Below are positions 1 through 64,000 of a stretch of DNA of 64,000 nt, piece by piece (position 1 is the first letter of the stretch; the number at the start of each line of letters is the position of its first letter). Made by a program: the position numbers and the translations under genes. A model generated the notes under the pieces. The model made no database searches and was not told where the DNA came from. It saw only the letters and a program-made list of their open reading frames with translations. Origin of the DNA: Minisyncoccota bacterium (GTDB lineage Bacteria; Patescibacteriota; Minisyncoccia; Phycocordibacterales; DATDSR01); assembly GCA_036517655.1 (NCBI GenBank), contig DATDVE010000016.1, positions 2,979 through 66,978 on the forward strand, given 5' to 3'.

Positions 1-765
1 TCAACTATGGACGGCGTTAAGGAAGATGTCATAACCATTCTGCTCAACCTTAAGAAAATTCGTTTTCGCATGAATACAGACGAGCCCCAGAAGGCCACGA
101 TCCGCGTGTCAGGAATTAAGGAGATCACGGCTGGAGATATCGAAGTACCAGGCCAGGTGGAAGTAGTGAACAAAAAGCAGCACATAGCCGAGATAACAAG
201 CAAGGGGACCAAGTTCGATGCGGAGATTACAATTGAGAAGGGAATCGGCTACGCACCAAAGGAAGTATTGCATAGGGACAAGGTAGAGATTGGTGCGATT
301 GCCCTGGATGCGACCTTCACCTCGATAAAGCGCGTCAACTACGAGGTTGAGAATATGCGCGTCGGGGACAGAACAGACTTCAACCGCCTGCGAATATTCA
401 TTGAGACAGATGGTGTTAGCTCTCCAAGAGAAGCGCTCGAGAACTCGATCGCAATAATGATTAATCAGTTACGAGCCATCGTTGGCTTCCAGGAGGAAGC
501 CCTCGACCGAGATGAGGCGACGGGTAAGCAGGAGGGCGCTGGTGGGGCGGGTGCAGATGGCAAGGATGCAGGGAAAATGAAAGTTGAGGAGCTGGATCTA
601 TCTGCTCGCACGGCGAATGCTCTCACAAGAGGCGGAATCCGCACAGTGGGTGGCCTCTCACGCAAGAGCGAAGAAGATTTGCTGGCATTTGAAGGTCTGG
701 GAGCAAAAGCTCTTGATGAAATTAGAGATGCATTATCCAAATTTGGTCTCTCTCTCAAAAGCTAA
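1..765 (+). CDS. rpoA: DNA-directed RNA polymerase alpha subunit, C-terminal ~250 aa (5' end off window)
   Basis: ORF 7..765 in frame with the window start. Alpha-NTD/CTD-like sequence with a Gly/Ala-rich linker and a C-terminal HhH-like region (ELDLSARTANAL...). Followed by rplQ, as in the canonical rpoA-rplQ arrangement. Confidence 0.85.
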   Translation, partial: STMDGVKEDVITILLNLKKIRFRMNTDEPQKATIRVSGIKEITAGDIEVPGQVEVVNKKQHIAEITSKGTKFDAEITIEKGIGYAPKEVLHRDKVEIGAIALDATFTSIKRVNYEVENMRVGDRTDFNRLRIFIETDGVSSPREALENSIAIMINQLRAIVGFQEEALDRDEATGKQEGAGGAGADGKDAGKMKVEELDLSARTANALTRGGIRTVGGLSRKSEEDLLAFEGLGAKALDEIRDALSKFGLSLKS

Positions 766-781
766 TACCTAGTTCCTAACC

Positions 782-1051
782 ATGAGGCATCACGACAAAA
801 ACAGAAAATTCGGCAGGGAGAAATCGCAGCGCGAGGCATTAATGAGCTCGCTTGCCAAGTCACTCATGACCCACAAGAAAATTAAAACTACAGAAGCCAA
901 GGCAAAAGAACTTAGGCCGATGGTGGAGAAATTGATGACCCGCGATAAAAAGAATCCCAGAGCCGGTGGTGGCTATACAAGGATAATTAAGCTGCCTAGG
1001 CGCAAGAGTGATGGTAGTAAAATGGCAGTGATAGAAGTGATAGAAAAATAA
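782..1051 (+). CDS. rplQ: 50S ribosomal protein L17
   Basis: 89-aa basic protein (MRHHDKNRKFGR...YTRIIKLPRR) typical of L17, immediately after rpoA. Confidence 0.85.
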   Translation: MRHHDKNRKFGREKSQREALMSSLAKSLMTHKKIKTTEAKAKELRPMVEKLMTRDKKNPRAGGGYTRIIKLPRRKSDGSKMAVIEVIEK

Positions 1052-1052
1052 A

Positions 1053-1400
1053 ATGGAGCAAGTAATCATAGATGCAAAGGGCAAGACTTTAGGCAGAGTG
1101 GCTTCGGAGGCGGCCAAGTTACTTGCTGGCAAGAATCTGGTTAGCTTCGCCAGGAACAAAACGCCAGGGACGAAAGTTAAGGTGACGAATGCGAAGTCGC
1201 TGCACATACCTGAGAAGAAGCGTTTACAAAAAAAGTATGTGAGATACACAGGGTATCCAGGTGGTCTGCGAAATGAGAGACTGGAGGAAATGATTGCCAA
1301 GAAAGGTGTTGCGGAACCCCTACGTGAGGCAATATATGGAATGCTACCAAGCAACAAGTTGCGTCCGCGCATTATGAAGAATCTCTCTGTTGAGGAATAA
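1053..1400 (+). CDS. rplM: 50S ribosomal protein L13
   Basis: 115-aa L13-like protein (KTLGRVASEAAKLL...), upstream of rpsI as in the conserved rplM-rpsI pair. Confidence 0.85.
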   Translation: MEQVIIDAKGKTLGRVASEAAKLLAGKNLVSFARNKTPGTKVKVTNAKSLHIPEKKRLQKKYVRYTGYPGGLRNERLEEMIAKKGVAEPLREAIYGMLPSNKLRPRIMKNLSVEE

Positions 1401-1407
1401 AAAACAC

Positions 1408-1818
1408 ATGCAGACAACAAGCGACACAGTCAGATACAACGAGGGCGTAGGGAAGCGCAAGAGCGCCATAGCTAGAGTTCGCGTTACGAAGGCTATTAAG
1501 CCGAGCTTTGAAGTAAATAATCGTCCGTCAGAGGAATATTTCCCTGGGGAGATATTTGCTGGAATAATTCGTGAGCCACTACGTGCTTCGGGCAGCCCCA
1601 ATAAGTACAAAGTGACTGTTAGGGTTGTGGGCGGAGGAGTTATGGCCCAGGCCGAGGCAACGAGACTCGGGCTTGCTAAAGCCCTTATCGGGGACGATCT
1701 GACCCTGCGCGGGCCAATCAAAAAGGCAAGACTGCTCACCCGCGACTCAAGAATAAAGGAAAGAAGGAAATTTGGCCTCAAAAAGGCAAGAAAAGCTCCT
1801 CAGTGGAGTAAGCGCTAA
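1408..1818 (+). CDS. rpsI: 30S ribosomal protein S9
   Basis: Basic C-terminal tail ...RRKFGLKKARKAPQWSKR is diagnostic of S9. Start set at the second ATG (1408) to avoid overlap with rplM; the ORF track starts at 1390. Confidence 0.85.
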   Translation: MQTTSDTVRYNEGVGKRKSAIARVRVTKAIKPSFEVNNRPSEEYFPGEIFAGIIREPLRASGSPNKYKVTVRVVGGGVMAQAEATRLGLAKALIGDDLTLRGPIKKARLLTRDSRIKERRKFGLKKARKAPQWSKR

Positions 1819-1867
1819 TCTCTCGGGCATTGTATGGTACTTGATTTTGCTCTAAAAGAGAGTATAA

Positions 1868-2392
1868 TTGGGCTTCATGAGTGACGAAAATGATATTGAT
1901 ATTGAGGAAAATGGCGATGAAAATGGAGAGAACTCTTGTTTAGAGAAACTCGGTAAAATAAAGGAAAAGTTAAAGGTTTGTGAGGCCGAAAAGGGGGACT
2001 ATCTTGATGGCTGGCAGAGGAGCAAAGCTGATTATGCAAATTTTAAGCGCGTAGTTTTAGAAGGAGAAAAAGATTTGGGGATCAGGGCGACTAGACGGAT
2101 AATTGAGGAACTTTTGCCGGTGCTAGAAAGTTTAGATCAAGCCCGCGCTCATACAAAGGATCTCGAGCCTATCGAGCGGCAGTTTGTTAAAATACTTGAG
2201 GCTAATGGGCTGGAAAGTTATGGTGAGGCGGGGGAGAACTTTGATCCTACTATTCACGAATCGGTTGGCATGAGCGAGGTTGCAGAAGAGGAAAACGATA
2301 ATATAATAGTAGAAATCGTTTCGAGAGGTTATAAGTTGGCAGGCAGGATTCTGAAACCCGCAAAAGTTAAGGTAGGCAAGTATAAAATATAA
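1868..2392 (+). CDS. grpE: nucleotide exchange factor GrpE
   Basis: 174 aa with a coiled-coil N-terminus and a GrpE-like C-terminal beta domain. Precedes dnaK-dnaJ. Candidate -35 TTGATT / -10 TATAAT at 1843-1866. Confidence 0.8.
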
Positions 2393-2397
2393 GGATC

Positions 2398-4260
2398 ATG
2401 AGTAAAATACTTGGCATAGATTTGGGCACAACTAACTCGGCAATGGCCGTGATTGAAGGCGGCGAGCCGAAGATTATTGAGAACTCTGAAGGTAATAGGA
2501 CAACGCCATCTGTTGTGGCTATTTCTAAAACTGGTGAAAGGTTAGTTGGCCTAGTTGCCAAGCGACAGTCTGTCACTAACCCCAGCAATACTATCTACGG
2601 AGTTAAACGCTTGATGGGCCATAAGTTCGAGGATGAGGAAATTGTAGAAGACGTTAAGTCTGTCGCTTTTAAGATCAAAAAAGACCCTTCGACAAGCTCA
2701 GGACAAGATGGAGGCGGTGTGGTTGTCGAGATGGCAAATAAGAATTACAGGCCAGAGGAAATCTCTGCCATGATTCTCTCTAAATTAAAAGCCGACGCTG
2801 AGGCTAAACTAGGCGGCAAGATCACAGAGGCGGTGATCACAGTTCCGGCATACTTTAGTGATGCACAGAGGAATGCAACCAAGGCAGCGGGTACAATTGC
2901 TGGGTTTGATGTAAAAAGGATTATCAATGAGCCAACGGCTGCGGCGCTGGCCTATGGTTTTAACAAACGCAAAGACGAGAAAATCGTTGTCTTTGATTTC
3001 GGCGGTGGCACATTTGATGTGTCAGTGCTCGAAGTGGGTGGCGACGTCATCGAAGTCAAATCAACTGACGGCGACTCGCACATGGGTGGCGAAGATATAG
3101 ATCGCGAAATTGTAGATTGGATTGCAAGTGAATTCAAAAAGGAGTCTGGCATAGACGTGCGCACAGACTCGCTTGCCCTTCAGAGATTGAAAGAAGCGGC
3201 CGAGAAAGCTAAACACGAGCTTTCTACCGCGCTTGAAACAGAAATCAACATACCTTTCATCACATCAGACGCCTCTGGGCCCAAGCATTTATTGCTCAAA
3301 ATGACTCGAGCAAAACTTGAGGGCTTGTGTGAGTCGTATATAAACAAATCAATCGAGATCACCAAGCGCGCGCTTGATGCATCGGGCTTTAAGATAAGTG
3401 ACATTGCAGAGGTTGTGCTTGTGGGCGGTCAGACTAGGATGCCGAAGATCCAGGAAGAGGTAAAAAAACTTTTCGGTGGCAAAGAACCAAATAGATCAAT
3501 TAATCCAGACGAGGTTGTAGCTATCGGCGCTGCGATACAGGCTGGTATTATGCAGGGTGATGTTAAGGACGTGCTCTTGCTTGACGTTACGCCCTTATCG
3601 CTTGGAATTGAAACTCTGGGGGGTGTGGCCACAAGATTAATAGAAAAGAATACAACTATACCCACGGCCCGAACACAAGTCTTCTCTACTGCCGCAGATA
3701 ATCAAACGTCTGTTGAGATACATGTTGTCCAGGGCGAGCGCGAGATGGCGGCAGATAATAAGACACTCGGCAGATTCACTCTAGAGGGCATTCCGCCGGC
3801 TCCGCGAGGCATGCCACAAGTTGAGGTAAGCTTCGACATAGACGCAAATGGCATCCTGCAAGTCAAGGCAAAAGATAAAACCTCTGGCAAAGAGCAATCT
3901 ATTAGGATAGAGGGTTCTACAGGCTTGTCTAAGGAGGAAATAGAGCGCATGAAGCGTGATGCGGAAGTGCATGCCGAAGAAGATAAGAAAAAGAAAGAAC
4001 TAATAGACACGCGCAACATGGCAGACGCGCTAATCGTGACAGCCGAACGCGCAGTTAAGGACGCGGGAGACAAAATTACACCCGAGCTTAAGACAACGAT
4101 AGAGGAGAAAATCAGTAACTTAAAAAAAGTAAAAGATACTGGTTCACAAGAAGATATTAAAAAGGTAAGTGATGAGTTGGGAGTGGAAATTCAGAAAATC
4201 GGACCCGCGATGGGTAATGACCAAACATCTCAAACTGATCAAACTAAACAAACACCTTGA
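2398..4260 (+). CDS. dnaK: molecular chaperone DnaK (Hsp70)
   Basis: 620 aa with Hsp70 signatures ([26 protein letters not shown]). Confidence 0.97.
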
Positions 4261-5357
4261 GCAAAGATTATTACAAAGTTCTGGGAGTTGACAAGAAGGC
4301 TAGTAAGGAAGATGTCAAGAAGGCATTTCGTAAATTAGCTCACGAATATCATCCTGATCGCGGAGGCGACGAGAGCAAGTTCAAGGAAATTAATGAGGCT
4401 TACCAGGTTCTCTCCAATGACCAAAAAAGGGCGGAGTATGATACATACGGACAGACCTTTTCTGGTGGTGGTCCCGGTGCTGGAGGAATGGGTGGCGCTG
4501 GATTCGGTGGGTTTGACATGCGTGGCTTCGGCGGAATGGGACAGGGCGGGACAAATCCTTTTGGCGAGGGTGTTGAGTTTGACATGGGCGAGATTTTTTC
4601 AGATTTCTTCGGGGGACGTCGGAGGGGAGGAACGCGCAGAGGGAAGGACATTTCTATTGACGTCCAGATCCCTTTTGCAGACTCTATTTTCGGCATAGAC
4701 AAAACTGTGATAATCACCAAGCAGTCAAGCTGTACTGATTGCAATGGCAGCGGAGCTCTTAAGGGAACCGATATGGACAAGTGCAGTGCCTGTGATGGCA
4801 GGGGCACACTCAAGGAATCGCGCGGGACATTCTTCGGTAATTTTACCGTTGAGGGTCCATGCAGAGCCTGTGACGGCCTGGGCAAACGGCCCAAGGAAAT
4901 TTGTCCCGCCTGCAGGGGGGAGGGCGTTCTGCGCAGAGGCGAGGAGATAGAAATAAATATACCGGGGGGCATCGAAAATGGAGAGATGATCCGCATGAGC
5001 GGACTGGGCGAGGCAGTAAGAGGCGGTGCCCCGGGTGACCTGTACGTTAAGATTCATGTTGGGACACACCCCGTATTCAGACGAGAGGGGATGGATCTTC
5101 TCATGGACCTGCCGGTTAAGATTACAGATGCTGTTCTCGGCGCGAATTACAATGTGCCCACACTTGAGGGCACAGCCGAGATTCGAGTACCCGCAGGTAC
5201 AAGTGACGGCACAATCCTGCGCATTAAGGATCGCGGAGTGCCGGGGGTACGAGGCAAACGAGGCAGCATTCTGGTGCGGGTTAGCCTTAGGCTGCCGAGT
5301 AAGCTCTCGGATAAAGCCAAGCAACTTCTGGAACAACTAAGACGTGAGGGAATATAA
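4257..5357 (+). CDS. dnaJ: molecular chaperone DnaJ
   Basis: J-domain with HPD (YHPDRGGD), a Gly/Phe-rich region and four CxxCxGxG zinc-finger repeats. TTG start overlaps the dnaK stop (TTGA). Confidence 0.93.
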
Positions 5358-6043
5358 TGCTTCCGAATTGGTTCGTCCATTTTACACAGACACTGGTCTC
5401 TATTCCTGCGCGGATAGCTCTGGTTCTGTTCTGCAATCTGAAGGTGGAAGGCCTTGCGAACCTAGAGGGTCTAGGTGCGAGTCGCGGCGTCATTTTAGCC
5501 AGTAATCATTGCAATCAGCTCGACAGTGTTGCATTACCCTGCGCTCTGCCAATTTTATCTTCCCTGGGCCCTGTCTATTTCGTCGCCCTTGAGCACAAGG
5601 ATTACAAGAGGTTCCCTGTTGGTAGATATATTTATGGAACCTGGATCTTCCGAATCCTTGGTGCTTACTCGATCAAGCGCGGTCTTAAGAACTACGCGGC
5701 TAGCCTAGCAACGCATGTCCGACTCCTCTCAAGTGGCAAAACAGTTTCAATTTATCCAGAGGGCAAAATTCACTACGGCGAGGGAATGGGGGAGGCACGT
5801 GGTGGAGTAGCCTACCTGGCCAAAGAGACCGGGGCACCTATTGTGCCAGTTGCGATAACCGGGAGCAAAAACGCCACCCTTCTGGATTTGCTTACTTTTC
5901 GCAGGGAAATAAGAGTCGCATTTGGGCATCCGACCTACTCTAATTACATAGATGAGCCGGACCAACCTGAAGAGACACGGCACCACAAGGCAGCTCAAAA
6001 AGTCATGTATCGAATCGCGGAACTCTCTGTCCCTTTACAGTAG
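5357..6043 (+). CDS. lysophospholipid acyltransferase (PlsC family)
   Basis: HxxxxD acyltransferase motif (NHCNQLD) and a downstream YPEG motif, characteristic of 1-acyl-sn-glycerol-3-phosphate acyltransferases. Confidence 0.7.
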   Translation: MLPNWFVHFTQTLVSIPARIALVLFCNLKVEGLANLEGLGASRGVILASNHCNQLDSVALPCALPILSSLGPVYFVALEHKDYKRFPVGRYIYGTWIFRILGAYSIKRGLKNYAASLATHVRLLSSGKTVSIYPEGKIHYGEGMGEARGGVAYLAKETGAPIVPVAITGSKNATLLDLLTFRREIRVAFGHPTYSNYIDEPDQPEETRHHKAAQKVMYRIAELSVPLQ

Positions 6044-6098
6044 ATAGTTACTATGATATAATTAGGGCAACATTGAACCCCGAAGGGAGGGATGCGAA

Positions 6099-6434
6099 TT
6101 GACGAGGTTTTCGGTTGTAACAGGTGCGTCGTCCGGACTGGGCCGGGCCGTTGCACTTCGACTTGCGATGGAAGGCGATCACGTCCTCCTGCTTGGTCGC
6201 GACGAAGGTCGGCTGTTAGAGACAGCCGACCTCGTGAGCGAGGCTGGCGGAACACCGCTTTTTGAACCGGTGGACATCCGGGACCGACCGGCACTCCGAC
6301 GGGTTCTCCGGACACTAGTGCCTCCGGCGGGGATCGGCCTAGTTGTTCACTGCGCTGGGATTCTCGTTCCGGGAGAAGTGGACGAGATCGGGTATGATGA
6401 CTTAGGCGCTATGTGTGACACGAACGTCCACTAA
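6099..6434 (+). pseudogene. truncated short-chain dehydrogenase/reductase (N-terminal ~45% only), GC-rich
   Basis: TGASSGLG Rossmann motif and an NNAG-like HCAGIL, but the ORF ends at aa 111, before the catalytic S/YxxxK. GC content is far above the neighbours. RBS GGGAGGG upstream and a perfect terminator directly after. Confidence 0.6.
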
Positions 6435-6435
6435 G

Positions 6436-6468
6436 AAAACCCGGAGGGTTACCCTCCGGGTTTTCTTC
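6436..6468 (+). terminator. rho-independent terminator (AAAACCCGGAGGG-TTA-CCCTCCGGGTTTT)
   Basis: Perfect 9-bp GC stem, 3-nt loop, A-tract/T-tract flanks. Confidence 0.75.
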
Positions 6469-6574
6469 CCTCCATAACAGCCGTCGGGCCTATCCCGGGG
6501 GCTGTTTGTTTTATTAAAATTGCTTTATAATGGTTTGTCGGTGTTTATATACCATAAGACATTGTCACAATATA

Positions 6575-7222
6575 ATGAACATATATTTTGTTAGACACGG
6601 AATTACAGGAGGGAATGAATCGAATCAATATCAGTTACCGACTATCGAGTTATCTGAACAAGGAATTAATCAAGCTCAATTCGTAGCAAAACGCTTCAAG
6701 ACCATACCCGTCGAGGTAATATTTGCTAGCCCTATGACAAGAGCCTCTCAGACCGCCAGCATTATTGCTGATAGCATTGGCCTGAAGGTCATGGAGAGCT
6801 CTCTTTTTGAGGAAATAAAACGCCCTTCGATAGTATGTGGCAGAAGTAAGAATGAGCCTGATGTGAAGTCAGTCATGAAGATTGTTAAAGAGACATTTGC
6901 AGATCCAGATAAACGGCACTCCGACGAAGAAGACTATTTCCAGTTGAAGGATAGGGCAGAAGAGGTATTGAAATTCCTTTCGGAGAGAAATGAGAATGAA
7001 ATACTTGTCGTAACTCACGGTGAAATACTGCGGATGATACTTTCGCTAGTTATCTTTGGTAAAGAGCTAACTCCAGAAATATTTGACCAAGTAAGACGAA
7101 CTTTTATACCTCACAACACGGGAATTACCGTCATTCAATATGACCTATCGTTCGAATTCCACAAATCAGGGTGGTATGTACTTAGCTGGAATGACTACGC
7201 TCATCTAGGAGATTCTAGATAG
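6575..7222 (+). CDS. histidine phosphatase family protein (phosphoglycerate mutase-like)
   Basis: N-terminal RHG motif (IYFVRHGITGGN) and C-terminal VTHG motif (LVVTHGEILR). Start chosen at ATG 6575. Confidence 0.7.
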   Translation: MNIYFVRHGITGGNESNQYQLPTIELSEQGINQAQFVAKRFKTIPVEVIFASPMTRASQTASIIADSIGLKVMESSLFEEIKRPSIVCGRSKNEPDVKSVMKIVKETFADPDKRHSDEEDYFQLKDRAEEVLKFLSERNENEILVVTHGEILRMILSLVIFGKELTPEIFDQVRRTFIPHNTGITVIQYDLSFEFHKSGWYVLSWNDYAHLGDSR

Positions 7223-7264
7223 CATTCAAATAAGCAGAGTTCTCAGTAGATAGACTGGCTTAAA

Positions 7265-7565
7265 CTAGCCGAGTATATGTTGAAGCCGTTGATTCGTCTG
7301 GTAGAAGCTCCAAAAGCGGGCCAAGTAGCTTTTCATCCGGTTCAACATGAGGTCGTGTGTCTCCACTGTCATGCAGCCCTGAAAGGGTCTACTTTGAGTG
7401 TGGCTAAGAGTGACCAACGACCCTTCCGTGATGGGAGTGTGGAAAAAGAGCGAGACAACCCCACATGTCCGTACGACTTCACTAGCGACTTTGCCACAGA
7501 CTTATCGTCTTTTGAGCAGATAATGAGAACCCGTTTTGCCATGACCTAACCCTCCTTTGATTTGA
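7265..7565 (+). ncRNA. rnpB: probable RNase P RNA (bacterial type; boundaries approximate)
   Basis: GC-enriched, ORF-poor segment. CR-II-like TGAAAGGGTCT...GGCTAAGAGTGACC (7378-7415; cf. GGUGAAAGGGUG...GGUAAGAGCGCACC). CR-III-like AACCCCAC (7457-7464). P4 strands AAAAGCGGG (7312-7320) and CCCGTTTT (7529-7536) can pair. The called 90-aa ORF has no protein-like features. Confidence 0.5.
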
Positions 7566-7685
7566 ACGTGCTTCCAAGCTGGAAACTAACACAAGTAACA
7601 AGGATATGCAAAGAGAAAAAGTGATTTCAATTGATGTGCATTACTTGATACCGCATACCTGTTTGTTTTGTTATGATAAATAAGT

Positions 7686-8558
7686 ATGGCTCACATTGCA
7701 GATAATGACTCAACATTAAAATATGAGGTGAATACTACCCATAAAAAGGTCTTTAATCTTTTTTTTACTTCTATATTAAACAATCTTCCTGCGTCTGTAG
7801 TGCATCTCATCAAGAAATCTAATTACTCTGCTCATCATGTTATTGAGAATAAGACTAGTCACGAAGCGCTTGAAACACTCTATAGTTGCGGACACTCACA
7901 TCCATCGAGTAACCTTCTAAACAAACTCTTTAGATCTATTTGGTTTAATGTAGATAACTCGAAGGCAGTTAGAAACAGATTAAAGCTGGTTAAGAAGGAA
8001 CTTAAAGTCGCTTTTAGCTCAATAATAGATAGGGAAGAAAAAATAGAATTACTTAGCATAGCATCTGGATCGGCTCGGTCAGTAGTTGAGGCAATTAGTG
8101 AGGCAGGACTTACAGCTGAAAAAATAAGAGCATCCTTCTTAGACAAGAACCCCAACGCCCTAGATTACAGCAAAAGATTAGTGAGTAAATGTGGTTTAAA
8201 GAATTTTCACTTTCGCTGGTTCAACGACGTTGCTTCAAATTTCCCGGTATATTTCGCCAATGCTAAGCCCAACCTTGTAGAAATGGTTGGGTTACTGGAC
8301 TACTTCTCTTTTGATAAAACATTATCTTTATTAAAAGTTATTTATAACAACCTACCTAAAGGCGGAATTCTTATAACAGCGAATATCAGTGACAACCGAG
8401 AGCGTAAGTTTGTTACCAATATAGTTGGATGGCATATGATTTATAAAAACGCTGACGAGTTACGGTCGCTGGCAATATCAGCTGGTTTTAATCCAGATAA
8501 AATACGGGTGATTTATGAACCGCTTCGTATACACTGCGTCTTAATAGCTGAAAAATAA
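7686..8558 (+). CDS. class I SAM-dependent methyltransferase (putative)
   Basis: Motif I-like LLSIASGSARS and post-I acidic residue, LPKGGILI motif; 290 aa. Stop abuts the start of the histidine kinase. Confidence 0.45.
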   Translation: MAHIADNDSTLKYEVNTTHKKVFNLFFTSILNNLPASVVHLIKKSNYSAHHVIENKTSHEALETLYSCGHSHPSSNLLNKLFRSIWFNVDNSKAVRNRLKLVKKELKVAFSSIIDREEKIELLSIASGSARSVVEAISEAGLTAEKIRASFLDKNPNALDYSKRLVSKCGLKNFHFRWFNDVASNFPVYFANAKPNLVEMVGLLDYFSFDKTLSLLKVIYNNLPKGGILITANISDNRERKFVTNIVGWHMIYKNADELRSLAISAGFNPDKIRVIYEPLRIHCVLIAEK

Positions 8559-10169
8559 ATGTCTGACTGGCAAACAACGTCACTTTTCATAGTTTCCGGC
8601 CTTAACGCACTCTTTAGTCTAATTCTGATTAGAGAAGGCAAAAGCCGAGTAAACATAATTTTTTCATTGTTTGTACTAGCCGCTTCTGCCTGGGCGCTTG
8701 GCATTGGCTTGTTTAGAACAATCAATGACATAAATTATTCATTGTACATAGCTAATTTTTACTACGTTGCTGCGGCACTTATCCCATTGCTATTTTTGTA
8801 CTTTTCTCTTGTATTCTTGAATGATAAGAAGCGAATAGGTATTCTCTATTTGTGGCTTGGACTACCCATGATTGCTCTACTAGCGGGACTAGTAATCAAT
8901 CGAAATCTTATTCTTCTTTCTGTGTCCAGCCTTTCTGGCGTTAAAACGGCTACGATAAACCTAATTCCATATTCCATTTATGGCATTTTATTCGTACTTT
9001 ATGTGATTACCTCATTTTTTGTTTTGTTCAGATCGCTATCTCACGCACAGGAACGTGAACAAAAAATCCAGATAAGATTTGTTATCTATGGAACGATTAT
9101 CCCTTATATTTTGGGGATGGTGTTTAATCTGATTCTACCGTGGATAGGGAACTATCAACATATTTGGCTTGGACCTATTTTTTCAATAATGATGGTTGCA
9201 GCGGTTGGCTATGCAGTCGCAAACCACCATCTTTTCAATCTCAAAATTATCGCAACAGAGGTTACTGTTGTTGTCTTGTGGATATTCCTGTTGGTCCGGA
9301 CTCTTGTATCAAGCGGCGTGACTGACCAGATAATAAATGGGTCCACCTTCATTGCTTTAGTGATACTCGGGGTCCTTTTGATTCGGTCTGTCATTAAAGA
9401 AGTCAAAACGCGCGAAAGAATGGAGGCGCTTGCCAAGGAACTTGCTTCGGCCAACGAGCGGCTGACTGTCCTTGATCGTCAGAAATCTGAATTCTTGTCT
9501 ATTGCCTCGCACCAATTGCGTAGCCCGCTTACTGCCATTAAGGGCTATTCATCCATGATTCTTGAGGGCTCTTTTGGGGTGCCTGAGGCTAAGATGAAAG
9601 AGGCCATCGAGCGCATTTATTTATCAAGTGAGCGACTGGTTATTATCATCGAGGACTTCCTGAATGTGTCGCGTATCGAGCAAGGCCGGATGCAGTATGA
9701 TTTCGCAACAGTTAATCTAGAAGAACTTGTGACGGGAGTGACCCAGGAACTAGAACCAAATATCAAGCGGGCCAGATTAGATATCTCTTTTAGCAAAAAG
9801 ACCGCCGGTCCATTCTATATTAATGCTGATTTCGGCAAGATTCGCCAGGTTATAACTAACATCATAGATAACGCTGTCAAATACACACCCGAAGGTGGAA
9901 TTACAGTGAGCCTATCGAAGGATGAAGAGACACGCAAGATCCTGCTTGCCATATCTGACACAGGCATCGGCATCGCCCGTGAGGTGCTGCCCATGCTCTT
10001 CCAGAAATTTACGAGAGCGAAGGGCGCAAGCGAGGTCAACACCCAAGGCACTGGTCTGGGCCTCTATGTAGTCAAAGAACTTATGAAGGCCCACAAAGGC
10101 AGCGTCTGGGTGGATAGCCCAGGCGAAGGCAAAGGCTCTACCTTTTACCTCGAGTTTATGGCAGAATAG
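8559..10169 (+). CDS. sensor histidine kinase with multi-TM N-terminal domain (no response regulator adjacent)
   Basis: About 7 predicted TM helices, then a coiled coil, HisKA H-box (SEFLSIASHQLRSPLTAIKGY) and HATPase_c N/G boxes (DNAVKYT, GTGLGL). Confidence 0.85.
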   Translation: MSDWQTTSLFIVSGLNALFSLILIREGKSRVNIIFSLFVLAASAWALGIGLFRTINDINYSLYIANFYYVAAALIPLLFLYFSLVFLNDKKRIGILYLWLGLPMIALLAGLVINRNLILLSVSSLSGVKTATINLIPYSIYGILFVLYVITSFFVLFRSLSHAQEREQKIQIRFVIYGTIIPYILGMVFNLILPWIGNYQHIWLGPIFSIMMVAAVGYAVANHHLFNLKIIATEVTVVVLWIFLLVRTLVSSGVTDQIINGSTFIALVILGVLLIRSVIKEVKTRERMEALAKELASANERLTVLDRQKSEFLSIASHQLRSPLTAIKGYSSMILEGSFGVPEAKMKEAIERIYLSSERLVIIIEDFLNVSRIEQGRMQYDFATVNLEELVTGVTQELEPNIKRARLDISFSKKTAGPFYINADFGKIRQVITNIIDNAVKYTPEGGITVSLSKDEETRKILLAISDTGIGIAREVLPMLFQKFTRAKGASEVNTQGTGLGLYVVKELMKAHKGSVWVDSPGEGKGSTFYLEFMAE

Positions 10170-10176
10170 TTGCAAT

Positions 10177-12948
10177 ATGAAAAGTCGAGGTGCAATCCTC
10201 GTTCTGGCCATCCTTCTAGTTCCACTATTTGCGTCTGCTAAAAGTCCAAAATTGGCGGGTTTTGAGCGGGACAAGGGCAAGTCAATCACTGTTTCAGAAC
10301 CACTAGGCTGGCCGGCTTCTATCACTGCATCATCTCATGTTAAGGGCACTGTCACGTCTCTGCCGGGGATGACTGTCGTCCGACTTTTGGGCTACGAACC
10401 CTGGTGGAAAATCTGGGGCGATTTGTCCGCTACAACTACTGTCACAATTTCTGGTCTGCCCAAGAATAGCACACTACACATATACACCAGAGGTTATAGA
10501 GAGCACAAAGAAATTAATAGCGATGCGCGCGGAGCAGTTACACTCGATTTTGATTCTGACTCTGGTGCGCAATTTATTATCAAGAGCAACCCATCGACTA
10601 AACACATAGCACTTGATCCATTGCTTGGCCCACCGGGTGGGGATTGTAGCGAGATCGGCACATGGACTGCTATAACACGCACATGCAAGCTCAACCAAGA
10701 CGTATTCGAGACTATTTCCATCGAGGATGCGGGCATTACACTTGATGGCAACAATTTTTCTGTTCGGGGTGCTGACAGTGGCGACGGTATATATACAGAT
10801 GAGAGTGACGTGCGAATCACAAATATAGAAGTGCACCGCTTTGATCGCGGTATTGTCTATTCTGACTCGCTATTTACACTAGCTAGTGGCGGGCAAATAG
10901 ATGGCACAACTCTTGCCGATAATATTCTAAATATTATGGACGAGGGTGTCTCTGATTTAAAGATAACAGATAACGACATTGTAGTTGCGGGTACTGGTAT
11001 ATCACTCGTGGATCAGTTCGATAGCTTCCCAACAGATGGAATTGTCATAGTGCGCAACAGCTTCAAGCAGAATACTAATAATGACCTATTCAACAGCGGC
11101 ACATCATTTGTACTCAATACGGCGACAGACAGGGGTAACTGGTGGGCCAAGAATACGAACTGCACTCAAGATCCCGCTAATCCCGATCATTGCACGAACA
11201 TGTACAACGAAGGCGACGGCACAGACAATGCTCCTTGGGCCTGCGAAAACGCATGGCGAAGTAACGTGAACTGTCCAACTACTCCATTGCCAAACGAAAA
11301 TGGAATATGGGGAGAGGTAACATCCTTTTCCACTGGAACAACAACGTATTACAAGGATTCACCGTTAACCATACCTGTGAAAGTGCTACCAAATGGTTGG
11401 GTGCTCAAGGTTCTAGGCAAGCAGACAGAGAAATGGGAAGTTCAAGATGTCACAGATGATAGTACAGGCTGGGTAAAATCCTCTGATATGAGCAGTGATT
11501 CATCGCTTGACCAAGAGCGAGGAGAAAGGGCCGAAGTTACCAAAACTGATAAAGCCGCTAGAGTTGAAGTAATTGATGAGGCAATTTCACACTTCTACAA
11601 CAATAATTCTGTGAGTGAGTCACTCTATAGCAGTAATTCACTTGGAAGAATGGGGGTACGATCAAATATATCACAGCTCAAATCTTTAGGTTTTGTGAAG
11701 GCCCTTATATACGCTACCGCATCGTGGGAATCAGGAGGAAAGGATTTTAACAATGAACTGGTGACATACGATTACGGACATGGGATAAAGCAGATAACCT
11801 TCCAAGCCTGGTTTAATGAACCTCTAAATTACCAAATGAATACCTGGGATAACAGGGGCCTTGCAAGCAATATCATCATATCTGGATGCGAGAGCGTAAA
11901 AAGCGACAACTACAAAGACTGCTATGTAAATACACAGACTCAAAATAAGTTATTAAAACCGTATAAGCAATTCCAGGATAATCAAGCCAATCCTACTTAC
12001 AAAATGTACTCGAACTCCAGCCAGTCTATTTATGCTAACGTTAAGGATGGAATGGTCCTATTGGCGGGGGCTATGACACGGGCGAATCGTAACATTGGTA
12101 ATCCGGGTATTAACTGGGCCTCTGGATTTAGTTTCCCCTATACGATATCAGACAACGAAATGAAGCAGATGTCTAGCTTAAGAGATTACAACGCTGGCCC
12201 TGGAAGTAGGTGCACACCCGTGCTTAATCCGTATAATCAGTATTACCTAAAAAATGTCGGCCTCAAGTTATCCACAATAAATTCAATCTTCCCTGAACTT
12301 AATTATACTGACACTGACCATTTTGTTGAGAAACTCTCTTTTGCTTCCACAGAACAGGACAGGATTGAGGCTTGTAGCCCTGTGTACGTTCAGGTACTAG
12401 ATTCAGCCAATCGCTTGGTAGGCTATAACGGGACTGCTGTTGTGCACCAAATTCCCAGAGTCACATATGATTACAATGAATATAAAGTTGCTCACGTTTT
12501 GCTCCCAAATGACGACTACAGCTATAGAGCCTTGGGCTATGAAACAGGAACATACTCTCTGTATATTGATAGATTTTCTGAAGAAAAAGGAGATGCTAGT
12601 TTTATTGCAACTGAAATCCCAACATCTCGTGGTGAGATACACGAGTACAACCCAGATTGGAAAGCTTTAGCCACTGGCAAAAGGGGGATGTTAGTCAAAG
12701 TCGACAATGATGGCGATGGAGTATTCGACTATGAATTCGTGGTTGGAAGTGCGCTTACGTCTGATAAGTTTATGAAATTTTCCAAAGAAAACACTGGAAA
12801 AGTGCTTGTCTGTCATATTCCTCCAGGTAATCCACAAAATGTTCGTACAATTTCGATTAGCAATTCTGCGCTAGAGACGCACCTTAATCACGGAGACAAG
12901 GAAGGGGAGTGTCTGTCTGCTACAAAAAGTAAAAATAGAAAGAAGTGA
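10177..12948 (+). CDS. large secreted protein: signal peptide + right-handed beta-helix repeats + SH3b-like segment + SLT lytic transglycosylase-like domain
   Basis: Signal peptide MKSRGAILVLAILLVPLFASA. PbH1-like repeats (ITLDGNNFSV, ITNIEVHRFDRGIV, ITDNDIVVAG). GWVLKV...GWVKSSD motif. SLT-like motifs ES...YGHGIKQI and DYNAGPG. Confidence 0.6.
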   Translation: MKSRGAILVLAILLVPLFASAKSPKLAGFERDKGKSITVSEPLGWPASITASSHVKGTVTSLPGMTVVRLLGYEPWWKIWGDLSATTTVTISGLPKNSTLHIYTRGYREHKEINSDARGAVTLDFDSDSGAQFIIKSNPSTKHIALDPLLGPPGGDCSEIGTWTAITRTCKLNQDVFETISIEDAGITLDGNNFSVRGADSGDGIYTDESDVRITNIEVHRFDRGIVYSDSLFTLASGGQIDGTTLADNILNIMDEGVSDLKITDNDIVVAGTGISLVDQFDSFPTDGIVIVRNSFKQNTNNDLFNSGTSFVLNTATDRGNWWAKNTNCTQDPANPDHCTNMYNEGDGTDNAPWACENAWRSNVNCPTTPLPNENGIWGEVTSFSTGTTTYYKDSPLTIPVKVLPNGWVLKVLGKQTEKWEVQDVTDDSTGWVKSSDMSSDSSLDQERGERAEVTKTDKAARVEVIDEAISHFYNNNSVSESLYSSNSLGRMGVRSNISQLKSLGFVKALIYATASWESGGKDFNNELVTYDYGHGIKQITFQAWFNEPLNYQMNTWDNRGLASNIIISGCESVKSDNYKDCYVNTQTQNKLLKPYKQFQDNQANPTYKMYSNSSQSIYANVKDGMVLLAGAMTRANRNIGNPGINWASGFSFPYTISDNEMKQMSSLRDYNAGPGSRCTPVLNPYNQYYLKNVGLKLSTINSIFPELNYTDTDHFVEKLSFASTEQDRIEACSPVYVQVLDSANRLVGYNGTAVVHQIPRVTYDYNEYKVAHVLLPNDDYSYRALGYETGTYSLYIDRFSEEKGDASFIATEIPTSRGEIHEYNPDWKALATGKRGMLVKVDNDGDGVFDYEFVVGSALTSDKFMKFSKENTGKVLVCHIPPGNPQNVRTISISNSALETHLNHGDKEGECLSATKSKNRKK

Positions 12949-13490
12949 AACAGAAATTTGTAATAATAGCTTTCGTAATTTTGGCAATCGGAATAATTTA
13001 TAAATTTAGATTAGGAGAATTTCGTAATGATATAAAAATAGTAGATCAAACCGCTATATCGTTTACGCTTTTTGACGATAAAAGCAACAAGCATATTGTT
13101 AATTTAGATTCATACATTAGTAGTCCAGATGAAACATTGGGAGAGATTGCGGGTAAGATCGAGTTAATAGTTGCTGATGACTACAGAAATAGAGTTTATG
13201 TTGTTTATAGTAATTCAGGGCTGCCAGGCCGGAACGGTCTTACAAACAATATTCTTAGTTATGATTTATTTACCAAAGAACTGCAACCTCTTCTATACAA
13301 CGAAAGGGAAATCTATGTTAATAATCCATCGGATCTTCGCCTTACCCAAGATTTCCATTATCTCAAGCTTAATTACGGTTTATCAGATGGTGCCTGCAGT
13401 CTCATCACTGGCACTTTGACATGGGATCTTAATATTGCTGGTTCTTCTGCAAAGGACGATCGGAGAATTGAGAAATTAAGTGATTGCTAA
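12945..13490 (+). CDS. hypothetical membrane-anchored protein
   Basis: N-terminal TM (FVIIAFVILAIGIIY), 181 aa. ATGA overlap with the upstream gene. Conserved ~45-nt motif directly downstream. Confidence 0.5.
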   Translation: MKQKFVIIAFVILAIGIIYKFRLGEFRNDIKIVDQTAISFTLFDDKSNKHIVNLDSYISSPDETLGEIAGKIELIVADDYRNRVYVVYSNSGLPGRNGLTNNILSYDLFTKELQPLLYNEREIYVNNPSDLRLTQDFHYLKLNYGLSDGACSLITGTLTWDLNIAGSSAKDDRRIEKLSDC

Positions 13491-13634
13491 TTTCCAGTAC
13501 CTTCGCCGTTGTCTATGTCCATGGTATATTTGTATAACTATGTGGGGTCAATACAAAACAGAGTGGCTCTGCAGGATCAATATGACTACGGCTATTTCGT
13601 CTCCAGCGAGGGTTCAAACTAACACGAAGGAGAA

Positions 13635-14306
13635 ATGAAAAAGTATTTCTTGGGGGCACTCTTGCTTGTGGTACTTGTCGCTGTAGGTATTGTCCTATCA
13701 AGAAATTCACACCCAGCGATAGAAGCTCCATCAATGCTAGAACTATCTCAGGCAATCTATCCGTATGAAAGCGACCTTGCTACAAGCCCAGAGGCGTTGG
13801 TGGCAGAATTGAGTCTAGTTGAAACAATTCCTGTGAACGGAGGGTCACTGCTCTTCGTTGGGAGTGAGTCTCTATCGGGGTCAAGCAATATTTCCGGTCT
13901 TATTTTGCTAAACACGGGGGCCAGAGAACTCAAGGTAATTGCACCATTCACTGTGTCGCTGGGATCACAAAATAATAGATATCTTGTATCTCCGGATAAT
14001 GCTTACGTTGCCATTGAAACCCTTGCTACAGTTAGTGCAAATTGTGCCTACCCATCAATCACCATTAGTAGACTGGATTCGTTTCCCAGTCCATTTGAAA
14101 ATGTAGTAATGGTTGGCGAGCCGTCGCTACGAGAGAGCACAGACCCAGACAAGGAAGTTTATAACGCAGTAGAGGGGGCTAACTGGACAGCGAGTAACTT
14201 GCAATTCAAGCAGTCTCTCGTCAAATGTACAACAGGAAACACGCTTATAGGCCCTCTCCCATTGCAATACAGTCCCGGCACCGGCCAGTACTCTAGAGAA
14301 CAGTAA
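13635..14306 (+). CDS. hypothetical membrane-anchored/secreted protein
   Basis: N-terminal TM/signal (YFLGALLLVVLVAVGIVL), 223 aa. RBS AAGGAG upstream. The same ~45-nt downstream motif as the previous gene. Confidence 0.5.
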   Translation: MKKYFLGALLLVVLVAVGIVLSRNSHPAIEAPSMLELSQAIYPYESDLATSPEALVAELSLVETIPVNGGSLLFVGSESLSGSSNISGLILLNTGARELKVIAPFTVSLGSQNNRYLVSPDNAYVAIETLATVSANCAYPSITISRLDSFPSPFENVVMVGEPSLRESTDPDKEVYNAVEGANWTASNLQFKQSLVKCTTGNTLIGPLPLQYSPGTGQYSREQ

Positions 14307-14399
14307 GTGAGTTGACTAATCACCCGTGCCTTCGCCATTGTTTGTGTCTTCACCCGGCATATTTTTAGTTTCTATAAATAACTTTGTAAAAAGCTCGTT

Positions 14400-15398
14400 T
14401 TGAGCTATGATTATAACATGACAGAGTCCAAAAAAGTTCTTCTTTCGGGGATGAAGCCTACTGGGCGGCCTCATATCGGCAACTATTTCGGCGCTATGAA
14501 GCAATTTGTTGATCTGCAGGGACAGTACTCGCCTTATTATATTATGGTCGCTGATTATCATGCGCTTAACTTTATTCAAGATGCGAGCGAGATGCGCTCG
14601 CTTAGTCACGAGATGGTACTCGACTTTTTGGCAATTGGGCTGGATCCAGAGAAGGTGATCTTGTTCAAACAATCTGATGTGCCAGAGCATACAGAGCTTT
14701 GCTGGATATTCGACACTATTACTACCATGCCGTATCTCATGCGCTCGCATGCTTACAAAGATGCCGAGGCAAAAGATAAGGAAATTAGCGTGGGCACTTT
14801 TAACTACCCCATGCTAATGGCAGCAGATATTCTGCTCTACGACGCCAACTGCGTGCCGGTGGGACAGGATCAGAAGCAACATGTCGAGTATGCTCGCGAC
14901 ACTGCCCAGAAGTTCAATAGAATTTTTAACGAAATATTCACACTTCCAGAAGCGCTGATCATGAAAGATGTTGCGATAGTGCCCGGCATAGACGGTCGCA
15001 AAATGAGCAAGAGTTATAAAAATGACATCAAGCTTTTTAGTTCCGACGAGGAAATTCGTAAGCAAGTGATGAGCATTGTCACAGACTCGAAGGGCAAGGG
15101 TGAAGTACTTGATCCCGAAACAGACAATATATTTGCCCTACACAAATTATTCACTGGACCTGATCAACTTCGACACTTGTCGTCGGAGTACAGGGCGGGG
15201 GAGATTGGGTATAAAGAATCGAAAGAGTTACTGGCAGAGAATATAATCAAATTCATTTCACCCATGAGGGCAAAGCGCGAAGAACTTGCCAAGGATTCTG
15301 GTTTGACAGGAAAAGTGCTAAAAGCGGGTGGCGATAAAGCTCGAGTCAAGGCGAGTGAGACTATTGCAAAGGTGCGCAAACTAATTGGGGTGGTATAA
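14400..15398 (+). CDS. trpS: tryptophan--tRNA ligase
   Basis: Class I HIGH (GRPHIGNY) and KMSKS (KMSKS) motifs; ~330 aa TrpRS size. Confidence 0.9.
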   Translation: MSYDYNMTESKKVLLSGMKPTGRPHIGNYFGAMKQFVDLQGQYSPYYIMVADYHALNFIQDASEMRSLSHEMVLDFLAIGLDPEKVILFKQSDVPEHTELCWIFDTITTMPYLMRSHAYKDAEAKDKEISVGTFNYPMLMAADILLYDANCVPVGQDQKQHVEYARDTAQKFNRIFNEIFTLPEALIMKDVAIVPGIDGRKMSKSYKNDIKLFSSDEEIRKQVMSIVTDSKGKGEVLDPETDNIFALHKLFTGPDQLRHLSSEYRAGEIGYKESKELLAENIIKFISPMRAKREELAKDSGLTGKVLKAGGDKARVKASETIAKVRKLIGVV

Positions 15399-15416
15399 CT
15401 CACCCGGACTATGTCT

Positions 15417-15441
15417 CACCCTCTCTTATAAAAGAGAGGGT
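15417..15441 (+). terminator. stem-loop downstream of trpS (putative terminator)
   Basis: ACCCTCTCTT-ATAA-AAGAGAGGGT 10-bp stem. Weak T-tract, followed by a TATAAT at 15469-15474 for aspS. Confidence 0.4.
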
Positions 15442-15481
15442 AGGGTGAGTTGGGGACTAGTTATATGTTATAATTCCCCCC

Positions 15482-16786
15482 ATGCTGACTGGTATTCATA
15501 CAAGTGACTTGAGAGACAAAGTAGGCGAGAGTGTGCACGTTAATGGCTTTGTGCATGCTCTGAGGGTGCAGAGTAAGATTATCTTTTTGATACTTAGAGA
15601 TATTACTGGCACTGCCCAGATTGTCATACAAGACTCATCAGCGGTTAAACCGCTGTTTGACAAAGCGAAGGAATTATCGCTCGAATCTGTGGTGCGAATC
15701 GGGGGCAAGGTGGTTGAAGCCAAGCAAGCTCCCGGTGGTGTGGAGATACAGATTAGTTCGCTCGAGGTACTATCTGCCGCAAGTCCGGAGTTGCCTATAC
15801 CCGTAGTGCCGTTAAAGGGGGGCGAGGAGAGTGAAGCACCGATCAGGTTTGATTACAGGTGGCTTGATCTGCGTAAGCCAGAGAAGGCTAAGATCTTTAA
15901 AGTTTGGACAGAACTCGAAAGAGGATTTAGGAAATATTGGTTGGAGAATGGCTACACACAACTCTATACGCCAGCCTTTATGAACACACCCAGCGAGTCT
16001 GGAGCAGAGGTCTTCGAGGTGAAATATTTCGATCGCAAGGCGTATCTGGCGCAGTCCCCGCAGTTCTACAAACAAATGGGTATAGCATCTGGCTTCGAGA
16101 GGGTGTTCATGACGGGGCCAGTGTTCCGAGCCGAAGCATCGTTCACGACTAGGCACTTAACAGAATTCACCGGCTGGGACTTTGAACTCGCGTACATTGA
16201 GTCGCATCACGACATTATGGACCAAGAAGAGGGGATGATTGTTGCAGGACTTGAGGCGGTTAAGAAAGCACTCCCAGAGCTTGGGGGTTTAACCCCCACG
16301 CGTCCGTTCCCAAGAATTACAATGCTTGAGGCTAAGAAAATTTTGAGTGAGAAGGGGATTGCAAGCGCTGAAGAGCACGACTTGTCGCCGGAAGAAGAGC
16401 GGGCTATTTCAGATTTTGTAAAAGAGAAATATGATCACGAATTTGTATTCATAACTGAATATCACAAGAGCAAGGGCGCGTTTTATCACATGAGGCTAGA
16501 GCCAGGATCTGACTATACACGCCGGGCGGACTTGCTCTACAAGGGCCTTGAGATCACCACACTTGCTCAACGAGAACACAGGCCAGATGTACTAGAGATG
16601 CAAGCAAAAGAGAAGGGCATGGACCTAGAGAGCTTGAAGGAATACTTTAGTTTCTTCAAATTCGGCTGTCCGCCGCATGGTGGCGGCGGCATCGGCCCGG
16701 CAAGAATTGTGATGAAATTACTTGACCTCCCCAACGTAAGAGAAGCCACATATCTCCCGCGTGACGTCAAGAGACTCAATCCATGA
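15482..16786 (+). CDS. aspS: aspartate--tRNA ligase, archaeal/short type
   Basis: 434 aa class II aaRS. N-terminal OB fold, QSPQFYKQ signature, motif 2 FRAE, motif 3 GGGIGPAR. The short length fits the archaeal-type AspRS/AsnRS. Confidence 0.75.
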   Translation: MLTGIHTSDLRDKVGESVHVNGFVHALRVQSKIIFLILRDITGTAQIVIQDSSAVKPLFDKAKELSLESVVRIGGKVVEAKQAPGGVEIQISSLEVLSAASPELPIPVVPLKGGEESEAPIRFDYRWLDLRKPEKAKIFKVWTELERGFRKYWLENGYTQLYTPAFMNTPSESGAEVFEVKYFDRKAYLAQSPQFYKQMGIASGFERVFMTGPVFRAEASFTTRHLTEFTGWDFELAYIESHHDIMDQEEGMIVAGLEAVKKALPELGGLTPTRPFPRITMLEAKKILSEKGIASAEEHDLSPEEERAISDFVKEKYDHEFVFITEYHKSKGAFYHMRLEPGSDYTRRADLLYKGLEITTLAQREHRPDVLEMQAKEKGMDLESLKEYFSFFKFGCPPHGGGGIGPARIVMKLLDLPNVREATYLPRDVKRLNP

Positions 16787-16796
16787 TCAACTTGCC

Positions 16797-18065
16797 ATGA
16801 ACCGGAAGAATATCTTCTACTGGACACTTTACGATTTCGCCAACTCGATTGTCATAATTGTCTTCTTCCTATACTTCTCACAGTGGTTGGTGGTGGAGAA
16901 GGGTGTGTCTGACTTCGCCTACAATATGATCTTTACAGCAGGTTCAGTACTGCTACTACTCACAGCACCTATCCTGGCCAGCCTGGCTGACAGGAACGGC
17001 AAGCAGCACTATTATCTGCGCAGTATCACTTTGCTCTCTGTGGCCCTCTTCATCCTCACAAGTCTGGTGACTCTATTCTGGAGTAGGGAGGTAATGTTGG
17101 CCATACTCTTCTTCCTCCTGGCAAACTATATCTATCAATTCTCATTCGTCTTCTACAATGCCCTTCTGCACAAGATCGCGCCGCCGCATATGTGGGGTCG
17201 GATATCTGGATTGGGTCAAGCGGGCAACTGGCTCGGTCAGGTCACAGGCCTCTTGGTCACCCTGCCGCTGGCAACTGGAGCAGTATATCTTGTGGGCGAA
17301 GCTGGTCGAGCCCAGACATTCCTGCCAGCCACAATCCTGTTTCTGTTGTTGACGCTACCTATGCTCTTCTTATTCAAATTATCGAAACAACAGGCAGAAC
17401 CTGCTGGCGAGAAAGTGAAGCTGGGTAGTCTCTATCGAGAGCAGTGGGGCAAGTTCCGAGAGCTCATAAGAATTCCGGGTGTAGGCCTCTTCCTCTTGGC
17501 ATATTTCTTCTTTAACGACGCCATCCTGACAGCGGCCAACAACTTTCCCATCTATCTGCAGAACGTCTTCGCTGTCTCTGATACCACCAAGTCACTATTG
17601 CTTATGGGCATTCTAGCTACCTCGGCTATAGGGGCACTACTGGCCGGCTGGATGGCAGATAAGGTGGGTCTCAAGAAGACACTCATGTTTGTTCTGGGAA
17701 GCTGGGTTGTAATCCTGCCCTTACTTGGCTCTGTATCTAACTTCAAACTCTTCGTTGTCTACACTGTCATTATGGGTCTCTTGTATGGATCTGTCTGGGC
17801 AGTAACCAGGGCGGCTATGACGGCCTTAGTCCCGCCAGAGAGGATGAACTTCGGCTTCAGTTTCTATGGTATCGCCGAGAGAGTTTCGACACTTGTTGGT
17901 CCTGTGACGTGGGGACTCATCAGTACGCTACTTGTGCATCTTGGTCCTACTCGTTACCGCATAGCAGTCTCGGCAATGGCCATATTCGTGATTATCGGTT
18001 TACTGATAATGCGCAAAGTCCAAATCCCTAAGACGAATAACACGATCAACAATGCAAGCGTTTAG
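16797..18065 (+). CDS. MFS transporter
   Basis: About 12 predicted TM helices; start at ATG 16797 to avoid overlap with aspS. Confidence 0.7.
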   Translation: MNRKNIFYWTLYDFANSIVIIVFFLYFSQWLVVEKGVSDFAYNMIFTAGSVLLLLTAPILASLADRNGKQHYYLRSITLLSVALFILTSLVTLFWSREVMLAILFFLLANYIYQFSFVFYNALLHKIAPPHMWGRISGLGQAGNWLGQVTGLLVTLPLATGAVYLVGEAGRAQTFLPATILFLLLTLPMLFLFKLSKQQAEPAGEKVKLGSLYREQWGKFRELIRIPGVGLFLLAYFFFNDAILTAANNFPIYLQNVFAVSDTTKSLLLMGILATSAIGALLAGWMADKVGLKKTLMFVLGSWVVILPLLGSVSNFKLFVVYTVIMGLLYGSVWAVTRAAMTALVPPERMNFGFSFYGIAERVSTLVGPVTWGLISTLLVHLGPTRYRIAVSAMAIFVIIGLLIMRKVQIPKTNNTINNASV

Positions 18066-18783
18066 CATACAGACGGAGAAGTTCCAAGGACCTATTGAGC
18101 TGCTGCTTGAGCTTATTGAGAGCCGGAAGATGCACATATCGGATGTGTCACTCCGCGAAGTTGCTGATGCGTTCCTCTCGCACATTGAGAAACTGGAGGA
18201 GTTGCCAGTTGCGGATACGGCGGACTTCGTCTACGTTGCATCTATTCTCATTTTAATCAAATCAAAGTCGCTCTTACCGGGACTAGAACTTGAACCAGAA
18301 GAGCAGGCGAGTATCGATGATCTGGAGAAGCGCTTGGCTATTTATAAAATTCTCAAAGAGCAGACCGGCGAGCTAAGCAAGCTGTTTGGCAGTATGCCTA
18401 TTTACTCGCGAGAAGAAAGTGCTAACTTTGAAATTATTTTTGCCTCGCCAGATCTACTAGATCCAAAACTGATTTTTGAGGTTATTAATCAAGTACTTGC
18501 TAGCGTCCCAAAGGCCGAAGCGCTTGAAAAGAAGTCTGTACAGAAAGTGATCAGTCTTGAAGAGATGATAGTTAAGCTGGCTGACAGGATGCAGAGCACA
18601 CTCAAATCGTCGTTCAAGTCATTCACACGCTTAGAGAGGACAGAAAAAGTGAATGTTATTATCTCATTTCTGGCAATGCTGGAATTGGTCAAGAGGGGAG
18701 CAATAGAAGTGAGACAGCATGCGCACTTTGATGATATCGAGATGGAGATTAGCCAAGCAGGAATACCTGTTTATAATTCCTAG
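18052..18783 (+). CDS. scpA: segregation and condensation protein A
   Basis: ScpA N-terminal signature (FQGPIELLLELIESRKMHISDVSL); followed by scpB. Confidence 0.85.
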   Translation: MQAFSIQTEKFQGPIELLLELIESRKMHISDVSLREVADAFLSHIEKLEELPVADTADFVYVASILILIKSKSLLPGLELEPEEQASIDDLEKRLAIYKILKEQTGELSKLFGSMPIYSREESANFEIIFASPDLLDPKLIFEVINQVLASVPKAEALEKKSVQKVISLEEMIVKLADRMQSTLKSSFKSFTRLERTEKVNVIISFLAMLELVKRGAIEVRQHAHFDDIEMEISQAGIPVYNS

Positions 18784-18808
18784 GTTCTAATTACTAATTT
18801 CTAATGAA

Positions 18809-19372
18809 ATGAAACTCGAAAATTTACTAGAAGCGATACTTTTTCATAAGAGCGAGCCAGTTAACCTTGCTTGGCTTGCAAAAGTAACTAAAAAAGATTT
18901 AGGAGAGATTAATCAGGCGCTCGCAGAATTAGAGCAGAGCCTGCAGGGCAGGCCTGCCTGCGCAGGCAGGGGAGTGGTGCTGGTTAAATCAGAATCAGAA
19001 GTTAGCCTGGGCACGCATCCAGAAGCGGCGAGCGTCATCCGCGAGATTACAAAATATGAGCTATCGGGAGAACTAGGCAAGGCCAGTCTTGAAACTATAT
19101 CTATAATTCTTTACCAGAGCCCGATATCGCGAAGTAGTATTGAGTATATAAGGGGCGTGAACTCGCAATTTACTATTAGACACTTATTGATAAGGGGCTT
19201 GATAGAACGTGTGATTAATCCAAATGATTCGCGCAGTTACTTGTACCAGCCAACACTAGAGCTACTTAAGTTTATGGGGCTGTCAAAGAAAGATGACTTG
19301 CCAGATTACGAGAGCATTAAAGCTAAGCTAAATGAGATCGCTAGTAGCCCTATCACTTCTAATAACAGCTAG
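18809..19372 (+). CDS. scpB: segregation and condensation protein B
   Basis: ScpB winged-helix pattern (LEAILFHKSEPVNLAWLAKV...). Contains the 18-nt palindrome at 18953-18970. Confidence 0.8.
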   Translation: MKLENLLEAILFHKSEPVNLAWLAKVTKKDLGEINQALAELEQSLQGRPACAGRGVVLVKSESEVSLGTHPEAASVIREITKYELSGELGKASLETISIILYQSPISRSSIEYIRGVNSQFTIRHLLIRGLIERVINPNDSRSYLYQPTLELLKFMGLSKKDDLPDYESIKAKLNEIASSPITSNNS

Positions 19373-20084
19373 TCTAGTTATAACTAGCGGGAGCATTCTC
19401 GCCCATGATTCTTTTGAGCCTGAGCTAGAGGCGAAGGCTTATATCGTCTACGATGTTAAAAACGATAAAGTGCTGCTATCTAAAAATAGCCACGCGCAAT
19501 TGCCACTTGCCTCACTCACCAAACTTATGACCGCATACGCAGCGAGAGAGCTAGGTAGTGCCGCGACCATGGAAGAAATGTGCTTCATGCTCGTGACTTC
19601 ATCCAATGAGATTGCCGAGGATATCGGTGGGCGCATAGGGGGCCATACAGGAGACGGACCAACCAGACTAAACATGTGGGCTACGGTATTAGACTTGAAG
19701 CAAACATTTTATCTCAACACGACTGGTTTAGATATTTCAGAAACATTATCCGGTGCCTACGGATCAGCGCAAGATATGGCTCGCTTAATCTCAGTTGTGG
19801 AAGACGAGCATCCGGAATTGCTGCGCTGTAGCGCACAAGGGACAGCAAGATACGGAGACAGTGAACTCTCAAATACTAATAAGGAAGCGGGGCGCACCAT
19901 TGGTCTCATTGGCTCTAAAACAGGCCTGACTGATCTTGCTGGCGGCAATTTGGCGGTGATAATTGATGTTGAGATTAATAGACCGGTTATTATTGTAGTA
20001 CTGGGATCAAGCGAGGAGGGGAGATTCCCTGATATAGATATTCTGCGTGAAGCAACTATTAGATTGCTGAATGAGAACCTATGA
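19332..20084 (+). CDS. D-alanyl-D-alanine carboxypeptidase-like serine peptidase (S11)
   Basis: Signal peptide, SxxK active-site motif (SLTKLMT), 250 aa. Overlaps the scpB 3' end. Confidence 0.6.
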   Translation: MRSLVALSLLITASLVITSGSILAHDSFEPELEAKAYIVYDVKNDKVLLSKNSHAQLPLASLTKLMTAYAARELGSAATMEEMCFMLVTSSNEIAEDIGGRIGGHTGDGPTRLNMWATVLDLKQTFYLNTTGLDISETLSGAYGSAQDMARLISVVEDEHPELLRCSAQGTARYGDSELSNTNKEAGRTIGLIGSKTGLTDLAGGNLAVIIDVEINRPVIIVVLGSSEEGRFPDIDILREATIRLLNENL

Positions 20085-21196
20085 ATATTCCCCGCTCCAG
20101 ACTGCCTGACACCATGCTCCTTGTTCTAGTAGGAATATTGGTTGTGGCGGGGATATTCGTTTTCATGTCTGCTTCATTCGGCTTGCTTCTCCGAGAGGGT
20201 CGCGAGTGGGGGAGCGTACTTTTCTCACAGTTCGTGTTAGGACTTGGAGGAGGTCTCGTGCTTGGCTTTGTCGCCTACAAAATTCCTCTGGTTCTGCTCC
20301 GAAAGTTTTCCGTCCACCTCTTCATTCTGGCCAGCATCATGTGCCTACTTGTCTTCGTCCCGGGCGTAGGCTTTAGTTCCGGTGGTGCGGCGAGATGGAT
20401 CCATCTTGGCGGCGTCTCAATCCAACCTTCTGAATTCCTGAAACTCGCCCTAGTGATCCTATTGGCTGCGTGGGCGGCCGCAAGAGGTGAGGAGATCCGT
20501 TCAGTACGTTATGGTCTCCTGCCCTTCCTCGCCATCACTACCATCGCCGGGGGTCTCTTGATTGCCGAACCGGACACGGGAACATTTGTTGTACTATTTG
20601 CGACGGCCTGTTCTATCTTCTTGGTCGCTGGCGGAAGGATCAAGCACTTGTTTTATCTTGGACTGGGAGCCTTAGTCTTGATCGGAGGACTGGCTCTTGC
20701 CCGGCCATATGTGAGAGCCAGAATTGCTACGTTCCTTGACCCAAGCAGTGATCCTCTGGGTAGTTCGTACCAGATTAGACAGTCACTACTTGCCATTGGC
20801 TCGGGACAAACTACGGGCAGGGGGTTCGGGCAAAGCATACAGAAGTTCCAATATCTCCCCGAACCGATAGGGGACTCTATTTTCGCTGTGGTCGGAGAGG
20901 AATTTGGCTTTATGGGTACTTTCACATTCGTTCTCTTGTTCCTGTTTCTATGCCTGCGCGGAATGATTGTGTCACTTAGAGCTCCGACCAAATTTCATAG
21001 ACTCCTCGGCGTTGGTATTGTTATACTTATAGTAATCCAGGCTTACCTGCACATAGGAGCCATGGTAGGGATACTCCCACTTACTGGCGTGCCCCTACCG
21101 CTCATATCCCACGGAGGCACAGCACTTATGTTTGCGCTCATTAGCCTGGGCCTGCTGTTACAAATATCCAGATATAGAACTCACGCAAATATATGA
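20081..21196 (+). CDS. ftsW: SEDS family peptidoglycan polymerase FtsW/RodA
   Basis: 371 aa, ~10 TM, FtsW/RodA conserved loop (PEPIGDSIFAVVGEEFGF). Immediately precedes murG. Confidence 0.8.
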   Translation: MNIPRSRLPDTMLLVLVGILVVAGIFVFMSASFGLLLREGREWGSVLFSQFVLGLGGGLVLGFVAYKIPLVLLRKFSVHLFILASIMCLLVFVPGVGFSSGGAARWIHLGGVSIQPSEFLKLALVILLAAWAAARGEEIRSVRYGLLPFLAITTIAGGLLIAEPDTGTFVVLFATACSIFLVAGGRIKHLFYLGLGALVLIGGLALARPYVRARIATFLDPSSDPLGSSYQIRQSLLAIGSGQTTGRGFGQSIQKFQYLPEPIGDSIFAVVGEEFGFMGTFTFVLLFLFLCLRGMIVSLRAPTKFHRLLGVGIVILIVIQAYLHIGAMVGILPLTGVPLPLISHGGTALMFALISLGLLLQISRYRTHANI

Positions 21197-22323
21197 AAAT
21201 ATTACTTACAGGCGGAGGATCCGGAGGCCATTTCTATCCACTTATTGCGATCGTCCAGGAGATAAACGATCTCGTGGCAGAGCGCAAACTTGTCGGGCCA
21301 AAGTTCTACTACATGTCCGACAATCCTTACGATGAGAAGGCGCTCTTCGAATTCGATATAAAGTTTATCAAAGTGCGAACGGGCAAGATGCGTTTGTACT
21401 TCTCGCTACGCAACATTCTCGACATTCCACTTACGATCTGGGGGGTACTGGTAGCTCTGTGGAAACTTTTTTTCCTTTTCCCAGATGTGGTCGTAGGTAA
21501 GGGCGGTTATGGGAGCTTCCCTGCCATCTTCGCAGCAAGACTTCTGCGTATACCCGTAGTCATCCACGAATCAGATTCGGTGCCAGGCCGCGTGAATAAG
21601 TTCGCAGGCAAATTCGCGAGAAGAATCGGCATCGCCTACGAGGACGCAGCTAACTACTTCCCCAAGGACAGAACTGCTCTAGTGGGAATACCCGTGAGAC
21701 GAGAATTGCGGGAACCAAGAACCGAGGGCGCCTACGAATTCCTCAAGCTTGAAAGTGGTGTGCCGATCGTACTTGTCCTGGGCGGCTCGCAAGGAGCACA
21801 GGCAATTAATGAAGTCATTGTGGACATTCTTCCTGAACTTCTAAACAAGTACCAAGTCATTCACCAGGTAGGCACAGCAAATGTTGATGAAATCAAGTCG
21901 CGCTTGCCTGTTGTCTTGGGCAACCATCCGCACCTTGCAAGGTACAAGATGTTCGGCTTTCTCTCGAGCACGGCGCTTGCAATGTCTGCGGGTGCGGCCA
22001 AGCTTGCCGTCACGCGCGCCGGGTCAACATTTATCTTCGAGATTGCCGGCTGGGGGTTACCTAGCATTGTTATCCCAATTCCGGAAAGCGTAAGCCGCGA
22101 TCAACACAGGAATGCGTACAACTATGCCCGTACCGGCGCAGCAGTGCTCATCGAGGAGAATAATCTCTCAACCCATATTCTGTTATCGGAAATAGAAAGA
22201 GTCATGTCGAGCCCAGATATCCAGAATAGTATGAGTGAGCACGCCAGAGCCTTCGCCAAACCCGAAGCGGGAAAAAAGATGGCCGAAGCAATCCTAGATT
22301 TAGTGCTATCCCATGAGCGATAA
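21193..22323 (+). CDS. murG: undecaprenyldiphospho-muramoylpentapeptide beta-N-acetylglucosaminyltransferase
   Basis: N-terminal GGGSGGH motif and a GT-B fold; ftsW-murG synteny. Confidence 0.85.
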   Translation: MKILLTGGGSGGHFYPLIAIVQEINDLVAERKLVGPKFYYMSDNPYDEKALFEFDIKFIKVRTGKMRLYFSLRNILDIPLTIWGVLVALWKLFFLFPDVVVGKGGYGSFPAIFAARLLRIPVVIHESDSVPGRVNKFAGKFARRIGIAYEDAANYFPKDRTALVGIPVRRELREPRTEGAYEFLKLESGVPIVLVLGGSQGAQAINEVIVDILPELLNKYQVIHQVGTANVDEIKSRLPVVLGNHPHLARYKMFGFLSSTALAMSAGAAKLAVTRAGSTFIFEIAGWGLPSIVIPIPESVSRDQHRNAYNYARTGAAVLIEENNLSTHILLSEIERVMSSPDIQNSMSEHARAFAKPEAGKKMAEAILDLVLSHER

Positions 22324-23593
22324 AGTAATCACACGATTTGCTCCTTCGCCGACGGGATTGTTGCATGCGGGGAATTATCGGACGGCTGTTTTTACTTACT
22401 TATTTACTCGCAAACTAGGTGGCGAATTTATCCTTCGGGTTGAGGATACCGATCGCTTGCGCTCAAAAAAAGAATGCACGGAAAATATTATTGAAAGCCT
22501 GAAGTGGCTTGGACTTGAATATGATAAATATGCGCTTCAGTCAGAAAGCATAAACAGACACAAAGAAGTACTTACTGAATTAATAAACAAGGATGCCGCG
22601 TATGTTTCGCACGAGAAGCACCCAGAAACTGGCGCTGACACAGAAGTTATCCGATTTCGCAATCCTGGCACTGACGTAACTTTCCAGGATCTCATTAGGG
22701 GTGAGATAACTATGCACACGGGGGACCTGGGTGACTTCGTGATTGCTAAGTCTATTTCCGAGCCACTCTTCCATCTTAGTGTTGTTGTGGACGATTTCGA
22801 CATGGGGATCACGCATGTGACAAGAGGGGAGGATCATATCTCTAACACTCCCAGGCAAATTCTTATTCAGAGAGCGCTCGGTGCTCCTACACCAGTATAC
22901 GCTCACTTGCCACTGTTATTGGGGACTGATAGGTCTAAGTTATCTAAACGTAAGGGGGCTAAAGCAATGACAGAATATCGAGACTTAGGCTATCTGCCAG
23001 AGACACTCATAAATTACATGGCCCTCCTGGGCTGGAACCCCGGCACCGATCAGGAGTTGTTTACAAAAGGAGAACTAATAGAGAGTTTCAGTTTTGAACG
23101 TGTGCAGAAAAGTGCGGCCATCTTTGACGAAACAAAACTCGATTGGCTCAATCGCGAACACATGAAGCGATTGTCTGAAAGTGAGCTCTTGGCCAGAGCA
23201 AAAGATTTTATACCGGCTGGCGCAGAGAAATTTTTGCCTTTATTACTTGAGCGCATAAATAAATTTGGAGACATTCCAGAATTATTGAATAATGGGGGAG
23301 AGCTAGACTTTTTAATCTCGCAGCCGAAGCCTTCTCGAGAATTATTAATCGGCAAGTCTGGTGCAACAGAATCAGAAATAAAAAATCACCTAAATTATAT
23401 TCTCGAAAAGGGGATAGAGAGGGAAGTGGTATGGCCCTATGCAGAACAAATGGGCAAGGGCAAGGTGCTATGGCCTATGCGTGTAGCGCTATCTGGCAGG
23501 GAAAAGTCCCCCGATCCCTTATCACTAGTAAAATATTTAGGCGAAAAGGAGGCTCTAAATCGCATCAAATCAGCCCTTGCAATTCTAGGCTAA
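22313..23593 (+). CDS. gltX: glutamate--tRNA ligase
   Basis: HIGH-region PSPTGLLHAGN and KLSKR (KMSKS-like) motif; 426 aa. Confidence 0.85.
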   Translation: MSDKVITRFAPSPTGLLHAGNYRTAVFTYLFTRKLGGEFILRVEDTDRLRSKKECTENIIESLKWLGLEYDKYALQSESINRHKEVLTELINKDAAYVSHEKHPETGADTEVIRFRNPGTDVTFQDLIRGEITMHTGDLGDFVIAKSISEPLFHLSVVVDDFDMGITHVTRGEDHISNTPRQILIQRALGAPTPVYAHLPLLLGTDRSKLSKRKGAKAMTEYRDLGYLPETLINYMALLGWNPGTDQELFTKGELIESFSFERVQKSAAIFDETKLDWLNREHMKRLSESELLARAKDFIPAGAEKFLPLLLERINKFGDIPELLNNGGELDFLISQPKPSRELLIGKSGATESEIKNHLNYILEKGIEREVVWPYAEQMGKGKVLWPMRVALSGREKSPDPLSLVKYLGEKEALNRIKSALAILG

Positions 23594-23624
23594 ATGTGAT
23601 ATTATATCGAAAGGGGGTGTCAAC

Positions 23625-23816
23625 ATGTATGTGACTGGACCGGCCCTTGCGATCGTGATCGTGCTGTCGGCGTTCGGGGCCGTCACCTGTATCGTCGGCT
23701 CCTTCCACATACTTCTGCTCCTGGGCAAAAAGCTGGACATCATGATCCAGCGAGGTCGCTACATTCGCAAGATCAAGGCCAAGATCAAGGCTCACAGGGC
23801 CCAGGATCAGCAGTAA
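23625..23816 (+). CDS. small GC-rich membrane protein (TM helix + basic C-terminal tail), likely horizontally acquired
   Basis: Strong RBS AAGGGGG 8 nt upstream and an extended -10 TGATATTAT. GC3-rich codons unlike the neighbours. Followed by a strong terminator. Confidence 0.55.
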   Translation: MYVTGPALAIVIVLSAFGAVTCIVGSFHILLLLGKKLDIMIQRGRYIRKIKAKIKAHRAQDQQ

Positions 23817-23832
23817 TGAAAGAGGGAGTCCG

Positions 23833-23875
23833 CCCGTGCGGCGCGCAGATTCATGCGCCGCGCGGGCTTTTCTCT
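23833..23875 (+). terminator. rho-independent terminator
   Basis: 12-bp GC-rich stem (CCCGTGCGGCGC / GCGCCGCGCGGG with one G-U pair) followed by CTTTTCTCTTT. Confidence 0.75.
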
Positions 23876-23895
23876 TTGTGTGATAAAATGGGTGG

Positions 23896-25176
23896 GTGGA
23901 TAGGAAAATTTATATAATTTTAGTAATTACACTTTCACTTAGCGCCCAGGGCGCTAAGTTGACAGGACTAGTTGAGGCGCAGGAGGTTGCGGGGCAGATT
24001 GGGGAGACACAGGCTAAGATTAAACAACTTGAGAGTGAGATTGCTAGTACGGAGAAGGAGCTGACTAAAACAGAGCGGGAGAAAAATACACTCTCGAATG
24101 CGGTAAAGAGTCTTGACTTGACTAAGAAGAAACTCGAGGCAGAGACTAAAATTACAGAGAATAAAGTCGCTCTCACCAGTAGTTCTATTGAGAGTTTGTC
24201 AGAGCAGATAATTGCTCACACGCAAGAAATTGATAAGCGCGTGGGGGATATTGCGATAGTACTGCGTAATATTGCAGGAGCGCTTGACGCAACACCCACT
24301 GAAATCTTTCTGTCTGACTCGAGCATTTCGGAGAAGCTCGATAGTATGTATACACTTGAGCGCTTGCAGAATCGCGTACGCATAGACTTAGAAGAACTCA
24401 AGGCAGTGCGTGTGAAGTTAATCTCTGATAAACAAGAGCTTGAGGAAGCCAGGGAGAAGCTCTTTGCCCTTCGTAGCGAACTCGGCGACAAGCAGAAGCT
24501 CGCCATACAGAATATTGAGAGTAAGAGCAAACTGCTTGCTGATACGAAGAATAAAGAATCTAGTTACAGAACTTTGCTCGACCAAAAGATTGCACAGAAG
24601 GCTGCATTCGAACAAGAGTTGCGTAATTTCGAAACTAAACTGAAGGGGATTGATGTTTCTAAGCTTCCCACGGGAGGAACAGGTATCCTAAGCTGGCCAC
24701 TTGCGAGTGTTTTAGTCACCCAGACGTTCGGCGATACCGAGTTCTCACGTTCGTCTGCTGGCGCTATATACAGAGGCAACGGCCATAACGGCATTGACCT
24801 GCGCGCATCTGTCGGAACTGCTGTATATTCTGCCGGCGGCGGAAAGGTAGCCGGCACGGGCAATACAGATCTCGGTTGTCCTGGAGGGTCGTATGGCAAA
24901 TGGATCTTGATAGACCACGGCAACGGTCTCTCAACTCTATATGCGCATTTATCTTTGCAGAGGGTGAGTACGGGTGAGGATGTTGAGCGCGGAGGCTTGA
25001 TTGGCTACAGTGGCAATACTGGCTACTCCACAGGACCGCATTTACACTTCACCGTTTATGCGTCAGAAGGTGTTAAAATTACTAAGCTGATCAGGGCAGA
25101 CGGTAGTGTCAGCAAGTGTGCTGAAATGCCCGTTTCGCCATTAAATGGCTATCTGAATCCACTATTGTACTTATAA
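23896..25176 (+). CDS. M23 family metallopeptidase with N-terminal coiled coil (EnvC/NlpD-like murein hydrolase factor)
   Basis: Signal peptide, ~250 aa coiled-coil region, LytM motifs (HNGIDL, HLHF). Confidence 0.8.
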   Translation: MDRKIYIILVITLSLSAQGAKLTGLVEAQEVAGQIGETQAKIKQLESEIASTEKELTKTEREKNTLSNAVKSLDLTKKKLEAETKITENKVALTSSSIESLSEQIIAHTQEIDKRVGDIAIVLRNIAGALDATPTEIFLSDSSISEKLDSMYTLERLQNRVRIDLEELKAVRVKLISDKQELEEAREKLFALRSELGDKQKLAIQNIESKSKLLADTKNKESSYRTLLDQKIAQKAAFEQELRNFETKLKGIDVSKLPTGGTGILSWPLASVLVTQTFGDTEFSRSSAGAIYRGNGHNGIDLRASVGTAVYSAGGGKVAGTGNTDLGCPGGSYGKWILIDHGNGLSTLYAHLSLQRVSTGEDVERGGLIGYSGNTGYSTGPHLHFTVYASEGVKITKLIRADGSVSKCAEMPVSPLNGYLNPLLYL

Positions 25177-25180
25177 ATAC

Positions 25181-25465
25181 ATGAACAAAGGCTTCATAAG
25201 CATGATACTCATCTTCGTAGTCCTAATTTTGATTGTGAGTGCCTTCAAGCTCAACTTGGGAGGTTATATGGACGCGAGCCCAGAGCAAGCCCTAGATAGC
25301 AATATAGTGCTTATAATTCAAACAGGGAAGATAGTTTGGTCAGATTACATCAAGGGGCCCTTAGTAACGATTTGGAATGAATACATAGCGCCGTTTGCAA
25401 GGGGTGACTGGCTTTCTAGTTTAAGGAGTAGGGAAGAAGCCCGCACAACCTTGCCACCAGAATAG
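25181..25465 (+). CDS. hypothetical small membrane protein
   Basis: N-terminal TM (ISMILIFVVLILIVSAF), 94 aa; directly downstream of the M23 peptidase. Confidence 0.4.
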   Translation: MNKGFISMILIFVVLILIVSAFKLNLGGYMDASPEQALDSNIVLIIQTGKIVWSDYIKGPLVTIWNEYIAPFARGDWLSSLRSREEARTTLPPE

Positions 25466-25572
25466 ATAGTCCATAATGTCGCAAAAGGTATATTGTGCGA
25501 CGTAGTGCTATATAAGTTATCCACAGTCACTTACTATTACAACACATCTCCCCTCTCTAGATCAGTGGACGT

Positions 25573-26397
25573 TCAGAGCTTCTCTAAAACTTTTTTAGAA
25601 TACTCCAGTAATTGTGCGCGCAGAATTTTATTTGAAGCAAACATAGAATCTTTCCAGCGCAGCTCGCTCTGCTTGTAATCCAGTGGACGACCAAGGAGAT
25701 CAGTGACCTCTCCCCCAGCCTCTCGCAGGATCGCCTCTGGAGCACAAGTGTCCCATTTGCTCAATCGTCTATTGGTAGCAATATAGACATCAGCACTACC
25801 GTCAGAAATTAATCCCAGCGCCACACCTATCCCCGAGGATGGTATACGTTTGCCCACGCTCATGGAATCAATGACTTCATATGAGGGGCGTACCTCGCTA
25901 CTATCTTTCCTGATAATTAGCCTGGCTTCGGATAGTGTCTTAGTAGCACTTACAAATATTTGCCTCCTAGATTCTTGCGCCAAAACAAACGCACCTCGTC
26001 CAACCTCTCCAAAATACAACAGATGTTTGCGTGGCACGTTAACCACACCGAATACTGGCCGACCGTTTCGACATAGTCCTATATGCACGCCGAAACTGTC
26101 ATCGCCCTTGATGTACGACTTAGTGCCATCGAGTGGGTCAATCATCCATACGTCACTAGAATAATCACTCGGAATCTCACTACTCTCTTCAGAAAGAATT
26201 GCGTTGGTGGGGAAGAGCTTGCCAATCGCCTCTCTGGCCATTGCATCCGCCTCTTTGTCGGCAATGGTTACAGGGTTAAAGCGATCGTTCTCTTTACTTT
26301 CTACGTTCAGGTTTCCGCTTTGATATCGCACAAGCAATTCACCAATCTTTTGAGCCAGCTCTATTACCTTGAGATATCTTGGGTCAGATAAGTCCAT
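25573..26397 (-). CDS. inositol monophosphatase family protein (SuhB/CysQ-like)
   Basis: IMPase metal-binding motifs (WMIDPLDGT, EES...). Confidence 0.8.
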   Translation of the reverse strand: MDLSDPRYLKVIELAQKIGELLVRYQSGNLNVESKENDRFNPVTIADKEADAMAREAIGKLFPTNAILSEESSEIPSDYSSDVWMIDPLDGTKSYIKGDDSFGVHIGLCRNGRPVFGVVNVPRKHLLYFGEVGRGAFVLAQESRRQIFVSATKTLSEARLIIRKDSSEVRPSYEVIDSMSVGKRIPSSGIGVALGLISDGSADVYIATNRRLSKWDTCAPEAILREAGGEVTDLLGRPLDYKQSELRWKDSMFASNKILRAQLLEYSKKVLEKL

Positions 26398-26418
26398 ATA
26401 TGTTTGTTATGCTTATAG

Positions 26419-26769
26419 TCACAGCCCCGGGCAATTAGCGGCGGGTGTGAGACCTCTGGCTTCGGCTTGCTCTTTACTCGAGAAATAAATCTTATTTTCT
26501 TCTTTTATTCTGCTCACGCCAGAACAAGAAAGTAGATAATATTTAGTGCCATTCCTTGATGCTACATAATTCTGCACTCCCCCACTCTCTCGAGCGGCTT
26601 GCCCGGCAAGCGTAGCGCCGAGGACTTCTGGTGCAAAGTTCAGTGGCTGCTCAATAACTAGATCTGGTTTATTTTCTTCTATCTTGGATAATCTACCTAA
26701 GCCAAACGAGAAGCTAGCAACTAATATGATAATTATGGGAATGAAGGCTGATTTGAAGCGCTCTTGCAT
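26419..26769 (-). CDS. membrane-anchored protein with C-terminal Ada-like metal-binding (sunset-type) domain
   Basis: N-terminal TM, then a C-terminal segment ([38 protein letters not shown]) matching the Ada N-terminal Zn-binding pattern. Confidence 0.45.
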
Positions 26770-26801
26770 TTTTTTTCGTTTTCTGTATTATATCTCTTAC
26801 T

Positions 26802-27074
26802 ATGGCACATAAGAAGGCCGGCGGGTCAACAAAAAATTTACGCGATTCCAATCCCAAGTACTTGGGCATTAAACTTAGTGACGGCCAAATCGCTAAGTCT
26901 GGTTCTATTATCTTGCGCCAAAGGGGCACAGTGTACCTACCCGGCAGGAACGTAGGCCTTGGTAAAGATCACACAATTTTTGCCCTCAAAGAAGGTCTCG
27001 TAAAATTCGCCACCAAACGCAAAACAAGCTTCACCGGCAAGAGCAAAATCTCCCCCATAGTCAGCGTTGTGTAA
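26802..27074 (+). CDS. rpmA: 50S ribosomal protein L27
   Basis: [12 protein letters not shown]...[14 protein letters not shown] matches L27. Confidence 0.9.
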
Positions 27075-27075
27075 T

Positions 27076-27498
27076 CTAGTTTTGGATATCAATGGTTACG
27101 CTTGACTTAGCGCCCTGGGCGCTGAGTTCTACTGTGTGATTGCCGGCGTGTTTGATGGGATGATCTAGGTTTATCCAATCTGGATCAATTTTTAGGATTT
27201 CTGCAATTTCTTTTTTATCTAGTGAGTCAAAGAGCGTCCCCTGCTCGTTTGCCTTGCGCTTCACCTCAAAAAAATTGCCATTTAAGTTTTCTAATATCGC
27301 TTTAATTTTTGTTTCGTCCCTTTCCTTGCGTGAATCGTGAATCTTGATTCGTGAATTATTGCGCGAGAGCGCTTCTGGCGTTGCCAACTGCGCAAGCTTA
27401 CGCGCAAGCAAAAAGTTGCGCCCATAACCATCAGCCACATTCTTAACCTCATATGCTTTACCCACCCCTTTCACATCACTTAGAAAGATTACTTTCAT
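27076..27498 (-). CDS. rplI: 50S ribosomal protein L9
   Basis: [30 protein letters not shown] is typical of the L9 N-domain. Confidence 0.85.
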
Positions 27499-27526
27499 AT
27501 ATTTTGATATTTAGAAATTTAGATAT

Positions 27527-28762
27527 TTAGAGATTAGAAATTACTTGAATAGCTTTCTCCAACTGCGGGTCGTCGCCCGATTCTATGTTTTCTTTTGTTA
27601 TCTCTACTTTATAGTCCGGTTCAAGACCCTTTTCCGAAATAGTCTCGCCATTTGGTGTGAGCCACCTGGCCACCGTTACCTTGAGCGCGGTTTCTCTCGT
27701 GACATCCACGAGCTCTTGCACAGAGCCCTTGCCGAAGGTTTTCTGGCCAACTAAGGAAATATTCTTTTGTTCGCGCAATGCTCCGGCCAATATTTCAGAT
27801 GCAGAAGCGCTCCCGCCGTCTATCAAGATCGCCATTTTGAGATTCTCGTTGAAGATATCGTAACCGCGGGATCTGTGTATCTGCTCATCTTTGCCTTCGC
27901 CAAAATATTCGCGAACAATTACTTTGCCTTCGGGCAGGAACCAGCTACCCATATCCACCGCCGCCTCAAGATAGCCTCCTGGGTTACCTCGCAAATCAAG
28001 CACCAACTTGTCGGTCTTAGAATCCACAAACTCCTGCAAGGCGTCTCTAAAGAGAGTCGGTGAGTTTGCGGAGAAACTATAGAGACTTATTATGAAAATC
28101 TGGTCTCCGTCGACTTGTCTAAGTTCTGTGTTCAGAACAGGTAGATCAATCTTAGCCCGCGTAATGACGATCTCCATTGGAGCCTCGGAATTTTGATGCA
28201 GGACGGTTAAGGTTACTTTCGTCCCGCCGGCACCGCGAATTCTCGTGACGGCCTCGTCAATTGAGAGGCTCTGTGTGCTCTCACCATCTATCTCGAGTAC
28301 CATATCGCCCGCGCGTACCCCGGCCCGTTCCGCCGGTGATCCCTTGAGTGGGGCAACGACAATAAGTACGTTATTCTTGATGGCAACTTCCATGCCCACG
28401 CCTTCGAAATTGCCGCTAATATCATCCTTGAATATCTCCGACTCTGTTGGCGGCAAGAAAACTGTATAAGGGTCCCCAACTGCCGCCACCATCCCAGATA
28501 TGGCACCCCACACTAACTTCTGGTTGAAAAGTGTAATCTCGGCCGGAGTGGTTGAGGAAATATCAGCTGGAACGTACTTCTCATTAAGAATGTTCCACGT
28601 CTGCCAGAACGGCTCGAAATCAACCAACGCTGTAATCTCATTATCCTTATTATCGAGTCCCTGTACTCGAACAATCTCGGGCACCTTCGAATACCCCACA
28701 TATGTGCCGGCTGCAAAAGCCACCAGACCTACCAGAACTCCGGATGCCATGCTCTTACGCAT
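27527..28762 (-). CDS. carboxyl-terminal processing protease (S41)
   Basis: PDZ domain plus S41 catalytic motifs (GGSASASEILAGAL, GKGSVQ). Confidence 0.85.
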   Translation of the reverse strand: MRKSMASGVLVGLVAFAAGTYVGYSKVPEIVRVQGLDNKDNEITALVDFEPFWQTWNILNEKYVPADISSTTPAEITLFNQKLVWGAISGMVAAVGDPYTVFLPPTESEIFKDDISGNFEGVGMEVAIKNNVLIVVAPLKGSPAERAGVRAGDMVLEIDGESTQSLSIDEAVTRIRGAGGTKVTLTVLHQNSEAPMEIVITRAKIDLPVLNTELRQVDGDQIFIISLYSFSANSPTLFRDALQEFVDSKTDKLVLDLRGNPGGYLEAAVDMGSWFLPEGKVIVREYFGEGKDEQIHRSRGYDIFNENLKMAILIDGGSASASEILAGALREQKNISLVGQKTFGKGSVQELVDVTRETALKVTVARWLTPNGETISEKGLEPDYKVEITKENIESGDDPQLEKAIQVISNL

Positions 28763-28882
28763 GCGTGATATAATAACACATAATTAAACGAAACGGGATG
28801 GATCCCATTAGAAGTATGGCTCTATAATACCACCAATATATGTCGAACGTATTTACAATAATCGTAAGTAACTTCTAACGGG

Positions 28883-30283
28883 ATGGAACTGCGACTTTAT
28901 AACACACTCGCTCGCAACAAAGATAGCTTTATCCCCATCGAGGCTGGTAAGGTGGGCCTATATACATGCGGATTCACAGTTTATGACTACGCTCACATAG
29001 GCAACCTGCGCTCTTACATATTTGCAGACGTACTCAAGCGTGCACTCACATTCAGCACACAAAGTGAGAAAGGCTATGATGTAAAGCATGTTGAGAACAT
29101 AACAGATGTAGGGCACCTGGTGGGCGATGGCGATGAGGGCGAGGATAAGATGGAGGTGGGTGCACGCAAGGCAGGCAAAAGTGCTTTTGAGATCGCCGAA
29201 TACTTCACAAAAGTTTTTCAAAAAGATCTTGAAAAAAGCAACGTGCTCTCGCCTACTACTTGGGCACCGGCTACTAAATATATTCCCGAACAAATTGAGT
29301 TTATCAAAGTTCTAGAACAAAAAGGCTTTACGTATAAAATAACTGACGGTATTTATTTTGACACGAGTAAGTTAAGTGACTACGGCAAACTTGCACAGCT
29401 AGATCTAGCAAACCTGCGTGAAGGAGCACGAGTTGAGGCGAATAAAGAGAAAAAGAATATAACAGACTTTGCACTATGGAAATTCTCGCCTGCCCATTCG
29501 ACAGGCTCAGGGCATTTGCCTAAACGGCAAATGGAATGGGAATCACCCTGGGGCACTGGCTTCCCGGGTTGGCACATCGAATGCTCTGCTATATCAACTA
29601 AATTTTTGGGAGAGCGATTTGATATTCACACCGGGGGCATAGATCACATTCCTGTGCATCACACAAATGAGATTGCACAAAATGAGGCGCGCTTCGGTCA
29701 CAAGGTTGTGAACGTTTGGATGCACAATGACTTCATGACGGTTAATGGTACTAAGATGAGTAAGTCGCTTGGAAATCTATATACGCTTGATGACATCGAG
29801 AAGCGGGGGTTCACGCCTATGGCCCTGCGTTACTTATTTTTGGGCACTCATTATAGGCAAAAACTTAACTTCACCTGGGAAGCATTAGAGGGCGCGCAGA
29901 TTTCCTATAATAGGATTGTACGTACACTTGTAGATATGGATAAGGGCCCGCTGGACGACAAGGAATTAAACAGATTTACGGCAGCGATAGCCGATGACCT
30001 CAATACTCCGCAGGCCTTAGCAGTACTGTGGAACAACACACACAATCCCTCTCTTGTATACGAATTCGATAAAGTGTTGGGTCTGGGTCTGGAGAAGGCA
30101 GTATCTTCATTTATACAATCTCAAAGTGACATTCCAGAGGAAGTTACGAAGCTAGTCAGTGAGCGTGAGCAGGCGCGCAAGAATCGCGACTGGATCCAGT
30201 CAGATATATTAAGAGAGCGCATAGCAGGATTGGGATGGGCAGTTGAGGATTCCCAATCTGGGCCCAAGGTTAGCAAGACTTAG
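28883..30283 (+). CDS. cysS: cysteine--tRNA ligase
   Basis: HIGH (AHIGN), Zn-binding Cys, KMSKS (KMSKSLGN); 466 aa. Confidence 0.9.
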   Translation: MELRLYNTLARNKDSFIPIEAGKVGLYTCGFTVYDYAHIGNLRSYIFADVLKRALTFSTQSEKGYDVKHVENITDVGHLVGDGDEGEDKMEVGARKAGKSAFEIAEYFTKVFQKDLEKSNVLSPTTWAPATKYIPEQIEFIKVLEQKGFTYKITDGIYFDTSKLSDYGKLAQLDLANLREGARVEANKEKKNITDFALWKFSPAHSTGSGHLPKRQMEWESPWGTGFPGWHIECSAISTKFLGERFDIHTGGIDHIPVHHTNEIAQNEARFGHKVVNVWMHNDFMTVNGTKMSKSLGNLYTLDDIEKRGFTPMALRYLFLGTHYRQKLNFTWEALEGAQISYNRIVRTLVDMDKGPLDDKELNRFTAAIADDLNTPQALAVLWNNTHNPSLVYEFDKVLGLGLEKAVSSFIQSQSDIPEEVTKLVSEREQARKNRDWIQSDILRERIAGLGWAVEDSQSGPKVSKT

Positions 30284-30359
30284 TAGGGGTATACCCACAG
30301 CTTGTCCCCTATTACAGGACTTGCAGGGCTATTTCGGCGGCGTGTTATAATCGCTCGGT

Positions 30360-31715
30360 ATGAGTGTAAATAAGGCAGGTGGAGTACGTATCCCGCCACA
30401 AGACACAGAGGCCGAGAAGGCGCTTTTGGGTTCTGTGATGCTACGTCCAGATACTATAAGTGCGGTGCTTGACGTTGTAGAGCGGGGCGCCTTCTACAGC
30501 GACAAGCACAACACGATCTATGGGGCGATGATAGATCTCTATTCCGCCGGAAACCCAATAGATCTCTTGTCTGTTTCATCTAGGCTCAAAGAGCAGAACA
30601 GACTCGACTTTGTGGGAGGCTCGACATATCTCACAGAACTCATTAATACAGTACCTTCGGCAGCCAACTTCGCGCACTATGCCGAACTTGTACACAAGAA
30701 GCATGTTTTGCGTAATCTTATCTACACGGCCGATCACATATCCGAGATCTCATACGACTCTGACGCAGATCTTGATACAGTGCTAGACAAGGCCGGTAAG
30801 AAGATGATGGACATCGCAAGCTTCAGCAAGCACAAATTCACGAGCCTCAAGGATACCCTAATGGACGCTTGGCATCGCCTAGAGAGACTGCACGAGAGCA
30901 AGGACGAGATGCGTGGCGTTCCCACTGGTTTCCCTGATCTTGACATGAAGCTGGCCGGCCTGCAAAAAAGCGATCTGATAATTTTGGCCGCGCGGCCGGG
31001 AATGGGCAAGACGAGTCTGGCACTTGATATTGCGCGCAACACGGCGCTTAAGCACGGCACATCAGTGGGCATTTTCTCACTTGAGATGAGTGCGGCACAG
31101 CTTGTTGATAGACTGCTCGCGGCAGAATCCAGGGTTGACTCATGGAAGTTGCGCACAGGCAAACTCTCGGCAGACGAAGACTTCGCCCGCATTCGCGACT
31201 CACTCGATCGCCTCTCCAAGGCGCCCATCTTCATAGACGATGACTCGTACATAGATATATTGCGAATGAAGGGGGTGGCGCGTAGATTGAAAAACGAACA
31301 CAACTTGGGACTGATAATAGTAGACTACCTCCAATTGCTTGTGCCAAAACGCAACTACGAATCACTCGTTCAACAGGTCACAGAGATCTCCCGGGCACTT
31401 AAGGGGCTGGCGCGCGAACTGGACATCCCCGTGCTTGCTCTTTCGCAACTTAACAGGAACGTAGAGCAACGTGGTGGCAGGCCCAGGCTCTCTGATTTGC
31501 GTGATTCTGGCAGTATCGAACAAGACGCTGACGTGGTCATGTTTATTCACAGAGAAGAGAGCGATAAAACGGAGGGTTCAAGACGCGGTAATATTGCCGA
31601 AATATTAATAGAAAAGCACAGAAATGGCCCGACTGGAGTAGTCAAGCTCCACTTCGATGAGCAGAAAGTCACGTTTATGCCCATGGCGAAAGAAGAGGCA
31701 TTTGGTAATTTCTAA
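30360..31715 (+). CDS. dnaB: replicative DNA helicase
   Basis: DnaB N-terminal domain (PPQDTEAEKALLGSVM), Walker A (RPGMGKTS) and RecA-like core. Confidence 0.9.
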   Translation: MSVNKAGGVRIPPQDTEAEKALLGSVMLRPDTISAVLDVVERGAFYSDKHNTIYGAMIDLYSAGNPIDLLSVSSRLKEQNRLDFVGGSTYLTELINTVPSAANFAHYAELVHKKHVLRNLIYTADHISEISYDSDADLDTVLDKAGKKMMDIASFSKHKFTSLKDTLMDAWHRLERLHESKDEMRGVPTGFPDLDMKLAGLQKSDLIILAARPGMGKTSLALDIARNTALKHGTSVGIFSLEMSAAQLVDRLLAAESRVDSWKLRTGKLSADEDFARIRDSLDRLSKAPIFIDDDSYIDILRMKGVARRLKNEHNLGLIIVDYLQLLVPKRNYESLVQQVTEISRALKGLARELDIPVLALSQLNRNVEQRGGRPRLSDLRDSGSIEQDADVVMFIHREESDKTEGSRRGNIAEILIEKHRNGPTGVVKLHFDEQKVTFMPMAKEEAFGNF

Positions 31716-31723
31716 TTAATATC

Positions 31724-32314
31724 GTGAGTGACGTAATAGCAAAACTGGGTGAGTTATTTAGAGAGTTTCCAGGAATTGGGCCGAGGCAGGCTCGCCGTTT
31801 TGTTTACTTTCTATTACGCCAGGATGCAAGTTATATCAAGAACATGCTTGAGCAAATTACAGAATTGCGTGAGAGTGTGAGTGAATGCGAATCATGCTTC
31901 AGATTCTATATTGGTAAAGTATGTAACCTCTGCACAGACAAAAATGTAAATTCTAGTATCCTGCTTGTTGTTGAGAAAGACATAGATCTGGAAAATGTGC
32001 GCAAGACCGGCAAATTTAATGGCAAATTTTTTGTCTTGGGAGGTTTGTTGCCAATTCTCGAGAAGAATCCCGAGTCGCGAATTAGGATTAACGAATTAAG
32101 ATTAAGGTTAGAGAAAGACAAAAAAATAAGAGAAGTGATACTGGCTCTTTCTGTGAATCCCGTCGGCGATAATACTGTCGAGTTTCTTAAACTCGAAATT
32201 TCAAAATTTAAACATTTAAAAATTTCAACATTAGGAAGAGGGTTATCTACGGGCACAGAACTTGAGTACTCTGACAGCGCTACTCTATCAGCGGCACTTG
32301 AATCTAGGAAATAG
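31724..32314 (+). CDS. recR: recombination protein RecR
   Basis: HhH N-terminus, C4 zinc finger (CESCFRFYIGKVCNLC) and Toprim domain. Confidence 0.85.
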   Translation: MSDVIAKLGELFREFPGIGPRQARRFVYFLLRQDASYIKNMLEQITELRESVSECESCFRFYIGKVCNLCTDKNVNSSILLVVEKDIDLENVRKTGKFNGKFFVLGGLLPILEKNPESRIRINELRLRLEKDKKIREVILALSVNPVGDNTVEFLKLEISKFKHLKISTLGRGLSTGTELEYSDSATLSAALESRK

Positions 32315-32618
32315 ATGTTATTTTAACTTGAGCTTGGATCTGTCTGTGACCGTATTTAACTCTACGATTAGACTTGGCCTTGTACTTAACGCCTAGTACT
32401 TTCTTGCCCTTTTTTTCAGAAACAAGCTCGCCCGTAACTGTGGCTCCCTCTAAATATGGGCTGCCAATCTGGGTAGTAGCTCCGTCATCAACTAAAAGCA
32501 CTTTATCAAAAGTCACTTTACTGCCCTCCCCCACTCCAAGCTTTTCAACAAAAATAGTATCCCCTTCCGAGACGCTATACTGCTTGCCACCAGTTGTAAT
32601 AACCGCATATTTAGACAT
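32304..32618 (-). CDS. rplU: 50S ribosomal protein L21
   Basis: MSKYAVITTGGKQYSVSEGD; 104 aa. Confidence 0.85.
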   Translation of the reverse strand: MSKYAVITTGGKQYSVSEGDTIFVEKLGVGEGSKVTFDKVLLVDDGATTQIGSPYLEGATVTGELVSEKKGKKVLGVKYKAKSNRRVKYGHRQIQAQVKITSIS

Positions 32619-32642
32619 GCAGGATATCTTAGCAAATAAGCC

Positions 32643-33620
32643 CTATTCTGGCAACTGTGGGCTGTCTAGCACCTGCCGATCAAGTCCCGGCGCACTGCCC
32701 GTAATGCGCAAGACATCCTTGTCTATTTTAGCGAGCTCGTGCGAGGCTTTATTGTAGTGGCTAACAGTTGTGCCAAGCGACTTGCCGAGGGCATTCATAA
32801 ACTGATCGTGGCCGGCCAGATGCCTGCCGAGCTCCTCTACTCTCTTCTGGATATCTTTTGCAGTTTCTTCGATCTGCAGAGCGCGCATGCCTTGCAGGAC
32901 TGTTTGCAGATATGCCATGAACGAAGTAGGCGAAACTATAATCACTTTCTTATCGCGAAAAGCGTACTCGATCAAATCTTTTGTACTAGTTTTAACTGCC
33001 CCAACCTGATTGATAAGCAAGTCATAATAGATAGCTTCACTGGGTATGAACATGAAAGCAAAATCCATAGTGCCTTCACTCGGCCTAATATATTTTGCCG
33101 TCTCGTCAATTCTATTTTTGAGATCCTGCTTAAAAAGTTTCTCTAGTCTCTCGCGTTCAAGATTATCATTTGTAGAAATTATCCTGTTATAGTTCTCCAA
33201 GCTGAATTTAGAATCAACTGGCAGTAACTTATCTTTGCCAAGGACTATAACTGCATCAGCAATCTCGCCGTCATTAAACTTATACTGAAGTTGGAACGAG
33301 CCAGGGGGTAGAACGTTCTTGAGCACAGTTTCGAGATAATACTCACCCAACACGCCTCGTTGCTTGGGATTCTGCAAAACATTCTGCAAACTCTGTAACT
33401 GGTCGGCCACGCGAACCACGTTCTGATTAGTAGCCTGCACCCCCGCCACTTCTTTGGTCATATCTCGCAAGACTCCTGCCAAAGCATTGAGCTGATTCTG
33501 GATCAAAGTAAGCTCCCCCGCCCGCTCACCCTGCCCCTCCCCTAATTGCTTAGGCCTAAATATCAAATAAGCAATTACCCCGCCCGCAACAAGTCCCCCT
33601 AATACATAGACAATATCCAT
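32643..33620 (-). CDS. rmuC: DNA recombination protein RmuC
   Basis: N-terminal TM, coiled coil, RmuC core (DFAFMFIPSEAIYYDL). Confidence 0.75.
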   Translation of the reverse strand: MDIVYVLGGLVAGGVIAYLIFRPKQLGEGQGERAGELTLIQNQLNALAGVLRDMTKEVAGVQATNQNVVRVADQLQSLQNVLQNPKQRGVLGEYYLETVLKNVLPPGSFQLQYKFNDGEIADAVIVLGKDKLLPVDSKFSLENYNRIISTNDNLERERLEKLFKQDLKNRIDETAKYIRPSEGTMDFAFMFIPSEAIYYDLLINQVGAVKTSTKDLIEYAFRDKKVIIVSPTSFMAYLQTVLQGMRALQIEETAKDIQKRVEELGRHLAGHDQFMNALGKSLGTTVSHYNKASHELAKIDKDVLRITGSAPGLDRQVLDSPQLPE

Positions 33621-34052
33621 ATCTACATTGTATCAAATTAATGCAGAAACCCCCGAGCCATACGGCTGGGGGTTTGTCTGTCTAGAGCGGTGAGAGGGTT
33701 GAGATCCCGACCACTCCGGGGGAGGCTTGCAGGATGTCCTGACTCTTGGTCAAGACGTCCTGCGAAACCTGGAAGACCTGAAGGAGAGTCGCCTCGAGCC
33801 CGTGAAAGACCATGGGCATCAAGAGGCGCAGGGCAAGCAGTAGCAAGATCAGGCCTATCGCTCGGAACATAACTTTGTTCTTAGCGAGGGGTCGACACAT
33901 GCTGACTAGGCATGCCCGAGCGCAACTAACGGCGCTCCCCTCCGGGCAACATCGCGAGTTGGCGAAGCTTTCCGGAAGGCTTCAGCTCTTAAATCTATAA
34001 CTATCTAAACGTCCGCTAAGCTACTTCAATTATATCACTTATACTGTAAATG

Positions 34053-34496
34053 TCAAATGAGTTTATTTCTAAGCATGATAGCTTCTTCTGCTGCTGTGGG
34101 GTGCATCGGTAAAGGAAGATTGTCACGCGTATACCAGCCGATTTTGTCGTGCTTGCCAGGTTCACCAATTTTAACTGTATGCGGGTCAACCAAAACTCTA
34201 AAAGTGAGAGCAATCCAGTGCACTTGCTCACCCTTGTGCTCACGATGCGAGTCGAAGTAACCCAGAAACTCTATCTCCTTAGCTTCTGCACAATACTCTT
34301 CCTTAACCTCCGTCCTAAGTCGGTCCAGAACGTTATCGTGCACTTCTAATCCCCCACTTCCACAATCCCACTTACCATTCTCATCCCGAGCTTCCGGCCC
34401 GCGTCGATGCATTGCGTAATTGCCCTTACCGTCATGACACCAAAAGACAACGGATACGCCCGGATAATCAATTCCCTTGCGAGCTTCTGTACTCAT
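34053..34496 (-). CDS. NUDIX hydrolase
   Basis: Nudix box GGLEVHDNVLDRLRTEVKEE (GX5EX7REUXEEXGU). Confidence 0.75.
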   Translation of the reverse strand: MSTEARKGIDYPGVSVVFWCHDGKGNYAMHRRGPEARDENGKWDCGSGGLEVHDNVLDRLRTEVKEEYCAEAKEIEFLGYFDSHREHKGEQVHWIALTFRVLVDPHTVKIGEPGKHDKIGWYTRDNLPLPMHPTAAEEAIMLRNKLI

Positions 34497-34999
34497 ATAA
34501 TTTGGGCAATATTAGGATTAACAAGATTTTTCCAATCACTCGACTTCATAGCAATCGAGAATGCGCGATCTCCGGCGTTGAAAATTATCTCATCATTCAT
34601 CAAAACCCCTGGGTCAGCATAAGTTTGAAGGTTGAAGAGATTTCCGAAAGGCGGCACTCCCCCAACTTGCACCCCTCCTGTTATTTCGCTCACCTCTTGT
34701 TCTGTAGCAAATCTAATTTCCTTAATCTCAAGTTCCTTCTTAACCTTCGCTTCATTGAATCTCATGTCGCCAGGAACAACTAACATCACAAACTTTCTTT
34801 CCCTTTTTTCACTAGTACCTAGTACCTGATACCTAACACCTGTTATTAGCGCCTTTGCCCCTTGGTGGAGTGAGTACTCCGGCCGTAGCTTAGCCGCCTC
34901 CTCGCTAGTCCGCACTGGCGCGTGCTCAAAGGATTTGTAAGTAGTCGCAGCTCCATCAAGTATCTCCCTGATCTTCCCAACCACTGGATGATAGTTCAT
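34493..34999 (-). CDS. YbaK/ProX-type aminoacyl-tRNA deacylase (free-standing editing domain)
   Basis: 168 aa; YbaK-like GGV motif (ITGGVQVGGVPPFG). Confidence 0.55.
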   Translation of the reverse strand: MNYHPVVGKIREILDGAATTYKSFEHAPVRTSEEAAKLRPEYSLHQGAKALITGVRYQVLGTSEKRERKFVMLVVPGDMRFNEAKVKKELEIKEIRFATEQEVSEITGGVQVGGVPPFGNLFNLQTYADPGVLMNDEIIFNAGDRAFSIAMKSSDWKNLVNPNIAQII

Positions 35000-35235
35000 T
35001 GCTTACTTGCATTATTAAAATCTTCTTCATGCACTTCCGCCAAGTCAAGCGCAGACAGAAGTGTCCCATGAGCCAATTCTCGATGAAGCGGCACAATAGT
35101 AGTTATGGTACGAATACCACTTTTCTTTTGCAACTTCATGTGACTGCCCTTCTGTGACACTGCAGTAAATCCGAAATGCTTGCACAATATCTTTATAGTA
35201 GATTTACCCGAAAAAACTTTAGGCATGAACCTCAA
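34996..35235 (-). CDS. hicA: HicA family type II toxin (mRNA interferase)
   Basis: 79 aa with the HicA pattern (KILCKHFGF...QKGSHMKLQK...VPLHRELAHGTL). Overlaps the upstream hicB. Confidence 0.7.
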   Translation of the reverse strand: MRFMPKVFSGKSTIKILCKHFGFTAVSQKGSHMKLQKKSGIRTITTIVPLHRELAHGTLLSALDLAEVHEEDFNNASKQ

Positions 35236-35440
35236 TGGATGTCACCATCGGAATCTCGTGTGAGAGATATTTCCTCTGCCTAGGAGATCCTTCAAGATAG
35301 AGCTCGACTGCTTCGCGCAAATTGTATTTAGCTTCCTCAAGAGTCTTGCCCTGACTTGCAACGCCGAGCTCAAGAGACCTGGCGACAAACCACTTCCCTT
35401 CCTTGGCAATAATAGCTGTAAACTTATACGTCATGATCAT
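35219..35440 (-). CDS. hicB: HicB family antitoxin (UPF0150 fold)
   Basis: 73 aa; FTAIIAKEGKWFVARSLELGVASQGKTLEEAKYNLREAVELYLE matches small HicB antitoxins. Confidence 0.65.
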   Translation of the reverse strand: MIMTYKFTAIIAKEGKWFVARSLELGVASQGKTLEEAKYNLREAVELYLEGSPRQRKYLSHEIPMVTSIEVHA

Positions 35441-35608
35441 ATTGTATCAAGACATTGCCCACATGACAATATTACGCTATATTTCCTTTGTAGGCTCTAT
35501 CGTCTCCTACTTCGCTCAAGCTTGCGCATGAGCTTCGCAGGACAAGTAGTGGTTATTGTTACCATGGCTTGCACTTCGAAGCTCCGGTGTAATCCGGAGC
35601 GTAGTAGT

Positions 35609-35680
35609 GGCTCTATCGTCTAGGGGTTAGGACATAAGCTTCTCAAGCTTAGAACCCGGGTTCGAATCCCGGTAGAGTCA
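35609..35680 (+). tRNA. tRNA-Glu (anticodon CUC)
   Basis: Cloverleaf: acceptor GGCTCTA/TAGAGTC (one G-U pair), D-arm GTCT/GGAC, anticodon stem TAAGC/GCTTA with loop TTCTCAA, T-arm CCGGG-TTCGAAT-CCCGG. No encoded CCA. Confidence 0.85.
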
Positions 35681-35991
35681 TTTCAATCAGTGTGCTAGAA
35701 TGGTTGCGGGATAGTGAGAGTCGGTATTTATTGACGCAAGTTGATAACGGGGGTTGTGAATTAAGTCCGTCATCCGCCCAGGCTCGATTTTATCTAGCCT
35801 TCGACAGACATTGTCTGTCATCGTGCGGTGGATTTATCCGCAAGGATAGAGGGTAGCGGTGAAAAGCAACAACTGGCTTACGGGTCTACCGAGAGTGCTA
35901 TCCCAACAAAGTGCTTCCCTCCTGGGGAGCTTTTTGTATATAAATGTAGAAGACCGCCGAACCCTTGCTTTGGGTTACGGCGGCCTCGTCG

Positions 35992-36306
35992 CTAGTCGTA
36001 GCAGTCGCAGTTGATGTCACTTGGTGCCCCACAGCGCAGGCAGTGCGTGTACTCGCCATCGTCGTTCCTCGTGAACCTATCGGGAGCATCGCTGTGGTCT
36101 ATCTTAGCAAGCTCCTGCCAGAGCTGTCCCTCCTCTTGGGGTGAAGGTCTGCCCGAGAGAATCGTGGCGGTGTTGAAGTCGCCCTCTTCAGGACAACCCC
36201 CACCACTCAAGCTCTTGAGGTGGCAAGAGTAGCAGGTAGTTGCATCTTCCTTATAAGTCTCGAATGACTGGTTACAAACTGCGCAAGTTTTCGTGAACAT
36301 GGTCAT
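35992..36306 (-). CDS. Cys-rich zinc-ribbon protein (hypothetical)
   Basis: 104 aa with CxxC...CxxC near the N-terminus and CxxC...CxC at the C-terminus. Strong hairpin terminator at 35952-35990. GC content elevated. Confidence 0.45.
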   Translation of the reverse strand: MTMFTKTCAVCNQSFETYKEDATTCYSCHLKSLSGGGCPEEGDFNTATILSGRPSPQEEGQLWQELAKIDHSDAPDRFTRNDDGEYTHCLRCGAPSDINCDCYD

Positions 36307-36447
36307 CTCCTTTCGCTGGGTTGATTACCAGAGAGAGGAGTCCCTACCGCTTTTCCGCCTTAGGCGAAGGGCAAAGGTAGAAGGACCAAGCTTGACCCTG
36401 ATAGCCCAAACAGGTCAAGCAAAATACTACTTATATTATACACCCCT

Positions 36448-36476
36448 ATTGACATTTGTCAAGGGCGGTGCTATAC
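36448..36476 (+). promoter_or_regulatory. sigma70-like promoter TTGACA-N17-TATACT with a 14-bp palindrome (TTGACATTTGTCAA) over the -35; probable operator
   Basis: Consensus -35 (36448-36453) and -10 (36471-36476), 17-nt spacer. RBS GGAGGTG at 36489-36495, then TTG start at 36504. Confidence 0.6.
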
Positions 36477-36503
36477 TCTCTGTCAGACTGGAGGTGAAAA
36501 CCT

Positions 36504-36791
36504 TTGACACGCGAACAGCTCGCAAAGAGGGTTCACTGGCCCAAAATCATCTGGACAGCGGGCATAGTGAACGTCACGGCGATGTTGCCCCAACTATGGC
36601 AACTGCTAAAGACTCACGAAACCAAGGGGCTGTCGGTGGAAATGTTCTGCATCTACCTCGGCATCCAAATCTGCTTCTGCTTGGAGGGCTACTTCAAGCG
36701 GAGCAAGATGCTCTTCTGGTGTCTCGGAGCTTCGGCAGTCGTCAGCTCGGTCATCATCGCTCTCATCGTCTACTACCGCCACTTCGCATAG
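36504..36791 (+). CDS. SemiSWEET/PQ-loop family small transporter
   Basis: 95 aa, 3 TM. PQ motif in TM1 (MLPQLWQLLKTHETKGLS), typical of bacterial SemiSWEETs. TTG start. Confidence 0.6.
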   Translation: MTREQLAKRVHWPKIIWTAGIVNVTAMLPQLWQLLKTHETKGLSVEMFCIYLGIQICFCLEGYFKRSKMLFWCLGASAVVSSVIIALIVYYRHFA

Positions 36792-36807
36792 TGGCAAGGA
36801 GGAGTAA

Positions 36808-37099
36808 AGTGGCGAAGCTCACAATCAGGTTCTATTTCGAGAACGAGGACTCACTCAACGATCCCGACGTCCAGGCGACTGTGACGGATATCACCAAGAG
36901 TCTGCCAAATCGAGGGGTGGAGATTCAGAGGCTGAACATCGAGGAGGGTGAGGGCAAGCGACGATTCGAACTCTTCCGCAAAGACCGCCTGCCCACTACC
37001 TGCCCCGCTGTGGAAATCGGCGACGGCTTCTTGTTTCCGCTCGTCTCTCTCGTCAACATCCTGGCCGGTCTCCGTGTAGCCCCTTCACTCGGTGAGTGA
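36808..37099 (+). CDS. thioredoxin-fold-like small protein (hypothetical)
   Basis: 97 aa, GTG start 6 nt after AGGAGG. Pattern resembles small thioredoxin-like proteins (...TTCPAVEIGDG...). Hairpin terminator at 37130-37170. Confidence 0.4.
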
Positions 37100-37273
37100 G
37101 ATGCCACAGAGCAAAGCACATAACCATGGCCCGCCCTAGTCTTCGGACGAACGGCGGGCTTCAACATTTTTACGCAACCTCTATCATTCCTGCAAAATCT
37201 GGTATATAAATATAGCCATGGTGGGCCCTTATTCTAGTTCCAACATCGTCCACTAGGGCTCGTAAAATGCTCT

Positions 37274-37522
37274 CTATAGGACGTTTATCAGAAGTAGGAT
37301 TGCTGCAATTATCACGACGACTAGCCCGAATTTCTGATCTATAGGGAGATATGATTTTATATAATCTTTACTAAGGACAGTCAGAGGCATCTTGCCAGTC
37401 CGTTTATAAGTCCGCAAATAGGAATAAATTACCCATACAAGTCCTAGTGCAACGGCAGCCAACAGGATAAGTGTCATCATTTTAGTTGCTGAGTTAATAA
37501 TAATTACATCTTCCTCCTCCAC
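37274..37522 (-). CDS. hypothetical small membrane protein (2 TM)
   Basis: 82 aa with two hydrophobic helices; overlaps the 3' end of the Mur ligase gene. Confidence 0.4.
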   Translation of the reverse strand: MEEEDVIIINSATKMMTLILLAAVALGLVWVIYSYLRTYKRTGKMPLTVLSKDYIKSYLPIDQKFGLVVVIIAAILLLINVL

Positions 37523-38850
37523 TCCTTCTCTTGTCTTACAAGTAGTTCGCTCGCCTTGGTTGGATCTTCCAGGAGCTGCTCTGTTGCTCTCTCTAGTCTC
37601 ACTGATTGCGAGGCTTTTAGCAACACCATGTCACCAGATAAGACGAAACTTGATAGAAATTTGCCAGCCTCTTGTGAATTTCCGAATTCATGCACGCTAC
37701 CTTTATCAAACCCGTCTTCTATTGCGCTCTCGCCAATCCACTTTGCCTTCTCCCCCACACAGACAAGCACGTCTGCCACGCCTCTTATCCAAGTTCCAAC
37801 TTTACGATGCTCGCCCTCACTATACTCGCCCAATTCGAGCATGTCGCCCAGCACAGCAACCTTGCGTGGCTGTGGCTGACTGTCAGCCATAGGGCTGACA
37901 GTCAGCTCTAGCTCATGGAGAGTTTCGAGGGCTAGTTTGACGGCTGATGGGGACGAATTATATGTGTCGTCTATTATGGTTGAACCATTTTTGCCAGGGA
38001 GGATTCGCAGGCGGCCGGGAGTAAATTTATGTCTTCCTAGTGCATCTGATATTGTGACGACATTAATCCCTAGGTTTGCGCCGACGGCAAATGCCGCAAG
38101 TGCCGCGTAGGCATGACCCTTGCCGAGCACTCCACACAATCTGACGGGCACGCTCTTGCCAGCATAATCTACTCTAAGGTTTATGCCCTTCGGCTTCTTG
38201 CCCCGAGCGGAGTCAAGTGGGTCATCATAACTTGTGTGCAAATTATCTCCCCGAATATTTGCATCGCTTGCGAATCCGTATGAGATTACGCGCGCACGGG
38301 TAGCCTCACGCATCTCCCAGGCGCGGGCGTCATCGCGGTTAACTATCGCTGTGCCATCTTCTGGCAGTGCGCGTAAGAGCTCACTTTTTTCACTTACGAG
38401 CGCCTCTATGTCCCGAAAGAATTCTACATGCACCGGCACTTCACTGCCAATCCCCGTTATCACTCCCAATTTTGGTCGCACCCACGAAGAAAGTGTTTTA
38501 ATGTCACCCGGCTTATCTGCACCCAGTTCCAGGACGAGAAATTTGTATTTCTCGCCCGGAAAACCCAAGCGCCAAATCCCAAAGCCCAAGTTGAGCAGCC
38601 AGCCCATGGGCGAACTCCAGGCGGTTTTGAGACCTAAGATAGTTAGGGGGACGCCGAATTCGCTGTTTAGGCTCTTTTCATTCTTCTTCGCAGAGAAAGT
38701 GCTGGAAACAACTGTGTAGAGCAAATCTTTCGCGCTAGTTTTGCCTACAGAACCTGTCACGGCAATTACTTTTGGCTTTGTGCGTGCAAGTACAAGCCTT
38801 GCTTCTAGTACTAGGGCTGCAATAACAATTTTTTTTATCAGTGCTCTCAT
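37504..38850 (-). CDS. murF: Mur ligase, MurF-like (UDP-MurNAc-tripeptide--D-Ala-D-Ala ligase), N-terminal domain apparently absent
   Basis: GxxGKT/S P-loop at residues ~30-37 (VTGSVGKTSAKD). C-terminal DDTYNSSP resembles the MurF DDSYNANP motif. Sits after ftsI in the dcw cluster. Confidence 0.6.
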   Translation of the reverse strand: MRALIKKIVIAALVLEARLVLARTKPKVIAVTGSVGKTSAKDLLYTVVSSTFSAKKNEKSLNSEFGVPLTILGLKTAWSSPMGWLLNLGFGIWRLGFPGEKYKFLVLELGADKPGDIKTLSSWVRPKLGVITGIGSEVPVHVEFFRDIEALVSEKSELLRALPEDGTAIVNRDDARAWEMREATRARVISYGFASDANIRGDNLHTSYDDPLDSARGKKPKGINLRVDYAGKSVPVRLCGVLGKGHAYAALAAFAVGANLGINVVTISDALGRHKFTPGRLRILPGKNGSTIIDDTYNSSPSAVKLALETLHELELTVSPMADSQPQPRKVAVLGDMLELGEYSEGEHRKVGTWIRGVADVLVCVGEKAKWIGESAIEDGFDKGSVHEFGNSQEAGKFLSSFVLSGDMVLLKASQSVRLERATEQLLEDPTKASELLVRQEKEWRRKM

Positions 38851-40562
38851 CTGTCTGGCGGAATTTCGTAATAACTAATCAAAAATTCAGCAATATCGCC
38901 GAATGGTTCGGTGAGTGTCTGCGAAGCAAAGTCAGCACCCTTCGGTTCATACATATATAGGAAGACTAAGAACTCCGGGTCATACGCGGGGAAGTAGCCG
39001 AAGAATGAATGCATGAAGCGGTCCTCGTAGTATCCACCGTCGTCTGGATTAGCAATCTGGGCTGTGCCAGTCTTCGCCGCAATACTATAGTTCTCCATTC
39101 TAAGAGACCCGGCAGCAAGGTGTTCATCCACAACTTTGACGAGCATGCGCGTAATCTCGTCACTCGTCTCCCGACTTATTGCCCTACCCTGCTCGGTCAC
39201 CTCGCTCTCTTCAGAGTAGCCCAACTTGTATTCTAGGCGCGAAACTACGTGCGGCTTAATCAGGAATCCGCCATTGCCCAGTGCTCCCAAGGCCCGAACC
39301 ATGCTTATAGGCGAAACAGCGATACCTTGACCGAACGAGGCCGTTGCAATCTCTACGTCTCTATTACTCTCGAGATTGTCCACTAAGTTACCAGTCTCTC
39401 CCGGAAGGTCGATGCCCGTTTTCTCGTGGAAGCCGAAGCGATACATGTACTGCCGAAAGTTGTCCTTGCCCATCCTATGTGCCGCAAATGTTACACCGGT
39501 GTTGAGCGACTGATTCAGCACGTCCTGCATATCTACTTCTCCTCTGCCCTTGCCGTCATAATTGCCAATCGTTTTGCCGTCAAGTTCAATGTATCCTTTG
39601 TCAAAATATTTTGTATCGGCTTTAACTGCTCCCTCATCGAGGGCCGCGGCCATGGTGATTGGCTTCATGATAGAACCCATCTCGAAGACGTCTTCAACAA
39701 ACGGGTTGGAGAAGACGCCCGGGTCAGTCTCAAGGCCATAATTATTGGGATCGAAGTTCGGATTTGCGCTCATCGCAATGATTGCCCCAGTCGAAGGGTC
39801 CAGCACAATTATCCCCACTGACTTTGCCTCCCACTTCTCCATAAGGCCCTCGGTCTTAGATTCGACGAGGCGCTGGACAGACGGTTCTATGGAGAGCACG
39901 ACATCCGCATCGCGCGATCCTTCCTTACCGAAAACTTCATCCTTAATGCCAGAGAACAGACCCGAAAAAAAGTTCTGATAGAGATCTCCCGGGTCGCGGC
40001 GAAGCCTTGCTTCGTAATATTTTTCAACGCCGTACTGACCCTCGTACCTATCACCTTGGTAACCTACGAATCCAAGAACATGCGCAGCAAGATCCCCTGC
40101 TGGATACGTACGCCATTGCTCCCGAACTAGGGCCACTCCCGGCAGCTCAAGCTCATTAATCCGCTCGCCCACACTTTGTGGCAAACGTCCGGTAATTTCT
40201 TCATAAGGATCGTCAACCTTGCTAGCCCTCTCTTTAAACTCGATCTCGGAAATGTCAGGCAAGACAGTTTTGAGCTTTTCGAAATATGCGTTCGGATCCT
40301 CTACCAAGTCAGGATTGACCGAGAGAATAAACCCGGAATCAAGGCCAGCTGCGGTCAGCTTGCCTCCCTGTCGGTCCTGGAAGAAAACCGAGCCTCTCTC
40401 ATATACGCCGTATTCTCCGCCAGCCTCATACTGCGAATCGGCTAGCGTACTCCAATATGAGCCCTGTACAATTTGGACATAGAAGAGACGTCCAGTATAA
40501 AGCATGGCAAGAAGTGTTAGAGCTATCGCCAGGAATCTTACTCTACCTCGCTCTATTTCCAC
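38847..40562 (-). CDS. ftsI: class B penicillin-binding protein (FtsI-type transpeptidase)
   Basis: N-terminal TM; SxxK (SIMKP), SxN and KTGTA motifs. Sits in the dcw cluster after ftsL. Confidence 0.85.
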   Translation of the reverse strand: MEIERGRVRFLAIALTLLAMLYTGRLFYVQIVQGSYWSTLADSQYEAGGEYGVYERGSVFFQDRQGGKLTAAGLDSGFILSVNPDLVEDPNAYFEKLKTVLPDISEIEFKERASKVDDPYEEITGRLPQSVGERINELELPGVALVREQWRTYPAGDLAAHVLGFVGYQGDRYEGQYGVEKYYEARLRRDPGDLYQNFFSGLFSGIKDEVFGKEGSRDADVVLSIEPSVQRLVESKTEGLMEKWEAKSVGIIVLDPSTGAIIAMSANPNFDPNNYGLETDPGVFSNPFVEDVFEMGSIMKPITMAAALDEGAVKADTKYFDKGYIELDGKTIGNYDGKGRGEVDMQDVLNQSLNTGVTFAAHRMGKDNFRQYMYRFGFHEKTGIDLPGETGNLVDNLESNRDVEIATASFGQGIAVSPISMVRALGALGNGGFLIKPHVVSRLEYKLGYSEESEVTEQGRAISRETSDEITRMLVKVVDEHLAAGSLRMENYSIAAKTGTAQIANPDDGGYYEDRFMHSFFGYFPAYDPEFLVFLYMYEPKGADFASQTLTEPFGDIAEFLISYYEIPPDR

Positions 40563-40863
40563 TGTAGTCTAGACTTACTTGACCCTCCAGTTCAGCATCC
40601 CTCACATAACTTACTTTTTGCACTTGCGCAAAGCCGCTATGCAGAGCCACTTCCTCTGAAATAGATCGGGAGAGCTCGTAGTACTCGACTTCAAGCTTGC
40701 CCACATTTGCCGCAAGCCCGCTCGCATCTTGAGACCAGGTTCTCGCTGTAACTAGGTAGAAAATCGAACTTTGAATGAAGAAAACGTACATCACAGCCAT
40801 AACCAAGAATAGAACTAACAGACTCCAGAATGTGCGGCCTTGATGTGGAACGTGATTAGTCAT
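40543..40863 (-). CDS. ftsL: cell division protein FtsL-like
   Basis: Short bitopic protein (TM WSLLVLFLVMAVMYVFF, then coiled coil) between rsmH and ftsI. Start moved to the internal ATG to avoid overlap with rsmH. Confidence 0.55.
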   Translation of the reverse strand: MTNHVPHQGRTFWSLLVLFLVMAVMYVFFIQSSIFYLVTARTWSQDASGLAANVGKLEVEYYELSRSISEEVALHSGFAQVQKVSYVRDAELEGQVSLDYSGNRAR

Positions 40864-41773
40864 TTTTCTTCTCTTCTCTCGCCCCCTTTTTAATAGCTCG
40901 AATCTTTGCGCTCCGTGATCTTGGATTGGTAGCCTTCTCGGCATTCGTTGGAGTAATCGGTTTTTTTGTAAGGATCGAACCCTGACCAGAACTCTCCCGC
41001 TCCTTCAAGAATTTTTTCACCTCCCTGTCCTCAAGCTCATGAAATGAGATAACAACAATGCGTCCGTCTTGACTAAGCACTTCCCAGCCGTCTCGCAACA
41101 CACACCTAAGAGCACCGAGCTCGTCGTTAACTGCAATCCTGATTGCCTGAAAAACTTTTGTAGCCGGGTGAATTGCTCCCCTTCTACCACCAAGTGCTCG
41201 CATCACAATTTCTGCAAGCTCGCCACTTGTCTCTATTACTTTTGCCACCCGATTATCTACAATCGCTCTGGCTACCTTCCGCGCCCCACGTTCGCCACCA
41301 AATCCCCAAAATATGTCTGCCAAACTTTCTTCCTTCCAGCTGTTCACCACATCGTACGCCGTAAGATCTCCCAAAGTAGGCTCATTTTTAAAAGTCATCT
41401 GGAGAGGCTCGTCCTTATCGAAACTGAATCCTCGACCGGACGATTTGATCTGGTCAGTAGAGATACCCAGATCAAGGACTATTCGATCAACAAGTTTGAA
41501 TCCGGCCTCACGAATAATGCGCGCAATATCTCTAAAGTTCTCCTGCAATAGTATCACTTGACATGGAGCACCCTCTAAATTATTTTTTATCCTCTCTAGC
41601 GCAACTGCGTCAAGATCGGTGATTATTAGCGTGCCTTTCTCTCCGATTCTCTTTGCAATCTCGCGTGAGAGACCTCCACTGCCACCTGTCCCCTCGAACA
41701 CAGTAAGACCCGGCGAGAGATTAAGCAGTAAGAGCGTCTCGTTTAGAAGTACCGTTGTGTGTGAATCAGTCAT
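40856..41773 (-). CDS. rsmH: 16S rRNA (cytosine1402-N4)-methyltransferase
   Basis: RsmH/MraW motifs (DGTFGGGGH-like EGTGGSGGLSREIA); mraZ-rsmH synteny. Confidence 0.85.
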   Translation of the reverse strand: MTDSHTTVLLNETLLLLNLSPGLTVFEGTGGSGGLSREIAKRIGEKGTLIITDLDAVALERIKNNLEGAPCQVILLQENFRDIARIIREAGFKLVDRIVLDLGISTDQIKSSGRGFSFDKDEPLQMTFKNEPTLGDLTAYDVVNSWKEESLADIFWGFGGERGARKVARAIVDNRVAKVIETSGELAEIVMRALGGRRGAIHPATKVFQAIRIAVNDELGALRCVLRDGWEVLSQDGRIVVISFHELEDREVKKFLKERESSGQGSILTKKPITPTNAEKATNPRSRSAKIRAIKKGAREEKKND

Positions 41774-41782
41774 GTTTAGTCA

Positions 41783-42217
41783 TCAAATTGCTCCTATTTC
41801 GCCCAATTTTTCTGCCAATTGGTCAGCCTTACCCGCAACGCCAGTTTTGTATTCCTGCCACTTACTCTCGTCCCAAATTTCAACTCGCGAGTGCACACCG
41901 GCAAACACAACTTGAGTTTTCAAACCCGCAAAAGTGCGCAGAAATTCAGGGATTAGTATACGTCCTAAAGCATCCACATCAACTTCGACTGCCCCCGCCA
42001 ACATAAATCTATTAAAACCTCGTGTATCGGACTGACCCATAGATAAACCAGCAAGTTTGTCGGCCACCTTCTCCCATTCACTAACCGGGTATACCCATAG
42101 GCACTGATCCAAGCCATGAGTCACGACAACCTGCTTTCCCAGTTTCTCGCGAAACTTGGCAGGCACTGATACCCGGCTTTTGGCGTCTAAGTTGTGGGTA
42201 TATTCGCCTATGAGCAT
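41783..42217 (-). CDS. mraZ: transcriptional regulator MraZ
   Basis: Tandem MraZ domains with DxxxR motifs (LDAKSRVSVP, ...); first gene of the dcw cluster. Confidence 0.85.
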   Translation of the reverse strand: MLIGEYTHNLDAKSRVSVPAKFREKLGKQVVVTHGLDQCLWVYPVSEWEKVADKLAGLSMGQSDTRGFNRFMLAGAVEVDVDALGRILIPEFLRTFAGLKTQVVFAGVHSRVEIWDESKWQEYKTGVAGKADQLAEKLGEIGAI

Positions 42218-42259
42218 AATTTGTCTTAAAACAAAGACGGAGAACGCGGTAATTTATTA

Positions 42260-42305
42260 CCACTTTCTCCCACTTGTCTAGTATTATACTCCACTTTCTC
42301 CCACC
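42260..42305 (-). promoter_or_regulatory. mraZ promoter with two MraZ-box-like direct repeats flanking a TATAAT
   Basis: Minus strand reads GTGGGAGAAAGTGG-agTATAATactagacaa-GTGGGAGAAAGTGG. The TGGGA-N5-TGG units match the MraZ binding-repeat architecture. Confidence 0.5.
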
Positions 42306-42379
42306 GCATATCCACTTATCCACACCACCATGCTCCTAGATACTAGGAGCTACGGAGCGCACGACTCACCTACAGACCC

Positions 42380-43882
42380 CTATTCTAGGCCATAGAGTTC
42401 TTTTTGGATGTCAGTTTTCTTGTGGCGCATTTGCGGAAAGAGCGTTCCTTCACGGGCGTTCACATCCTCCAGGACCCAGAAGAGTCTCTCGCTGTGGGCG
42501 TAGCCCGAAACTGGCGGCATACCATATTCGAGCATCTCAACGAAATCTATATCTAGCATCTGTGCCTCCTTGTCTCCCCCCTCACGTGCCTTCTCCTGCT
42601 GCCGGAAGCGCTCGAACTGATCAACAGGATCATTCAACTCTGAATAACCATTGCCGAGTTCCGATCCGGCTAGGATAACGTGGAAGCGCTCTGTGAGTTC
42701 TGGATTATCTGATTTAGATTTAGCAAGTGGCGACATAAACTTGGGCTCGTTGATCAAGAACGCAGGACCCGAAATAGTCTTGCGCACCAATTTCCAAAGG
42801 TTATCTATCAAGCGCGCTTTATTAATCGCCCCCTCAAGTTTCACCCCTTTCTTTTCTAGCACACTCTGCATCTCGCCTTCACTTGCAGTCCATATGTCTA
42901 TGTCCGTAGCATCCTTTATACTCTGCGTATAGTCTATCTCCTTCCACTCGTCACTTAAATCAAACTCATACCCGCCACGCGTGAATTTAGTCCTGCCGTA
43001 CACGTTCTGTGCGATATAGCGAAACATATCACGTACGAGCTCCATATTTTTCTTATAATCTGCATACGCCCAGTACCACTCTATTTGGTAGTACTCCTGC
43101 AGGTGCTCGTCATCAATACCCTCGTTACGGAAGTTAGGTCCCAGAGTAAATACTTTTTCGAATCCCCCCCCAATTAATCTTTTCAAGTACAGTTCCGTAG
43201 AAATGCGCAGGTAGAAATCCTGATCTAGGGCGTTGTGGTGGGTTACAAACGGGGCGGCGTCAGCTCCGCCGGGAACATATTCAAGTACCGGCGTCTCTAC
43301 TTCCAAAAAACCTTTCGCCTTCAGAAATTCGCGATTAACTTCCCAGAAACGTGATTTGCGTTTGAAAAACTCTCGTCGTAGCGCATTAGTAGCTAGATCA
43401 AGATATCTCTGCCTAAATATCAACTCCGGATCTTTCAGGCCATCATGCCTATCAGGTAACGGTCGTAAACTTTTTGAGAGCATAAACAGATACTTCACTT
43501 CGAGAGAAATTTGCCCAGTTCTAGTTTTGGTCACAACCCCCCTACCCTCAACAAAGTCCCCTACATCTATCAGGTTTAATTCTGGGTAGCCTATGTGTTG
43601 TTTGCCCTTTTCAAATTTCGCGAGAACTTCTTCTTTTATATAAAGCTGTATGCGACCAGTCTCGTCTTCTAGATCGCCAAAGGAAATCGGCCCATGTTCG
43701 CGCAGACTCATCAAGCGCCCCACAAGAGTCACTTCCGTGCCCTCGAATTTATCAAAATCACTAACGATTTCCTGATTAGAGTGAGTGCGGCCTGACTCCG
43801 GTGGGTACGGATTGACCCCGAGTTCACGAAGCCGCGCGACCTTCGAGAGGCGTTCCTGCCTAATTTCTACAAGCGAGGCCAT
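42380..43882 (-). CDS. lysS: lysine--tRNA ligase (class II)
   Basis: 500 aa with an N-terminal OB anticodon-binding domain and class II motifs 1-3 (e.g. GGGFEKVF, FRNEG). Confidence 0.9.
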   Translation of the reverse strand: MASLVEIRQERLSKVARLRELGVNPYPPESGRTHSNQEIVSDFDKFEGTEVTLVGRLMSLREHGPISFGDLEDETGRIQLYIKEEVLAKFEKGKQHIGYPELNLIDVGDFVEGRGVVTKTRTGQISLEVKYLFMLSKSLRPLPDRHDGLKDPELIFRQRYLDLATNALRREFFKRKSRFWEVNREFLKAKGFLEVETPVLEYVPGGADAAPFVTHHNALDQDFYLRISTELYLKRLIGGGFEKVFTLGPNFRNEGIDDEHLQEYYQIEWYWAYADYKKNMELVRDMFRYIAQNVYGRTKFTRGGYEFDLSDEWKEIDYTQSIKDATDIDIWTASEGEMQSVLEKKGVKLEGAINKARLIDNLWKLVRKTISGPAFLINEPKFMSPLAKSKSDNPELTERFHVILAGSELGNGYSELNDPVDQFERFRQQEKAREGGDKEAQMLDIDFVEMLEYGMPPVSGYAHSERLFWVLEDVNAREGTLFPQMRHKKTDIQKELYGLE

Positions 43883-43887
43883 AAGTG

Positions 43888-44355
43888 CTAGGCCAGATCA
43901 ATAATCTGATACTCGAAGAGGCCTTTGCCTGTCTTGACCTCGAATTTCTCACCTTTCTTCTTGCCCATCATTGCTCGGCCAATTGGAGATTCGTTAGAAA
44001 TTTTGCTGTTGTTAATATCAGCCTCCGAAGAACCTACTATCTGTACTTTCTGGCTATCCTTGTTCCCCGTTCTCGAGATGCTGACAGTAGAACCTACCTC
44101 AACTACTGTAGAGTGATGCGAGTCAACAATCACAGCTCGCTTGACCACGTCGGAGAGGTAAGCAATACGCTCTTCAAGCGCAGCCTGAGCCGCCCGAGCT
44201 TCCTGATATTCTGAATTCTCGCGCAAGTCGCCCAGGGATTTGGCCTGCTCTAATTGCTCGGCAATCTCGCGGCGCTTATTCGTGCTCAACTCCTCAAGTT
44301 CTGCCTTGAGCTGTTCAAATTTCTCCCTACTCAAATATTCATTAGCCTGTGCCAT
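43888..44355 (-). CDS. greA: transcription elongation factor GreA
   Basis: 155 aa with an N-terminal coiled coil carrying acidic residues (LGDLRENSEY) and a C-terminal FKBP-like domain. Confidence 0.85.
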   Translation of the reverse strand: MAQANEYLSREKFEQLKAELEELSTNKRREIAEQLEQAKSLGDLRENSEYQEARAAQAALEERIAYLSDVVKRAVIVDSHHSTVVEVGSTVSISRTGNKDSQKVQIVGSSEADINNSKISNESPIGRAMMGKKKGEKFEVKTGKGLFEYQIIDLA

Positions 44356-44395
44356 AGTGAAGCTATTATATCATAAGATAGCGAGAGGTGAAAGC

Positions 44396-46063
44396 TTAGT
44401 TGCCCTCTAGATATTCCGGGGCGTAAATATTAAGCCAGTCGAAGAATTGTCTTGCGACATAGGCCGCACCTATGGTGTTGCCAACATGACCTCTCTCCAT
44501 GACAATGGCAAAGGCATAACGCGGATTTTCATAGGGGAAATAACCCTCTATCCAAGAATTCACGCGCTGTTTGGTATCACCCAGTTCTGCTGTACCCGTC
44601 TTGGCGGCAATCTCAACGTAGGGCACGTTGAGGGCAAGGGCGGTGCCCTCAAGTGTAGCCAGCCGCATTCCCTCTTGCACAATTTCGAGATGCCCGGGAT
44701 CTAAGGGAAGACTCTCTGCATCTTTGGGTAAGCCAATCTTCACAACGCTTGGGCGTAGCAGATTACCACCATTTGCTATCGCCGCGACGGCGCGAGCCAT
44801 CTGCAATGGCGTAACCTGGAAGCCGTACTGACCGATGGCAGTATGATAGGTATCGCCAAGACGCCAACCTTCATTAAAAATCTCGTCCTTCCATGCGGGC
44901 GAGGGCACAACACCAGCTGCCTCGCCGGGGAGATTAACACCCGTCTCTCTGCCAAAACCGAACATAAAACTATATTGATCAATCTTTTCTATACCCAAAC
45001 CTTTCTGATCCTTGTAACCTCCTCCAATCTCGTAGAAATAAACGTTCGACGAGACAGCCAGGGCATGGCGCATATCTACCAATCCGTGAGCCTTCCAGTC
45101 TTTGAAGACAGCGAAGGTGCCGGGACTATAAGGATTCGGAATTTGCAAACTGCCTGTGCTTAATATCTGCCTATTCTCATTTATGATGCCCTCTTCAAGC
45201 GCAGCAACTGCCATGAAAGGTTTGATAATTGATCCCGGTGCGTAAGTCCCGGATATTGCTCTGTTCAGAAACGGGTTTCGTTTGTCTAATAGTAGCGCCG
45301 GTAATTCAGGACCTGTACTTGTGCCAGAGAGAGCGGACAAAGGGAACTCCGGGTAGCTTGAGAGTGCCAGTATCTCGCCGTTATCAATATCAATAATGAC
45401 TCCTGCCCCACCAGTAAAGTCTCTCTCAAGGGACACAGCTTCGATGTACTTATAGAGCGCGCTCTGGACGGCAGCATCGATCGAGAGATTAACTGGAGAA
45501 CCGTCGGAGGGTACCCTACTGATACTTTCTGAGACGACATCACCAGTAGAATCGACCTCCTCTATCTTCTCTCCAATATTTCCGCGCAGTTTCTCGTCAT
45601 ATTCCTTCTCTACGCCCATTTTACCGATCCGAATATTCGGGTCTCGATGCGGGAGTCCGTCAAGTTCCTCCTCACTGGGTAATCCGAGATATCCAACGAT
45701 ATGAGATAGACCCGGCAAATCGGTATACGTTCTGCCAGAATCGGGATCATTGCGAGCAAGCAACTTTCCCTCTCTATCGTAAATTACGCCTCGCTCGGTT
45801 GGAATAGTTACGAGACGCAAACTATTGTCCTCGCTGCGCAAGCGGAACTCAGATCCCTGTGCAATCTGTAAGGTACCTAGCCTGTATAAGTAGCCGCCTC
45901 CCACAAGTACAAAACTAAGAGATAGGGCAAGAATCGCCTTTTTAGACAACGCTCTCTCGATTCGACCCTCAAACTGTTGCTTGTTGAAAGCCGGAAGATT
46001 GCTAGAGTCGAGAAGGACTTCATCAAGATCAATCTCAAAATTATATTTATTCTTACGCCTCAT
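44396..46063 (-). CDS. mrdA: class B penicillin-binding protein 2 (elongasome transpeptidase)
   Basis: SxxK (SIIKP) and KTGTA motifs; follows mreBCD. Start set at the internal ATG (MRRKNKY), because the longer ORF overlaps mreD. Confidence 0.8.
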   Translation of the reverse strand: MRRKNKYNFEIDLDEVLLDSSNLPAFNKQQFEGRIERALSKKAILALSLSFVLVGGGYLYRLGTLQIAQGSEFRLRSEDNSLRLVTIPTERGVIYDREGKLLARNDPDSGRTYTDLPGLSHIVGYLGLPSEEELDGLPHRDPNIRIGKMGVEKEYDEKLRGNIGEKIEEVDSTGDVVSESISRVPSDGSPVNLSIDAAVQSALYKYIEAVSLERDFTGGAGVIIDIDNGEILALSSYPEFPLSALSGTSTGPELPALLLDKRNPFLNRAISGTYAPGSIIKPFMAVAALEEGIINENRQILSTGSLQIPNPYSPGTFAVFKDWKAHGLVDMRHALAVSSNVYFYEIGGGYKDQKGLGIEKIDQYSFMFGFGRETGVNLPGEAAGVVPSPAWKDEIFNEGWRLGDTYHTAIGQYGFQVTPLQMARAVAAIANGGNLLRPSVVKIGLPKDAESLPLDPGHLEIVQEGMRLATLEGTALALNVPYVEIAAKTGTAELGDTKQRVNSWIEGYFPYENPRYAFAIVMERGHVGNTIGAAYVARQFFDWLNIYAPEYLEGN

Positions 46064-46328
46064 ACCATCTTGTACTTGGCTTGATAAGAAGTTCACATGT
46101 GAGGACGAGAGCAGCGCAGAGCAAGGTTGCCGAGACCCAAATTTTAGTTTCTCCTCCACCATAAAAGACGTCCACAAGAAGTGCGGCAAACAACACCTCA
46201 AAGAACCAAGAGTACAGAAAGATACCGATGATGCCAAGTAGGCTAGAAAACCACCAGGGCAAAACGAAAATGCTCGCAAGCGTTACAGCAACAAATATAA
46301 GTCTCTTACTTTTAGTTTGGGAGTACAT
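46053..46328 (-). CDS. mreD: rod shape-determining protein MreD-like
   Basis: Small polytopic membrane protein between mreC and PBP2; start at the internal ATG after the mreC stop. Confidence 0.5.
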   Translation of the reverse strand: MYSQTKSKRLIFVAVTLASIFVLPWWFSSLLGIIGIFLYSWFFEVLFAALLVDVFYGGGETKIWVSATLLCAALVLTCELLIKPSTRWYEA

Positions 46329-46998
46329 AGACTCTTGTTTCGTGGTGAATATTAACAGGGCTCCTCGCATATATCTTTTGGAAGGCATCACCTGGCTCAT
46401 CCTTTATGTACTCGACACTTGCGAGAACGTATGCACCCTCACCTGTGGAAAATAGCGTCGAAGAAGCAGCGACAGCTACCCCTTCGGGAAGTTTGAGGAA
46501 GAAGTTCTGACTGCCCTGCCCGGAGACCATAACTCGTTCCTTGCCATCAAGGACTACCTCAAGCTCCTTGCCAAAGGCAGAGTAGAGTTCCACCTTCGAA
46601 ATTTCTGGGTACACTTCAATAACCTCGCCCAACAGCACACCAGATTCAGTTATAACTTTTGACCCAAAAGCTATTCCGTGGTTCCCGCCTCGGTCGACCA
46701 AGAAAGTATCATAAGGAGAAGAGGAAATTGACGAGAGGATAAGCGCCAATTCGCCCCGTGGACCAGTCCTCTCAAACTCCGCAATACGCAAGGACAGAAT
46801 TCTTAACTTCTCGTTCCGCTCCTTCGTTCTGTCAGACATCAAGAAATTTCTTGTCTCCCATATTGGAATGGCAATATACGAGCCGAGGCTCACTAAAGCA
46901 TAGGCAAGATACTGTCGGAATATAATACTGACAAGAACGAACAGGGAAATCGCAACAATCCTTGTCCTCACCTTATTATTTCTCACGCGCAAGCTCAT
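46312..46998 (-). CDS. mreC: rod shape-determining protein MreC
   Basis: N-terminal TM, coiled coil, beta-rich C-terminal domain; mreB-mreC synteny. Confidence 0.75.
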   Translation of the reverse strand: MSLRVRNNKVRTRIVAISLFVLVSIIFRQYLAYALVSLGSYIAIPIWETRNFLMSDRTKERNEKLRILSLRIAEFERTGPRGELALILSSISSSPYDTFLVDRGGNHGIAFGSKVITESGVLLGEVIEVYPEISKVELYSAFGKELEVVLDGKERVMVSGQGSQNFFLKLPEGVAVAASSTLFSTGEGAYVLASVEYIKDEPGDAFQKIYARSPVNIHHETRVYVLPN

Positions 46999-48031
46999 CT
47001 TCTCTTTCCACTAACACACTGGCGAATCTCTCAAGGTCCTCCAGAATGAATCCAGCTCCCCTTACCACGCAAGTTAGTGGATCTTCGGCGATATATACCG
47101 GCACCTTAAGTTCGTCCTCAAGTAGCTTAGCTAGATTAGTAATAAGCGCCCCACCACCCAAAAGAACTAGCCCTCTGTGCATAACATCCGCAACCACTTC
47201 TGGCGGAGTACTTTCAAGTACCTCCTTAACAGACTCAACGATAAGGGCGAGCGCCGGACCGAGGGCCTCGCGTATGTCAGTGTCAGTAACGACAACCTCA
47301 CGCGGGAGACCCGTGACCAAATCCCTCCCCCGGATTGAGAGCTCGATCGGTTCAGAGAGTTCAGTCGCGGACCCAATTGATAGCTTTATATTCTCCGCAG
47401 TTTTCTCGCCAATCAAAATTTTGAACTCCTCGCGCACATAGTTGATAATGTCGTCATTGAGCCTGTCACCGGCAACACGCAAATTTTTGGACGCGACAAT
47501 GCCACCAAGAGAGATCACGGCAATATCTGTGGTACCGCCGCCGATATCAATAACCATACTGCCAACTGGTTCACCCACTGGAAGCTTGGTACCGATCGCT
47601 CCGGCCATTGGCTCCTCAACCAGATGCACTTCGCGCGCGCCGGCATTACGTGCCGCATCGCGCACAGCGCGCTTCTCAACATTGGTAATACCCGAAGGTA
47701 TGCCCACCACGACTCTCGGGCCCAACATTTTCTTGCCCGAAATTTCCATCGCCTTTCTAATGAAATGGGCCAGCATCTCTTCTGTGGCCTCAAAGTTAGA
47801 AATTACCCCGTCTACAAGCGGTCGCACAGCAACAACATGCCCAGGCGTGCGGCCAACCATCTTGCTCGCATCTTTGCCCACGGCCACCACCTGGCCAGTT
47901 TTCTGATTGATCGCCACAACTGATGGCTCGTTCACAACTATCCCCTTCCCTTTAACATAGACAAGCGTGTTAGCAGTACCCAAGTCAATGCCCATATCAT
48001 CAGAAAATCTTTCTTTAAACCATCTTAACAT
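46976..48031 (-). CDS. mreB: rod shape-determining protein MreB
   Basis: Actin-fold motifs (GIDLGTANTLVYV, DIGGGTTD). Confidence 0.9.
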   Translation of the reverse strand: MLRWFKERFSDDMGIDLGTANTLVYVKGKGIVVNEPSVVAINQKTGQVVAVGKDASKMVGRTPGHVVAVRPLVDGVISNFEATEEMLAHFIRKAMEISGKKMLGPRVVVGIPSGITNVEKRAVRDAARNAGAREVHLVEEPMAGAIGTKLPVGEPVGSMVIDIGGGTTDIAVISLGGIVASKNLRVAGDRLNDDIINYVREEFKILIGEKTAENIKLSIGSATELSEPIELSIRGRDLVTGLPREVVVTDTDIREALGPALALIVESVKEVLESTPPEVVADVMHRGLVLLGGGALITNLAKLLEDELKVPVYIAEDPLTCVVRGAGFILEDLERFASVLVEREDELAREK

Positions 48032-49226
48032 CGCCTGTTCGTCTATCTTTAACTTCTATGCCTCCGGCGGCAATGCTCTTTTTACTCACAACGAAGCGCT
48101 CGGGTATACCTATTAGGTCAGCATCGGCAAACTTCTCACCGGCGGGCACATCTCGATCATCATAAAGAACTTCTTTCCCTTCTTTAATTAATTTCTTATA
48201 AAGTTTATCAGCCTCACCCTTAGTTTCTTGATCAAGTGAGAGTAAGTGGATCTGGAACGGCGCAACCGATTCCGGCCAAACAATCCCCTTCTCATCAGAT
48301 AATAGTTCAACAATAGTGCCCATGAGTCTGCTTGGCCCAATGCCATAACAGCCCATCAATACTGACTTCTTATTTCCTTCACTATCCTTACAACTTAAGC
48401 CGAGAGCATCACTGAAACGACTTCCGAGGGTAAAGATATTTCCAACTTCGATTGCTTTCACCTCTCTCAAGTCCCCCCTTGCAAGATCAAGATCGGCCAG
48501 AACGGCGTCGGTTAAGACCTCCTTGTTTACAGCCAAATTCCTATCTTTAGATACATATATAAGATCCTCACCAGCCTCCGAAACTGTCTGGAATTCGTGC
48601 GAATACTTGCTAAAGATGCCGCCCGAAGCAAAGGTCCTGTATGTGTGTTCACCTACTCCTAAACGATCAAAAACCTTGACATACGCACCCGCAATCATCT
48701 CGTAAACTCTATTAAAATCTTCTTCGCTGTCATGAAAAGAATACATATCCTTCATCAAGAATTCTCGACCACGCATGATCCCACTTTTGGCCCGAGCCTC
48801 GTTTCTAAATTTCGTATTTATCTGATAGACGATCTTTGGTAGATCTTTATATGACTGTATGTATTCAGACATTATGCGGGTGAGGGGTTCTTCGTTGGTA
48901 AGGGCAAGACCAACCTGACCACCATTTTTGAGTTCGGACTTGAACCAGTTATCAACTTTCGAATCATCCCAGCGATCCGTACGTTCATAAAGTTCTCTGT
49001 CTTGAATAAGAGACATTGAAATTTCCTGCCCACCAATAGCATTCATTTCCTCACGAATGATCCCAACAATTTTACTTAGGACCCGGAGTCCTAAGGGGAG
49101 ATATGAGTAGACTCCGGCCATTTCTTTGTGAATATACCCCGCTCTGATGAGTAATTGAGCGTTCTTAGAGACCTCATCTTTGGGAGCCTCCCGCCTAGTT
49201 TTAGTAAACAAAAAAGACTGTCGCAT
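48015..49226 (-). CDS. proS: proline--tRNA ligase, minimal form (no editing insertion)
   Basis: 403 aa class II aaRS. Motif 2 FRNEARAKSGIMRGREFLMKDMYSF and a C-terminal anticodon-binding domain. No INS editing domain. Confidence 0.7.
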   Translation of the reverse strand: MRQSFLFTKTRREAPKDEVSKNAQLLIRAGYIHKEMAGVYSYLPLGLRVLSKIVGIIREEMNAIGGQEISMSLIQDRELYERTDRWDDSKVDNWFKSELKNGGQVGLALTNEEPLTRIMSEYIQSYKDLPKIVYQINTKFRNEARAKSGIMRGREFLMKDMYSFHDSEEDFNRVYEMIAGAYVKVFDRLGVGEHTYRTFASGGIFSKYSHEFQTVSEAGEDLIYVSKDRNLAVNKEVLTDAVLADLDLARGDLREVKAIEVGNIFTLGSRFSDALGLSCKDSEGNKKSVLMGCYGIGPSRLMGTIVELLSDEKGIVWPESVAPFQIHLLSLDQETKGEADKLYKKLIKEGKEVLYDDRDVPAGEKFADADLIGIPERFVVSKKSIAAGGIEVKDRRTGDVKMV

Positions 49227-49256
49227 TGGCCTATCCTAGCACAAAAATGGGCGATA

Positions 49257-50291
49257 CTAAACTAGCTTTGCTATGTCTCTATATGTGATAACTAACATCA
49301 AGATTATCAAGAGTGAGAAGCCGACTACGTTTATCGTGTTTGCTATCTTTTGCTTAATGGGCGAACCCTTGATTGCCTCTATAATTACAAAGAGCAAACG
49401 TCCACCGTCTAGGGCCGGGAATGGCACAAGGTTGATGACAGCAAGCGACAGAGACAAAATAGCGGTCAGTAACAAGAGCGAAATAAAGCCGTGCTTGCTC
49501 GCCTCACCCACAATGCCCGCAATACCCACCGGCCCCACGACGCCTTCCAAACTTCCCTCTCCTTTCAATGCGTCGCCTATAAAGGTGGCAAGAGCTCCCG
49601 CAGTTCCTGTTGTGAGCCTGTACGTTACCGAAACGGCGGAGGGCAGAGCTTGAATCGGAGACAAGTGCGCATCACCAACAAAGTCCATTTCTATTCCCAA
49701 GATCGGCTCCGGCAGTAAAATATACGTCTTATCCGGGGTAACAACCTCAACATTCTCTCCCTTATGCGCAGATACATAATCCTGCAAGGCCTCGGGCGTC
49801 TCAAAATTACTGATTTCTGTACCCGGTGGGATCTGGGCTTCGTCCGCGGGTGATCCCGGCACAACTGCCGTCACAATGACTCGATGATTAGTTATATCGG
49901 ATTCGTGATCGGCAAAATCTGCAACAGATACCGGCAGCCCCGCCTGCAGGCCAACCCATATGAGTACGGAGGCGAGCAGAATATTAAACACGATTCCGGC
50001 CACAATCACGGCCGCCTGGACAAGTCTCGGCTTTCTAGAAATACTGCGCTCTGGTTCGAGGTCTGGGCTGGTACTATCAGAATCTTCGCCATGAATCCGG
50101 ACATAACCTCCAAAAGGAATCCAGTTGAGAGAGTAGATAGTTTCGCCAATCTTCTTGCCATAGGCCCTGGGCGGCAGACCCAAGCCAAACTCGAGCACCT
50201 TGATGCCCGATAACTTGGCTACGATGAAGTGCCCGAACTCGTGGGAGAGCACAAGAACTGCCAGGATTATTATAAGTAAGATAACGCTCAT
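49257..50291 (-). CDS. rseP: RIP metalloprotease RseP (site-2 protease, M50)
   Basis: HExxH (HEFGH) in TM1, PDZ domain, LDGG motif (ALDGGRLL). Confidence 0.85.
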   Translation of the reverse strand: MSVILLIIILAVLVLSHEFGHFIVAKLSGIKVLEFGLGLPPRAYGKKIGETIYSLNWIPFGGYVRIHGEDSDSTSPDLEPERSISRKPRLVQAAVIVAGIVFNILLASVLIWVGLQAGLPVSVADFADHESDITNHRVIVTAVVPGSPADEAQIPPGTEISNFETPEALQDYVSAHKGENVEVVTPDKTYILLPEPILGIEMDFVGDAHLSPIQALPSAVSVTYRLTTGTAGALATFIGDALKGEGSLEGVVGPVGIAGIVGEASKHGFISLLLLTAILSLSLAVINLVPFPALDGGRLLFVIIEAIKGSPIKQKIANTINVVGFSLLIILMLVITYRDIAKLV

Positions 50292-50299
50292 TATTTATA

Positions 50300-50848
50300 C
50301 TACTGCGAGATCTCCGTTATCTTCTTGTCTGTGACGAGCTCAAGATTCTTGTTACAAGTATCTACCAGAGTCTGCATATCCTCTTTTAGTTTGAATTTCT
50401 CATCTTCGCTTATAGTCCCCTTCCTTTCGTTCTCTACTATATCGTTCCAGACAGATTCTCGGTCGCGCTTGATGCTTACGCGGGCTTCTTCATGTTTCTC
50501 CTTGACCAATTTCTCCAACAACTTTCTGCGCTCGGCTGTAAGATCTGGGAAGATCACCCGCATACCCGCTCCATCTACGACCACACTCACACCAAGATTT
50601 GCTGCGGAGAGCGCCGACTCAATTGCTTTGACCGCTGCCTTATCCCAGGGCGCAATTCTGATTGTCTTGGCATCTTCTACCGAAATTGCAGCAAGGTGGG
50701 AAATTTTACTCTGTGCTCCATAGAGTTCTACATTTACGCCGTCAAGAACAGCAGGCGTAGCTCGACCTGTACGCAAGCTTTGGTACTCATGCGAGAGCCA
50801 CGTTTCAATATTCCCCAATTTTTGTTTGAAACTATTTAAGTTGTACAT
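50300..50848 (-). CDS. frr: ribosome recycling factor
   Basis: 182 aa; RRF pattern (...RTGRATPAVLDGVNVELYG...). Confidence 0.9.
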   Translation of the reverse strand: MYNLNSFKQKLGNIETWLSHEYQSLRTGRATPAVLDGVNVELYGAQSKISHLAAISVEDAKTIRIAPWDKAAVKAIESALSAANLGVSVVVDGAGMRVIFPDLTAERRKLLEKLVKEKHEEARVSIKRDRESVWNDIVENERKGTISEDEKFKLKEDMQTLVDTCNKNLELVTDKKITEISQ

Positions 50849-51051
50849 AAATTTATATGCTCCAGAATAGCACGGATGGGAGTATCGGTTGAATAGAGCA
50901 AGCGTCTCGCATGCATAATCTCCCGCAATTTAATCTCATTCTCGCTTACACCTTGCTTGTAAAATCCCTCTTCTAATTGGGCTAAGTGTGCGAGTGCACC
51001 CTCCCGGTCGCCACTGTCTGCCAATTCTTCAATAACTTTTCTCTCTATCAT
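50836..51051 (-). CDS. hypothetical protein (71 aa)
   Basis: ORF between the MreB paralog and frr; no recognisable motifs. Confidence 0.25.
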   Translation of the reverse strand: MIERKVIEELADSGDREGALAHLAQLEEGFYKQGVSENEIKLREIMHARRLLYSTDTPIRAILEHINLCTT

Positions 51052-51073
51052 TTCCCTTAATTATTTCTCTTCA

Positions 51074-52081
51074 TTATTTCTTTGCAATGATACTCTTCTT
51101 ATATGTATCAAGATGCTCTAGGGCAATGCCAGTACCGTTCACAACACAATACAGAGGATTCTCGGCAAGAGTTGCCTTAACTCCTGTCTTCCTGAAAATG
51201 AGTTCTGGCAAATTACGAAGTTGTGAACTTCCGCCGGTCATAATGATGCCTTGATCAATAATATCTGCCGCAAGTTCAGGTGGCGTATCTTGGAAGACGT
51301 CACGGACTGCCTTCACAATCTGCCTCAATTCTCCGTCAATTGCTGCCACAATCTGATTGGTGCTAAGTTCGATTGTCCTGGGCAAGCCCGTCAAGAAATC
51401 ACGCCCTCTTACTGGGGCCTTCTCCTCCTCTTCCACGGTCACAGCCGAGCCTATCGTTATTTTAATTTCCTCCGCAGTTTTGTCTCCGATTGCCAAATTG
51501 AAAGTCTTCCTTATGTAGTCAGTTATACCTTGATCTATTTTATCCCCGGCGCACTTCACGCTTGTGCTTGCCACAATTCCTCCCAAACTTATTACAGCCA
51601 CATCTGTTGTGCCACCGCCAATATCTACTACCATGTGCCCTTTTGCCTCATAAATGGGAATACCTGCGCCAATGGCCGCAAGTATCGGTTCCTTTATTAC
51701 GTAAGCGTTCTTCGCACCAGCTTTTATCGTCGCCTCGATCACAGCCCTGCGCTCGGTTGAAGTGACGCCTGCCGGGACCGATACCATGACTTCCGGCTTC
51801 CAAATATTCCACTTACCTAAAGCCTTATTCATATAGTAACGCAACATAGCCTCTGTGATTCTGTAGTCAGCGATCACGCCATCTTTCATGGGTCGGTAAG
51901 CCACAATGTTATCCGGAGTGCGCCCAATCATATCCTTAGCCTCAATACCTACAGCAAGCACCTTATGGTCAATTTCAGAGACGGCCACAACAGATGGCTC
52001 ATTTAGTACGACCCCTTTGTCTGGGACAAAAACTAGGGTATTGGCAGTACCCAGATCAATCCCCAATTTCTTCACAAACAT
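51074..52081 (-). CDS. MreB/Mbl-family actin homolog (second paralog)
   Basis: 335 aa, same actin-fold motifs (GIDLGTANTLVFV, DIGGGTTD) as the mreB at 46976-48031. Promoter TTGAGC...TAGTATATT upstream. Confidence 0.85.
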   Translation of the reverse strand: MFVKKLGIDLGTANTLVFVPDKGVVLNEPSVVAVSEIDHKVLAVGIEAKDMIGRTPDNIVAYRPMKDGVIADYRITEAMLRYYMNKALGKWNIWKPEVMVSVPAGVTSTERRAVIEATIKAGAKNAYVIKEPILAAIGAGIPIYEAKGHMVVDIGGGTTDVAVISLGGIVASTSVKCAGDKIDQGITDYIRKTFNLAIGDKTAEEIKITIGSAVTVEEEEKAPVRGRDFLTGLPRTIELSTNQIVAAIDGELRQIVKAVRDVFQDTPPELAADIIDQGIIMTGGSSQLRNLPELIFRKTGVKATLAENPLYCVVNGTGIALEHLDTYKKSIIAKK

Positions 52082-52116
52082 AGGAATATACTACAGCGCA
52101 AAGCTCAAAACGCAAA

Positions 52117-52140
52117 GCTCCTGCCTGCGCAGGCAGGCAA
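52117..52140 (-). terminator. palindromic hairpin CCTGCCTGCGCAGGCAGG downstream of the giant surface gene
   Basis: 18-nt perfect GC-rich palindrome immediately after the stop of the 1395-aa gene. The same 18-mer occurs at 18953-18970. Confidence 0.5.
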
Positions 52141-52149
52141 AGCGCAAAA

Positions 52150-55100
52150 TTAAAGTGCTGGGTCCGGGACTGGATCGGGCGCAGGTTCTTGTACGGGCTC
52201 CGCAATAGGCTCGGGTATTGGCTCTGTCACAACCTCCGGCATAACTTCCGGTTCAGAAACAACTTCCGGTTCAGGAATTATGTCTGGCTCGGGAACAATC
52301 TCGGATGCAGTATCAGTGCCGGGATCGATGCTAGCGCCCGAGGCTTCCAGAAGAGATTTAAATTCATTTCTGGTAACACAGATGTCTTCAACGCAAAGCT
52401 TATCAGTTACAACTTCGTCAGCTTCTAATCTCTTAACTCGCAGAGTTCCACTTTCGTCTATAGACCAGTTACTCGAATCTTTTTTAATTGAGTCGGCAAC
52501 AGTAAGTTGTGCGGGTGAAGCTTGATTCCGCAGATTAACGAAGACAAGCACCTTGCCCTCTTTTTCTGGTTCGTTATTCCAATCTTCAAGAGCCACCCCG
52601 AGAGCCGCCTCGCCCTCATTCGCCTTTTTACCAACGCCAGGCTCACTACCAGCGGATACCCAGTCGCCCTTAGAGATAGGCCCGTTATCGAGATTAACCT
52701 TAACGGGCACACGACCAACTAATGCGATGATCGGCCTCGTTGAAGTACCCTGCCTGCCCGGACCAATGATGACATCGGAGCCATTTATACCTATTGCTGG
52801 AGCCGTAGAAACTACACCTATAAGAACCTCGTCATGAATACCTTTATGCAGAACAGCCTTATCGACTACCCCTGTGTCAAGCGAGGCAATGTCACCCGCC
52901 TCCATGACTTCAGACGCCGGATATCGCTCGCCAATATCGAAGACTTCACCAATATCGTCCGCATCTGGCGTCTGATCAGAAGTGTCAACAGCGAGACCAC
53001 CCATTGACAAACCAGCACCAGAGATCGGACACGAAGTCCCCGCCGTAATACAAACCGCACCTTGAACAACCAGACCGCCCGCGTCCAAAGTCGCCGTTGT
53101 AGTACCAATCCTTACTAAACCATTGTTTTTCTGCACAGACAAATATCTATCGCCAACGGCGAATATCTGCCCATCCGATGGCGATGTCGTACCCACAGAA
53201 AGAATGCCGGCAAATGTAGAGGTAGCAATCGTGCTCGTGGCAAAATATTTATCCGCGACCACGCCACTCTCCCCCACAACAGAAAGTGACGCGTATGGTG
53301 AAGTAGTGCTGATGCCCAAGTATCCACTGCTAGTGAGCCGCATCCACTCGGTTAAACCCACCGATGAATTCTTGGTAGAGAACGTGAGAACACTTTTTGG
53401 AGACGTAGTTGATGTGTTTGTCAGCACACCAGCAATCCTCGCCGTGGTACTGCTCGTCGTAGCATTATCCTGCACAGAGAAGGTCAGTGCTGAACCGATG
53501 CCCGACGCTACCCCCAGAGAGGAGGTGGCCATATGGCCTATATCAAGCGCGTCGCTCACGCTGTTACGAAATGTGTCCGAGATGGTAGAACGCAACGAGG
53601 GGAAGATGGCAATGGTGCTTGTAGAATAGGTACTGAATATGCCTGGTCCGTATGAGCCGATGCCCCCGCCCCCAACTGTTAGGCCAGAGCCGACATACAA
53701 CCTGCCCCCAACCGTAAGTCCGTTGATAACACTTGCCGCACCCGCTTCAAGGTTGTGGGCCACAACGGATTGGGCTTCAATGCCGGTGGTGTCGAAAATA
53801 TGAAGAGCACTCTCGGCCGAAATAAGGTACCTGCCCATAAGGGCGATACCGTGTCCGGTTGCAGCATCTGCTTCATTAGTAGAGCCAATCTGCCGTGGAT
53901 TATAGGGATCGGATATGTCATAGGCACGAATTGCGTTAGTGAACCCGCCACCTAAGTGGAATGATACGTACATGTATTTCCCGGCAATGATTAAACGCTC
54001 TGCGTCTGCGCCTACTTCTACTCCACCTATTTCTACTGGGGAATTAATGTTTTGTATGTCAAAAATTCTTATTTCATTGGCCCCGGCGTTGGCGGCGGTC
54101 GTCACATAGGCGTAACGCCCCCGGACCTCTATCTGCGTAGCACTCGCATTAACGTCAAGTGACCCAACTTTTTTAAGTAAATTGGGATTTGTAATGTCGT
54201 ATATACCTACATCACCTCCAAATAGGCTAGAGAAAAGGTACTTGCCAAACACTTCCACTTTTTGTTGAGCATTTGATTCATTGATCCCACTTACAAAAAC
54301 CGGATTCGCTGGATTCGTAATATCGTAAACCATAATATCCTGCGACAAACTATCGCTTCCAGCAACAAACAGTAATCCACCGGATACAACAGCATCTCTA
54401 ATTATATTTGATCCACCAGTATCAATCCCTCCTATTTTGATAGGTATTCTTGGATTTGACATGTCCCATATTTCGAGATCGTCACCGCTAACGGTGCCAT
54501 ATGAAATGTAGGCATAATGTCCGTACGAACTAAAATTGTTCGGGGCTGCTGCTATACTTGTGGTACTAACCAAAGTGGTGCTTGCCGTTGGGGAAATCTC
54601 GTACACAACTAACTCACCGTTAACTGTCGCACCAAATAAGTATCGACCAAAGGTGCTCATATGGGTGAGGCGACTTGTTCCTGTTGGAAGTGCTACCGTA
54701 TCCAACAATATCATCGTACTTGTCGTAGCCGTGTCGCCGAGCATTTGAATTATATTGCCAGCGGTGACAGAAAGAGCTGACATGGGCGTTGTCGTGCTAA
54801 TGCCCACTTTGGTAGCGCCTGCGGGATATATGGCGGTTAAGTCAACACTTGACGTGGCCCATTTGGAAATAGAAGTGGCGGGAATTGTACCTACGCACAC
54901 ACTATTTATTGCGAAGCAACCCCTGCCGGCAGATAAGTTAATGCCGTTGGCAAATGTTGATGTCGCAGTACTGACAGAGGCCAGAGCTGATGTCGTGGCC
55001 CAGCCTGATACGATTAGGTTGGTGGTAGAAGCAAGATTATAGACGTTTAGATTACTTGTCGTAGCCGCAATGGCGAAAAGCTTGATAAAGCTTGAGGTGG

Positions 55101-56337
55101 CCATCGTGCCTGTCGCTTCGTAATGATCAGCTACTACCCCCGTTGAACCCACCACCGAGAGAGCGGCGTATGGAGAAGTGGTACCGATGCCAATGTTGCC
55201 GCTAGTGGCAATTCTAAACCATTCTGTTGTTACGGCCGTGTTCTCGTTTATTTGCCCAAAAGTAAATGGCTTCGCAATGCTGGAACCAAAGAAGCCGGTT
55301 AAGAATGCTTGTCGATCTGCCGTATTAAGAATAATCAATCGATCGTAATTTGATGGATCTGCCACAAAATCTGTGCCGAAAAGATCTATGAACGTCTTTT
55401 CCGCACCGATGCCCCACGTCGCTGCCGTGGGTGTGCCCTTTGGGAGAACACGCCAGACCCCTGCAGTATTGGCATCTACGGGTTGGTTCGTTATAGTGGC
55501 ATACCCAGCTCCTGCGGAGGCGGCCTTGATCGTAAATTGACTATTGAGTTGAAGCTGGTCGTTGGCATCGTCCCAGATAAAATTGGCATCTGATGAGAGA
55601 TTTGAAGCTGTAGTCCAGAAGGCAGCACGGTTGGCCGCACCCGAACCAGTTATACCAGACCCACCCACGCAAGTGCCATTAATCGCGAAGCAACCAGCCG
55701 CTAAGTTCACTCCGTTTGCAATTTGAGTGGTTGTTGCTCCCGATACATGTAAACGGGTGGTGGTGGCCGCCGTGCCTGTGGCGTTGATAAACGAAAAGTA
55801 CTGGATTGTAGAGGAGGCGGTCACAAGCAGTCCACCGGTTGAAGTGCCCACTATATCGGAACGTATAAACCCGTCCGAATCAATTCCATCAAGTCTGTCA
55901 GCCTCGAAGGCAGCGGGCACAGTGCCGAATTGCTTGCGTGGGGTCATCTCATTGTCCCAAACTGGAGTAGAACTCGTCCCACCAATACTCACGCCTAGGT
56001 ACAAATCCTGATTATAGTTTAGCGACGAGAGAGAGGTGATATCACCGAGCAACACAGAGAACAAGCCATTCGTTACCGTAACTGCTGTGGTTGTAGATGT
56101 GTGCACTTCGGTCCAAAGGGCACCTCCCCCAGAAGATGCCGTATAAATGCGGAAGATTATATTGTAGTCACCGTCGCCCACAAGAACCCCACTTGAGTCT
56201 GTGAGTTTGCCTTGATAGTTGATTTCTTTGTTAAAACTTGAAGTGGCAGCAGATGCGCTTCGCACAAGTGCAAAAGTCAAAAAGCAAAGTGCAAAAGTGC
56301 AAGTCAAAATTTTAAATTTTGGACTGAAATTTTTCAT
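52150..56337 (-). CDS. giant cell-surface protein (1395 aa): signal peptide, Thr/Ser/Gly/Ala-rich fibrous regions, LVIVD-type beta-propeller repeats, Pro/Glu-rich C-terminal tail
   Basis: Signal peptide MKNFSPKFKILTCTFALCFLTFALVRSASA. Repeats of the form YAYV...G..I.DI.NP..P..VG (LVIVD-like). C-terminal PEPEVVSEPEVMPEVVTEPIPEP. ATGA overlap with the upstream gene. Confidence 0.75.
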   Translation of the reverse strand: MKNFSPKFKILTCTFALCFLTFALVRSASAATSSFNKEINYQGKLTDSSGVLVGDGDYNIIFRIYTASSGGGALWTEVHTSTTTAVTVTNGLFSVLLGDITSLSSLNYNQDLYLGVSIGGTSSTPVWDNEMTPRKQFGTVPAAFEADRLDGIDSDGFIRSDIVGTSTGGLLVTASSTIQYFSFINATGTAATTTRLHVSGATTTQIANGVNLAAGCFAINGTCVGGSGITGSGAANRAAFWTTASNLSSDANFIWDDANDQLQLNSQFTIKAASAGAGYATITNQPVDANTAGVWRVLPKGTPTAATWGIGAEKTFIDLFGTDFVADPSNYDRLIILNTADRQAFLTGFFGSSIAKPFTFGQINENTAVTTEWFRIATSGNIGIGTTSPYAALSVVGSTGVVADHYEATGTMATSSFIKLFAIAATTSNLNVYNLASTTNLIVSGWATTSALASVSTATSTFANGINLSAGRGCFAINSVCVGTIPATSISKWATSSVDLTAIYPAGATKVGISTTTPMSALSVTAGNIIQMLGDTATTSTMILLDTVALPTGTSRLTHMSTFGRYLFGATVNGELVVYEISPTASTTLVSTTSIAAAPNNFSSYGHYAYISYGTVSGDDLEIWDMSNPRIPIKIGGIDTGGSNIIRDAVVSGGLLFVAGSDSLSQDIMVYDITNPANPVFVSGINESNAQQKVEVFGKYLFSSLFGGDVGIYDITNPNLLKKVGSLDVNASATQIEVRGRYAYVTTAANAGANEIRIFDIQNINSPVEIGGVEVGADAERLIIAGKYMYVSFHLGGGFTNAIRAYDISDPYNPRQIGSTNEADAATGHGIALMGRYLISAESALHIFDTTGIEAQSVVAHNLEAGAASVINGLTVGGRLYVGSGLTVGGGGIGSYGPGIFSTYSTSTIAIFPSLRSTISDTFRNSVSDALDIGHMATSSLGVASGIGSALTFSVQDNATTSSTTARIAGVLTNTSTTSPKSVLTFSTKNSSVGLTEWMRLTSSGYLGISTTSPYASLSVVGESGVVADKYFATSTIATSTFAGILSVGTTSPSDGQIFAVGDRYLSVQKNNGLVRIGTTTATLDAGGLVVQGAVCITAGTSCPISGAGLSMGGLAVDTSDQTPDADDIGEVFDIGERYPASEVMEAGDIASLDTGVVDKAVLHKGIHDEVLIGVVSTAPAIGINGSDVIIGPGRQGTSTRPIIALVGRVPVKVNLDNGPISKGDWVSAGSEPGVGKKANEGEAALGVALEDWNNEPEKEGKVLVFVNLRNQASPAQLTVADSIKKDSSNWSIDESGTLRVKRLEADEVVTDKLCVEDICVTRNEFKSLLEASGASIDPGTDTASEIVPEPDIIPEPEVVSEPEVMPEVVTEPIPEPIAEPVQEPAPDPVPDPAL

Positions 56338-58658
56338 TTTGCAGTCTGCATTTTTAATTCCTGCGACGAGTTGCCTATTATGATATCTCCCGATAAAACT
56401 CCTTTTGGCAAATTGAGCTCCTCGGATCTGTGCACGCGGCGATATGATCCGTCCGCCTGTTTGGCATCAATGGTGATGTAATAGTCCCCAGGAGAAACAA
56501 GCATGTAGAATCGGCCGAACTCATCCGCAACTACGCGCTTCACTTCTTGGTTTAAGTTAGACATGAAGATTCTAACAATGGCGAAGGAATATGGTTCCCC
56601 GCTTTCAGCGTCCTTTATCATCACAGCCCTCCACGAACTTCTCCAATAGGTCTGAACTAAGAAAATTATAATGTAGAGAGATAACACGACAAAATTGAAG
56701 GTTCCGGGCGACAGCAATGTAGCCAAGAGGGTGAAAACGAAACCAACTATATACAAAACATCGAATATTATTGATTTGATCTTCTCACGTCTTGAGTAGA
56801 GGCGATACAGCTTTTGCTTACTCTTCACAAATTCGTTCCAGTCGAAACCTTCCGGATCAAGGGGAATATTGCGTGTTATCACTTCTCCCGAAGCGGTGAG
56901 CAACTGTTCTCCGTGATAGAGATTGCCGTAGAGTTCGTCTGAATCATGCCTGGCGAGAGCCTTGGACGGGAATGAGTAATGGGTTTTGCCGGCCTCGATT
57001 GTATATTTACCAGAAGGGAGCAGGAAACCGTAACGGCCATCTAGGTCCGTGATAGCATCGGCAATATCTTTGCCATCTTGCTTTACAACGACATAGGCAG
57101 GGTCAAGAGGTCGCTTGGTGACAGAATCATACACAGTTCCCCAGGGCTTATGCTTGCGTCGCAAACCGAGGAAACCCAGTATCGCACCGAAGAATCGCAT
57201 GATCAAAAGGTAAAGATCATAAGCGGAGCTCACATTGGTGGAAACCACGATTATCTGTGTCAATCCTGATATGAGACCAATTGCAGAACCGACAGGGAGA
57301 TAATCTTCGGCATCCGCGAAGCCAGAAAGTGGCGCCGCGCCTTTGTCGACAAATACAGCGCCACGCACCTCGGCTAATTTTGCACGAGAGTGGTCCAACA
57401 CATAAATATTGACCGAGTACTCACCCGCATCTAGCAGTGGTCCAATAGTTGCCTCATACCTTGATTTCTCTTCATCTACCCGAAGAAGAAAAGAGAAGAT
57501 CTTATCCTTGTCTCTCGGATGACGCATAGTTACTGCTATGGTCTTCAGAACCTCCGGCAAGTTATCATAAGATATGTACAAGGTTGTACTTTCTGTCCCA
57601 CCTAGCGAGATTCTGGATCCCTCCGCAAACTCTTTCTCTGTATCGCCCTGCTTGAAGATAAAAGTGAGATTCTGCAATTCAGGCGGTAAATCCTTGGCAA
57701 TCGGTAAACTGTCGAATATGTCGGGTACTGTTACTGGGAGTTCCGTCTCTTCGTCAGGTTCTTCGTCAAGTTCGTCGTCGGGTTCGGGTAGGATGTCCTC
57801 ACCGGGAATAGTTTCAGAAGCAATTGCGCCAGACGAATAATTGCCGCCATCATCTCTTGTGAAAATTGTGTAGTAGTAAGTGACTCCTTCTGCAACTCCA
57901 CTATCTTCGAAAAACTCCCCACTACCTTCATAGATCACCTCTCCATCCTCCGGGTCATCAATGAAGAAAGTCGTTGACCTTACGATACGAACGACAGAGA
58001 AATCTGGATCACTCGGATTCTCCCAAGAGAGCAGCACCGCGGATTCGGAGACGTCGTATACGGCAGTAAAGTTTGCCGGGTTAGCTGGAGTCTCGTCAGT
58101 CGCGAATCCTTCCGTATCAAACGAGTGGCCGAGCGAACTCGTAGAATTATCAGGATTACCCGCTTCATACGCGGCTATCTTGAAGAAATATGGAGTCCCC
58201 GGTGACAAGTCCTCAATCGTAAACAAGTGAGTGGTAGCTGGTACAAATTCAGCCATACTGCCAAGTTCATAGTCAAGTGTCTCTCCCCAAGATAGTATGG
58301 AGTAAGCAAGAAGATTTGTATTCCATGAAACTGGAACGCTCGAAGTACCTACAACGAACTCCACGTCACTTATCTCAAGCTGCTGCCCGCTTCCACCCCC
58401 TCCTCCCCCGCCGCCCCCACCTCCACCGCCTCCACCATCTATCGGACAATCACTTGGGCAGTTAGTCGAGGTCTCCCCAATCCCCGCTTGGCAAACTGAA
58501 TTCTGATTACAGAAATTTACTGTGGCATTCACATTTAGGTTATCGGTCGCCGCATGAGCGGAAAATTCTAAACCCCAAACCCCAAACCCCAACAAAATCA
58601 CAAGTACCAAAATCCCAGATTTGAACTTTGAACTTTGCGTTTTGCGTTCTGCTCTCAT
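56334..58658 (-). CDS. large envelope protein (774 aa): signal peptide, poly-Gly tract, two FN3-like domains, 4 TM helices with two carboxypeptidase-regulatory-like beta-sandwich domains
   Basis: Signal peptide, a G16 run, FN3-like segments (PGTPYFFKIAAYEAGN; VTYYYTIFTRDDGGN), TM helices, repeated DGRYGF / FGRFYM beta-sandwich signatures. Confidence 0.7.
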   Translation of the reverse strand: MRAERKTQSSKFKSGILVLVILLGFGVWGLEFSAHAATDNLNVNATVNFCNQNSVCQAGIGETSTNCPSDCPIDGGGGGGGGGGGGGGGSGQQLEISDVEFVVGTSSVPVSWNTNLLAYSILSWGETLDYELGSMAEFVPATTHLFTIEDLSPGTPYFFKIAAYEAGNPDNSTSSLGHSFDTEGFATDETPANPANFTAVYDVSESAVLLSWENPSDPDFSVVRIVRSTTFFIDDPEDGEVIYEGSGEFFEDSGVAEGVTYYYTIFTRDDGGNYSSGAIASETIPGEDILPEPDDELDEEPDEETELPVTVPDIFDSLPIAKDLPPELQNLTFIFKQGDTEKEFAEGSRISLGGTESTTLYISYDNLPEVLKTIAVTMRHPRDKDKIFSFLLRVDEEKSRYEATIGPLLDAGEYSVNIYVLDHSRAKLAEVRGAVFVDKGAAPLSGFADAEDYLPVGSAIGLISGLTQIIVVSTNVSSAYDLYLLIMRFFGAILGFLGLRRKHKPWGTVYDSVTKRPLDPAYVVVKQDGKDIADAITDLDGRYGFLLPSGKYTIEAGKTHYSFPSKALARHDSDELYGNLYHGEQLLTASGEVITRNIPLDPEGFDWNEFVKSKQKLYRLYSRREKIKSIIFDVLYIVGFVFTLLATLLSPGTFNFVVLSLYIIIFLVQTYWRSSWRAVMIKDAESGEPYSFAIVRIFMSNLNQEVKRVVADEFGRFYMLVSPGDYYITIDAKQADGSYRRVHRSEELNLPKGVLSGDIIIGNSSQELKMQTAK

Positions 58659-59401
58659 ATCGCAATCGCTGTTACAATTATATGTGCCGAGTAGCTGCCA
58701 GCGGCTTGATTTGCGGTAGCCTCCGCCTCTGCCTCGAACCGAACAGTCGTGTTTGTCCCCGTGGGGTGATTGCCAGAGATGCCCTTGCCGACAAGTTTGT
58801 TAGTGGTAGTTATAGAGTCCCAACATGCAGAAACTGCGTCAGAAGTGCCCACACCACAGGCAGTCCCGTTATCTTTATACGTACTCCATATATCTGCGCC
58901 CTCTGGACTGAAACCGAATTCGGAGTTACCGATACCAATTGTCCAAGTATAGTCTGGCAGAGAGCCTGAAGGAGTATAGTTGGCGAAGAAATTCGCTCCC
59001 GACTGCATGGCGGGGCTTGAGTCCGCCTTTATGTAGAGAGTATAGCCGGTGGGATTATCAGTAGTGACAGTCCAGACAGCCGAGCCGTATGCAGCCCCTC
59101 CCTGGAGAGTTGTGATAACAGGCAGGAGATTAACGTCAGACGGAGTAGACAGCGAGATATAGCCATCACTCTGTTGATAGCCGGCCTCTAGAGCATAGTT
59201 TGTACTTGTGCCCCGACCTGTACTCACCTCTCCTCCAGTATCCTCGAGCGAGAAGTTTGCTGACGTGGATCTAGACCCGGCGAAATTGATACTGTCACGT
59301 TCAATTATATAGTTCGTGCTACTCGCTGCTATGGCCAAGACGTTGCGGGCAGGAGCGGCGATGAAGAGGACGACGGTCAAGATTGTGAACAGAGTTTTCA
59401 T
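58655..59401 (-). CDS. secreted Ser/Thr/Gly-rich surface protein, WxL-like
   Basis: Signal peptide MKTLFTILTVVLFIAAPARNVLA. W-x-(V/I) motifs (AVWTVTTDNP, YTWTIGIG) reminiscent of WxL domains. ATGA overlaps on both sides. Confidence 0.5.
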   Translation of the reverse strand: MKTLFTILTVVLFIAAPARNVLAIAASSTNYIIERDSINFAGSRSTSANFSLEDTGGEVSTGRGTSTNYALEAGYQQSDGYISLSTPSDVNLLPVITTLQGGAAYGSAVWTVTTDNPTGYTLYIKADSSPAMQSGANFFANYTPSGSLPDYTWTIGIGNSEFGFSPEGADIWSTYKDNGTACGVGTSDAVSACWDSITTTNKLVGKGISGNHPTGTNTTVRFEAEAEATANQAAGSYSAHIIVTAIAI

Positions 59402-60282
59402 TTCTTGCGAATGATTCTTACGATCTTCACAATCACTAACACGCCAACCAGAACTATAAGCAGCAATTTCCACGGGATAACCCAGAAGCTCACAACTTCC
59501 TCACCCTTAACCTCCCCACTCGCGTCAATCAAACTTAGACTGGCACTGTAGCGACCAATCAGAAACTTTGAGCCAATTGTATCAACGCGTGATCGTGTCG
59601 CATCTGGCAACACAAACCATGAGGAGATCACTCTCTCATCGGAAGTCAGTCCCAGTGAATTCTTGAGAACTAGCTTCCCGGAGAGTTTCGAGTGAACGTC
59701 CCCCGAGTTAGAGTAGGTTGTCACAAGAGCGACTGGGCCAGAAGACAGCAACTTATCACCACTTGCCACTCCAAAGGCAAGGACCTTCCCGCTAGAGGTT
59801 AGATTCTGCGTCGTGCCTACAAGCACGGGGACAGCAATGCGACTTGAGAGAGAAGCGCCAGCGCCCGATAGTCCCGAGTCGGCACCTCCGGCAACAGATA
59901 CTGTCACTGCTCCGTATAGGCCCGGCAATATTACACTCTCCGGTAAGTCAATCGTTATCGGCACACTCGCCGTCTGCCTCGCGCCAATCTCGACTGATCG
60001 CAGTGGCGCCTTGAGATATGAGCTAAGTGAGTAACCACTCTTGTCTCCAGAAAGAAGGGCGATCTCGCCGACGGAATCTACTTCTATATCTTCAGCTCCA
60101 ATGGTAAAAATTCGCGCAGTGTCGGATTGGTTAGTAATGGCAATGTTGAATGTCAGCACCTCACCCGCCGATACGTAGAGCTCCTTGTGGGCAGGGCTAA
60201 CTAGAAAACTATCGGAGGCAGCCGAGATAAAACTAGGGAAGAGGAGAACGGAGGCAAAAAATATTATGTACTTAGGTTTCAT
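59398..60282 (-). CDS. DUF916/DUF3324-like cell-surface protein with C-terminal TM anchor and basic tail
   Basis: Signal peptide. N-terminal pattern FLVSPAHKELYVSAGEVLTFNIAITNQSD. C-terminus WVIPWKLLLIVLVGVLVIVKIVRIIRKK, as in Firmicute DUF916 (CscA-like) proteins. Confidence 0.5.
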   Translation of the reverse strand: MKPKYIIFFASVLLFPSFISAASDSFLVSPAHKELYVSAGEVLTFNIAITNQSDTARIFTIGAEDIEVDSVGEIALLSGDKSGYSLSSYLKAPLRSVEIGARQTASVPITIDLPESVILPGLYGAVTVSVAGGADSGLSGAGASLSSRIAVPVLVGTTQNLTSSGKVLAFGVASGDKLLSSGPVALVTTYSNSGDVHSKLSGKLVLKNSLGLTSDERVISSWFVLPDATRSRVDTIGSKFLIGRYSASLSLIDASGEVKGEEVVSFWVIPWKLLLIVLVGVLVIVKIVRIIRKK

Positions 60283-61214
60283 CTCTGATCTACAGGTACA
60301 ATTACAAAAACAAAAGAATCATCCGTCGGACTTCTGAAAACAGGTCTGATCAGACCTGCACTTCTGCTATTGTCCAGCGTAACATCCACTTCGTCAGAGA
60401 ATGCATCTCGCACACTCTGCTTGATTGACTCGTCCGAGACAGCATCACCAGAGCTAGGGCGGACAACGATTCCAAAATTATTACTGCCTTCGGTCGAGGT
60501 ATAGTCAATCAATTCCGAAAGCCTCTCATCAATAATATTTTCCGTAATCGTCCGAACATCGCTCTCTGATAGTCCTTCTCCCGACGAGACAATAGTGGTT
60601 GACGTAGATGTGGAATTTCTGCTCTCCACGACAACGCGCTCCTCTCTCTCCTTCTCGCCAATTATGGGCGAGAGGAACGCGAGCGTCTTGTCCCTGATAG
60701 CAGACGCGAGAGTGGCAATTTTATCCTCAACACTATTTAGAAAACCTAAGTACAGAGCATCAACTTTTCTTCCTAGACTAATACTCGATGCAATGACGTT
60801 CGCAGTTTGATCCACGTCCTGCACCATGAGCCCCACTTCCTGCGAATCTGGTAGGTTGATAGTAAAATACTCACCCGCCGATGGAAGTGCAGGACGACCC
60901 AAAAGATAAAGTGGGACCAGTAGGAGTACGGCAAGGGCGAAATAGGCAAAGACCGGCTTCGCGCGAACCTGCTTATTTACGGAGATCTGATCAGATGGCT
61001 TCGGTGCTGTTGGTACTCTCTTCCCTTCCACGTCGGCTGTGTATTTAGACAATGATGAATAGTCAACGAATCTATCACGACCAACCATGGCCGAGCCGAT
61101 TTTACCGGAGCGGCTAAGCTGTCCGATATAGTCCTTTGTATAGCCAAATAGCACGGCTGCTCGCCTAGACGAGATATAGGTTTTGCCTGAAATTATAAGT
61201 GGCTGCTCCTCCAT
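60279..61214 (-). CDS. membrane-anchored protein with N-terminal cytoplasmic HTH (excisionase/MerR-type) domain and extracytoplasmic C-terminal domain
   Basis: HTH-like YISSRRAAVLFGYTKDYIGQLSRSGKI...GRDRF, then a single TM (VFAYFALAVLLLVPLYLLG) and a ~200 aa outside domain. First gene of the surface operon. Confidence 0.5.
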   Translation of the reverse strand: MEEQPLIISGKTYISSRRAAVLFGYTKDYIGQLSRSGKIGSAMVGRDRFVDYSSLSKYTADVEGKRVPTAPKPSDQISVNKQVRAKPVFAYFALAVLLLVPLYLLGRPALPSAGEYFTINLPDSQEVGLMVQDVDQTANVIASSISLGRKVDALYLGFLNSVEDKIATLASAIRDKTLAFLSPIIGEKEREERVVVESRNSTSTSTTIVSSGEGLSESDVRTITENIIDERLSELIDYTSTEGSNNFGIVVRPSSGDAVSDESIKQSVRDAFSDEVDVTLDNSRSAGLIRPVFRSPTDDSFVFVIVPVDQR

Positions 61215-61263
61215 TCTTGCCTTTAATTATACCGGGCTAGAGAATAATCTGTTAAGCTTAGGT

Positions 61264-62769
61264 GTGCATAAACCCCTATATGTAATTAAGGTCATCCCGG
61301 CCCATAGAAGCCTCTCAGCCCTGACCTATTTCAGTGCCCAGAGTTTCGCAGCCGGAGAGATCACCCCGATTGAGGTTAGCGGCAGGGAAATTGCAGCAAT
61401 GGTGGTGAGCTCTTCGCAAGTCGCCAATTCTAAGTGGAGTCTTAAAAAACAGAATTTTAGACTGAAGAAGCTAGAAGCGAGAAGTACTGGGATTTTGATT
61501 CCAGAGGTAGTCGTGGCAGCACTCAGGAAACTGTCTGAATACTACTTACTTGAAATGGCCCTAATCCTTGAGCTCGTCATGCCGAGATTAAACAAAATAA
61601 GGCCAATTCTAAATTCCCAATCTCACATCACATGCGCACCTAATGAACGAGCAGCGAGGCTACTACCTAAGGACAGGCAGCTGGCAGTAACAGTGCGGCA
61701 GCTAATTCTCTTGCAGGGTCAAGTCAGAAAGATAAGAGTGGTAGGGGGCGAAGACTCCTACCGCGACCCAAGCTACCCCAACCTGGACCTTAGGGTCTAT
61801 ATCAAGGCTCTTGCCGAGGCCATTGGTGCCGAGTATGTGGAGGGGGAAAGTGGTCCTATCGGCGGACGCCGAGCAGAAATTATTCTTATAAAAATGTCAG
61901 GTCCGGAGCTGATCAGCCCTGAACTTAGAGAGCTAATTACTTCATCGGCGAAACGCAATAAGTCGCTTCTACTCGTGGTAGCCAGAAAAGGTTACGCAAC
62001 TACAACAGTCTGCCGAGATTGCGGATCGATCCTTTATTGTCCAAACTGCTCTACCCCTCTTGTTCTTTTCGCGCGTAGAGAAAGAGAATATGTCTGCAAC
62101 TATTGCACAAGCAAGTTTGCCGCGGACCAGAGGTGCTCGACATGCGGCGGGTGGAAACTAGAGCCACATGGCATAGCCACGCAGAGGGTCGAGACAGAAG
62201 TCGAGCGGATAGTTCAGGGTAGCTTGGGAGATAAGATAAGAACATCCACGCTTGCGTCTGCACAGAACACAGTTGAGCGGTACGACAATTCCGCGGTAAT
62301 GAGTGTAGATAGCATTTTTGCAACTCCAGATTTCAACATCCGTAGCAAAGTGTTTAACGCCTTATCGGATCTTGCCAGTAATACCGGCGGCAAATTGCTT
62401 ATACAAACTCGGCATCATGATAACAGCTTGTTCAGATTTCTACTGGACAACGACAAGCTAGGCTTCGAGAGAGAGGACAACAAACTACGCAAGACCTACA
62501 ACTACCCCCCCTTTGCAACCCTTATCAAGATCACTCACAGAGGTAATCAGGCAGAGAAATCTCGGTTCGAAAAGTTTGCAAAAACCCTGCTTCACGGCTA
62601 CAATCCGACTATTGCACCAGCATTCATCCCTGTAGTAAGGAACAAACTGGTGACCAATGTCATTCTTCGGCTTCCACTTGAAGTCTGGCCCAACGAGAGA
62701 CTAGAGAGAATACTCAGAAGGTTGAAAGAGGTTGCCGAGGTGCATATTAATCCACGAGACTTATTGTAA
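61264..62769 (+). CDS. priA: primosomal protein N' (PriA)-like, helicase core not recognisable
   Basis: N-terminal 3'-DNA-binding-like segment (YVIKVIPAHRSLSALTYF...GREIAAMVVS). PriA Cys-rich Zn region (CRDCGSILYCPNC...CNYC...CSTCGG). No Walker A/DEAH found. Start uncertain; ORF track TTG at 61183. Confidence 0.55.
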   Translation: MHKPLYVIKVIPAHRSLSALTYFSAQSFAAGEITPIEVSGREIAAMVVSSSQVANSKWSLKKQNFRLKKLEARSTGILIPEVVVAALRKLSEYYLLEMALILELVMPRLNKIRPILNSQSHITCAPNERAARLLPKDRQLAVTVRQLILLQGQVRKIRVVGGEDSYRDPSYPNLDLRVYIKALAEAIGAEYVEGESGPIGGRRAEIILIKMSGPELISPELRELITSSAKRNKSLLLVVARKGYATTTVCRDCGSILYCPNCSTPLVLFARREREYVCNYCTSKFAADQRCSTCGGWKLEPHGIATQRVETEVERIVQGSLGDKIRTSTLASAQNTVERYDNSAVMSVDSIFATPDFNIRSKVFNALSDLASNTGGKLLIQTRHHDNSLFRFLLDNDKLGFEREDNKLRKTYNYPPFATLIKITHRGNQAEKSRFEKFAKTLLHGYNPTIAPAFIPVVRNKLVTNVILRLPLEVWPNERLERILRRLKEVAEVHINPRDLL

Positions 62770-63278
62770 TGGAGAATATGATTCTACAAGTCGGAGACCC
62801 TAGATTGAGAACTCCTTGTCGAGAAGTATCATCCGATGAAGCTTCTGGGTCAAAAACTAGGAAGCTAATAAGACACATGCAAGCAGTACTTGAAGGTTGT
62901 CCGGATGGAGTGGCGCTTGCCGCTCCACAGATAGGCGAAAATGTTAGAATCTTCGTAGTTTCTCCAAGAGCCTTCGCGCAAGCATCCGAATCAAACAGGC
63001 TTGTTTACATTAATCCCAGAGTGAGGAAAAGCTCAGCAAAATACCTTGAACTGGAAGAGGGCTGTCTCTCTGTGCGTAATGTATATGGCAAAATCCTGCG
63101 GAAGGAAAAGATAACAATCGAGGCCGTTGATGAGAGAGGTAAAAGATTTGTCAGAGGTGGTTCTGGCTTACTTTCAGAAATATTCCAACATGAGATTGAA
63201 CACCTGGACGGCATTCTTTTCACCGATACCGCCAAGGAGCTAAGAGAAATAAAGGATACTACAGGCGATGCATCGTGA
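62769..63278 (+). CDS. def: peptide deformylase
   Basis: Motifs EGCLS and QHEIEHLDG. Confidence 0.9.
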   Translation: MENMILQVGDPRLRTPCREVSSDEASGSKTRKLIRHMQAVLEGCPDGVALAAPQIGENVRIFVVSPRAFAQASESNRLVYINPRVRKSSAKYLELEEGCLSVRNVYGKILRKEKITIEAVDERGKRFVRGGSGLLSEIFQHEIEHLDGILFTDTAKELREIKDTTGDAS

Positions 63279-64000
63279 GATTAAATTTGTTTTCTTCGGC
63301 TCTGACGCAGTAGCTCAAGGAGCACTCGTCTCGATTGCAAGGCATGGCTTAGTGCCGAGCGAGAAGGGCGATGTGGCAGTGCTAGTGTCCTACGGCAAAA
63401 TACTCAGGCAAGAAACCATTGAATCATTTAAATTTGGGATTCTAAATATTCACCCGTCACTTTTGCCAAAATTAAGAGGCCCCTCCCCCATCAAGTCTGC
63501 CATCCTGGAAGATCTAGCGGAGACCGGCGTAAGTATTATGAAGCTAGACAATCAAGTTGATCACGGGCCAATACTCGCGCAAGAAGAAATTGCTCTCTCG
63601 CCTCAAGTTGCCACAGAGCAAGAACTGCGCACGGCATTATTTGAGAAAGGCGGGCAGCTACTGGCAAATGTTTTGCCAGACTATCTAGCCGGCAAGCTAG
63701 TGCCAGTCGCACAAGATCACGAAGAAGCAACCTATACGCGCAAATTCAAACCCGAAGACGCATATCTTGATTTCTCCACTTGGAGATCTGATCCCCAAGT
63801 TGTGCGAATACTAGAGAGGAAAGTGAGAGCACTAAGTGAGGAGCCGGGAACTTACTCTGTAATTCCCACGCAAAGGGGCAAGAAACGAGTGAAGATTCTT
63901 AAGGCGCACATAGAGCAAAATAAATTTGTTCCCGATCTAGTACAGCCGGATGGCAAGAAACAGATGACTTGGCAAGCCTTCCTACTGGGCAACCCTGTTA
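63258..64000 (+). CDS. fmt: methionyl-tRNA formyltransferase (3' end off window)
   Basis: Own translation: MHREIKFVFFGSD...NIHPSLLPKLRGPSPIKSAILEDLAETGVSIMKLD. Formyltransferase signatures and def-fmt synteny. Runs to the window end without a stop. Confidence 0.85.

Follow-up and report, generated by a model that had tools for sequence, protein, structure and literature searches.

Bacteriolysins (class III bacteriocins) such as lysostaphin and zoocin A are encoded next to immunity genes, and lysostaphin is targeted to the wall by an SH3b domain; the immunity proteins Lif/Epr and Zif are FemABX-like and work by modifying the cross-bridge. In WalK/WalR-type systems, a membrane histidine kinase is genetically tied to autolysins. 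Orphan immunity has been discussed for polymorphic toxin loci (PMC10539506), DD-endopeptidases of Bdellovibrio with the self-protection protein Bd3460 are cited in PMC8080830 (reference 32), and it has been proposed that CPR bacteria use secreted wall hydrolases to break through the envelopes of their hosts (PMC11665869, PMC8080830).

We analyzed a window of 64,000 nucleotides, the whole stretch of DNA under study, from the MAG of a tiny-celled Candidatus Paceibacterota bacterium, within the group covered by that CPR proposal. One of its genes encodes BIG, which is identical to the NCBI MAG protein VJB98_02395, annotated as hypothetical. Like the bacteriolysins, BIG is predicted to be a Sec-exported wall hydrolase with a catalytic and a wall-targeting domain, a putative protective gene adjoins it, and the proposed target is other bacteria; unlike them, it is far larger and has a beta-helix scaffold, and its partner, unlike Lif/Epr and Zif, is small and hypervariable, spans the membrane once and lacks any recognizable domain. 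With polymorphic toxins (CDI CdiA-CT/CdiI, Rhs), the BIG loci share a constant N-terminal part with a variable downstream active module, a small downstream gene swapped together with that module, and orphan 3′ fragments that precede orphan partner genes. They differ from these in having a Sec signal peptide only, with no T5, T6 or T7 apparatus or Rhs/filamentous repeats, in payloads that are wall hydrolases acting outside the membrane, and in a conserved C-terminal mini-domain that follows the variable module. With T6SS peptidoglycan-hydrolase effectors and their periplasmic immunity proteins (Tse1/Tsi1, Tse3/Tsi3), and with Bdellovibrio and its Bd3460, the likeness lies in wall hydrolases that cut various bonds and are aimed at other cells, and in a protective protein that sits where the enzyme acts, a target and a protective role that are putative for BIG and its partner. 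The delivery route of BIG differs, and CPR bacteria lack an outer membrane, which sets the BIG producer apart from both. The best explanation for the locus, to which we assign a probability of roughly 0.55, is an exported wall-cutting enzyme, part of a swappable cassette-partner unit, with a foreign wall as its likely target.

Architecture of BIG and its N-terminal scaffold

BIG comprises the following features, for which P0002 denotes the homolog at the closest related locus, L001.

10177..12948, + strand: BIG, a predicted 923-aa secreted multi-domain wall hydrolase (ORF; AF2 full-length mean pLDDT 69.6)
10177..10239, + strand: signal peptide, residues 1-21, cleavage motif ASA followed by KS (direct sequence reading; AF2 helix at 5-13)
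10261..10608, + strand: N-terminal beta-sandwich, residues 29-144 (AF2 pLDDT about 80-90; 79% identity to P0002)
10624..11112, + strand: short right-handed parallel beta-helix, NosD/CASH-like, residues 150-312 (AF2 pLDDT 85-94)
11113..11286, + strand: Cys-rich connector, residues 313-370, RGNWW...C329..C339..PWAC356..C366P (invariant Cys/Trp columns; low AF2 confidence)
11296..11487, + strand: SH3b-like beta-barrel, residues 374-437 (Foldseek; Pfam SH3_3 sub-threshold, E 0.058)
11494..12354, + strand: divergent GH23/SLT-like catalytic domain, residues 440-726 (profile, alignment and fold comparisons)
11728..11730, + strand: Glu518 codon, encoding the predicted catalytic acid (translation; conservation)
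12355..12762, + strand: second beta-sandwich, residues 727-862 (AF2 pLDDT 80-92)
12799..12945, + strand: C-terminal Cys/His mini-domain (CHIPPGNPQNVRT...HLNHGD..GEC, residues 879-912) and Lys-rich tail (invariant columns, translation)

Residues 1-370 form a constant N-terminal scaffold made up of beta-sandwich, short beta-helix and Cys-rich connector. The N-terminus, MKSRGAILVLAILLVPLFASA followed by KS, reads directly as a Sec signal peptide, with a conserved hydrophobic core and an (S/V/T)SAK motif kept at the cleavage position in all homologs; the protein has 12 Cys. The connector ends the scaffold: BLAST similarity to variant proteins stops at residues 366-370, and DNA similarity between the window and L001 also stops in this region. 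A direct Pfam and NCBIfam scan of BIG found nothing above threshold, including no SLT and no Beta_helix, and because of this the quick Pfam check proposed in the first-pass annotation would, taken alone, have led to a wrong rejection of the muralytic reading. Methods deeper than Pfam support all three elements which that annotation had seen in a large secreted protein, namely the beta-helix, the SH3b segment and the SLT motifs.

Foldseek matches the beta-helix to GH87 glucanase (6k0v, E 9.4e-4), the LKA1 tailspike (4ru4), Klebsiella capsule depolymerases and pectate/alginate lyases, and the homolog P0010 exceeds the Pfam NosD cutoff (26.9 versus 23.6 bits). Together with the SH3b barrel, the helix would target the enzyme to the cell-wall surface. 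These best fold matches are all enzymes, P0012 contains two helices, and the helix of P0013 has a weak GH49 match (E 2.7e-4), all of which would suit a catalytic helix, a polysaccharide lyase or hydrolase comparable to those of phage depolymerases. BIG would then have two activities, removing capsule, S-layer glycan or wall polymer before cutting peptidoglycan, which is compatible with the main explanation. The helix of BIG is short, however (about 160 residues, roughly 7 rungs), it matches generic NosD and Beta_helix repeat models only, and no catalytic constellation was identified in it; we consider a second activity improbable.

A divergent GH23/SLT-like domain in the cassette

The cassette in the window consists of SH3b, a very divergent GH23/SLT-like domain and a beta-sandwich (residues 374-862). 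The SH3b barrel superposes on the SH3b domains of 6bim, 4r0k, 3npf and 2krs (Foldseek probability about 1.0, rmsd 2-3.6 Å over ~70 residues), and its module HMM matches 131 of 152 family representatives; that of the second beta-sandwich, which travels with the GH23-like domain, matches 149 of 152. The motifs of BIG are WESGG (517-521), YGHGIKQIT (533-541) and DYNAGPG (670-676), corresponding to motif I (WE518S), motif II (G534-x-G-I-K-Q539-I-T) and motif III (Y671-N-A-G), with an N-x-K-D-G helix at 621-625 and a family-specific insert at about 542-610 that carries Cys571 and Cys582.

An AF2 model of the central domain built with 40 diverse relatives (pLDDT 91.6, pTM 0.91) finds its best PDB folds among family-1 lytic transglycosylases, led by MltC (4cfo, probability 0.96, with a statistically weak E of 0.019) and followed by ten MltE entries, Pseudomonas Slt and Slt70; the best named viral fold matches are LT_GEWL or GEWL-like proteins and a muramidase. 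Searched against PDB sequences, the family profile places goose-type lysozymes on top, aligned at the catalytic RES...GFGLMQV region. SLT is the sole recurrent Pfam family (11 of 40 members at E <= 1), and P0018 scores 20.7 bits against a cutoff of 21.3. In hhalign, the 152-sequence profile aligns with Slt70/MltC/D/E/F/GEWL at 95.7% probability (E 1.1e-8); motifs I, II and III all fall within the 145 colinear columns, and the score of 61.4 compares with 9-13 for reversed or shuffled and 24-35 for block-shuffled controls. Glu518 aligns with the catalytic Glu of goose lysozyme (RES), MltE (IES) and Slt70 (QES), and this Glu of the ES motif, on which the earlier reading hinged, is invariant in all 152 representatives, as are Asn526, Gly534 and Gln539.

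The domain shares with GH23 family-1 lytic transglycosylases and goose lysozymes (Slt70, MltC, MltE, GEWL; Pfam SLT, PF01464) the colinear E-S, G-x-G-(I/L)-x-Q, N-I-x-D-G helix and Y-N-x-G motifs, the catalytic Glu in each alignment and the best folds. It differs in lying under every curated Pfam and NCBIfam threshold, in a conserved ~70-residue insert with a Cys pair between motif II and the next helix, in the additional invariant residues Asn526, Asp532, Tyr611, Asn613 and Lys623, and in being always flanked by SH3b and a C-terminal beta-sandwich. This divergence from every curated SLT model, and the adhesion-type N-terminal domains of many family members, would fit a catalytically dead lysozyme-like binding module and a BIG that is merely an adhesin. 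We regard this as highly improbable: the Glu and the motif residues around it show no or almost no variation across 152 representatives whose identities reach below 30%, and bona fide NlpC/P60 and M23 hydrolase domains occupy the same position in other family members.

From its sequence and models, the most fitting description of BIG is a muralytic enzyme that is secreted and combines a beta-helix, SH3b and a GH23/SLT-like catalytic domain. It would be a Sec-exported, extracytoplasmic cleaver of peptidoglycan glycan strands in a Paceibacteria (CPR) bacterium, with Glu518 in the E-S motif serving as general acid for lytic transglycosylation or lysozyme-type hydrolysis. Source databases label family members merely as hypothetical, NosD or beta-helix proteins.

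The histidine kinase upstream of BIG

Two genes precede BIG.

7686..8558, + strand: SAM methyltransferase gene of the Methyltransf_20 family, 290 aa (Pfam PF12147, 34.9 bits versus a cutoff of 21)
8559..10169, + strand: orphan membrane histidine kinase, 536 aa (HisKA_7TM/HisKA/HATPase_c by Pfam)

The kinase had been described as 7 TM plus HisKA/HATPase, and this is borne out by an ORF with exactly the coordinates given and by Pfam domains above cutoff: HisKA_7TM at residues 11-228 (49.1 bits, cutoff 28.6), HisKA at 308-376 and HATPase_c at 427-533. The H-box is at His318, no box is missing among N, G1, F and G2, and a crude hydropathy scan gives nine hydrophobic segments, the 7TM domain and two at 228-279. 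The methyltransferase stop abuts the kinase start with a 0-nt gap, and the kinase stop (TAG, 10167-10169) is followed by a 7-nt spacer, TTGCAAT, before the ATG of BIG at 10177, which lies 8 nt past the last stop base, as previously reported. In the block from the methyltransferase to the small gene after BIG, no convincing terminator was found between genes; the tight gaps (0, 7 and -4 nt) suggest co-transcription, not regulation, and the enzyme gene probably shares a transcript with those of the methyltransferase and the 7TM kinase.

No significant match to a receiver domain was detected in the window's six-frame ORFs of at least 60 aa by phmmer with approximate sequences of five canonical receivers or with an HMM built from them, and PF00072 was absent from Pfam scans of 36 window ORFs, all regulator-size ones included. 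The window thus lacks a response regulator, as first observed, and none was found in the related loci either.

A functional link between the enzyme and the neighboring sensor kinase is only suggestive. A 7TM kinase adjoins family members in five of 11 loci examined (orthologs 76% identical in L001 and 56-63% in L003, L005 and L013) and is missing from L007, L008, L011, L012, L017 and L018. Four of the five kinase-bearing loci belong to one TrpRS-linked neighborhood, and in L005 an alpha/beta-hydrolase gene intervenes between kinase and enzyme. With the lack of a nearby regulator, these observations speak for inherited synteny without functional coupling, the methyltransferase-kinase pair being an independent signaling unit upstream, and we give this close to an even chance. 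On the other side stand the window's tight spacing, free of convincing terminators, and the recurrence of the order methyltransferase-kinase-enzyme in L003/L004 and L013 (methyltransferases 57-62% identical to the window copy); L003/L004 keep the whole block including the small gene, although both flanks differ and the enzyme is only 32% identical. The first-pass annotation was sound in its secreted muralytic enzyme, whereas sensor control, with the kinase adjacent in only five of 11 loci and no regulator found, is not established.

As in WalK/WalR, a membrane histidine kinase is here genetically associated with a wall hydrolase, and the kinase core resembles WalK and PnpS at 163-187 bits, far under the equivalog cutoffs of 400-725 bits. 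Unlike WalK/WalR, this kinase has a 7TM domain as its sensor and lacks an extracytoplasmic one, and the window yielded no response regulator.

Exchange of the cassette together with its partner gene

Comparison with L001 defines four further features.

11260..13587, + strand: segment replaced relative to L001, from about BIG codon 362 to the end plus W_a (blastn)
12945..13490, + strand: W_a, small single-pass membrane protein, 181 aa, candidate cognate partner of the cassette (N-terminal hydrophobic anchor)
13588..13634, + strand: remnant, 16 codons from the very end of a P0002-like BIG gene (DNA alignment, translations)
13635..14306, + strand: W_b, small single-pass membrane protein, 223 aa, orphan partner (92% identity to the L001 gene directly 3′ of BIG)

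By blastn, the window is 72-75% identical to L001 up to 11259, shows no similarity over 11260-13587 and is 91.8% identical from 13588; at the protein level, module identity to P0002 falls from 79-89% in the scaffold to 29-49% in the cassette and C-terminus. W_a, which has no Pfam match, starts with GTG in a 4-nt overlap with the BIG stop and lies inside the segment that L001 lacks. The remnant reads TTAISSPARVQTNTKEK and a stop versus TATSSPAKVKTNMKKK and a stop, and still overlaps the next gene, W_b, through a stop/start ATGA; the 92% identity of W_b to the gene directly after BIG in L001 marks it as an orphan partner left by the replacement. The exchange and its downstream orphan remnant, missed in the first-pass annotation, are the most informative feature of the locus.

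Relatives keep the scaffold (up to 89% identity over residues 1-370) with different cassettes: NlpC/P60, M23 or M64-like. P0005 (M64-like) and P0008 (NlpC/P60) are 65% identical to BIG over 1-370 and beyond that resemble it only over the last 50-60 residues; in place of the GH23-like cassette, P0012 carries M23 and P0013 a domain to which no identity was assigned. A small single-pass membrane gene lies 3′ of the enzyme in all 11 loci, usually with a 4-nt stop overlap. Its products are mostly unrelated in sequence, and in none could a fold or family be recognized, yet the partners of the two NlpC/P60 variants are homologous (E 4e-43), although in the scaffold these variants share only 48% identity with BIG. 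Similar orphan fragments occur at three other loci, giving four remnants with the window. At L012 the orphan partner and the current one are paralogs, and duplication would explain this as well as displacement.

Related genomes thus show recombination 3′ of the scaffold that swaps the cassette, the gene's 3′ end and the stop-overlapping membrane gene as one unit, leaving orphan fragments and partners behind. From the order of the genes, the topology, a single instance of co-variation between partner and cassette, and the four remnants, we infer an immunity-like role for the partner; anchored in the membrane, it would face the compartment of the enzyme and protect the producer or otherwise control the enzyme.

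The neighborhood also bears on a housekeeping role, in which the enzyme remodels the producer's own wall during growth, septum splitting or insertion of a pilus or secretion machine, and the membrane protein, instead of conferring immunity, activates, anchors or restrains it locally. Even with their reduced genomes, CPR bacteria make peptidoglycan, for which one or more enzymes that cleave glycan strands are required. The surroundings are conserved core genes, with DnaK-DnaJ upstream and, downstream, TrpRS, AspRS, ScpAB, a D-Ala-D-Ala carboxypeptidase, FtsW/RodA and MurG; the proximity of the last three fits an autolysin. Membrane-bound autolysin regulators are known, such as CxaR for Sle1 (PMC12755775). 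Within these flanks, 53-92% identical between genomes, cassette identity drops to 29-44%, or the cassette belongs to another enzyme class altogether, an uncommon pattern for a housekeeping enzyme; the partners, too, are hypervariable, orphan 3′ fragments and partner genes pile up downstream, and family-wide the cassette is fused to varied adhesion or binding modules (LRR, RCC1, beta-propellers, Laminin_G, PKD). An autolysin is the less likely, if still serious, reading. On the preferred explanation of a swappable wall-cutting unit, the enzyme most likely acts outside the producer on a foreign wall, that of a host or a competitor. Some Paceibacteria parasitize methanogenic archaea without murein (PMC10936435), and in such a case the host wall could not be the target.

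The C-terminal Cys/His mini-domain, matched by no Pfam or NCBIfam model, is common to all cassette variants. It also occurs in tandem in Gemmatimonadota lipoproteins.

A predicted wall hydrolase in a compact gene block

BIG, the 923-aa secreted protein of the window, lies in a closely packed run of four genes (methyltransferase, kinase, BIG and the small membrane-protein gene W_a, with gaps of 0, 7 and -4 nt), beyond which a further gene, W_b, follows. The ORF positions that the first-pass annotation gave for the kinase and for BIG are both exact, and BIG does start right after the kinase (stop codon at 10167-10169, a 7-nt spacer, then ATG). A promoter and terminator scan between the four genes gave no informative signal, and Rfam had no match in window 6000-15000.

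Genes of the block and its downstream neighbor (window coordinates)
7686-8558, Methyltransf_20 methyltransferase gene, heading the four-gene block
8559-10169, + strand, histidine kinase ORF, 536 aa
10177-12948, + strand, BIG ORF, 923 aa
12945-13490, W_a, small membrane-protein gene overlapping the BIG stop
13635-14306, W_b, next gene

A Candidatus Paceibacterota MAG encodes the very same protein (VJB98_02395), annotated as hypothetical, so the source is a CPR bacterium. Curated scans (Pfam, NCBIfam) of the complete BIG sequence, and separately of its central and C-terminal portions, gave nothing above threshold. An AlphaFold model of all of BIG, with eight full-length homologs as input, divides it into the following modules.

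Modules of BIG in the AlphaFold model
N-terminus, signal peptide
29-144, first β-sandwich
about 161-307, right-handed β-helix (pLDDT 85-94)
312-375, Cys-rich connector (low confidence)
377-434, six-stranded barrel (SH3b)
442-725, helical domain with a poorly modeled insert
727-861, second β-sandwich
C-terminus, small α/β unit

The parallel β-helix anticipated on first reading was borne out by the strands that repeat over residues 161-307 of the AlphaFold model and by Foldseek matches to β-helix enzymes in the PDB (GH87 glucanase 6k0v with an E value of 9.4e-4, 4ru4, 7w1c, 9k4a, 4z06, and 6kfn); the match types are GH87 glucanase, tailspike LKA1 gp49, Klebsiella capsule depolymerases, and pectate/alginate lyases. 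The Pfam models Beta_helix and NosD (PF13229/PF05048) found no match in BIG; among its homologs, P0010 exceeds the NosD cutoff (26.9 vs 23.6 bits) and PF05048 is listed for P0012 and P0014 in precomputed tables. The segment described as GW/SH3b-like adopts an SH3-like β-barrel fold in the model (Foldseek probability 0.99-1.0), with rmsd values of 2-3.6 Å to the SH3b domains of 6bim, 6biq, 4r0k, 3npf, and 2krs, and these Foldseek partners are domains of NlpC/P60-type proteins. In Pfam, SH3_3 (PF08239) stayed below threshold for BIG (E 0.058, 14 vs 27 bits); it reached E 0.014 in P0010 and E ≤ 1e-3 in 8 of 42 other family members. Foldseek with the full-length model matched the β-helix and SH3b and returned no lysozyme-like match, because residues 528-610 were poorly modeled. 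We dropped a phage tail lysin or depolymerase as a candidate identity, as tblastn of BIG against 50,697 phage records gave no match.

A predicted, divergent GH23-like catalytic domain

The first-pass annotation had proposed a lytic transglycosylase-like domain with a catalytic Glu in an ES motif and had named the lack of a profile match, or a Glu not conserved among SLT members, as grounds for rejecting it. SLT (PF01464) finds no match in BIG even at E ≤ 10; on the first of these grounds the silence of the curated models would have sunk the idea, and deeper analysis reverses it. An exhaustive HMMER search with an eight-sequence profile recovered 299 cluster representatives (clustered at 50% identity) at E ≤ 1e-3, 261 of them at E ≤ 1e-10. 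Glu518 is present in 152/152 representatives, along with invariant Asn526, Gly534, and Gln539, and is followed by Ser or Thr in 125 of them; it aligns with the Glu in RES of goose lysozyme, IES of MltE, and QES of Slt70. Motifs II and III are also conserved (G534-x-G536-I-x-Q539 and Y671-N672-(G/A)), and conservation is at least 95% in the same set at Asp532, Gly536, Thr541, Cys582, Tyr611, Asn613, Gln616, Asn621, Lys623, Asp624, and the Tyr and Asn of the Y-N-G motif. SLT is the sole Pfam family to recur in per-member scans, always sub-threshold (11/40 at E ≤ 1), with scores of 14 bits for P0002, the closest relative, and 20.7 bits for P0018 against a cutoff of 21.3.

A PDB sequence search with the eight-sequence full-length profile produced only a chance fructokinase match (E 0.37), and a word-indexed homolog search with a central-domain alignment (A2) returned zero matches, missing its own family, and is uninformative. 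When the PDB was searched with a 40-sequence central-domain profile (A5), goose-type lysozymes came top (E 0.0097-0.1) on RES...GFGLMQV. In hhalign comparisons of A5 with single sequences, MltE gave 79.5%, goose lysozyme 82.9%, and Slt70 27.7%, and Glu518 fell on the catalytic Glu each time. The manually entered goose lysozyme query is partly confirmed by the PDB search alignment; the Slt70, MltC, MltD, MltE, and MltF templates came from the annotated MG1655 record. A 152-sequence profile aligned to these five and goose lysozyme with a probability of 95.7% (E 1.1e-8), its 145 colinear columns spanning motif I (E-S), motif II (G-L-M-Q), the N-I-x-x-G helix, and motif III (A-Y-N-x-G). The score was 61.4 for the real templates, 9-13 for reversed or column-shuffled ones, and 24-35 for block-shuffled ones.

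Modeled with a 40-sequence alignment, the domain reached a pLDDT of 91.6 and a pTM of 0.91. Its best PDB fold matches, statistically weak, are to MltC (probability 0.96), MltE (ten entries), Pseudomonas Slt, and Slt70, and the best named viral fold matches are LT_GEWL, GEWL-like proteins, and a muramidase. Judged by profile alignment and predicted fold, the central domain most probably belongs with the GH23/SLT-like catalytic domains as a very divergent member, in which Glu518 is the predicted acid and an insert of about 70 residues is peculiar to the family. It appears to work as GH23 enzymes do, whether as a transglycosylase or as a hydrolase, yet curated models miss it, and it represents a remote, unannotated branch. 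We consider BIG very probably a GH23-like wall hydrolase, and Glu518 offers a concrete predicted catalytic residue open to mutation.

The conserved unit of the family is SH3b, GH23-like domain, and second sandwich, detected by module HMMs in 131, 152, and 149 of the 152 representatives, respectively; the complete BIG-type architecture occurs in only 15. Elsewhere the unit is fused to Beta_helix, NosD, Lcl_C, β-propellers, RCC1, LRR, Laminin_G, or PKD. Members are named in their sources as hypothetical, NosD, or parallel β-helix proteins of Parcubacteria/Paceibacterota, and neither the GH23-like family nor the locus organization turned up in the papers searched. The locus brings to light a sizeable family of predicted wall-cleaving domains, with its 299 clusters, that current annotation has missed.

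Near the C-terminus, BIG residues 879-912 (window 12811-12912) form a mobile mini-domain of ~35 residues with no Pfam or NCBIfam model and the motif C-H-x-P-P-G-N-P-x-N-x-x-T...A-H-L-x-H-G-D-x-x-G-x-C. It is carried by P0160, P0161, P0164, P0168, and P0171. CarboxypepD_reg-like lipoproteins of Gemmatimonadota have it as a tandem pair at their C-terminal end (76% identical to the window copy), and P0171 has it directly behind the signal peptide. Its conserved Cys, His, and Asp positions may indicate a disulfide bond or a metal site.

Exchange of cassettes on a constant scaffold

Homologs found in the first search that share only the first ~40% of BIG carry other wall hydrolases. With P0005 and P0008, BLAST-shared parts are residues 1-370 (65% identity) and the last 50-60 residues, and nothing else. 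Across the set, the N-terminal region 1-370 (the scaffold) is constant at 41-89% identity, and the module behind it is GH23-like or one of the following.

Alternative cassettes on the BIG-type scaffold
P0008 and P0011, NlpC/P60
P0012, M23
P0005, M64-like
P0013 (L011 6001-8547), residues about 400-740, a fifth type with no family assignment

The P0013 cassette contains a Cys-rich stretch, GGCGASIESCGCNLVSG, which could belong to a cysteine peptidase; the β-helix of the same protein has a weak GH49 match.

BIG is itself a mosaic when compared module by module with P0002, its closest full-length relative, encoded in the related locus L001.

Identity of BIG modules to P0002
First β-sandwich, 79%
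β-helix, 89%
Cys-rich connector, 86%
SH3b, 44%
GH23-like domain, 29%
Second β-sandwich, 40%
C-terminus, 49%

At the DNA level, the window is similar to L001 up to 11259, unrelated over 11260-13587, and 91.8% identical from 13588 on. The unrelated segment holds the cassette, the 3' end of BIG, and W_a (12945-13490), which has no counterpart in L001. Directly after it, window 13588-13634 reads TTAISSPARVQTNTKEK* and corresponds to the final 16 codons of the P0002 gene (TATSSPAKVKTNMKKK*), with the ATGA overlap into the next gene kept; that gene, W_b (13635-14306), is 92% identical to the one directly after P0002. It follows that an incoming cassette, together with the gene behind it, displaced the older 3' end and that a stub and an orphan partner remain. 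A similar orphan signature is present in three other loci (L007 12800-12970, L011 9050-9241, and L012 6965-7183), where fragments of the Cys/His C-terminal motif, degenerate or preceded by stop codons, are each followed by another single-pass membrane gene. A second mosaic pair, L017 (P0004, GH23-like) and L011 (P0013), has 82% identical DNA in the scaffold only.

In L018, two NTP_transf_2 nucleotidyltransferase genes and a HEPN gene lie downstream of the NlpC/P60 variant and its partner (3863-5057). Such genes are typical of toxin-antitoxin or defense modules, and their presence suggests a variable island in that genome.

A hypervariable membrane partner

In 11/11 loci the enzyme gene is followed by one for a protein of 140-290 aa that has a single membrane helix at its N-terminus; this downstream gene usually overlaps the enzyme stop by 4 nt. 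These partner proteins match no Pfam family, and their alignment reveals no common family (16-20% identity, with only two invariant columns); phmmer relates just three pairs and leaves the rest mutually unrelated. The partners of two NlpC/P60 variants, whose scaffolds are 65% and 48% identical to that of BIG, are homologous (E 4e-43), a sample too small for statistics. The orphan partner in L012 is a truncated paralog of the current one, and the closest cassette relative of BIG is merely 36% identical. The position of the partner, its apparent match to cassette type in the one testable pair, its hypervariability, and its orphan copies are, by analogy, features of an effector-immunity pair.

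Proposed function

The computational evidence shows BIG to be exported and built of several domains, one of them GH23-like with a Glu that never varies, and shows that cassettes and partners have been exchanged. We read BIG as an outward-directed effector with a protective partner, a prediction to which we give about even odds (roughly 0.5). The β-helix and SH3b would attach to a wall polymer and to peptidoglycan, and the catalytic domain would cut glycan strands. The membrane partner, with its bulk outward, would restrain or neutralize BIG at the surface of the cell that makes it, and the wall under attack would be a foreign one, of a host or a competitor. Earlier work noted that CPR bacteria secrete wall hydrolases and suggested that these attack hosts (PMC11665869, PMC8080830); for lytic transglycosylases, reviews go no further than calling an action on hosts 'proposed' (PMC11665869). 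Since the archaea on which some Paceibacteria live lack murein (PMC10936435), a host wall cannot be taken for granted as the target.

The main rival is that BIG is a housekeeping autolysin with a membrane regulator. The setting of the locus among core and cell-wall genes favors this explanation, the cassette exchange and the orphan pattern speak against it, and we regard it as the less likely of the two. BIG and its locus resemble known systems in part. Like bacteriolysins such as lysostaphin, BIG combines a catalytic domain with SH3b, and lysostaphin has a protective gene adjacent, although the candidate partner of BIG is of another kind. The C-terminal displacement resembles the dynamics of CDI/Rhs loci, but the BIG locus has no dedicated secretion system. 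Cassette exchange, co-traveling partners, and orphan remnants are genomic signs of diversifying exchange as in antagonistic systems, and they make attack or housekeeping a testable question. The added value lies in a large, so far unrecognized family of GH23-like domains and in a Paceibacteria locus whose cassettes are polymorphic and linked to partners; both bear on the ways in which CPR/Patescibacteria that live on other cells get through cell walls or remodel them.

An adjacent orphan kinase

The kinase was described as a 7 TM protein with HisKA and HATPase domains, and Pfam agrees, with HisKA_7TM (11-228), HisKA (308-376; 60.2 bits), and HATPase_c (427-533; 96.5 bits) all exceeding their cutoffs. 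Its boxes are intact (His318; N, G1, F, and G2 at 437, 467, 481, and 497), and a crude hydropathy scan places two extra hydrophobic segments beyond the 7TM domain (228-279). A peptide-pheromone (AgrC-like) class was ruled out by the standard HisKA, HATPase_c_5 reaching merely E 0.028. The kinase had also been reported to lack a response regulator in the window, and we found no receiver domain there by phmmer, HMM, or Pfam. Six-frame window ORFs of at least 60 aa gave no significant match to manually entered CheY, PhoB, OmpR, Spo0F, and NarL queries or to an HMM built from them; PF00072 was absent from Pfam scans of 36 window ORFs, in which only housekeeping families matched, and none is listed in any related locus examined.

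Five loci have a family member next to an ortholog of the kinase (56-76% identical), namely the window, L001, L003/L004, L013, and L005. In L001 the contig end cuts the upstream gene, yet it is clearly the same kinase, and in L005 one gene separates kinase and enzyme. Methyltransferase, kinase, and enzyme follow one another in this order in the window, L003, and L013. Of these, L003 is a telling case, since it differs on both flanks and its enzyme shows only 32% identity. With the kinase present in five loci, missing in six (L007, L008, L011, L012, L017, and L018), and four of the five positives having one neighborhood in common, the association is real but facultative. At most, the adjacency supports co-transcription with the enzyme. 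The muralytic part of the first-pass interpretation stands, on the GH23-like domain and its invariant Glu; that the kinase may control the enzyme is a hypothesis. If real, the link, weak at present, would give a rare clue to the way in which an episymbiont senses its circumstances.

In three loci the genes for the Methyltransf_20 protein and the 7TM kinase are conserved as immediate neighbors, with 0-3 nt between them.

Methyltransferase-kinase pairs
Window, 7686-10169
L003, 5453-7963
L013, 1839-4340

A methyltransferase beside a receptor kinase recalls CheR-type receptor methylation and may be analogous to it. Upstream of the methyltransferase, a 463-nt gap (7223-7685) holds only a doubtful 90-aa ORF (7277-7549). 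A consensus promoter scan of this gap turned up nothing convincing; it is the likeliest promoter site of the four-gene block.

More tentatively still than the effector reading, we propose that Paceibacteria possess a Sec-dependent polymorphic wall-hydrolase system, in which a fixed β-helix scaffold would carry interchangeable cassettes, each paired with its own membrane-anchored immunity protein, diversified by C-terminal displacement and used against hosts or competitors in episymbiosis; in one lineage it would be coupled to an orphan 7TM kinase and a methyltransferase, which would sense contact or the state of the envelope. If true, this would be a polymorphic-toxin-like system without a specialized secretion machine in the largest uncultivated bacterial radiation.

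Other features of the window

A 111-aa ORF at 6099-6434 matches only the N-terminal half of short-chain dehydrogenases (adh_short 4-109 of 195) and is probably a truncated gene remnant between an acyltransferase and a histidine-phosphatase gene; L005 has different genes at the matching position. On the minus strand, two large overlapping ORFs of 1395 and 774 aa (52150-56337 and 56334-58658) are followed by three ORFs of 272-311 aa (58655-61214) without Pfam matches. The BIG scaffold and C-terminal motif are absent from all ORFs of this group, which may be another surface-protein cluster. The cumulative GC skew peaks near 26 kb, and gene orientation changes from plus (1-25 kb) to minus (25-61 kb); because the strands converge with G>C on each leading side, these features suggest a replication-terminus-like region at about 25000-27000.

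Follow-up and report, generated by a model that had tools for sequence, protein, structure and literature searches.

Probable origin of a genome hot spot beside tRNA-Glu in a Minisyncoccota bacterium from several unrelated accessory pieces, not from a single decayed element

Genomic islands that reside at tRNA genes are recognized by the Islander approach from an intact tRNA gene and a displaced cognate fragment that together bracket the island, with a tyrosine integrase inside; further criteria are a length of at least 2 kb, absence from related genomes and atypical composition (PMC4383910). We analyzed a tRNA-Glu locus with some of these features in a 64-kb stretch of Minisyncoccota bacterium contig DATDVE010000016.1 (GCA_036517655.1), which derives from an uncultured groundwater bacterium and is referred to here as the window. 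An initial annotation had taken a tRNA-derived direct repeat, a toxin-antitoxin pair and a compositional shift as hallmarks of an integrated-element remnant. Foreign-looking accessory DNA does lie at the tRNA, but the three hallmarks do not appear to belong to one element. We conclude that the hot spot has probably gathered at least four unrelated accessory pieces and is not a single decayed element, and we propose that the murF/tRNA-Glu(CUC) junction acts as a site of recurrent recombination and insertion.

The tRNA-Glu(CUC) gene occupies 35609-35680 on the plus strand, as originally annotated (ARAGORN; Rfam RF00005, 62.7 bits), and its sequence is the same across the relatives L089-L094 save for position 73. 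It succeeds murF in 35 of the approximately 48 patescibacterial loci fetched, an order that appears to be the ancestral synteny in Paceibacteria and the conserved end of the dcw segment; the dcw neighbourhood is therefore uninterrupted, contrary to what had first been proposed. Among species-representative genomes the top murF match was just 44% identical, so synteny there is informative at class level only. The comparison contigs were mostly short metagenome fragments (0.8-5 kb) of unknown taxonomy, and a "different context" in one of them may in part stem from rearranged genomes of close relatives instead of transfer. The end of murF is overlapped by a lineage-specific gene for an 82-aa protein with two TM segments (37274-37522, minus strand, GC 0.39), for which tblastn gave no match in the fetched loci beyond the same organism's own contigs.

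Between the tRNA and murF lies a block whose GC content had been described as clearly higher than that of its flanks. Profiles of GC and tetranucleotide composition bore this out: at a GC of 0.54, positions 35950-37199 rank highest of 503 sliding windows (mean 0.472, sd 0.030), the tetranucleotide distance of the block is within the top 4%, and the GC3 of the three islet genes is 0.66-0.78, compared with 0.38-0.57 for 13 neighbouring genes. The block is a foreign-looking accessory mosaic adjoining the tRNA. The left boundary of its portable module, read from the sequence, is a terminator-like hairpin of the Zn-ribbon gene (35952-35985, minus strand) that is conserved at 92% in L085 and 86% in L088, with similarity ending beyond it. 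The right boundary is a second such hairpin, GCCCGCC...GGCGGGC with a T-rich tail (37129-37175, plus strand); L085 has a 47-nt counterpart of this segment, 91% identical, in another context, and L084 carries a related hairpin 3' of its PQ gene. Strong terminators had been assigned to each islet gene; we found two hairpins (35952-35985 and 37129-37159) serving two transcription units, and neither passes a strict terminator scan. The murF-side edge of the islet is formed by an unstructured 87-nt segment (37177-37263; z about 0) that is 96.5% identical in L093 and L101, whose flanking murF is 66-72% identical, and that is missing in the islet-free L090 and L094. Searches of phage, plasmid and viral-contig sequences returned no match for the islet, the hairpin described below or the 87-nt segment, and the PADLOC defence-system models gave no hits. 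A 14-nt direct repeat flanking the block, GTATATAAAT[G/A]TAG at 35936 and 37202, was considered as a target duplication and rejected: the left copy coincides with the U-rich tail of the terminator of the Zn-ribbon gene, the right copy lies 27 nt past the point where module homology ends, the other contexts of the islet modules contain neither copy, and chance alone often yields two-copy repeats of about 14 nt (6 kb contains 16 families).

The islet encodes three small proteins. The Cys-rich protein reported initially is present as a 104-aa product (35992-36306, minus strand) with CxxC-13-CxxC at its N-terminus and CxxC-7-CxC at its C-terminus. It has only three homologue clusters among 5.8 billion proteins and belongs to no family in Pfam, NCBIfam or PADLOC; at the nucleotide level its coding sequence is 99% identical in L084 and 84% in L085. 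Its 5' UTR of approximately 120 nt (36307-36428, minus strand) is more conserved than the coding sequence, at 94-97% in L084 and L085 against 84% for the coding sequence in L085, and folds with z = -2.5, with no Rfam match. On the plus strand, 36504-36791 encodes a 95-aa PQ-loop or SemiSWEET-like membrane protein that passes the Pfam PQ-loop model (PF04193, 24.1 bits; cut-off 22). The transporter named in the initial annotation thus stands as a PQ-loop protein, but its match to SemiSWEET models and structures is weak: NCBIfam SemiSWEET_2 scored 1e-6 and 28.7 bits against a curated cut-off of 80, SemiSWEET_3 was also well below its own, MtN3_slv gave 0.02, and SemiSWEETs in the PDB gave E-values of 0.006-0.07 (4qnd, 0.006). 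Shared with that family are the size, a predicted three-helix layout, the PQ motif (LPQLWQ) and end-to-end alignment with solved SemiSWEETs, whereas the sub-threshold score and the inconsistent genomic contexts (18 homologue clusters in varied CPR settings) set the protein apart. Downstream, orf96 (36809-37099, plus strand) is an ORFan that appears to be co-transcribed with the PQ gene, with a GTG start and a conserved ribosome-binding site; its period-3 GC pattern is 0.62/0.39/0.71. It had been assigned a thioredoxin fold, for which we found no support: the protein has no CxxC, no Pfam, NCBIfam or PDB match and no homologue in 1.8 billion cluster representatives, and AlphaFold modelled it at a pLDDT of 42 (Zn-ribbon protein, 40), too poor for a fold search. 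Its sole non-self match, a repeat-rich SH3 protein, was judged spurious. The islet would be expected to yield a small-solute, SemiSWEET-like transporter together with small proteins.

The initial annotation had called for a comparison with relatives. L090 and L094 lack the islet, and in L093 its content is different. The order in L090 is murF, inverted tRNA, NUDIX and RmuC, with neither islet nor HicBA, and in L094 the tRNA is co-directional with murF. At the same place L093 carries the 87-nt edge, a different Zn-ribbon gene, a PQ gene (82%) and an IS481-family rve transposase; a tblastn search of the window with this transposase detected no IS481 remnant. Against L084, identity is 99% over the Zn-ribbon coding sequence, 97% over the UTR and 84% over the PQ coding sequence, and the L084 module adjoins tRNA-Val(CAC) in the opposite orientation relative to that tRNA. 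The module lies between MOSC and SecA genes in L085, with the PQ gene swapped for other genes, and adjoins ychF in L088, while L099 has other cargo 3' of the conserved ribosome-binding site. The cargo 3' of the PQ gene differs in every contig examined; L084, L099 and L093 have either nothing or unrelated small genes in this slot. The islet pieces are 82-99% identical to these contigs; the core genes are 66-78% identical to those of genus-level relatives. These observations suggest that the islet (~35950-37263) is a GC3-rich mosaic of small exchangeable cassettes, comprising a Zn-ribbon arm (terminator, coding sequence, conserved 120-nt UTR and promoter), a PQ-loop arm, a variable post-PQ slot (orf96 here) and the 87-nt edge segment. 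Such cassettes may move between lineages and loci by recombination, possibly aided by IS elements and with no tRNA-specific integrase. Against our overall explanation, the window carries no transposase, integrase or recombinase that would explain the movements, and the hairpin is single-copy in all the sequence available, unlike a prolific MITE.

The hairpin lies on the other side of the tRNA. A promoter scan predicts back-to-back divergent promoters at 35441-35483: that of hicBA on the minus strand (TTGTCA-17-TACAAT, 35469 to 35441) and that of tRNA-Glu on the plus strand (TTGCCC-17-TATATT, 35455-35483), whose -35 boxes together make TTGCCCACATGACAA. Between promoter and tRNA, an exact copy of tRNA-Glu positions 1-13, GGCTCTATCGTCT, begins 116 nt ahead of the tRNA gene; 0.07 chance matches are expected over the whole window. 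The copy had been noticed before, one base off from its true position of 35493-35505 (plus strand). It is followed by a 103-nt hairpin-forming insertion in the tRNA leader (35506-35608, plus strand) with inverted ends CCTACTTCGCTC and GAGCGTAGTAGT. The fold of 35493-35621 has an energy of -55 kcal/mol (z = -5.7), and the insert itself folds at -50.8 kcal/mol with four G-U pairs on the plus strand versus -41.7 kcal/mol with one on the minus strand. L089, a genus-level relative, provides the exact empty site: the 13-nt copy is missing, both hexamer pairs of the divergent promoters are kept, the -10 lies approximately 10 nt before the tRNA, and the promoter leads straight into it. Short non-coding length, inverted ends, a flanking direct target duplication and an empty site in a related genome are thus all present, as in MITE-like elements. 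At 13 bp, the duplication is among the longer ones of bacterial IS families (IS4, IS481). We propose that a 116-bp insertion, made up of the hairpin and the 13-bp duplication, entered between the tRNA promoter and the tRNA as a small non-autonomous insertion element; the tRNA transcript would then start with the hairpin as a long, structured 5' leader, which RNase P would have to cleave off. Two other accounts do as well. The distant locus L015 has a homologous insert at the same tRNA position with a 12-nt duplication of the tRNA 5' end, the only second copy found in the 64-kb window or 102 loci, and for a hairpin that shares its site in this way site-specific recombination fits as well as transposition does. 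Equal to transposition too is an ancient functional leader that was lost elsewhere through repeat-mediated deletion.

The initial annotation also noted some 300 nt without an ORF after the tRNA, and 35681-35991 indeed holds only spurious ORFs of up to 55 aa. What it does hold is a structured non-coding trailer (35681-35912, plus strand), unique to the lineage, followed by an intrinsic terminator of the tRNA-Glu transcript (GCTTCCCTCCTGGGGAGC then TTTTTGT; 35913-35935, plus strand). The trailer has a minimum free energy of -90.6 kcal/mol with the terminator included (z = -3.2) and 11 G-U pairs on the plus strand compared with three on the minus; Rfam gave no match at E values up to 10, and there is no homologue among the 102 loci. 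The trailer sits where relatives have an element matching the tRNA end. That structured element covaries, with compensatory changes in 16 of 24 pairs, and neither a covariance model nor nhmmer detects one in this window; in Rfam the tRNA is the sole match in the window, and the relatives likewise match nothing else. Other Paceibacteria carry tRNA 3' fragments 3' of this tRNA, and in L089 2.7 kb of variable genes separate the tRNA from the fragment-bearing element. A lineage-specific structured trailer of about 230 nt with its own terminator has probably taken the place of the relatives' element. Tentatively, the 116-bp hairpin could belong to an undescribed class of small structured tRNA-end elements in Paceibacteria, in which the terminal sequence of the host tRNA would recur, both as copies and as complements. 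Its 5' type would consist of a copy of tRNA positions 1-13, a hairpin and the tRNA, as in this window and L015; its 3' type, of the tRNA, a complement of the 3' end split by a CUGC-loop hairpin, a core and a direct copy of the 3' end, an arrangement that adjoins tRNA-Glu, tRNA-Phe and tRNA-Pro in relatives. Such elements could be miniature site-specific mobile elements marking the places where variable gene islets insert, or alternatively tRNA-precursor RNAs having a function of their own. We found no description in the literature of tRNA-flank elements of this kind in Patescibacteria.

It is unlikely, in our judgement, that the tRNA flanks as a whole are selected functional RNA (processing or regulatory precursor elements, or stable small RNAs) and not mobile DNA. 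On that account the 13-nt copy would pair alternatively with the acceptor 3' strand, and the upstream copy does pair with the tRNA 3' end in the minimum-energy fold. Both flanks fall within the predicted promoter-terminator span, outfold their shuffled counterparts and are more stable and richer in G-U pairs when folded as the tRNA strand; the hairpin core is conserved in the distant L015, and the relatives' post-tRNA element covaries. However, the closest relatives, L089-L094, have no 5' hairpin, the trailer has no homologue anywhere searched, and an exact 13-nt duplication facing an exact empty site is the signature of recent DNA insertion.

Within the islet, the initial annotation placed the -35 box of a TTGACA-17-TATACT promoter (36449-36477, plus strand) inside a palindrome, TTGACATTTGTCAA (36449-36462), and both are present. 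The palindrome also contains the -35 of a perfect minus-strand promoter directed at the Zn-ribbon gene (TTGACA-16-TATAAT, 36462 to 36435), giving a divergent pair at 36435-36477 that matches the consensus at 12/12 and 11/12 positions and is conserved in L084, L085 and L099. The islet would be transcribed as two divergent units, each from one of these back-to-back promoters of the sigma-70 type. It strikes us as quite improbable that TTGACATTTGTCAA is an operator through which a dimeric repressor, possibly the Zn-ribbon protein itself, controls the Zn-ribbon and PQ-loop units together. In favour of this reading, only two central bases break the symmetry of the 14-bp dyad, which overlaps each -35 box and is invariant in the same three loci, and the Zn-ribbon protein is strongly constrained (100% amino-acid identity in L084). 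Nevertheless, two consensus -35 hexamers opposed on the two strands and spaced 2 bp account for the whole dyad, so the palindrome follows from the adjacency of the divergent promoters. The same back-to-back layout occurs at the hicBA/tRNA promoters, with a similar pair in L093, and the Zn-ribbon protein fits no DNA-binding family.

The toxin-antitoxin pair annotated on the far side of the tRNA was likewise recovered, as a HicA domain with an adjacent antitoxin gene. The hicA gene (34996-35235, minus strand) encodes 79 aa (Pfam HicA_toxin PF07927, 1.3e-10, 41.7 bits, cut-off 27; PHROG toxin family, 9e-6) and is 72% identical at the amino-acid level in L089 at the same place, with a native GC3 of 0.39. 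The hicB-like gene (35219-35440, minus strand) overlaps it by 17 nt and encodes 73 aa that match Pfam DUF7387 (4e-7), UPF0150 (2.5e-4), HicB_lk_antitox (0.004, below its own cut-off) and PHROG HicB-like (1.4e-4), with 71% identity in L089. As in HicAB type II systems, there is a clear HicA domain, a short overlapping HicB-like gene upstream and a promoter of its own; the HicB here is, by comparison, minimal and has no recognisable DNA-binding domain. The pair is native in composition and shared with L089 at backbone-like divergence, which places it outside the GC-rich islet. Relatives that lack the repeat yet keep the genes had been named at the outset as evidence against an integrated element, and L089 is one of these, retaining HicBA and YbaK (65-72% amino-acid identity) with neither repeat nor hairpin. 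Because HicBA-YbaK is native in composition and common to L089, this block on the 5' side of the tRNA would be older and independent. A search for integrase fragments, proposed along with the element reading, was negative in a Pfam scan of called ORFs and of six-frame translations of 35440-37300. A single element, be it a prophage, an integrative element or an island, that used a tyrosine integrase to enter at tRNA-Glu and has since decayed is very improbable; on that model the 13-nt repeat would be the scar of an att site, HicBA would have been the addiction module, and the GC-rich genes would have been carried as cargo. The tRNA neighbour and tRNA-derived repeat, the toxin-antitoxin pair, the composition shift, the absence of the islet from L090 and L094, similarity to relatives that stops exactly at tRNA position 72/73, the tRNA 3' fragments of other Paceibacteria and the 2.7 kb of variable genes that run to such a fragment in L089 all speak for this model, but the repeat pair spans only 103 nt and does not lie on the islet's side of the tRNA, HicBA is native and kept without the repeat, six frames hold no integrase remnant, the 64-kb window holds no displaced tRNA 3' fragment, the cassettes occur elsewhere in both orientations with independent histories, and the Islander filters on integrase, length and configuration fail.

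For annotation, the locus indicates that a repeat derived from a tRNA, a toxin-antitoxin pair and a shift in GC can be close neighbours without forming one element; here they appear to have three separate histories. It suggests how a streamlined CPR genome with no integrase in sight can diversify: kilobase-scale cassettes of tiny genes would be swapped at a hot spot flanked by a tRNA. The window and L089 form a clean before-and-after pair for a hairpin insertion specific to a tRNA 5' end. If the elements that match tRNA ends do prove to be a coherent family, they would open a new route to the study of mobile DNA or tRNA-linked RNAs in Patescibacteria. Overall, the hot spot is of an ordinary kind and unusual only in a few details. 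With Islander islands it shares a tRNA neighbour, a tRNA-derived direct repeat, atypical composition, variable content absent in relatives and a toxin-antitoxin pair nearby. Unlike in those islands, the tRNA fragment is 5' and not 3', the sole fragment (35493-35505) brackets 103 nt, the islet is on the 3' side of the tRNA, the GC-rich block is about 1.3 kb and the repeat-bounded insert 116 bp, no recombinase domain was found in the ORFs or in six frames of 35440-37300, and the islet parts have separate histories, lying elsewhere in either orientation beside other genes; composition and absence in relatives are the only Islander criteria that agree. With MITEs, the 103-bp non-coding insert shares imperfect inverted ends, an exact direct target duplication and an exact empty site; it differs in being detectable as one copy in the available sequence, which covers a fraction of the genome, in having no known parent IS, and in a shared tRNA position with L015 that suggests site specificity. 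With integron cassette arrays, by analogy only, the islet shares short single-gene units swapped at fixed junctions, with sequence conserved through the ribosome-binding site 3' of the PQ gene and different ORFs thereafter; unlike those arrays, it has no IntI integrase and no attC/attI, and its cassettes bring their own promoters and terminators.

The tRNA-Glu(CUC) gene (35609-35680, plus strand; ARAGORN and Rfam) has on its left a minus-strand pair made up of hicA (34996-35235), which matches Pfam at 1.3e-10, and a short hicB-like gene (35219-35440), beyond which lie a YbaK-type editing domain gene and then NUDIX and RmuC genes. On its right there is no credible ORF before 35992, so the roughly 300 nt of ORF-free sequence reported by the initial annotation was borne out. 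The genes that follow encode a Cys-rich 104-aa protein (35992-36306, minus strand), a PQ-loop 95-aa protein (36504-36791), the 96-aa product of orf96 (36809-37099, GTG start) and an 82-aa membrane protein (37274-37522) whose gene overlaps the end of murF; ftsI, ftsL, rsmH and mraZ come after murF. Within murF, at 37875-37906, two perfect inverted repeats of 14 nt, GCTGACTGTCAGCC and GGCTGACAGTCAGC, lie next to each other.

The initial annotation had read 35440-37170 as the remnant of a single integrated element interrupting the dcw neighbourhood. A murF-based scan of species-representative genomes gave a best identity of 44%, and the top matches were all Paceibacteria (Vogel-, Taylor-, Lloyd-, Campbell- and Yanofskybacteria). 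In 35 of about 48 patescibacterial loci tRNA-Glu(CUC) follows murF, usually at no more than a few hundred bases, on the same strand in 29 and inverted in 6. The dcw segment thus normally ends at this tRNA, and nothing is interrupted. For closer comparison, a metagenome scan using a 25-mer of the tRNA-Glu supplied six contigs with the same tRNA, which differs from that of the window at position 73 only; over coding regions, the identity of these contigs to the window is 66-78%. One of these relatives, L090, has the order murF, about 230 nt, inverted tRNA, 320 nt, NUDIX and RmuC, and is devoid of the islet, the 82-aa gene, HicBA and YbaK. In another, L094, the islet is absent and the tRNA (L094 1525-1597) is co-directional with murF, so the tRNA flips between close relatives. 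Among contigs with identical tRNA, the tRNA-Glu, with its downstream element where present, occurs in opposite orientations to murF, which, together with the six inverted distant loci, argues for repeated local inversion.

The first 13 bases of the tRNA, GGCTCTATCGTCT, recur as an exact copy at 35493-35505 (chance expectation 0.07 in the window), one base from where the initial annotation had placed it. Alignment with the relative L089 revealed that the promoter region there runs directly into the tRNA, while the window carries an additional 116 bp made up of a 103-nt segment (35506-35608) and one 13-mer copy; L089 is an exact empty site for this insertion. The 103-nt segment has imperfect inverted ends and, folded together with the repeats, gives a long hairpin of -55 kcal/mol (z = -5.7); the fold is better on the tRNA strand, where it has four G-U pairs as against one. 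With the conserved tRNA promoter upstream of it, the segment should be part of the transcript, as a leader of the tRNA-Glu precursor. Only one further homologue turned up across the 1.4 Mb of loci fetched. It occupies the same position in a Yanofskybacteria genome (L015, 42% murF identity), and the 12-nt duplication flanking it derives from the 5' end of the tRNA in that genome. The 13-nt repeat is therefore real and meaningful, and the empty-site alignment shows that it marks a tiny insertion which encloses neither HicBA nor the islet. By the initial annotation's own criterion, genes retained in relatives that lack the repeat would refute the integrated-element reading, and L089 keeps HicBA without it (amino-acid identity 71% for HicB, 72% for HicA and 65% for YbaK).

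The compositional claim proved real. GC content across 35950-37199 is 54.0%, a value reached by none of 503 same-size sliding windows (mean 47.2%, sd 3.0), the tetranucleotide distance is in the top 4%, and GC3 is 0.66-0.78 in the three islet genes versus 0.38-0.57 in 13 neighbours, hicA and hicB among them, although a few other 1-kb bins attain 52% GC. The profile that had been called for thus upholds a GC-rich islet. The window's most deviant composition is found at about 7400-9500 and 11900-13400 (GC 0.37-0.39, largest tetranucleotide distance), which deviate more than the islet and toward AT-rich.

The islet proteins were searched against family models and sequence collections. The PQ-loop protein passes the Pfam PQ-loop threshold (24.1 bits, threshold 22), and solved SemiSWEETs align with it along its entire length (E = 0.006-0.07), but it matches the NCBIfam SemiSWEET models weakly (28.7 bits, cut-off 80); judged by these scores, "SemiSWEET-like" is a fair name, and membership of the family itself, as first proposed, stays putative. 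Its 18 homologue clusters come from unrelated CPR (Candidate Phyla Radiation) contexts. The Cys-rich protein has just three homologue clusters among 5.8 billion proteins searched, and no family match. Although orf96 displays coding-like periodicity, HMMER over 1.8 billion representatives found no homologue, returning only the same locus and a repeat protein judged to be spurious. AlphaFold models were unusable for both orf96 (pLDDT 42) and the Cys-rich protein (pLDDT 40), and with neither homologue nor usable model the thioredoxin fold proposed for orf96 stays a guess.

A promoter scan recovered the plus-strand promoter TTGACA-17-TATACT at 36449-36477, as well as a perfect minus-strand promoter, TTGACA-16-TATAAT, running from 36462 to 36435 and facing the Cys-rich gene. 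The 14-bp palindrome TTGACATTTGTCAA is two opposite-strand -35 hexamers 2 bp apart. The initial annotation had correctly described the first promoter and the palindrome but had not noted the opposing promoter, whose -35 box also lies in the dyad; an operator role may exist, but the dyad is explained without it. The hicBA and tRNA-Glu promoters, which diverge at 35455-35469 (TTGCCCACATGACAA), have the same back-to-back layout, and this is kept in L089; a similar pair occurs in the relative L093. The PQ gene and orf96, 17 nt apart, have one downstream hairpin in common (37129-37159) and the Cys-rich gene has its own (35952-35985), so that two hairpins serve two units rather than each gene having a strong terminator as first described, and neither passed a strict terminator scan. 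The Cys-rich gene leader of about 120 nt (36307-36428, minus strand) folds moderately well (z = -2.5) and is 94-97% identical across contigs, versus 84% for the coding sequence in L085; it is a candidate cis-regulatory RNA without an Rfam match.

The Cys-rich gene is also carried by a few other metagenome contigs. In L084 the Cys-rich coding sequence is 99%, the leader 97% and the promoter 94% identical to the window, but the PQ gene only 84%; orf96 is missing, and about 20 nt separate the cassette from tRNA-Val(CAC), toward which its PQ arm points, the opposite polarity to the window. The three contigs L085-87 preserve the leader at 94%, the Cys-rich gene at 84% and the two boundary hairpins at 91-92%, along with the promoter; here the flanking genes are those of a MOSC-domain protein and SecA, and genes for a 60-aa protein and a 204-aa membrane protein stand in for the PQ-orf96 pair. 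In L088 the Cys-rich gene adjoins ychF. In L099, 88% identity extends from the Cys-rich gene to the stop codon of the PQ gene and on across the ribosome-binding site that follows, beyond which two unrelated small genes take over. In every contig the two hairpins are the limits of similarity. Cassette identities are higher than those of core genes in the genus-level relatives. These comparisons and the GC3 shift jointly indicate that cassettes are exchanged between lineages and loci. The stop codon and ribosome-binding site, GGCAAGGAGG, are conserved in the window (36792-36810), L099 (582-600) and L093 (1857-1875), and different small ORFs follow in each contig, which makes this a fixed junction for cargo swapping.

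At the same place in L093 (equivalent to L091 and L101), an unrelated 144-aa Zn-ribbon gene, a PQ gene (82%) and another small gene occupy the islet site. An IS481-family DDE transposase (L093 2211-3092, minus strand; rve 1e-12, rve_3 4e-14, LZ_Tnp_IS481) lies in the interval from the PQ gene to tRNA-Glu, where it takes the place of the Cys-rich arm, starting just outside the -10 box of the PQ promoter. The unstructured 87-nt intergenic segment at 37177-37263 is 96.5% identical in L093/L101, versus 66-72% for the adjacent murF. It is confined to genomes that have the islet, at the edge toward murF, and contains ATCGTC-CAC-TAGGG, resembling tRNA-Glu positions 8-18, and may be a recombination or boundary site.

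Similarity between window and relatives ends exactly at tRNA position 72/73, and the L089 DNA 3' of the tRNA is completely different. In the window, 35681-35912 adopts a closed multi-branch fold (z = -3.2; 11 G-U pairs on the plus strand, 3 on the minus) that ends in a canonical terminator (35913-35935); neither Rfam nor any of the fetched loci offers a match. The relatives have a different element there, of about 130-150 nt, which starts with the complement of the tRNA acceptor 3' strand and a covarying CUGC-loop hairpin, continues with the complement of the T-arm 3' half and a core with two hairpins, and ends by repeating, in direct orientation, the final 15-21 nt of the tRNA. RNAalifold found compensatory changes in 16 of its 24 pairs, and Rfam has no match for it. 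The element lies at L090 8317-8466, L093 3649-3799, L094 1621-1741, L001 12706-12836, L007 12836-12967, L008 9504-9649, L013 2982-3127, L089 1-99, and L021 14643-14792 and 1808-1946. A covariance model also detects it next to tRNA-Phe (L021) and tRNA-Pro (L013), where its termini match those tRNAs, and in L089, 2.7 kb from tRNA-Glu with variable genes between; in the window the model detects nothing. After tRNA-Pro(GGG) in L013 (2950-3190), the last 15 nt of the tRNA and the next 56 nt are directly repeated, flanking the element core, in what looks like a partial tandem duplication or tandem insertion. Upstream of tRNA-Glu in L007 (13084-13330) there is a degenerate copy of the tRNA 5' half through the anticodon loop. 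Next to it comes a stretch of about 190 nt with a weak match to the element model and an antisense T-arm.

Most of the initial sequence observations thus stood, but the integrated element that was to unify them did not. The islet does vary among relatives, being absent from L090 and L094 and refilled in L093, but HicBA is retained in L089 and the repeat spans only the tiny insertion. The search for integrase fragments that had been proposed, by six-frame Pfam scans of 35440-37300, yielded no recombinase; tblastn found no relatives of the L093 transposase in the window, nor is there a tRNA 3' fragment within it. We propose instead that this tRNA, in its ancestral place, is flanked on either side by a hot spot. 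In this reading the locus holds a recent 116-bp hairpin insertion with its 13-bp duplication, a HicBA-YbaK block that is older and native in composition, a structured trailer specific to the lineage and a GC3-rich mosaic of exchangeable mini-cassettes, presumably driven by the back-to-back promoters. The Islander definition of a tRNA island calls for a tRNA, a displaced fragment, an integrase and a length of at least 2 kb (PMC4383910), and the locus departs from it in every structural respect. The small elements that match tRNA ends are the only part that might prove new, with their clearest examples in relatives, outside the window; a variable islet at a tRNA-flanked hot spot is an already known kind of arrangement, of which this locus provides another example.

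Follow-up and report, generated by a model that had tools for sequence, protein, structure and literature searches.

The Pam pilus operon of CPR encodes PapD-like membrane-anchored chaperones, pilins, an FnIII/TM anchor and a tail-fibre-like neighbour, and it was described in a 2026 preprint by Troman et al. from one cultured Saccharimonadia parasite, Ca. Mycosynbacter amalyticus (10.64898/2026.03.03.709456). Its product is a surface fibre, which a chaperone anchored in the membrane assembles through donor-strand complementation, with no usher or outer membrane involved, according to an assembly model that is largely AlphaFold-based (10.64898/2026.03.03.709456). Pam has been reported mainly from Saccharimonadia and Microgenomatia, and the preprint does not mention Paceibacteria (10.64898/2026.03.03.709456). 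WxL/Csc cell-surface clusters are known from Lactobacillales and Listeria (Siezen 2006, PMC1534035; Hassan et al. 2023, PMC10599100), and a proposed function of the Firmicute WxLIP is to stabilise WxL by a beta-hairpin strand inserted into it (PMC10599100). By comparison with these systems, a five-gene operon (P1 to P5) in the window, that is, the whole 64-kb stretch of DNA analysed, probably encodes a surface-fibre system of the CPR Pam type, usher-less and based on chaperone and pilin, in a variant belonging to Paceibacteria, and host attachment is a plausible role for it. The first-pass annotation had regarded the arrangement as undescribed, which no longer holds: the 2026 preprint describes the Pam operon, and two of the genes in an operon of that kind encode direct homologues of P2 and P5.

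The operon is flanked by priA/def on one side and mreB/frr/rseP on the other, and consists of the following elements.

60279-61214, minus strand: P1 gene, 311 aa
59398-60282, minus strand: P2 gene, 294 aa
58655-59401, minus strand: P3 gene, 248 aa
56334-58658, minus strand: P4 gene, 774 aa
52150-56337, minus strand: P5 gene, 1395 aa
61226..61255, minus strand: promoter-like site TTAACA-18 nt-TATAAT, 11 nt upstream of the P1 start codon, 11/12 consensus and the best of the region
52120..52137, minus strand: GC-rich hairpin CCTGCC-TGCGCA-GGCAGG followed by a T-rich stretch, 12 nt past the P5 stop, read directly

The five co-directional ORFs were all found again at these coordinates, and their protein lengths agree exactly with those of the public gene calls for this contig. 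Each of the ATGA stop/start overlaps that had been noted at 60279-82, 59398-401, 58655-58 and 56334-37 was read directly in the sequence. Since 4-nt overlaps occur in five further gene pairs elsewhere in the window, the four consecutive overlaps are the mark of an operon and of nothing stranger. A start-codon miscall had been raised as a possible objection to the overlaps, and the longest ORF of the P3 gene does begin at GTG 59473; alignment of the family and the public annotation of the contig rule out this start, as the signal peptide begins at ATG 59401, its M1 is almost invariant in 60 homologues, and the public call is 248 aa. No Shine-Dalgarno sequences were found at the internal starts of the operon, which together with the overlaps suggests that translation of the five genes is coupled and stoichiometric. 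There are no internal promoters or terminators of note between the genes. The promoter-like site is suggestive only, the count of such sites in the region being not above shuffle expectation, and the hairpin is a possible operon terminator, which a terminator scan did not call and whose T-run is weak.

P2 shows a signal peptide, two Ig-like beta-sandwich domains (DUF916-like and DUF3324-like), a conserved FWVIPWK motif and a C-terminal transmembrane helix.

59404-59472, minus strand: C-terminal transmembrane helix of P2, then a basic tail

The helix and its RIIRKK tail are both present as first annotated. The DUF916 assignment was upheld as well: P2 alone stays below the Pfam cut-off (18.9 against 27.3 bits, E=1.6e-3), but 13 of the 16 P2-family members match DUF916, and structure and profile comparison agree. 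In hhalign, the P2 family aligns with WxLIP over both domains and the transmembrane helix (98.5%, E=1.9e-15, 297 columns), so P2 is homologous to WxLIP over its full length and carries the same layout of DUF916/PGBD, DUF3324/HBD and C-terminal helix. It likewise has the PapD/FimC-like two-domain build with C-terminal transmembrane helix of the PamC/PamD type, and its predicted fold is similar to those of PapD, FimC and CsuC. For the Pam comparison we used the NCBIfam models NF058578 (PamR), NF058579 (PamT) and NF058581 (CPR_Pam_pilin_C); the Saccharimonadales locus L087 is a verified pam operon, with scores over cut-offs of 279/240 bits for PamT, 342/300 for PamR and 142-144/55 for the pilins. 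P2 alone matches the chaperone of L087 at E=5.6e-19, and the P2 family matches the Saccharimonadia chaperones at 100% and E=2.9e-48. Taken together, these comparisons identify P2 as a true DUF916/WxLIP homologue and as a direct homologue of the PapD-like membrane-anchored chaperone in the Saccharimonadales pam operon. With the chaperone-usher pili (Pap, Fim, Csu, CupE, CFA/I) the sequence identity is only 5-15%, so this is a likeness at fold level for which common ancestry is not established; unlike those pili, the locus has a chaperone tethered by a transmembrane helix and no usher or outer membrane, and none of the five proteins resembles an outer-membrane usher.

The subunit encoded next, P3, also points toward Pam.

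59168-59332, minus strand: N-terminal region of P3 with three S-x-N-Y/F-x-L-like motifs, residues 24-78, of low model confidence
58658-59164, minus strand: pilin-like Ig domain of P3 with one Cys pair, residues 80-248

P3 matches the PamT model at 36.2 bits (E=4e-9), far from the equivalog cut-off of 240 and over residues 4-129 only; 58 of the 60 P3-family members match this model, none of them up to the cut-off, and hhalign of the P3 family against verified PamT gives 92.9% and E=3.6e-7. In the predicted structure, the fold of the Ig domain is similar to donor-strand pilins. Judged by these matches, P3 is a remote PamT homologue and not an equivalog, which gives the locus a PamT-related single-Ig subunit in common with Pam. 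The likeness to PamT sits in the N-terminal motif region, because the small P3-like pilins of related loci, which lack that region, match none of the NCBIfam Pam models. CPR_Pam_pilin_C has no match in any of the five proteins and weak matches in 3 of the 60 P3-family members, hhalign of P3 against a two-domain Pam pilin is not significant, and no further P2- or P3-like gene or PamA/B/E-type pilin occurs within the 64-kb window. A PDB sequence search with P3 gave nothing useful.

The first-pass annotation had read P3 as WxL-like from its W-x-V/I motifs. The motifs exist (WTV at 110-112, WTI at 153-155), but similarity to a WxL domain does not appear: Pfam WxL (PF13731) has no match in P3 and none among 60 P3-family members at E<=1, and when the P3 family was compared by hhalign with 9-11 WxL sequences from six Firmicute plasmid loci, aligned in full length and domain-trimmed, the probabilities were 0.5-1.6%. 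By these comparisons P3 does not qualify as a WxL protein, and it matches PamT instead. A resemblance seen by eye (VTTDN..GY.L against VTDNRG..GW.L, and a C-terminal Y..T.T strand) has no statistical support and is not claimed.

These results bear on the rival with the better claim, a WxL/Csc-type complex in which membrane-bound P2, acting as WxLIP, would hold P3 non-covalently at the wall and dock P4 and P5 there, with no polymerisation and no handover. We consider it unlikely, although E. faecium WxLIP1 is the solved structure closest to the predicted P2 structure and EfmWxLIP1 (E=1.3e-8 with the P2 profile) the sole significant PDB sequence match, the homology to Firmicute WxLIPs covers both domains and the helix, the proposed hairpin-strand stabilisation of WxL would fit, and the window holds a single pilin-like gene. 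The clustering of a chaperone-type gene with small secreted beta-rich partners and large adhesins is also common to both. Against this, the partner here is a PamT-like, pilin-like Ig domain resembling donor-strand pilins, with no WxL domain, the host belongs to CPR and not to the Firmicutes, and P2 is much nearer to the verified pam chaperone than to WxLIP (E=2.9e-48 against 1.9e-15). At least two WxL-domain proteins (PF13731) are expected of a Csc cluster, and none was found here by Pfam or by hhalign on the P3 family, so the second WxL gene typical of such clusters is absent; P2 to P5 have no LPxTG motif, whereas the Firmicute comparison clusters do have small LPXTG genes, and the locus has neither LPXTG protein nor sortase. 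The Csc/WxL reading was thus half right, holding for the DUF916/WxLIP homology of P2 and failing for P3. Should WxL clusters operate on the Pam principle, the two readings may be compatible.

For the Pam-type reading, the candidate anchor is P4, a multidomain protein.

58443-58550, minus strand: N-terminal alternating-hydrophobic strand of mature P4 and a 4-Cys knot, residues 37-72
58392-58436, minus strand: Gly15 linker of P4, residues 75-89, then Ser-Gly
57300-58367, minus strand: P4 ectodomain with two FN3 domains and an Ig-like domain
56337-57299, minus strand: transmembrane helices and two CarboxypepD_reg-like domains of P4, from hydropathy and Pfam, with uncertain topology

Of the domains first proposed for this protein, FN3 (Pfam fn3, 35.6 against a cut-off of 25 bits) and the two carboxypeptidase-regulatory-like domains (CarboxypepD_reg, 48.2 against 32.3 bits, in two stretches) were recovered, and the glycine tract, counted as G16, is actually 15 Gly before Ser-Gly. 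By hydropathy, the membrane part consists of alpha-helical segments. The ectodomain is kept in about 60-70 of 78 homologues and the TM/CarboxypepD_reg module in only about 25; most homologues end in a single C-terminal transmembrane helix, and the short ones have the FN3 ectodomain, this helix and a basic tail. The donor-like N-terminal strand and a CNNNGICE..SCP.DC motif are conserved in the family. Like PamR, P4 comes right after the chaperone/pilin genes and combines FnIII domains, a membrane anchor and an extra N-terminal strand, yet it has no NCBIfam match to PamR (NF058578), and hhalign of the P4 family against PamR gives 1.9%. P4 therefore appears PamR-like in architecture and not in sequence, an analogue of PamR, and we propose it as the membrane anchor or base. 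A PDB sequence search with P4 returned matches that are Gly-linker and FN3 noise.

The last gene encodes a giant protein that a Pam operon also has as a neighbour.

55585-56244, minus strand: conserved N-terminal fibre-base domain of P5, residues 32-251
53728-54660, minus strand: LVIVD beta-propeller region of P5, residues ~560-870
52519-52938, minus strand: conserved C-terminal domain of P5, residues 1134-1273
52153-52323, minus strand: PE-rich tail of P5

The LVIVD repeats reported at first were substantiated by PF08309 (39.1 against a cut-off of 20.2 bits, two stretches, best 732-773), the PE-rich tail is present at the end of the protein, and P5 also has repeated G-I-G-T-T-S-P fibre modules with Cys pairs. 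Residues 588-834 match phrog_22523 at E=2e-23, and weak matches were obtained to Bdello_MAT_N (22 bits against a cut-off of 60) and choice-of-anchor B; the matches to phrog_22523 and choice-of-anchor B back the LVIVD assignment. In phmmer, P5 matches the 1018-aa giant that follows PamR in L087 (E=9e-23), its N- and C-terminal domains doing so separately (2e-18 and 1e-10); P5 thus corresponds to the giant tail-fibre-like protein linked to the pam operon, which is homologous to it in both terminal domains and likewise sits after the anchor gene. Conservation across loci is restricted to the N-terminal ~200 aa, and P5-type giants are hugely variable. We read P5 as a variable tail-fibre-like adhesin whose middle part, here an LVIVD propeller, varies. 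With phage tail fibres and the Bdellovibrio mosaic adhesive trimer (MAT), P5 shares an N-terminal base that is conserved and leads into repeat and receptor-binding modules that are exchangeable; in contrast to these, matches to which lie far below cut-offs, P5 has an LVIVD propeller and a PE-rich tail and belongs to a chromosomal pilus-type operon. No sortase signal or transmembrane anchor was found in P5, and a PDB sequence search with it gave nothing useful.

At the head of the operon, P1 has no counterpart in the described Pam.

61035-61187, minus strand: N-terminal HTH_17/excisionase-like domain of P1, residues ~10-60
60897-60953, minus strand: transmembrane helix of P1, residues 88-106, by hydropathy, then a variable spacer
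60282-60482, minus strand: conserved beta-rich extracellular C-terminal module of P1, residues 245-311, ending DSFVFVIVPV

P1 alone has no Pfam match and only a weak match to TIGR01764 (18.3 bits against a cut-off of 28.8, E=2e-3); 13 of the 28 P1-family members match HTH_17 (PF12728), with a best E of 2e-9, and conservation in the family is confined to the N- and C-terminal parts. The earlier claim of an HTH-TM protein is supported by these family matches and by hydropathy, and P1 is predicted to be a bitopic membrane protein of an HTH_17 + TM family with a putative DNA-binding domain. Comparison of P1 with the gene upstream of the Saccharimonadales pam operon was not significant. RwpL, the WxL regulator of L. 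plantarum, was ruled out as a parallel, being a soluble MarR-type protein. Other small HTH+TM proteins occur elsewhere in such loci.

Sec signal peptides on all secreted components (here on each of P2, P3, P4 and P5) and the lack of an usher complete the features shared with Pam. Besides the extra HTH_17-TM gene, the locus differs from Pam in having no two-domain PamA/B/E pilins, in the multipass TM/CarboxypepD_reg module that P4 adds and that is not part of the described Pam, in its position between priA and mreB, where described pam operons (L087 too) adjoin ATP synthase genes, and in its lineage, which is Paceibacteria.

In a gene-neighbourhood census of 80 Paceibacteria species genomes, the genes proved to form one conserved unit with an almost invariant P2-P3-P4 triad, as co-conservation would have it: P2 is upstream of P3 in 74/76 loci and P4 downstream in 63/67. 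The closest relatives share the layout priA / P1 P2 P3 P4 P5 / mreB, and the order P1-P2-P3-P4-P5 is found again in distant genera. A small classical pilin, present in about half of the related loci, is absent from this genome. The same census could be taken to favour mere neighbours in a mixed operon, where P2-P3-P4 would form a small surface module, P5 an independent secreted adhesin and P1 an unrelated membrane-bound regulator, as a P1 homologue lies upstream of P2 in only 29/67 loci and the P5 N-domain within 6 kb in only 19/38; the variability of the giants and the small HTH+TM proteins elsewhere in such loci agree with it. We hold this to be improbable, given the 4-nt overlap at each of the four junctions, the lack of any notable promoter or terminator inside the operon, the recurrence of the full order in distant genera, and the P5 homologue that comes after the anchor gene of the Saccharimonadales pam operon too. 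A leftover tail-fibre module from a prophage or tailocin, which the tail-fibre-like repeats and weak Bdello_MAT_N match of P5, a close relative's P5 ending in a Peptidase_S74 chaperone domain and a weak match of the P4 FN3 region to phage 'central tail fiber J' might recall, is very improbable and was rejected, as PHROGs searches of P1, P2 and P3 gave no matches, there are no other phage genes, housekeeping genes (priA, def, mreB, frr) that are syntenic in relatives border the locus, and the cluster is conserved at its chromosomal position across many genera.

Under the Pam-type reading, we infer that P2 would stay in the membrane after Sec export and cap the incomplete Ig fold of P3, which would then be passed to a donor strand, the candidates being the alternating-hydrophobic N-terminal strand of mature P4 and the N-terminal motif region of P3 itself. 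P4, whose candidate donor strand is joined by the Gly15 linker to FN3 domains and then membrane helices, would accordingly fix the structure containing P3 to the cell, the role proposed for PamR, and P5 would serve as the exchangeable host-binding fibre. By analogy with ToxR, P1 would most likely be a membrane-tethered regulator sensing assembly or contact, which is the most speculative step. The genome has neither the small classical pilin nor pilins of the two-domain PamA/B type, so that what is built may be short, a stalk or fibril instead of a long pilus.

Paceibacteria are the largest CPR class, and the locus shows that a system related to Pam, though of different composition, is widespread in them, beyond the Saccharimonadia and Microgenomatia from which Pam is mainly reported; the locus also offers candidate host-attachment genes for organisms without cultured representatives. 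WxL clusters matter in the adhesion of Enterococcus, Listeria and Lactobacillus, and the P2 family has statistically solid bridges to Firmicute WxLIP/DUF916 proteins as well as to Pam chaperones, a link that we did not find in the literature searched and that suggests re-reading WxL clusters as chaperone-type strand-complementation systems. It is possible, and we put it forward only tentatively, that Pam chaperones, the P2 family and Firmicute WxLIP form one superfamily of membrane-tethered PapD-like chaperones, of which WxL complexes and Pam pili are divergent branches and this operon a minimal form. If so, Lactobacillales WxL complexes and CPR Pam pili would be branches of one ancient usher-less strand-complementation system, reduced here to one chaperone, an acceptor subunit, a strand-donating anchor, an exchangeable adhesin and a membrane-spanning HTH protein, P1, that would report assembly or contact to the chromosome.

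The variable P5 gives a handle on host range, and P2-P3 fusion proteins, found in at least 14 independent clusters among the best 150 representatives, give one on assembly. A pattern scan traced the system to 164 species genomes and a profile search to 2407 clusters at 50% identity, and all the proteins from both are annotated as hypothetical. In related CPR genomes the P3 module forms the C-terminus of large proteins, in the way that WxL does in 'large WxL proteins'.

In the window, the five co-directional minus-strand ORFs of the first-pass annotation are present at exactly the coordinates claimed for them; we refer to them as P1 to P5 in transcription order.

Operon features
61255-61226, minus strand: near-consensus promoter TTAACA-18-TATAAT, just upstream of P1
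60279-61214, minus strand: P1, HTH-TM protein
59398-60282, minus strand: P2, DUF916-type protein
58655-59401, minus strand: P3, subunit
56334-58658, minus strand: P4, anchor candidate
52150-56337, minus strand: P5, giant adhesin candidate
3' of the P5 stop codon, minus strand: GC-rich hairpin, read from sequence

The four ATGA junctions could be read directly, the stop TGA of each gene sharing bases with the next ATG. Because 4-nt overlaps are frequent in this genome, with five further cases inside the window, the run of four marks no more than a single, tightly packed operon. Nor are the overlaps start miscalls: the public gene calls on the same contig (ENA ERZ27254767 k141_1564648; locus tag prefix VJB98) give agreeing lengths of 311, 294, 248, 774 and 1395 aa. 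The longest ORF of P3 begins at GTG 59473, and its true start is ATG 59401, because the signal peptide begins there, this Met is nearly invariant in the family alignment (60 homologues) and the public call is 248 aa long. Housekeeping genes flank the operon, priA and def on one side and mreB, frr and an M50 protease gene on the other.

The best-supported interpretation is a Paceibacteria variant of the usher-less chaperone/pilin surface fibre of Pam type, with an exchangeable adhesin. It is built on the demonstrated homology of P2 and P5 to pam products, the remote PamT homology and pilin-like fold of P3, the architecture of P4, gene linkage and gene fusions. Pam pili, described for Ca. Mycosynbacter amalyticus, consist of donor-strand-exchange pilins with PamT as tip subunit; their chaperones are PapD/FimC-like and unusually retain a C-terminal TM helix, PamR is an RbmA-like FnIII protein that has an additional strand at its N-terminus and is anchored by a C-terminal TM segment, and a conserved tail-fibre-like protein neighbours the Pam genes (10.64898/2026.03.03.709456).

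P2 had been assigned to DUF916/CscA, correctly. P2 alone gave a sub-threshold Pfam match to WxLIP_PGBD/DUF916 (18.9 bits), DUF916 was matched by 13 of 16 homologues, and the family profile found E. faecium WxLIP1 among PDB sequences (E=1.3e-8). By hhalign, the Paceibacteria P2 subfamily aligned over 297 columns with six Firmicute WxLIPs, the DUF916/DUF3324 proteins of WxL/Csc surface clusters, taken from annotated plasmid WxL clusters (probability 98.5%, E=1.9e-15). In a second WxLIP1 entry, PDB 9i25, EfmWxLIP1 is chain C; the entry may capture it together with partners, possibly a WxL protein, and such a structure would directly reveal the mode of partner binding. The P2-family profile also recovered Saccharimonadales proteins, one of them in a reference locus (L087) adjoining ATP synthase genes. 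Because its neighbours exceed the NCBIfam equivalog cut-offs (PamT 279 vs 240 bits, PamR 342 vs 300, two pilins 142-144 vs 55), this locus is a bona fide pam operon, ordered PamT, pilin, pilin, chaperone, PamR and a 1018-aa giant. The window sequence of P2 alone matches its chaperone (E=5.6e-19), and P2 matches all 115 retrieved Saccharimonadia-type chaperones (E 6e-36 to 9e-18). This three-way homology of WxLIP, P2 and Pam chaperone is the most interesting by-product of the analysis; in the literature searched, no paper ties WxL or DUF916 to chaperone-usher systems, PapD or Patescibacteria, and the Pam preprint text (10.64898/2026.03.03.709456) mentions neither WxL, DUF916 nor Paceibacteria.

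The earlier reading of P3 as a WxL-like protein found no support. P3 matched no Pfam family, WxL was found in 0 of 60 homologues even at E<=1, and profile-profile comparison of the family with Firmicute WxL domains was not significant (probability 0.5-1.6%). What P3 matched instead was the NCBIfam model 'CPR-type pilus protein PamT', as did 58 of 60 family members (best E=2e-14), none near the 240-bit cut-off, and hhalign of P3 with verified PamT gave 92.9% (E=3.6e-7) over P3 residues 20-137. In the AlphaFold model, residues 80-248 form a beta-sandwich with pLDDT >90; residues 24-78, of poor confidence, carry three S-x-N-Y/F-x-L-like motifs. Therefore, P3 is read as a pilin-like Ig subunit with a remote PamT relationship and no demonstrable WxL domain. 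This bears on the main rival, a static WxL/Csc-like complex, which accounts for P2 but leaves P3 unexplained. Since, according to the prediction in the WxLIP paper (PMC10599100), WxL takes up a strand from DUF916, the rival and the Pam-type fibre may be the same mechanism under different names.

Linkage of the genes was assessed in a pattern scan with one genome per species, where 164 genomes encode a P3 relative. The best 80 of these 164 loci come from Vogel-, Zambryski-, Lloyd-, Nomura-, Kaiser-, Taylor-, Buchananbacteria and other Paceibacteria, and were counted only where enough flank was available.

Neighbours of P3 in the best 80 of 164 loci
P2 immediately upstream of P3: 74/76 loci
P4 downstream of P3: 63/67 loci
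P5 N-domain <=6 kb downstream: 19/38 loci
P1 upstream: 29/67 loci
Extra small pilin upstream of P2: 32/67 loci

P2, P3 and P4 form a nearly constant triad. In the nearest relatives the whole layout, from priA through P1 to P5 to mreB, is retained with identical overlaps. An alternating N-terminal strand of classical type marks the extra small pilin (~215-240 aa), which lacks the S-x-N-Y motif region; its mature start, VTDDV.V.Q.VTS.I.IS, follows a signal-peptide end '..EP....A'. It matches none of the NCBIfam Pam models, and the window has no such gene. Roughly half of the related loci have one or two such small pilin-like paralogues just upstream of the P2 homologue.

Among 1.84 billion cluster representatives, a profile search identified 2407 P3 relatives. 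The best 150 of these include at least 14 single ORFs of about 520-580 aa, from many independent 50%-identity clusters, in which complete P2 and P3 are joined, with the P2 TM helix and P3 signal peptide kept. They form a Rosetta-stone link between P2 and P3 and imply a chaperone-TM-signal peptide-pilin polyprotein that signal peptidase could split. In the same 150, large proteins of up to 2187 aa place a complete mature P3 module (~25-248) C-terminal to unrelated N-terminal regions, resembling in architecture FimH/PapG adhesins or Firmicute 'large WxL proteins', and in some relatives 200-350 aa are inserted where the N-terminal motif region meets the Ig domain.

Representatives and loci
P2-P3 fusions: P0140, P0141, P0143, P0144, P0145, P0147-P0149, P0157, P0162, P0177, P0251, P0258, P0261; loci L020, L048, L050
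Large P3-module proteins: P0171 (2187 aa), P0264 (1205 aa)
P3-module group of ~580-610 aa: P0138, P0142, P0170, P0172, P0196, P0208, P0265
Small-pilin loci: L008, L019, L022, L024, L026, L027, L040-L042, L045, L049, L051 and others

For P4, Pfam fn3 and CarboxypepD_reg both scored above cut-off, as the proposed FN3-like and carboxypeptidase-regulatory-like domains had suggested; the supposed G16 tract is in fact 15 Gly followed by Ser-Gly.

Elements of P4
First element, minus strand: signal peptide, cleavage probably after AHA
After the signal peptide, minus strand: mature N-terminus, alternating-hydrophobic strand NLNVNATVNF and 4-Cys knot
58392-58436, minus strand: Gly15 linker, after the 4-Cys knot
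After the Gly15 linker, minus strand: ectodomain, two FN3 domains and a further Ig-like region
After the ectodomain, minus strand: C-terminal part, TM segments interleaved with two CarboxypepD_reg-like domains

The N-terminal peptide reads ATDNLNVNATVNF; homologues conserve both its strand and the CNNNGICE..SCP.DC motif. By the positive-inside rule, the CarboxypepD_reg-like domains are probably cytoplasmic, although the topology is uncertain. The ectodomain is conserved in 60-70 of 78 homologues but the TM/CarboxypepD_reg module in only about 25; most homologues, at 420-560 aa, finish with one TM helix and a basic tail. Since its GGN codons are mixed, the Gly15 DNA is no perfect repeat; the linker at this position is Gly-rich in close relatives (L001, L007) and Pro/Thr-rich in distant ones. 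P4 shares PamR-like architecture and operon position with the reference locus but no detectable sequence similarity with PamR, and we therefore call it a putative analogue, not a homologue.

P5 opens with a signal peptide, and the N-terminal domain behind it starts with FN.QINYQGKLT, a stretch that hardly varies among relatives; two G-I-G-T-T-S-P fibre modules, spaced Cys pairs and a conserved C-terminal domain are further features. The LVIVD propeller region (above the Pfam cut-off, and with a phrog_22523 match over residues 588-834) and the PE-rich tail were both recovered. P5 is homologous to the 1018-aa giant of the reference locus (E=9e-23), with separate N-terminal (32-251) and C-terminal (1134-1273) domain matches. 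Across loci, conservation is limited to the N-terminal ~200 aa, the remainder ranging from about 900 to about 2700 aa. In the closest relative, the protein at this position (L001:13945-16770, 941 aa) has the same N-terminal domain and lacks the LVIVD propeller, and carries Peptidase_S74, a tail-fibre intramolecular chaperone domain. These observations suggest that adhesin modules are swapped between close relatives, a modular pattern that would fit a host-recognition fibre.

The proposal of a membrane-anchored HTH protein stood for the TM helix of P1; the HTH gave a weak excisionase-type match in P1 alone and is supported by HTH_17 in 13 of 28 family members. Three parts persist across the family, namely the HTH at the N-terminus, a single TM helix and, strongly conserved, a C-terminal module (G-VVVP ... 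SFSDEV.V..D..G.SGVI.PVFR....D.YLYVLVPV); the middle varies. Because P1 has no signal peptide, the predicted topology must place the HTH in the cytoplasm and the C-terminal module outside. The most economical reading, by analogy, is a ToxR-like membrane-tethered regulator; alternatively, the hydrophobic C-terminal strand may have a structural role. HTH-TM/giant-adhesin pairing recurs among Paceibacteria loci, six others of which have an HTH+TM-only protein of 118-142 aa immediately upstream of a giant P5-type gene.

HTH+TM-only proteins
L026:12853-13209
L041:12207-12581
L068:8515-8907
L069:12111-12539
L084:13689-14054
L086:6143-6517

In the proposed Pam-type mechanism, P2 would cap P3 through strand complementation, and the recipient of P3 would be the P4 N-terminal strand, the N-terminal region of P3 itself, or both; P4 would anchor the structure, P5 would bind the host and P1 would regulate. 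The window differs from Pam in lacking PamA/B-type pilins, and its HTH-TM partner, gene composition and Paceibacteria lineage are absent from the preprint description. As classical small pilins and PamA/B-type pilins are both missing from this genome, the operon may build a short stalk in place of a long filament. The first-pass annotation considered the arrangement undescribed; this kind of system is already known, solely from the 2026 preprint and the June 2026 NCBIfam models.

As for the surroundings, the mechanical priA ORF (TTG 61183, plus strand, 528 aa) would overlap the P1 5' end on the opposite strand at 61183-61214; this is probably an ORF-extension artefact, because the public priA call is shorter (501 aa). 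Cumulative GC skew (window 1-64000) climbs to a maximum near 24-26 kb and falls afterwards, and gene orientation switches near 24000-27000 from mostly plus to mostly minus strand, the genes converging, a pattern expected at a replication terminus.
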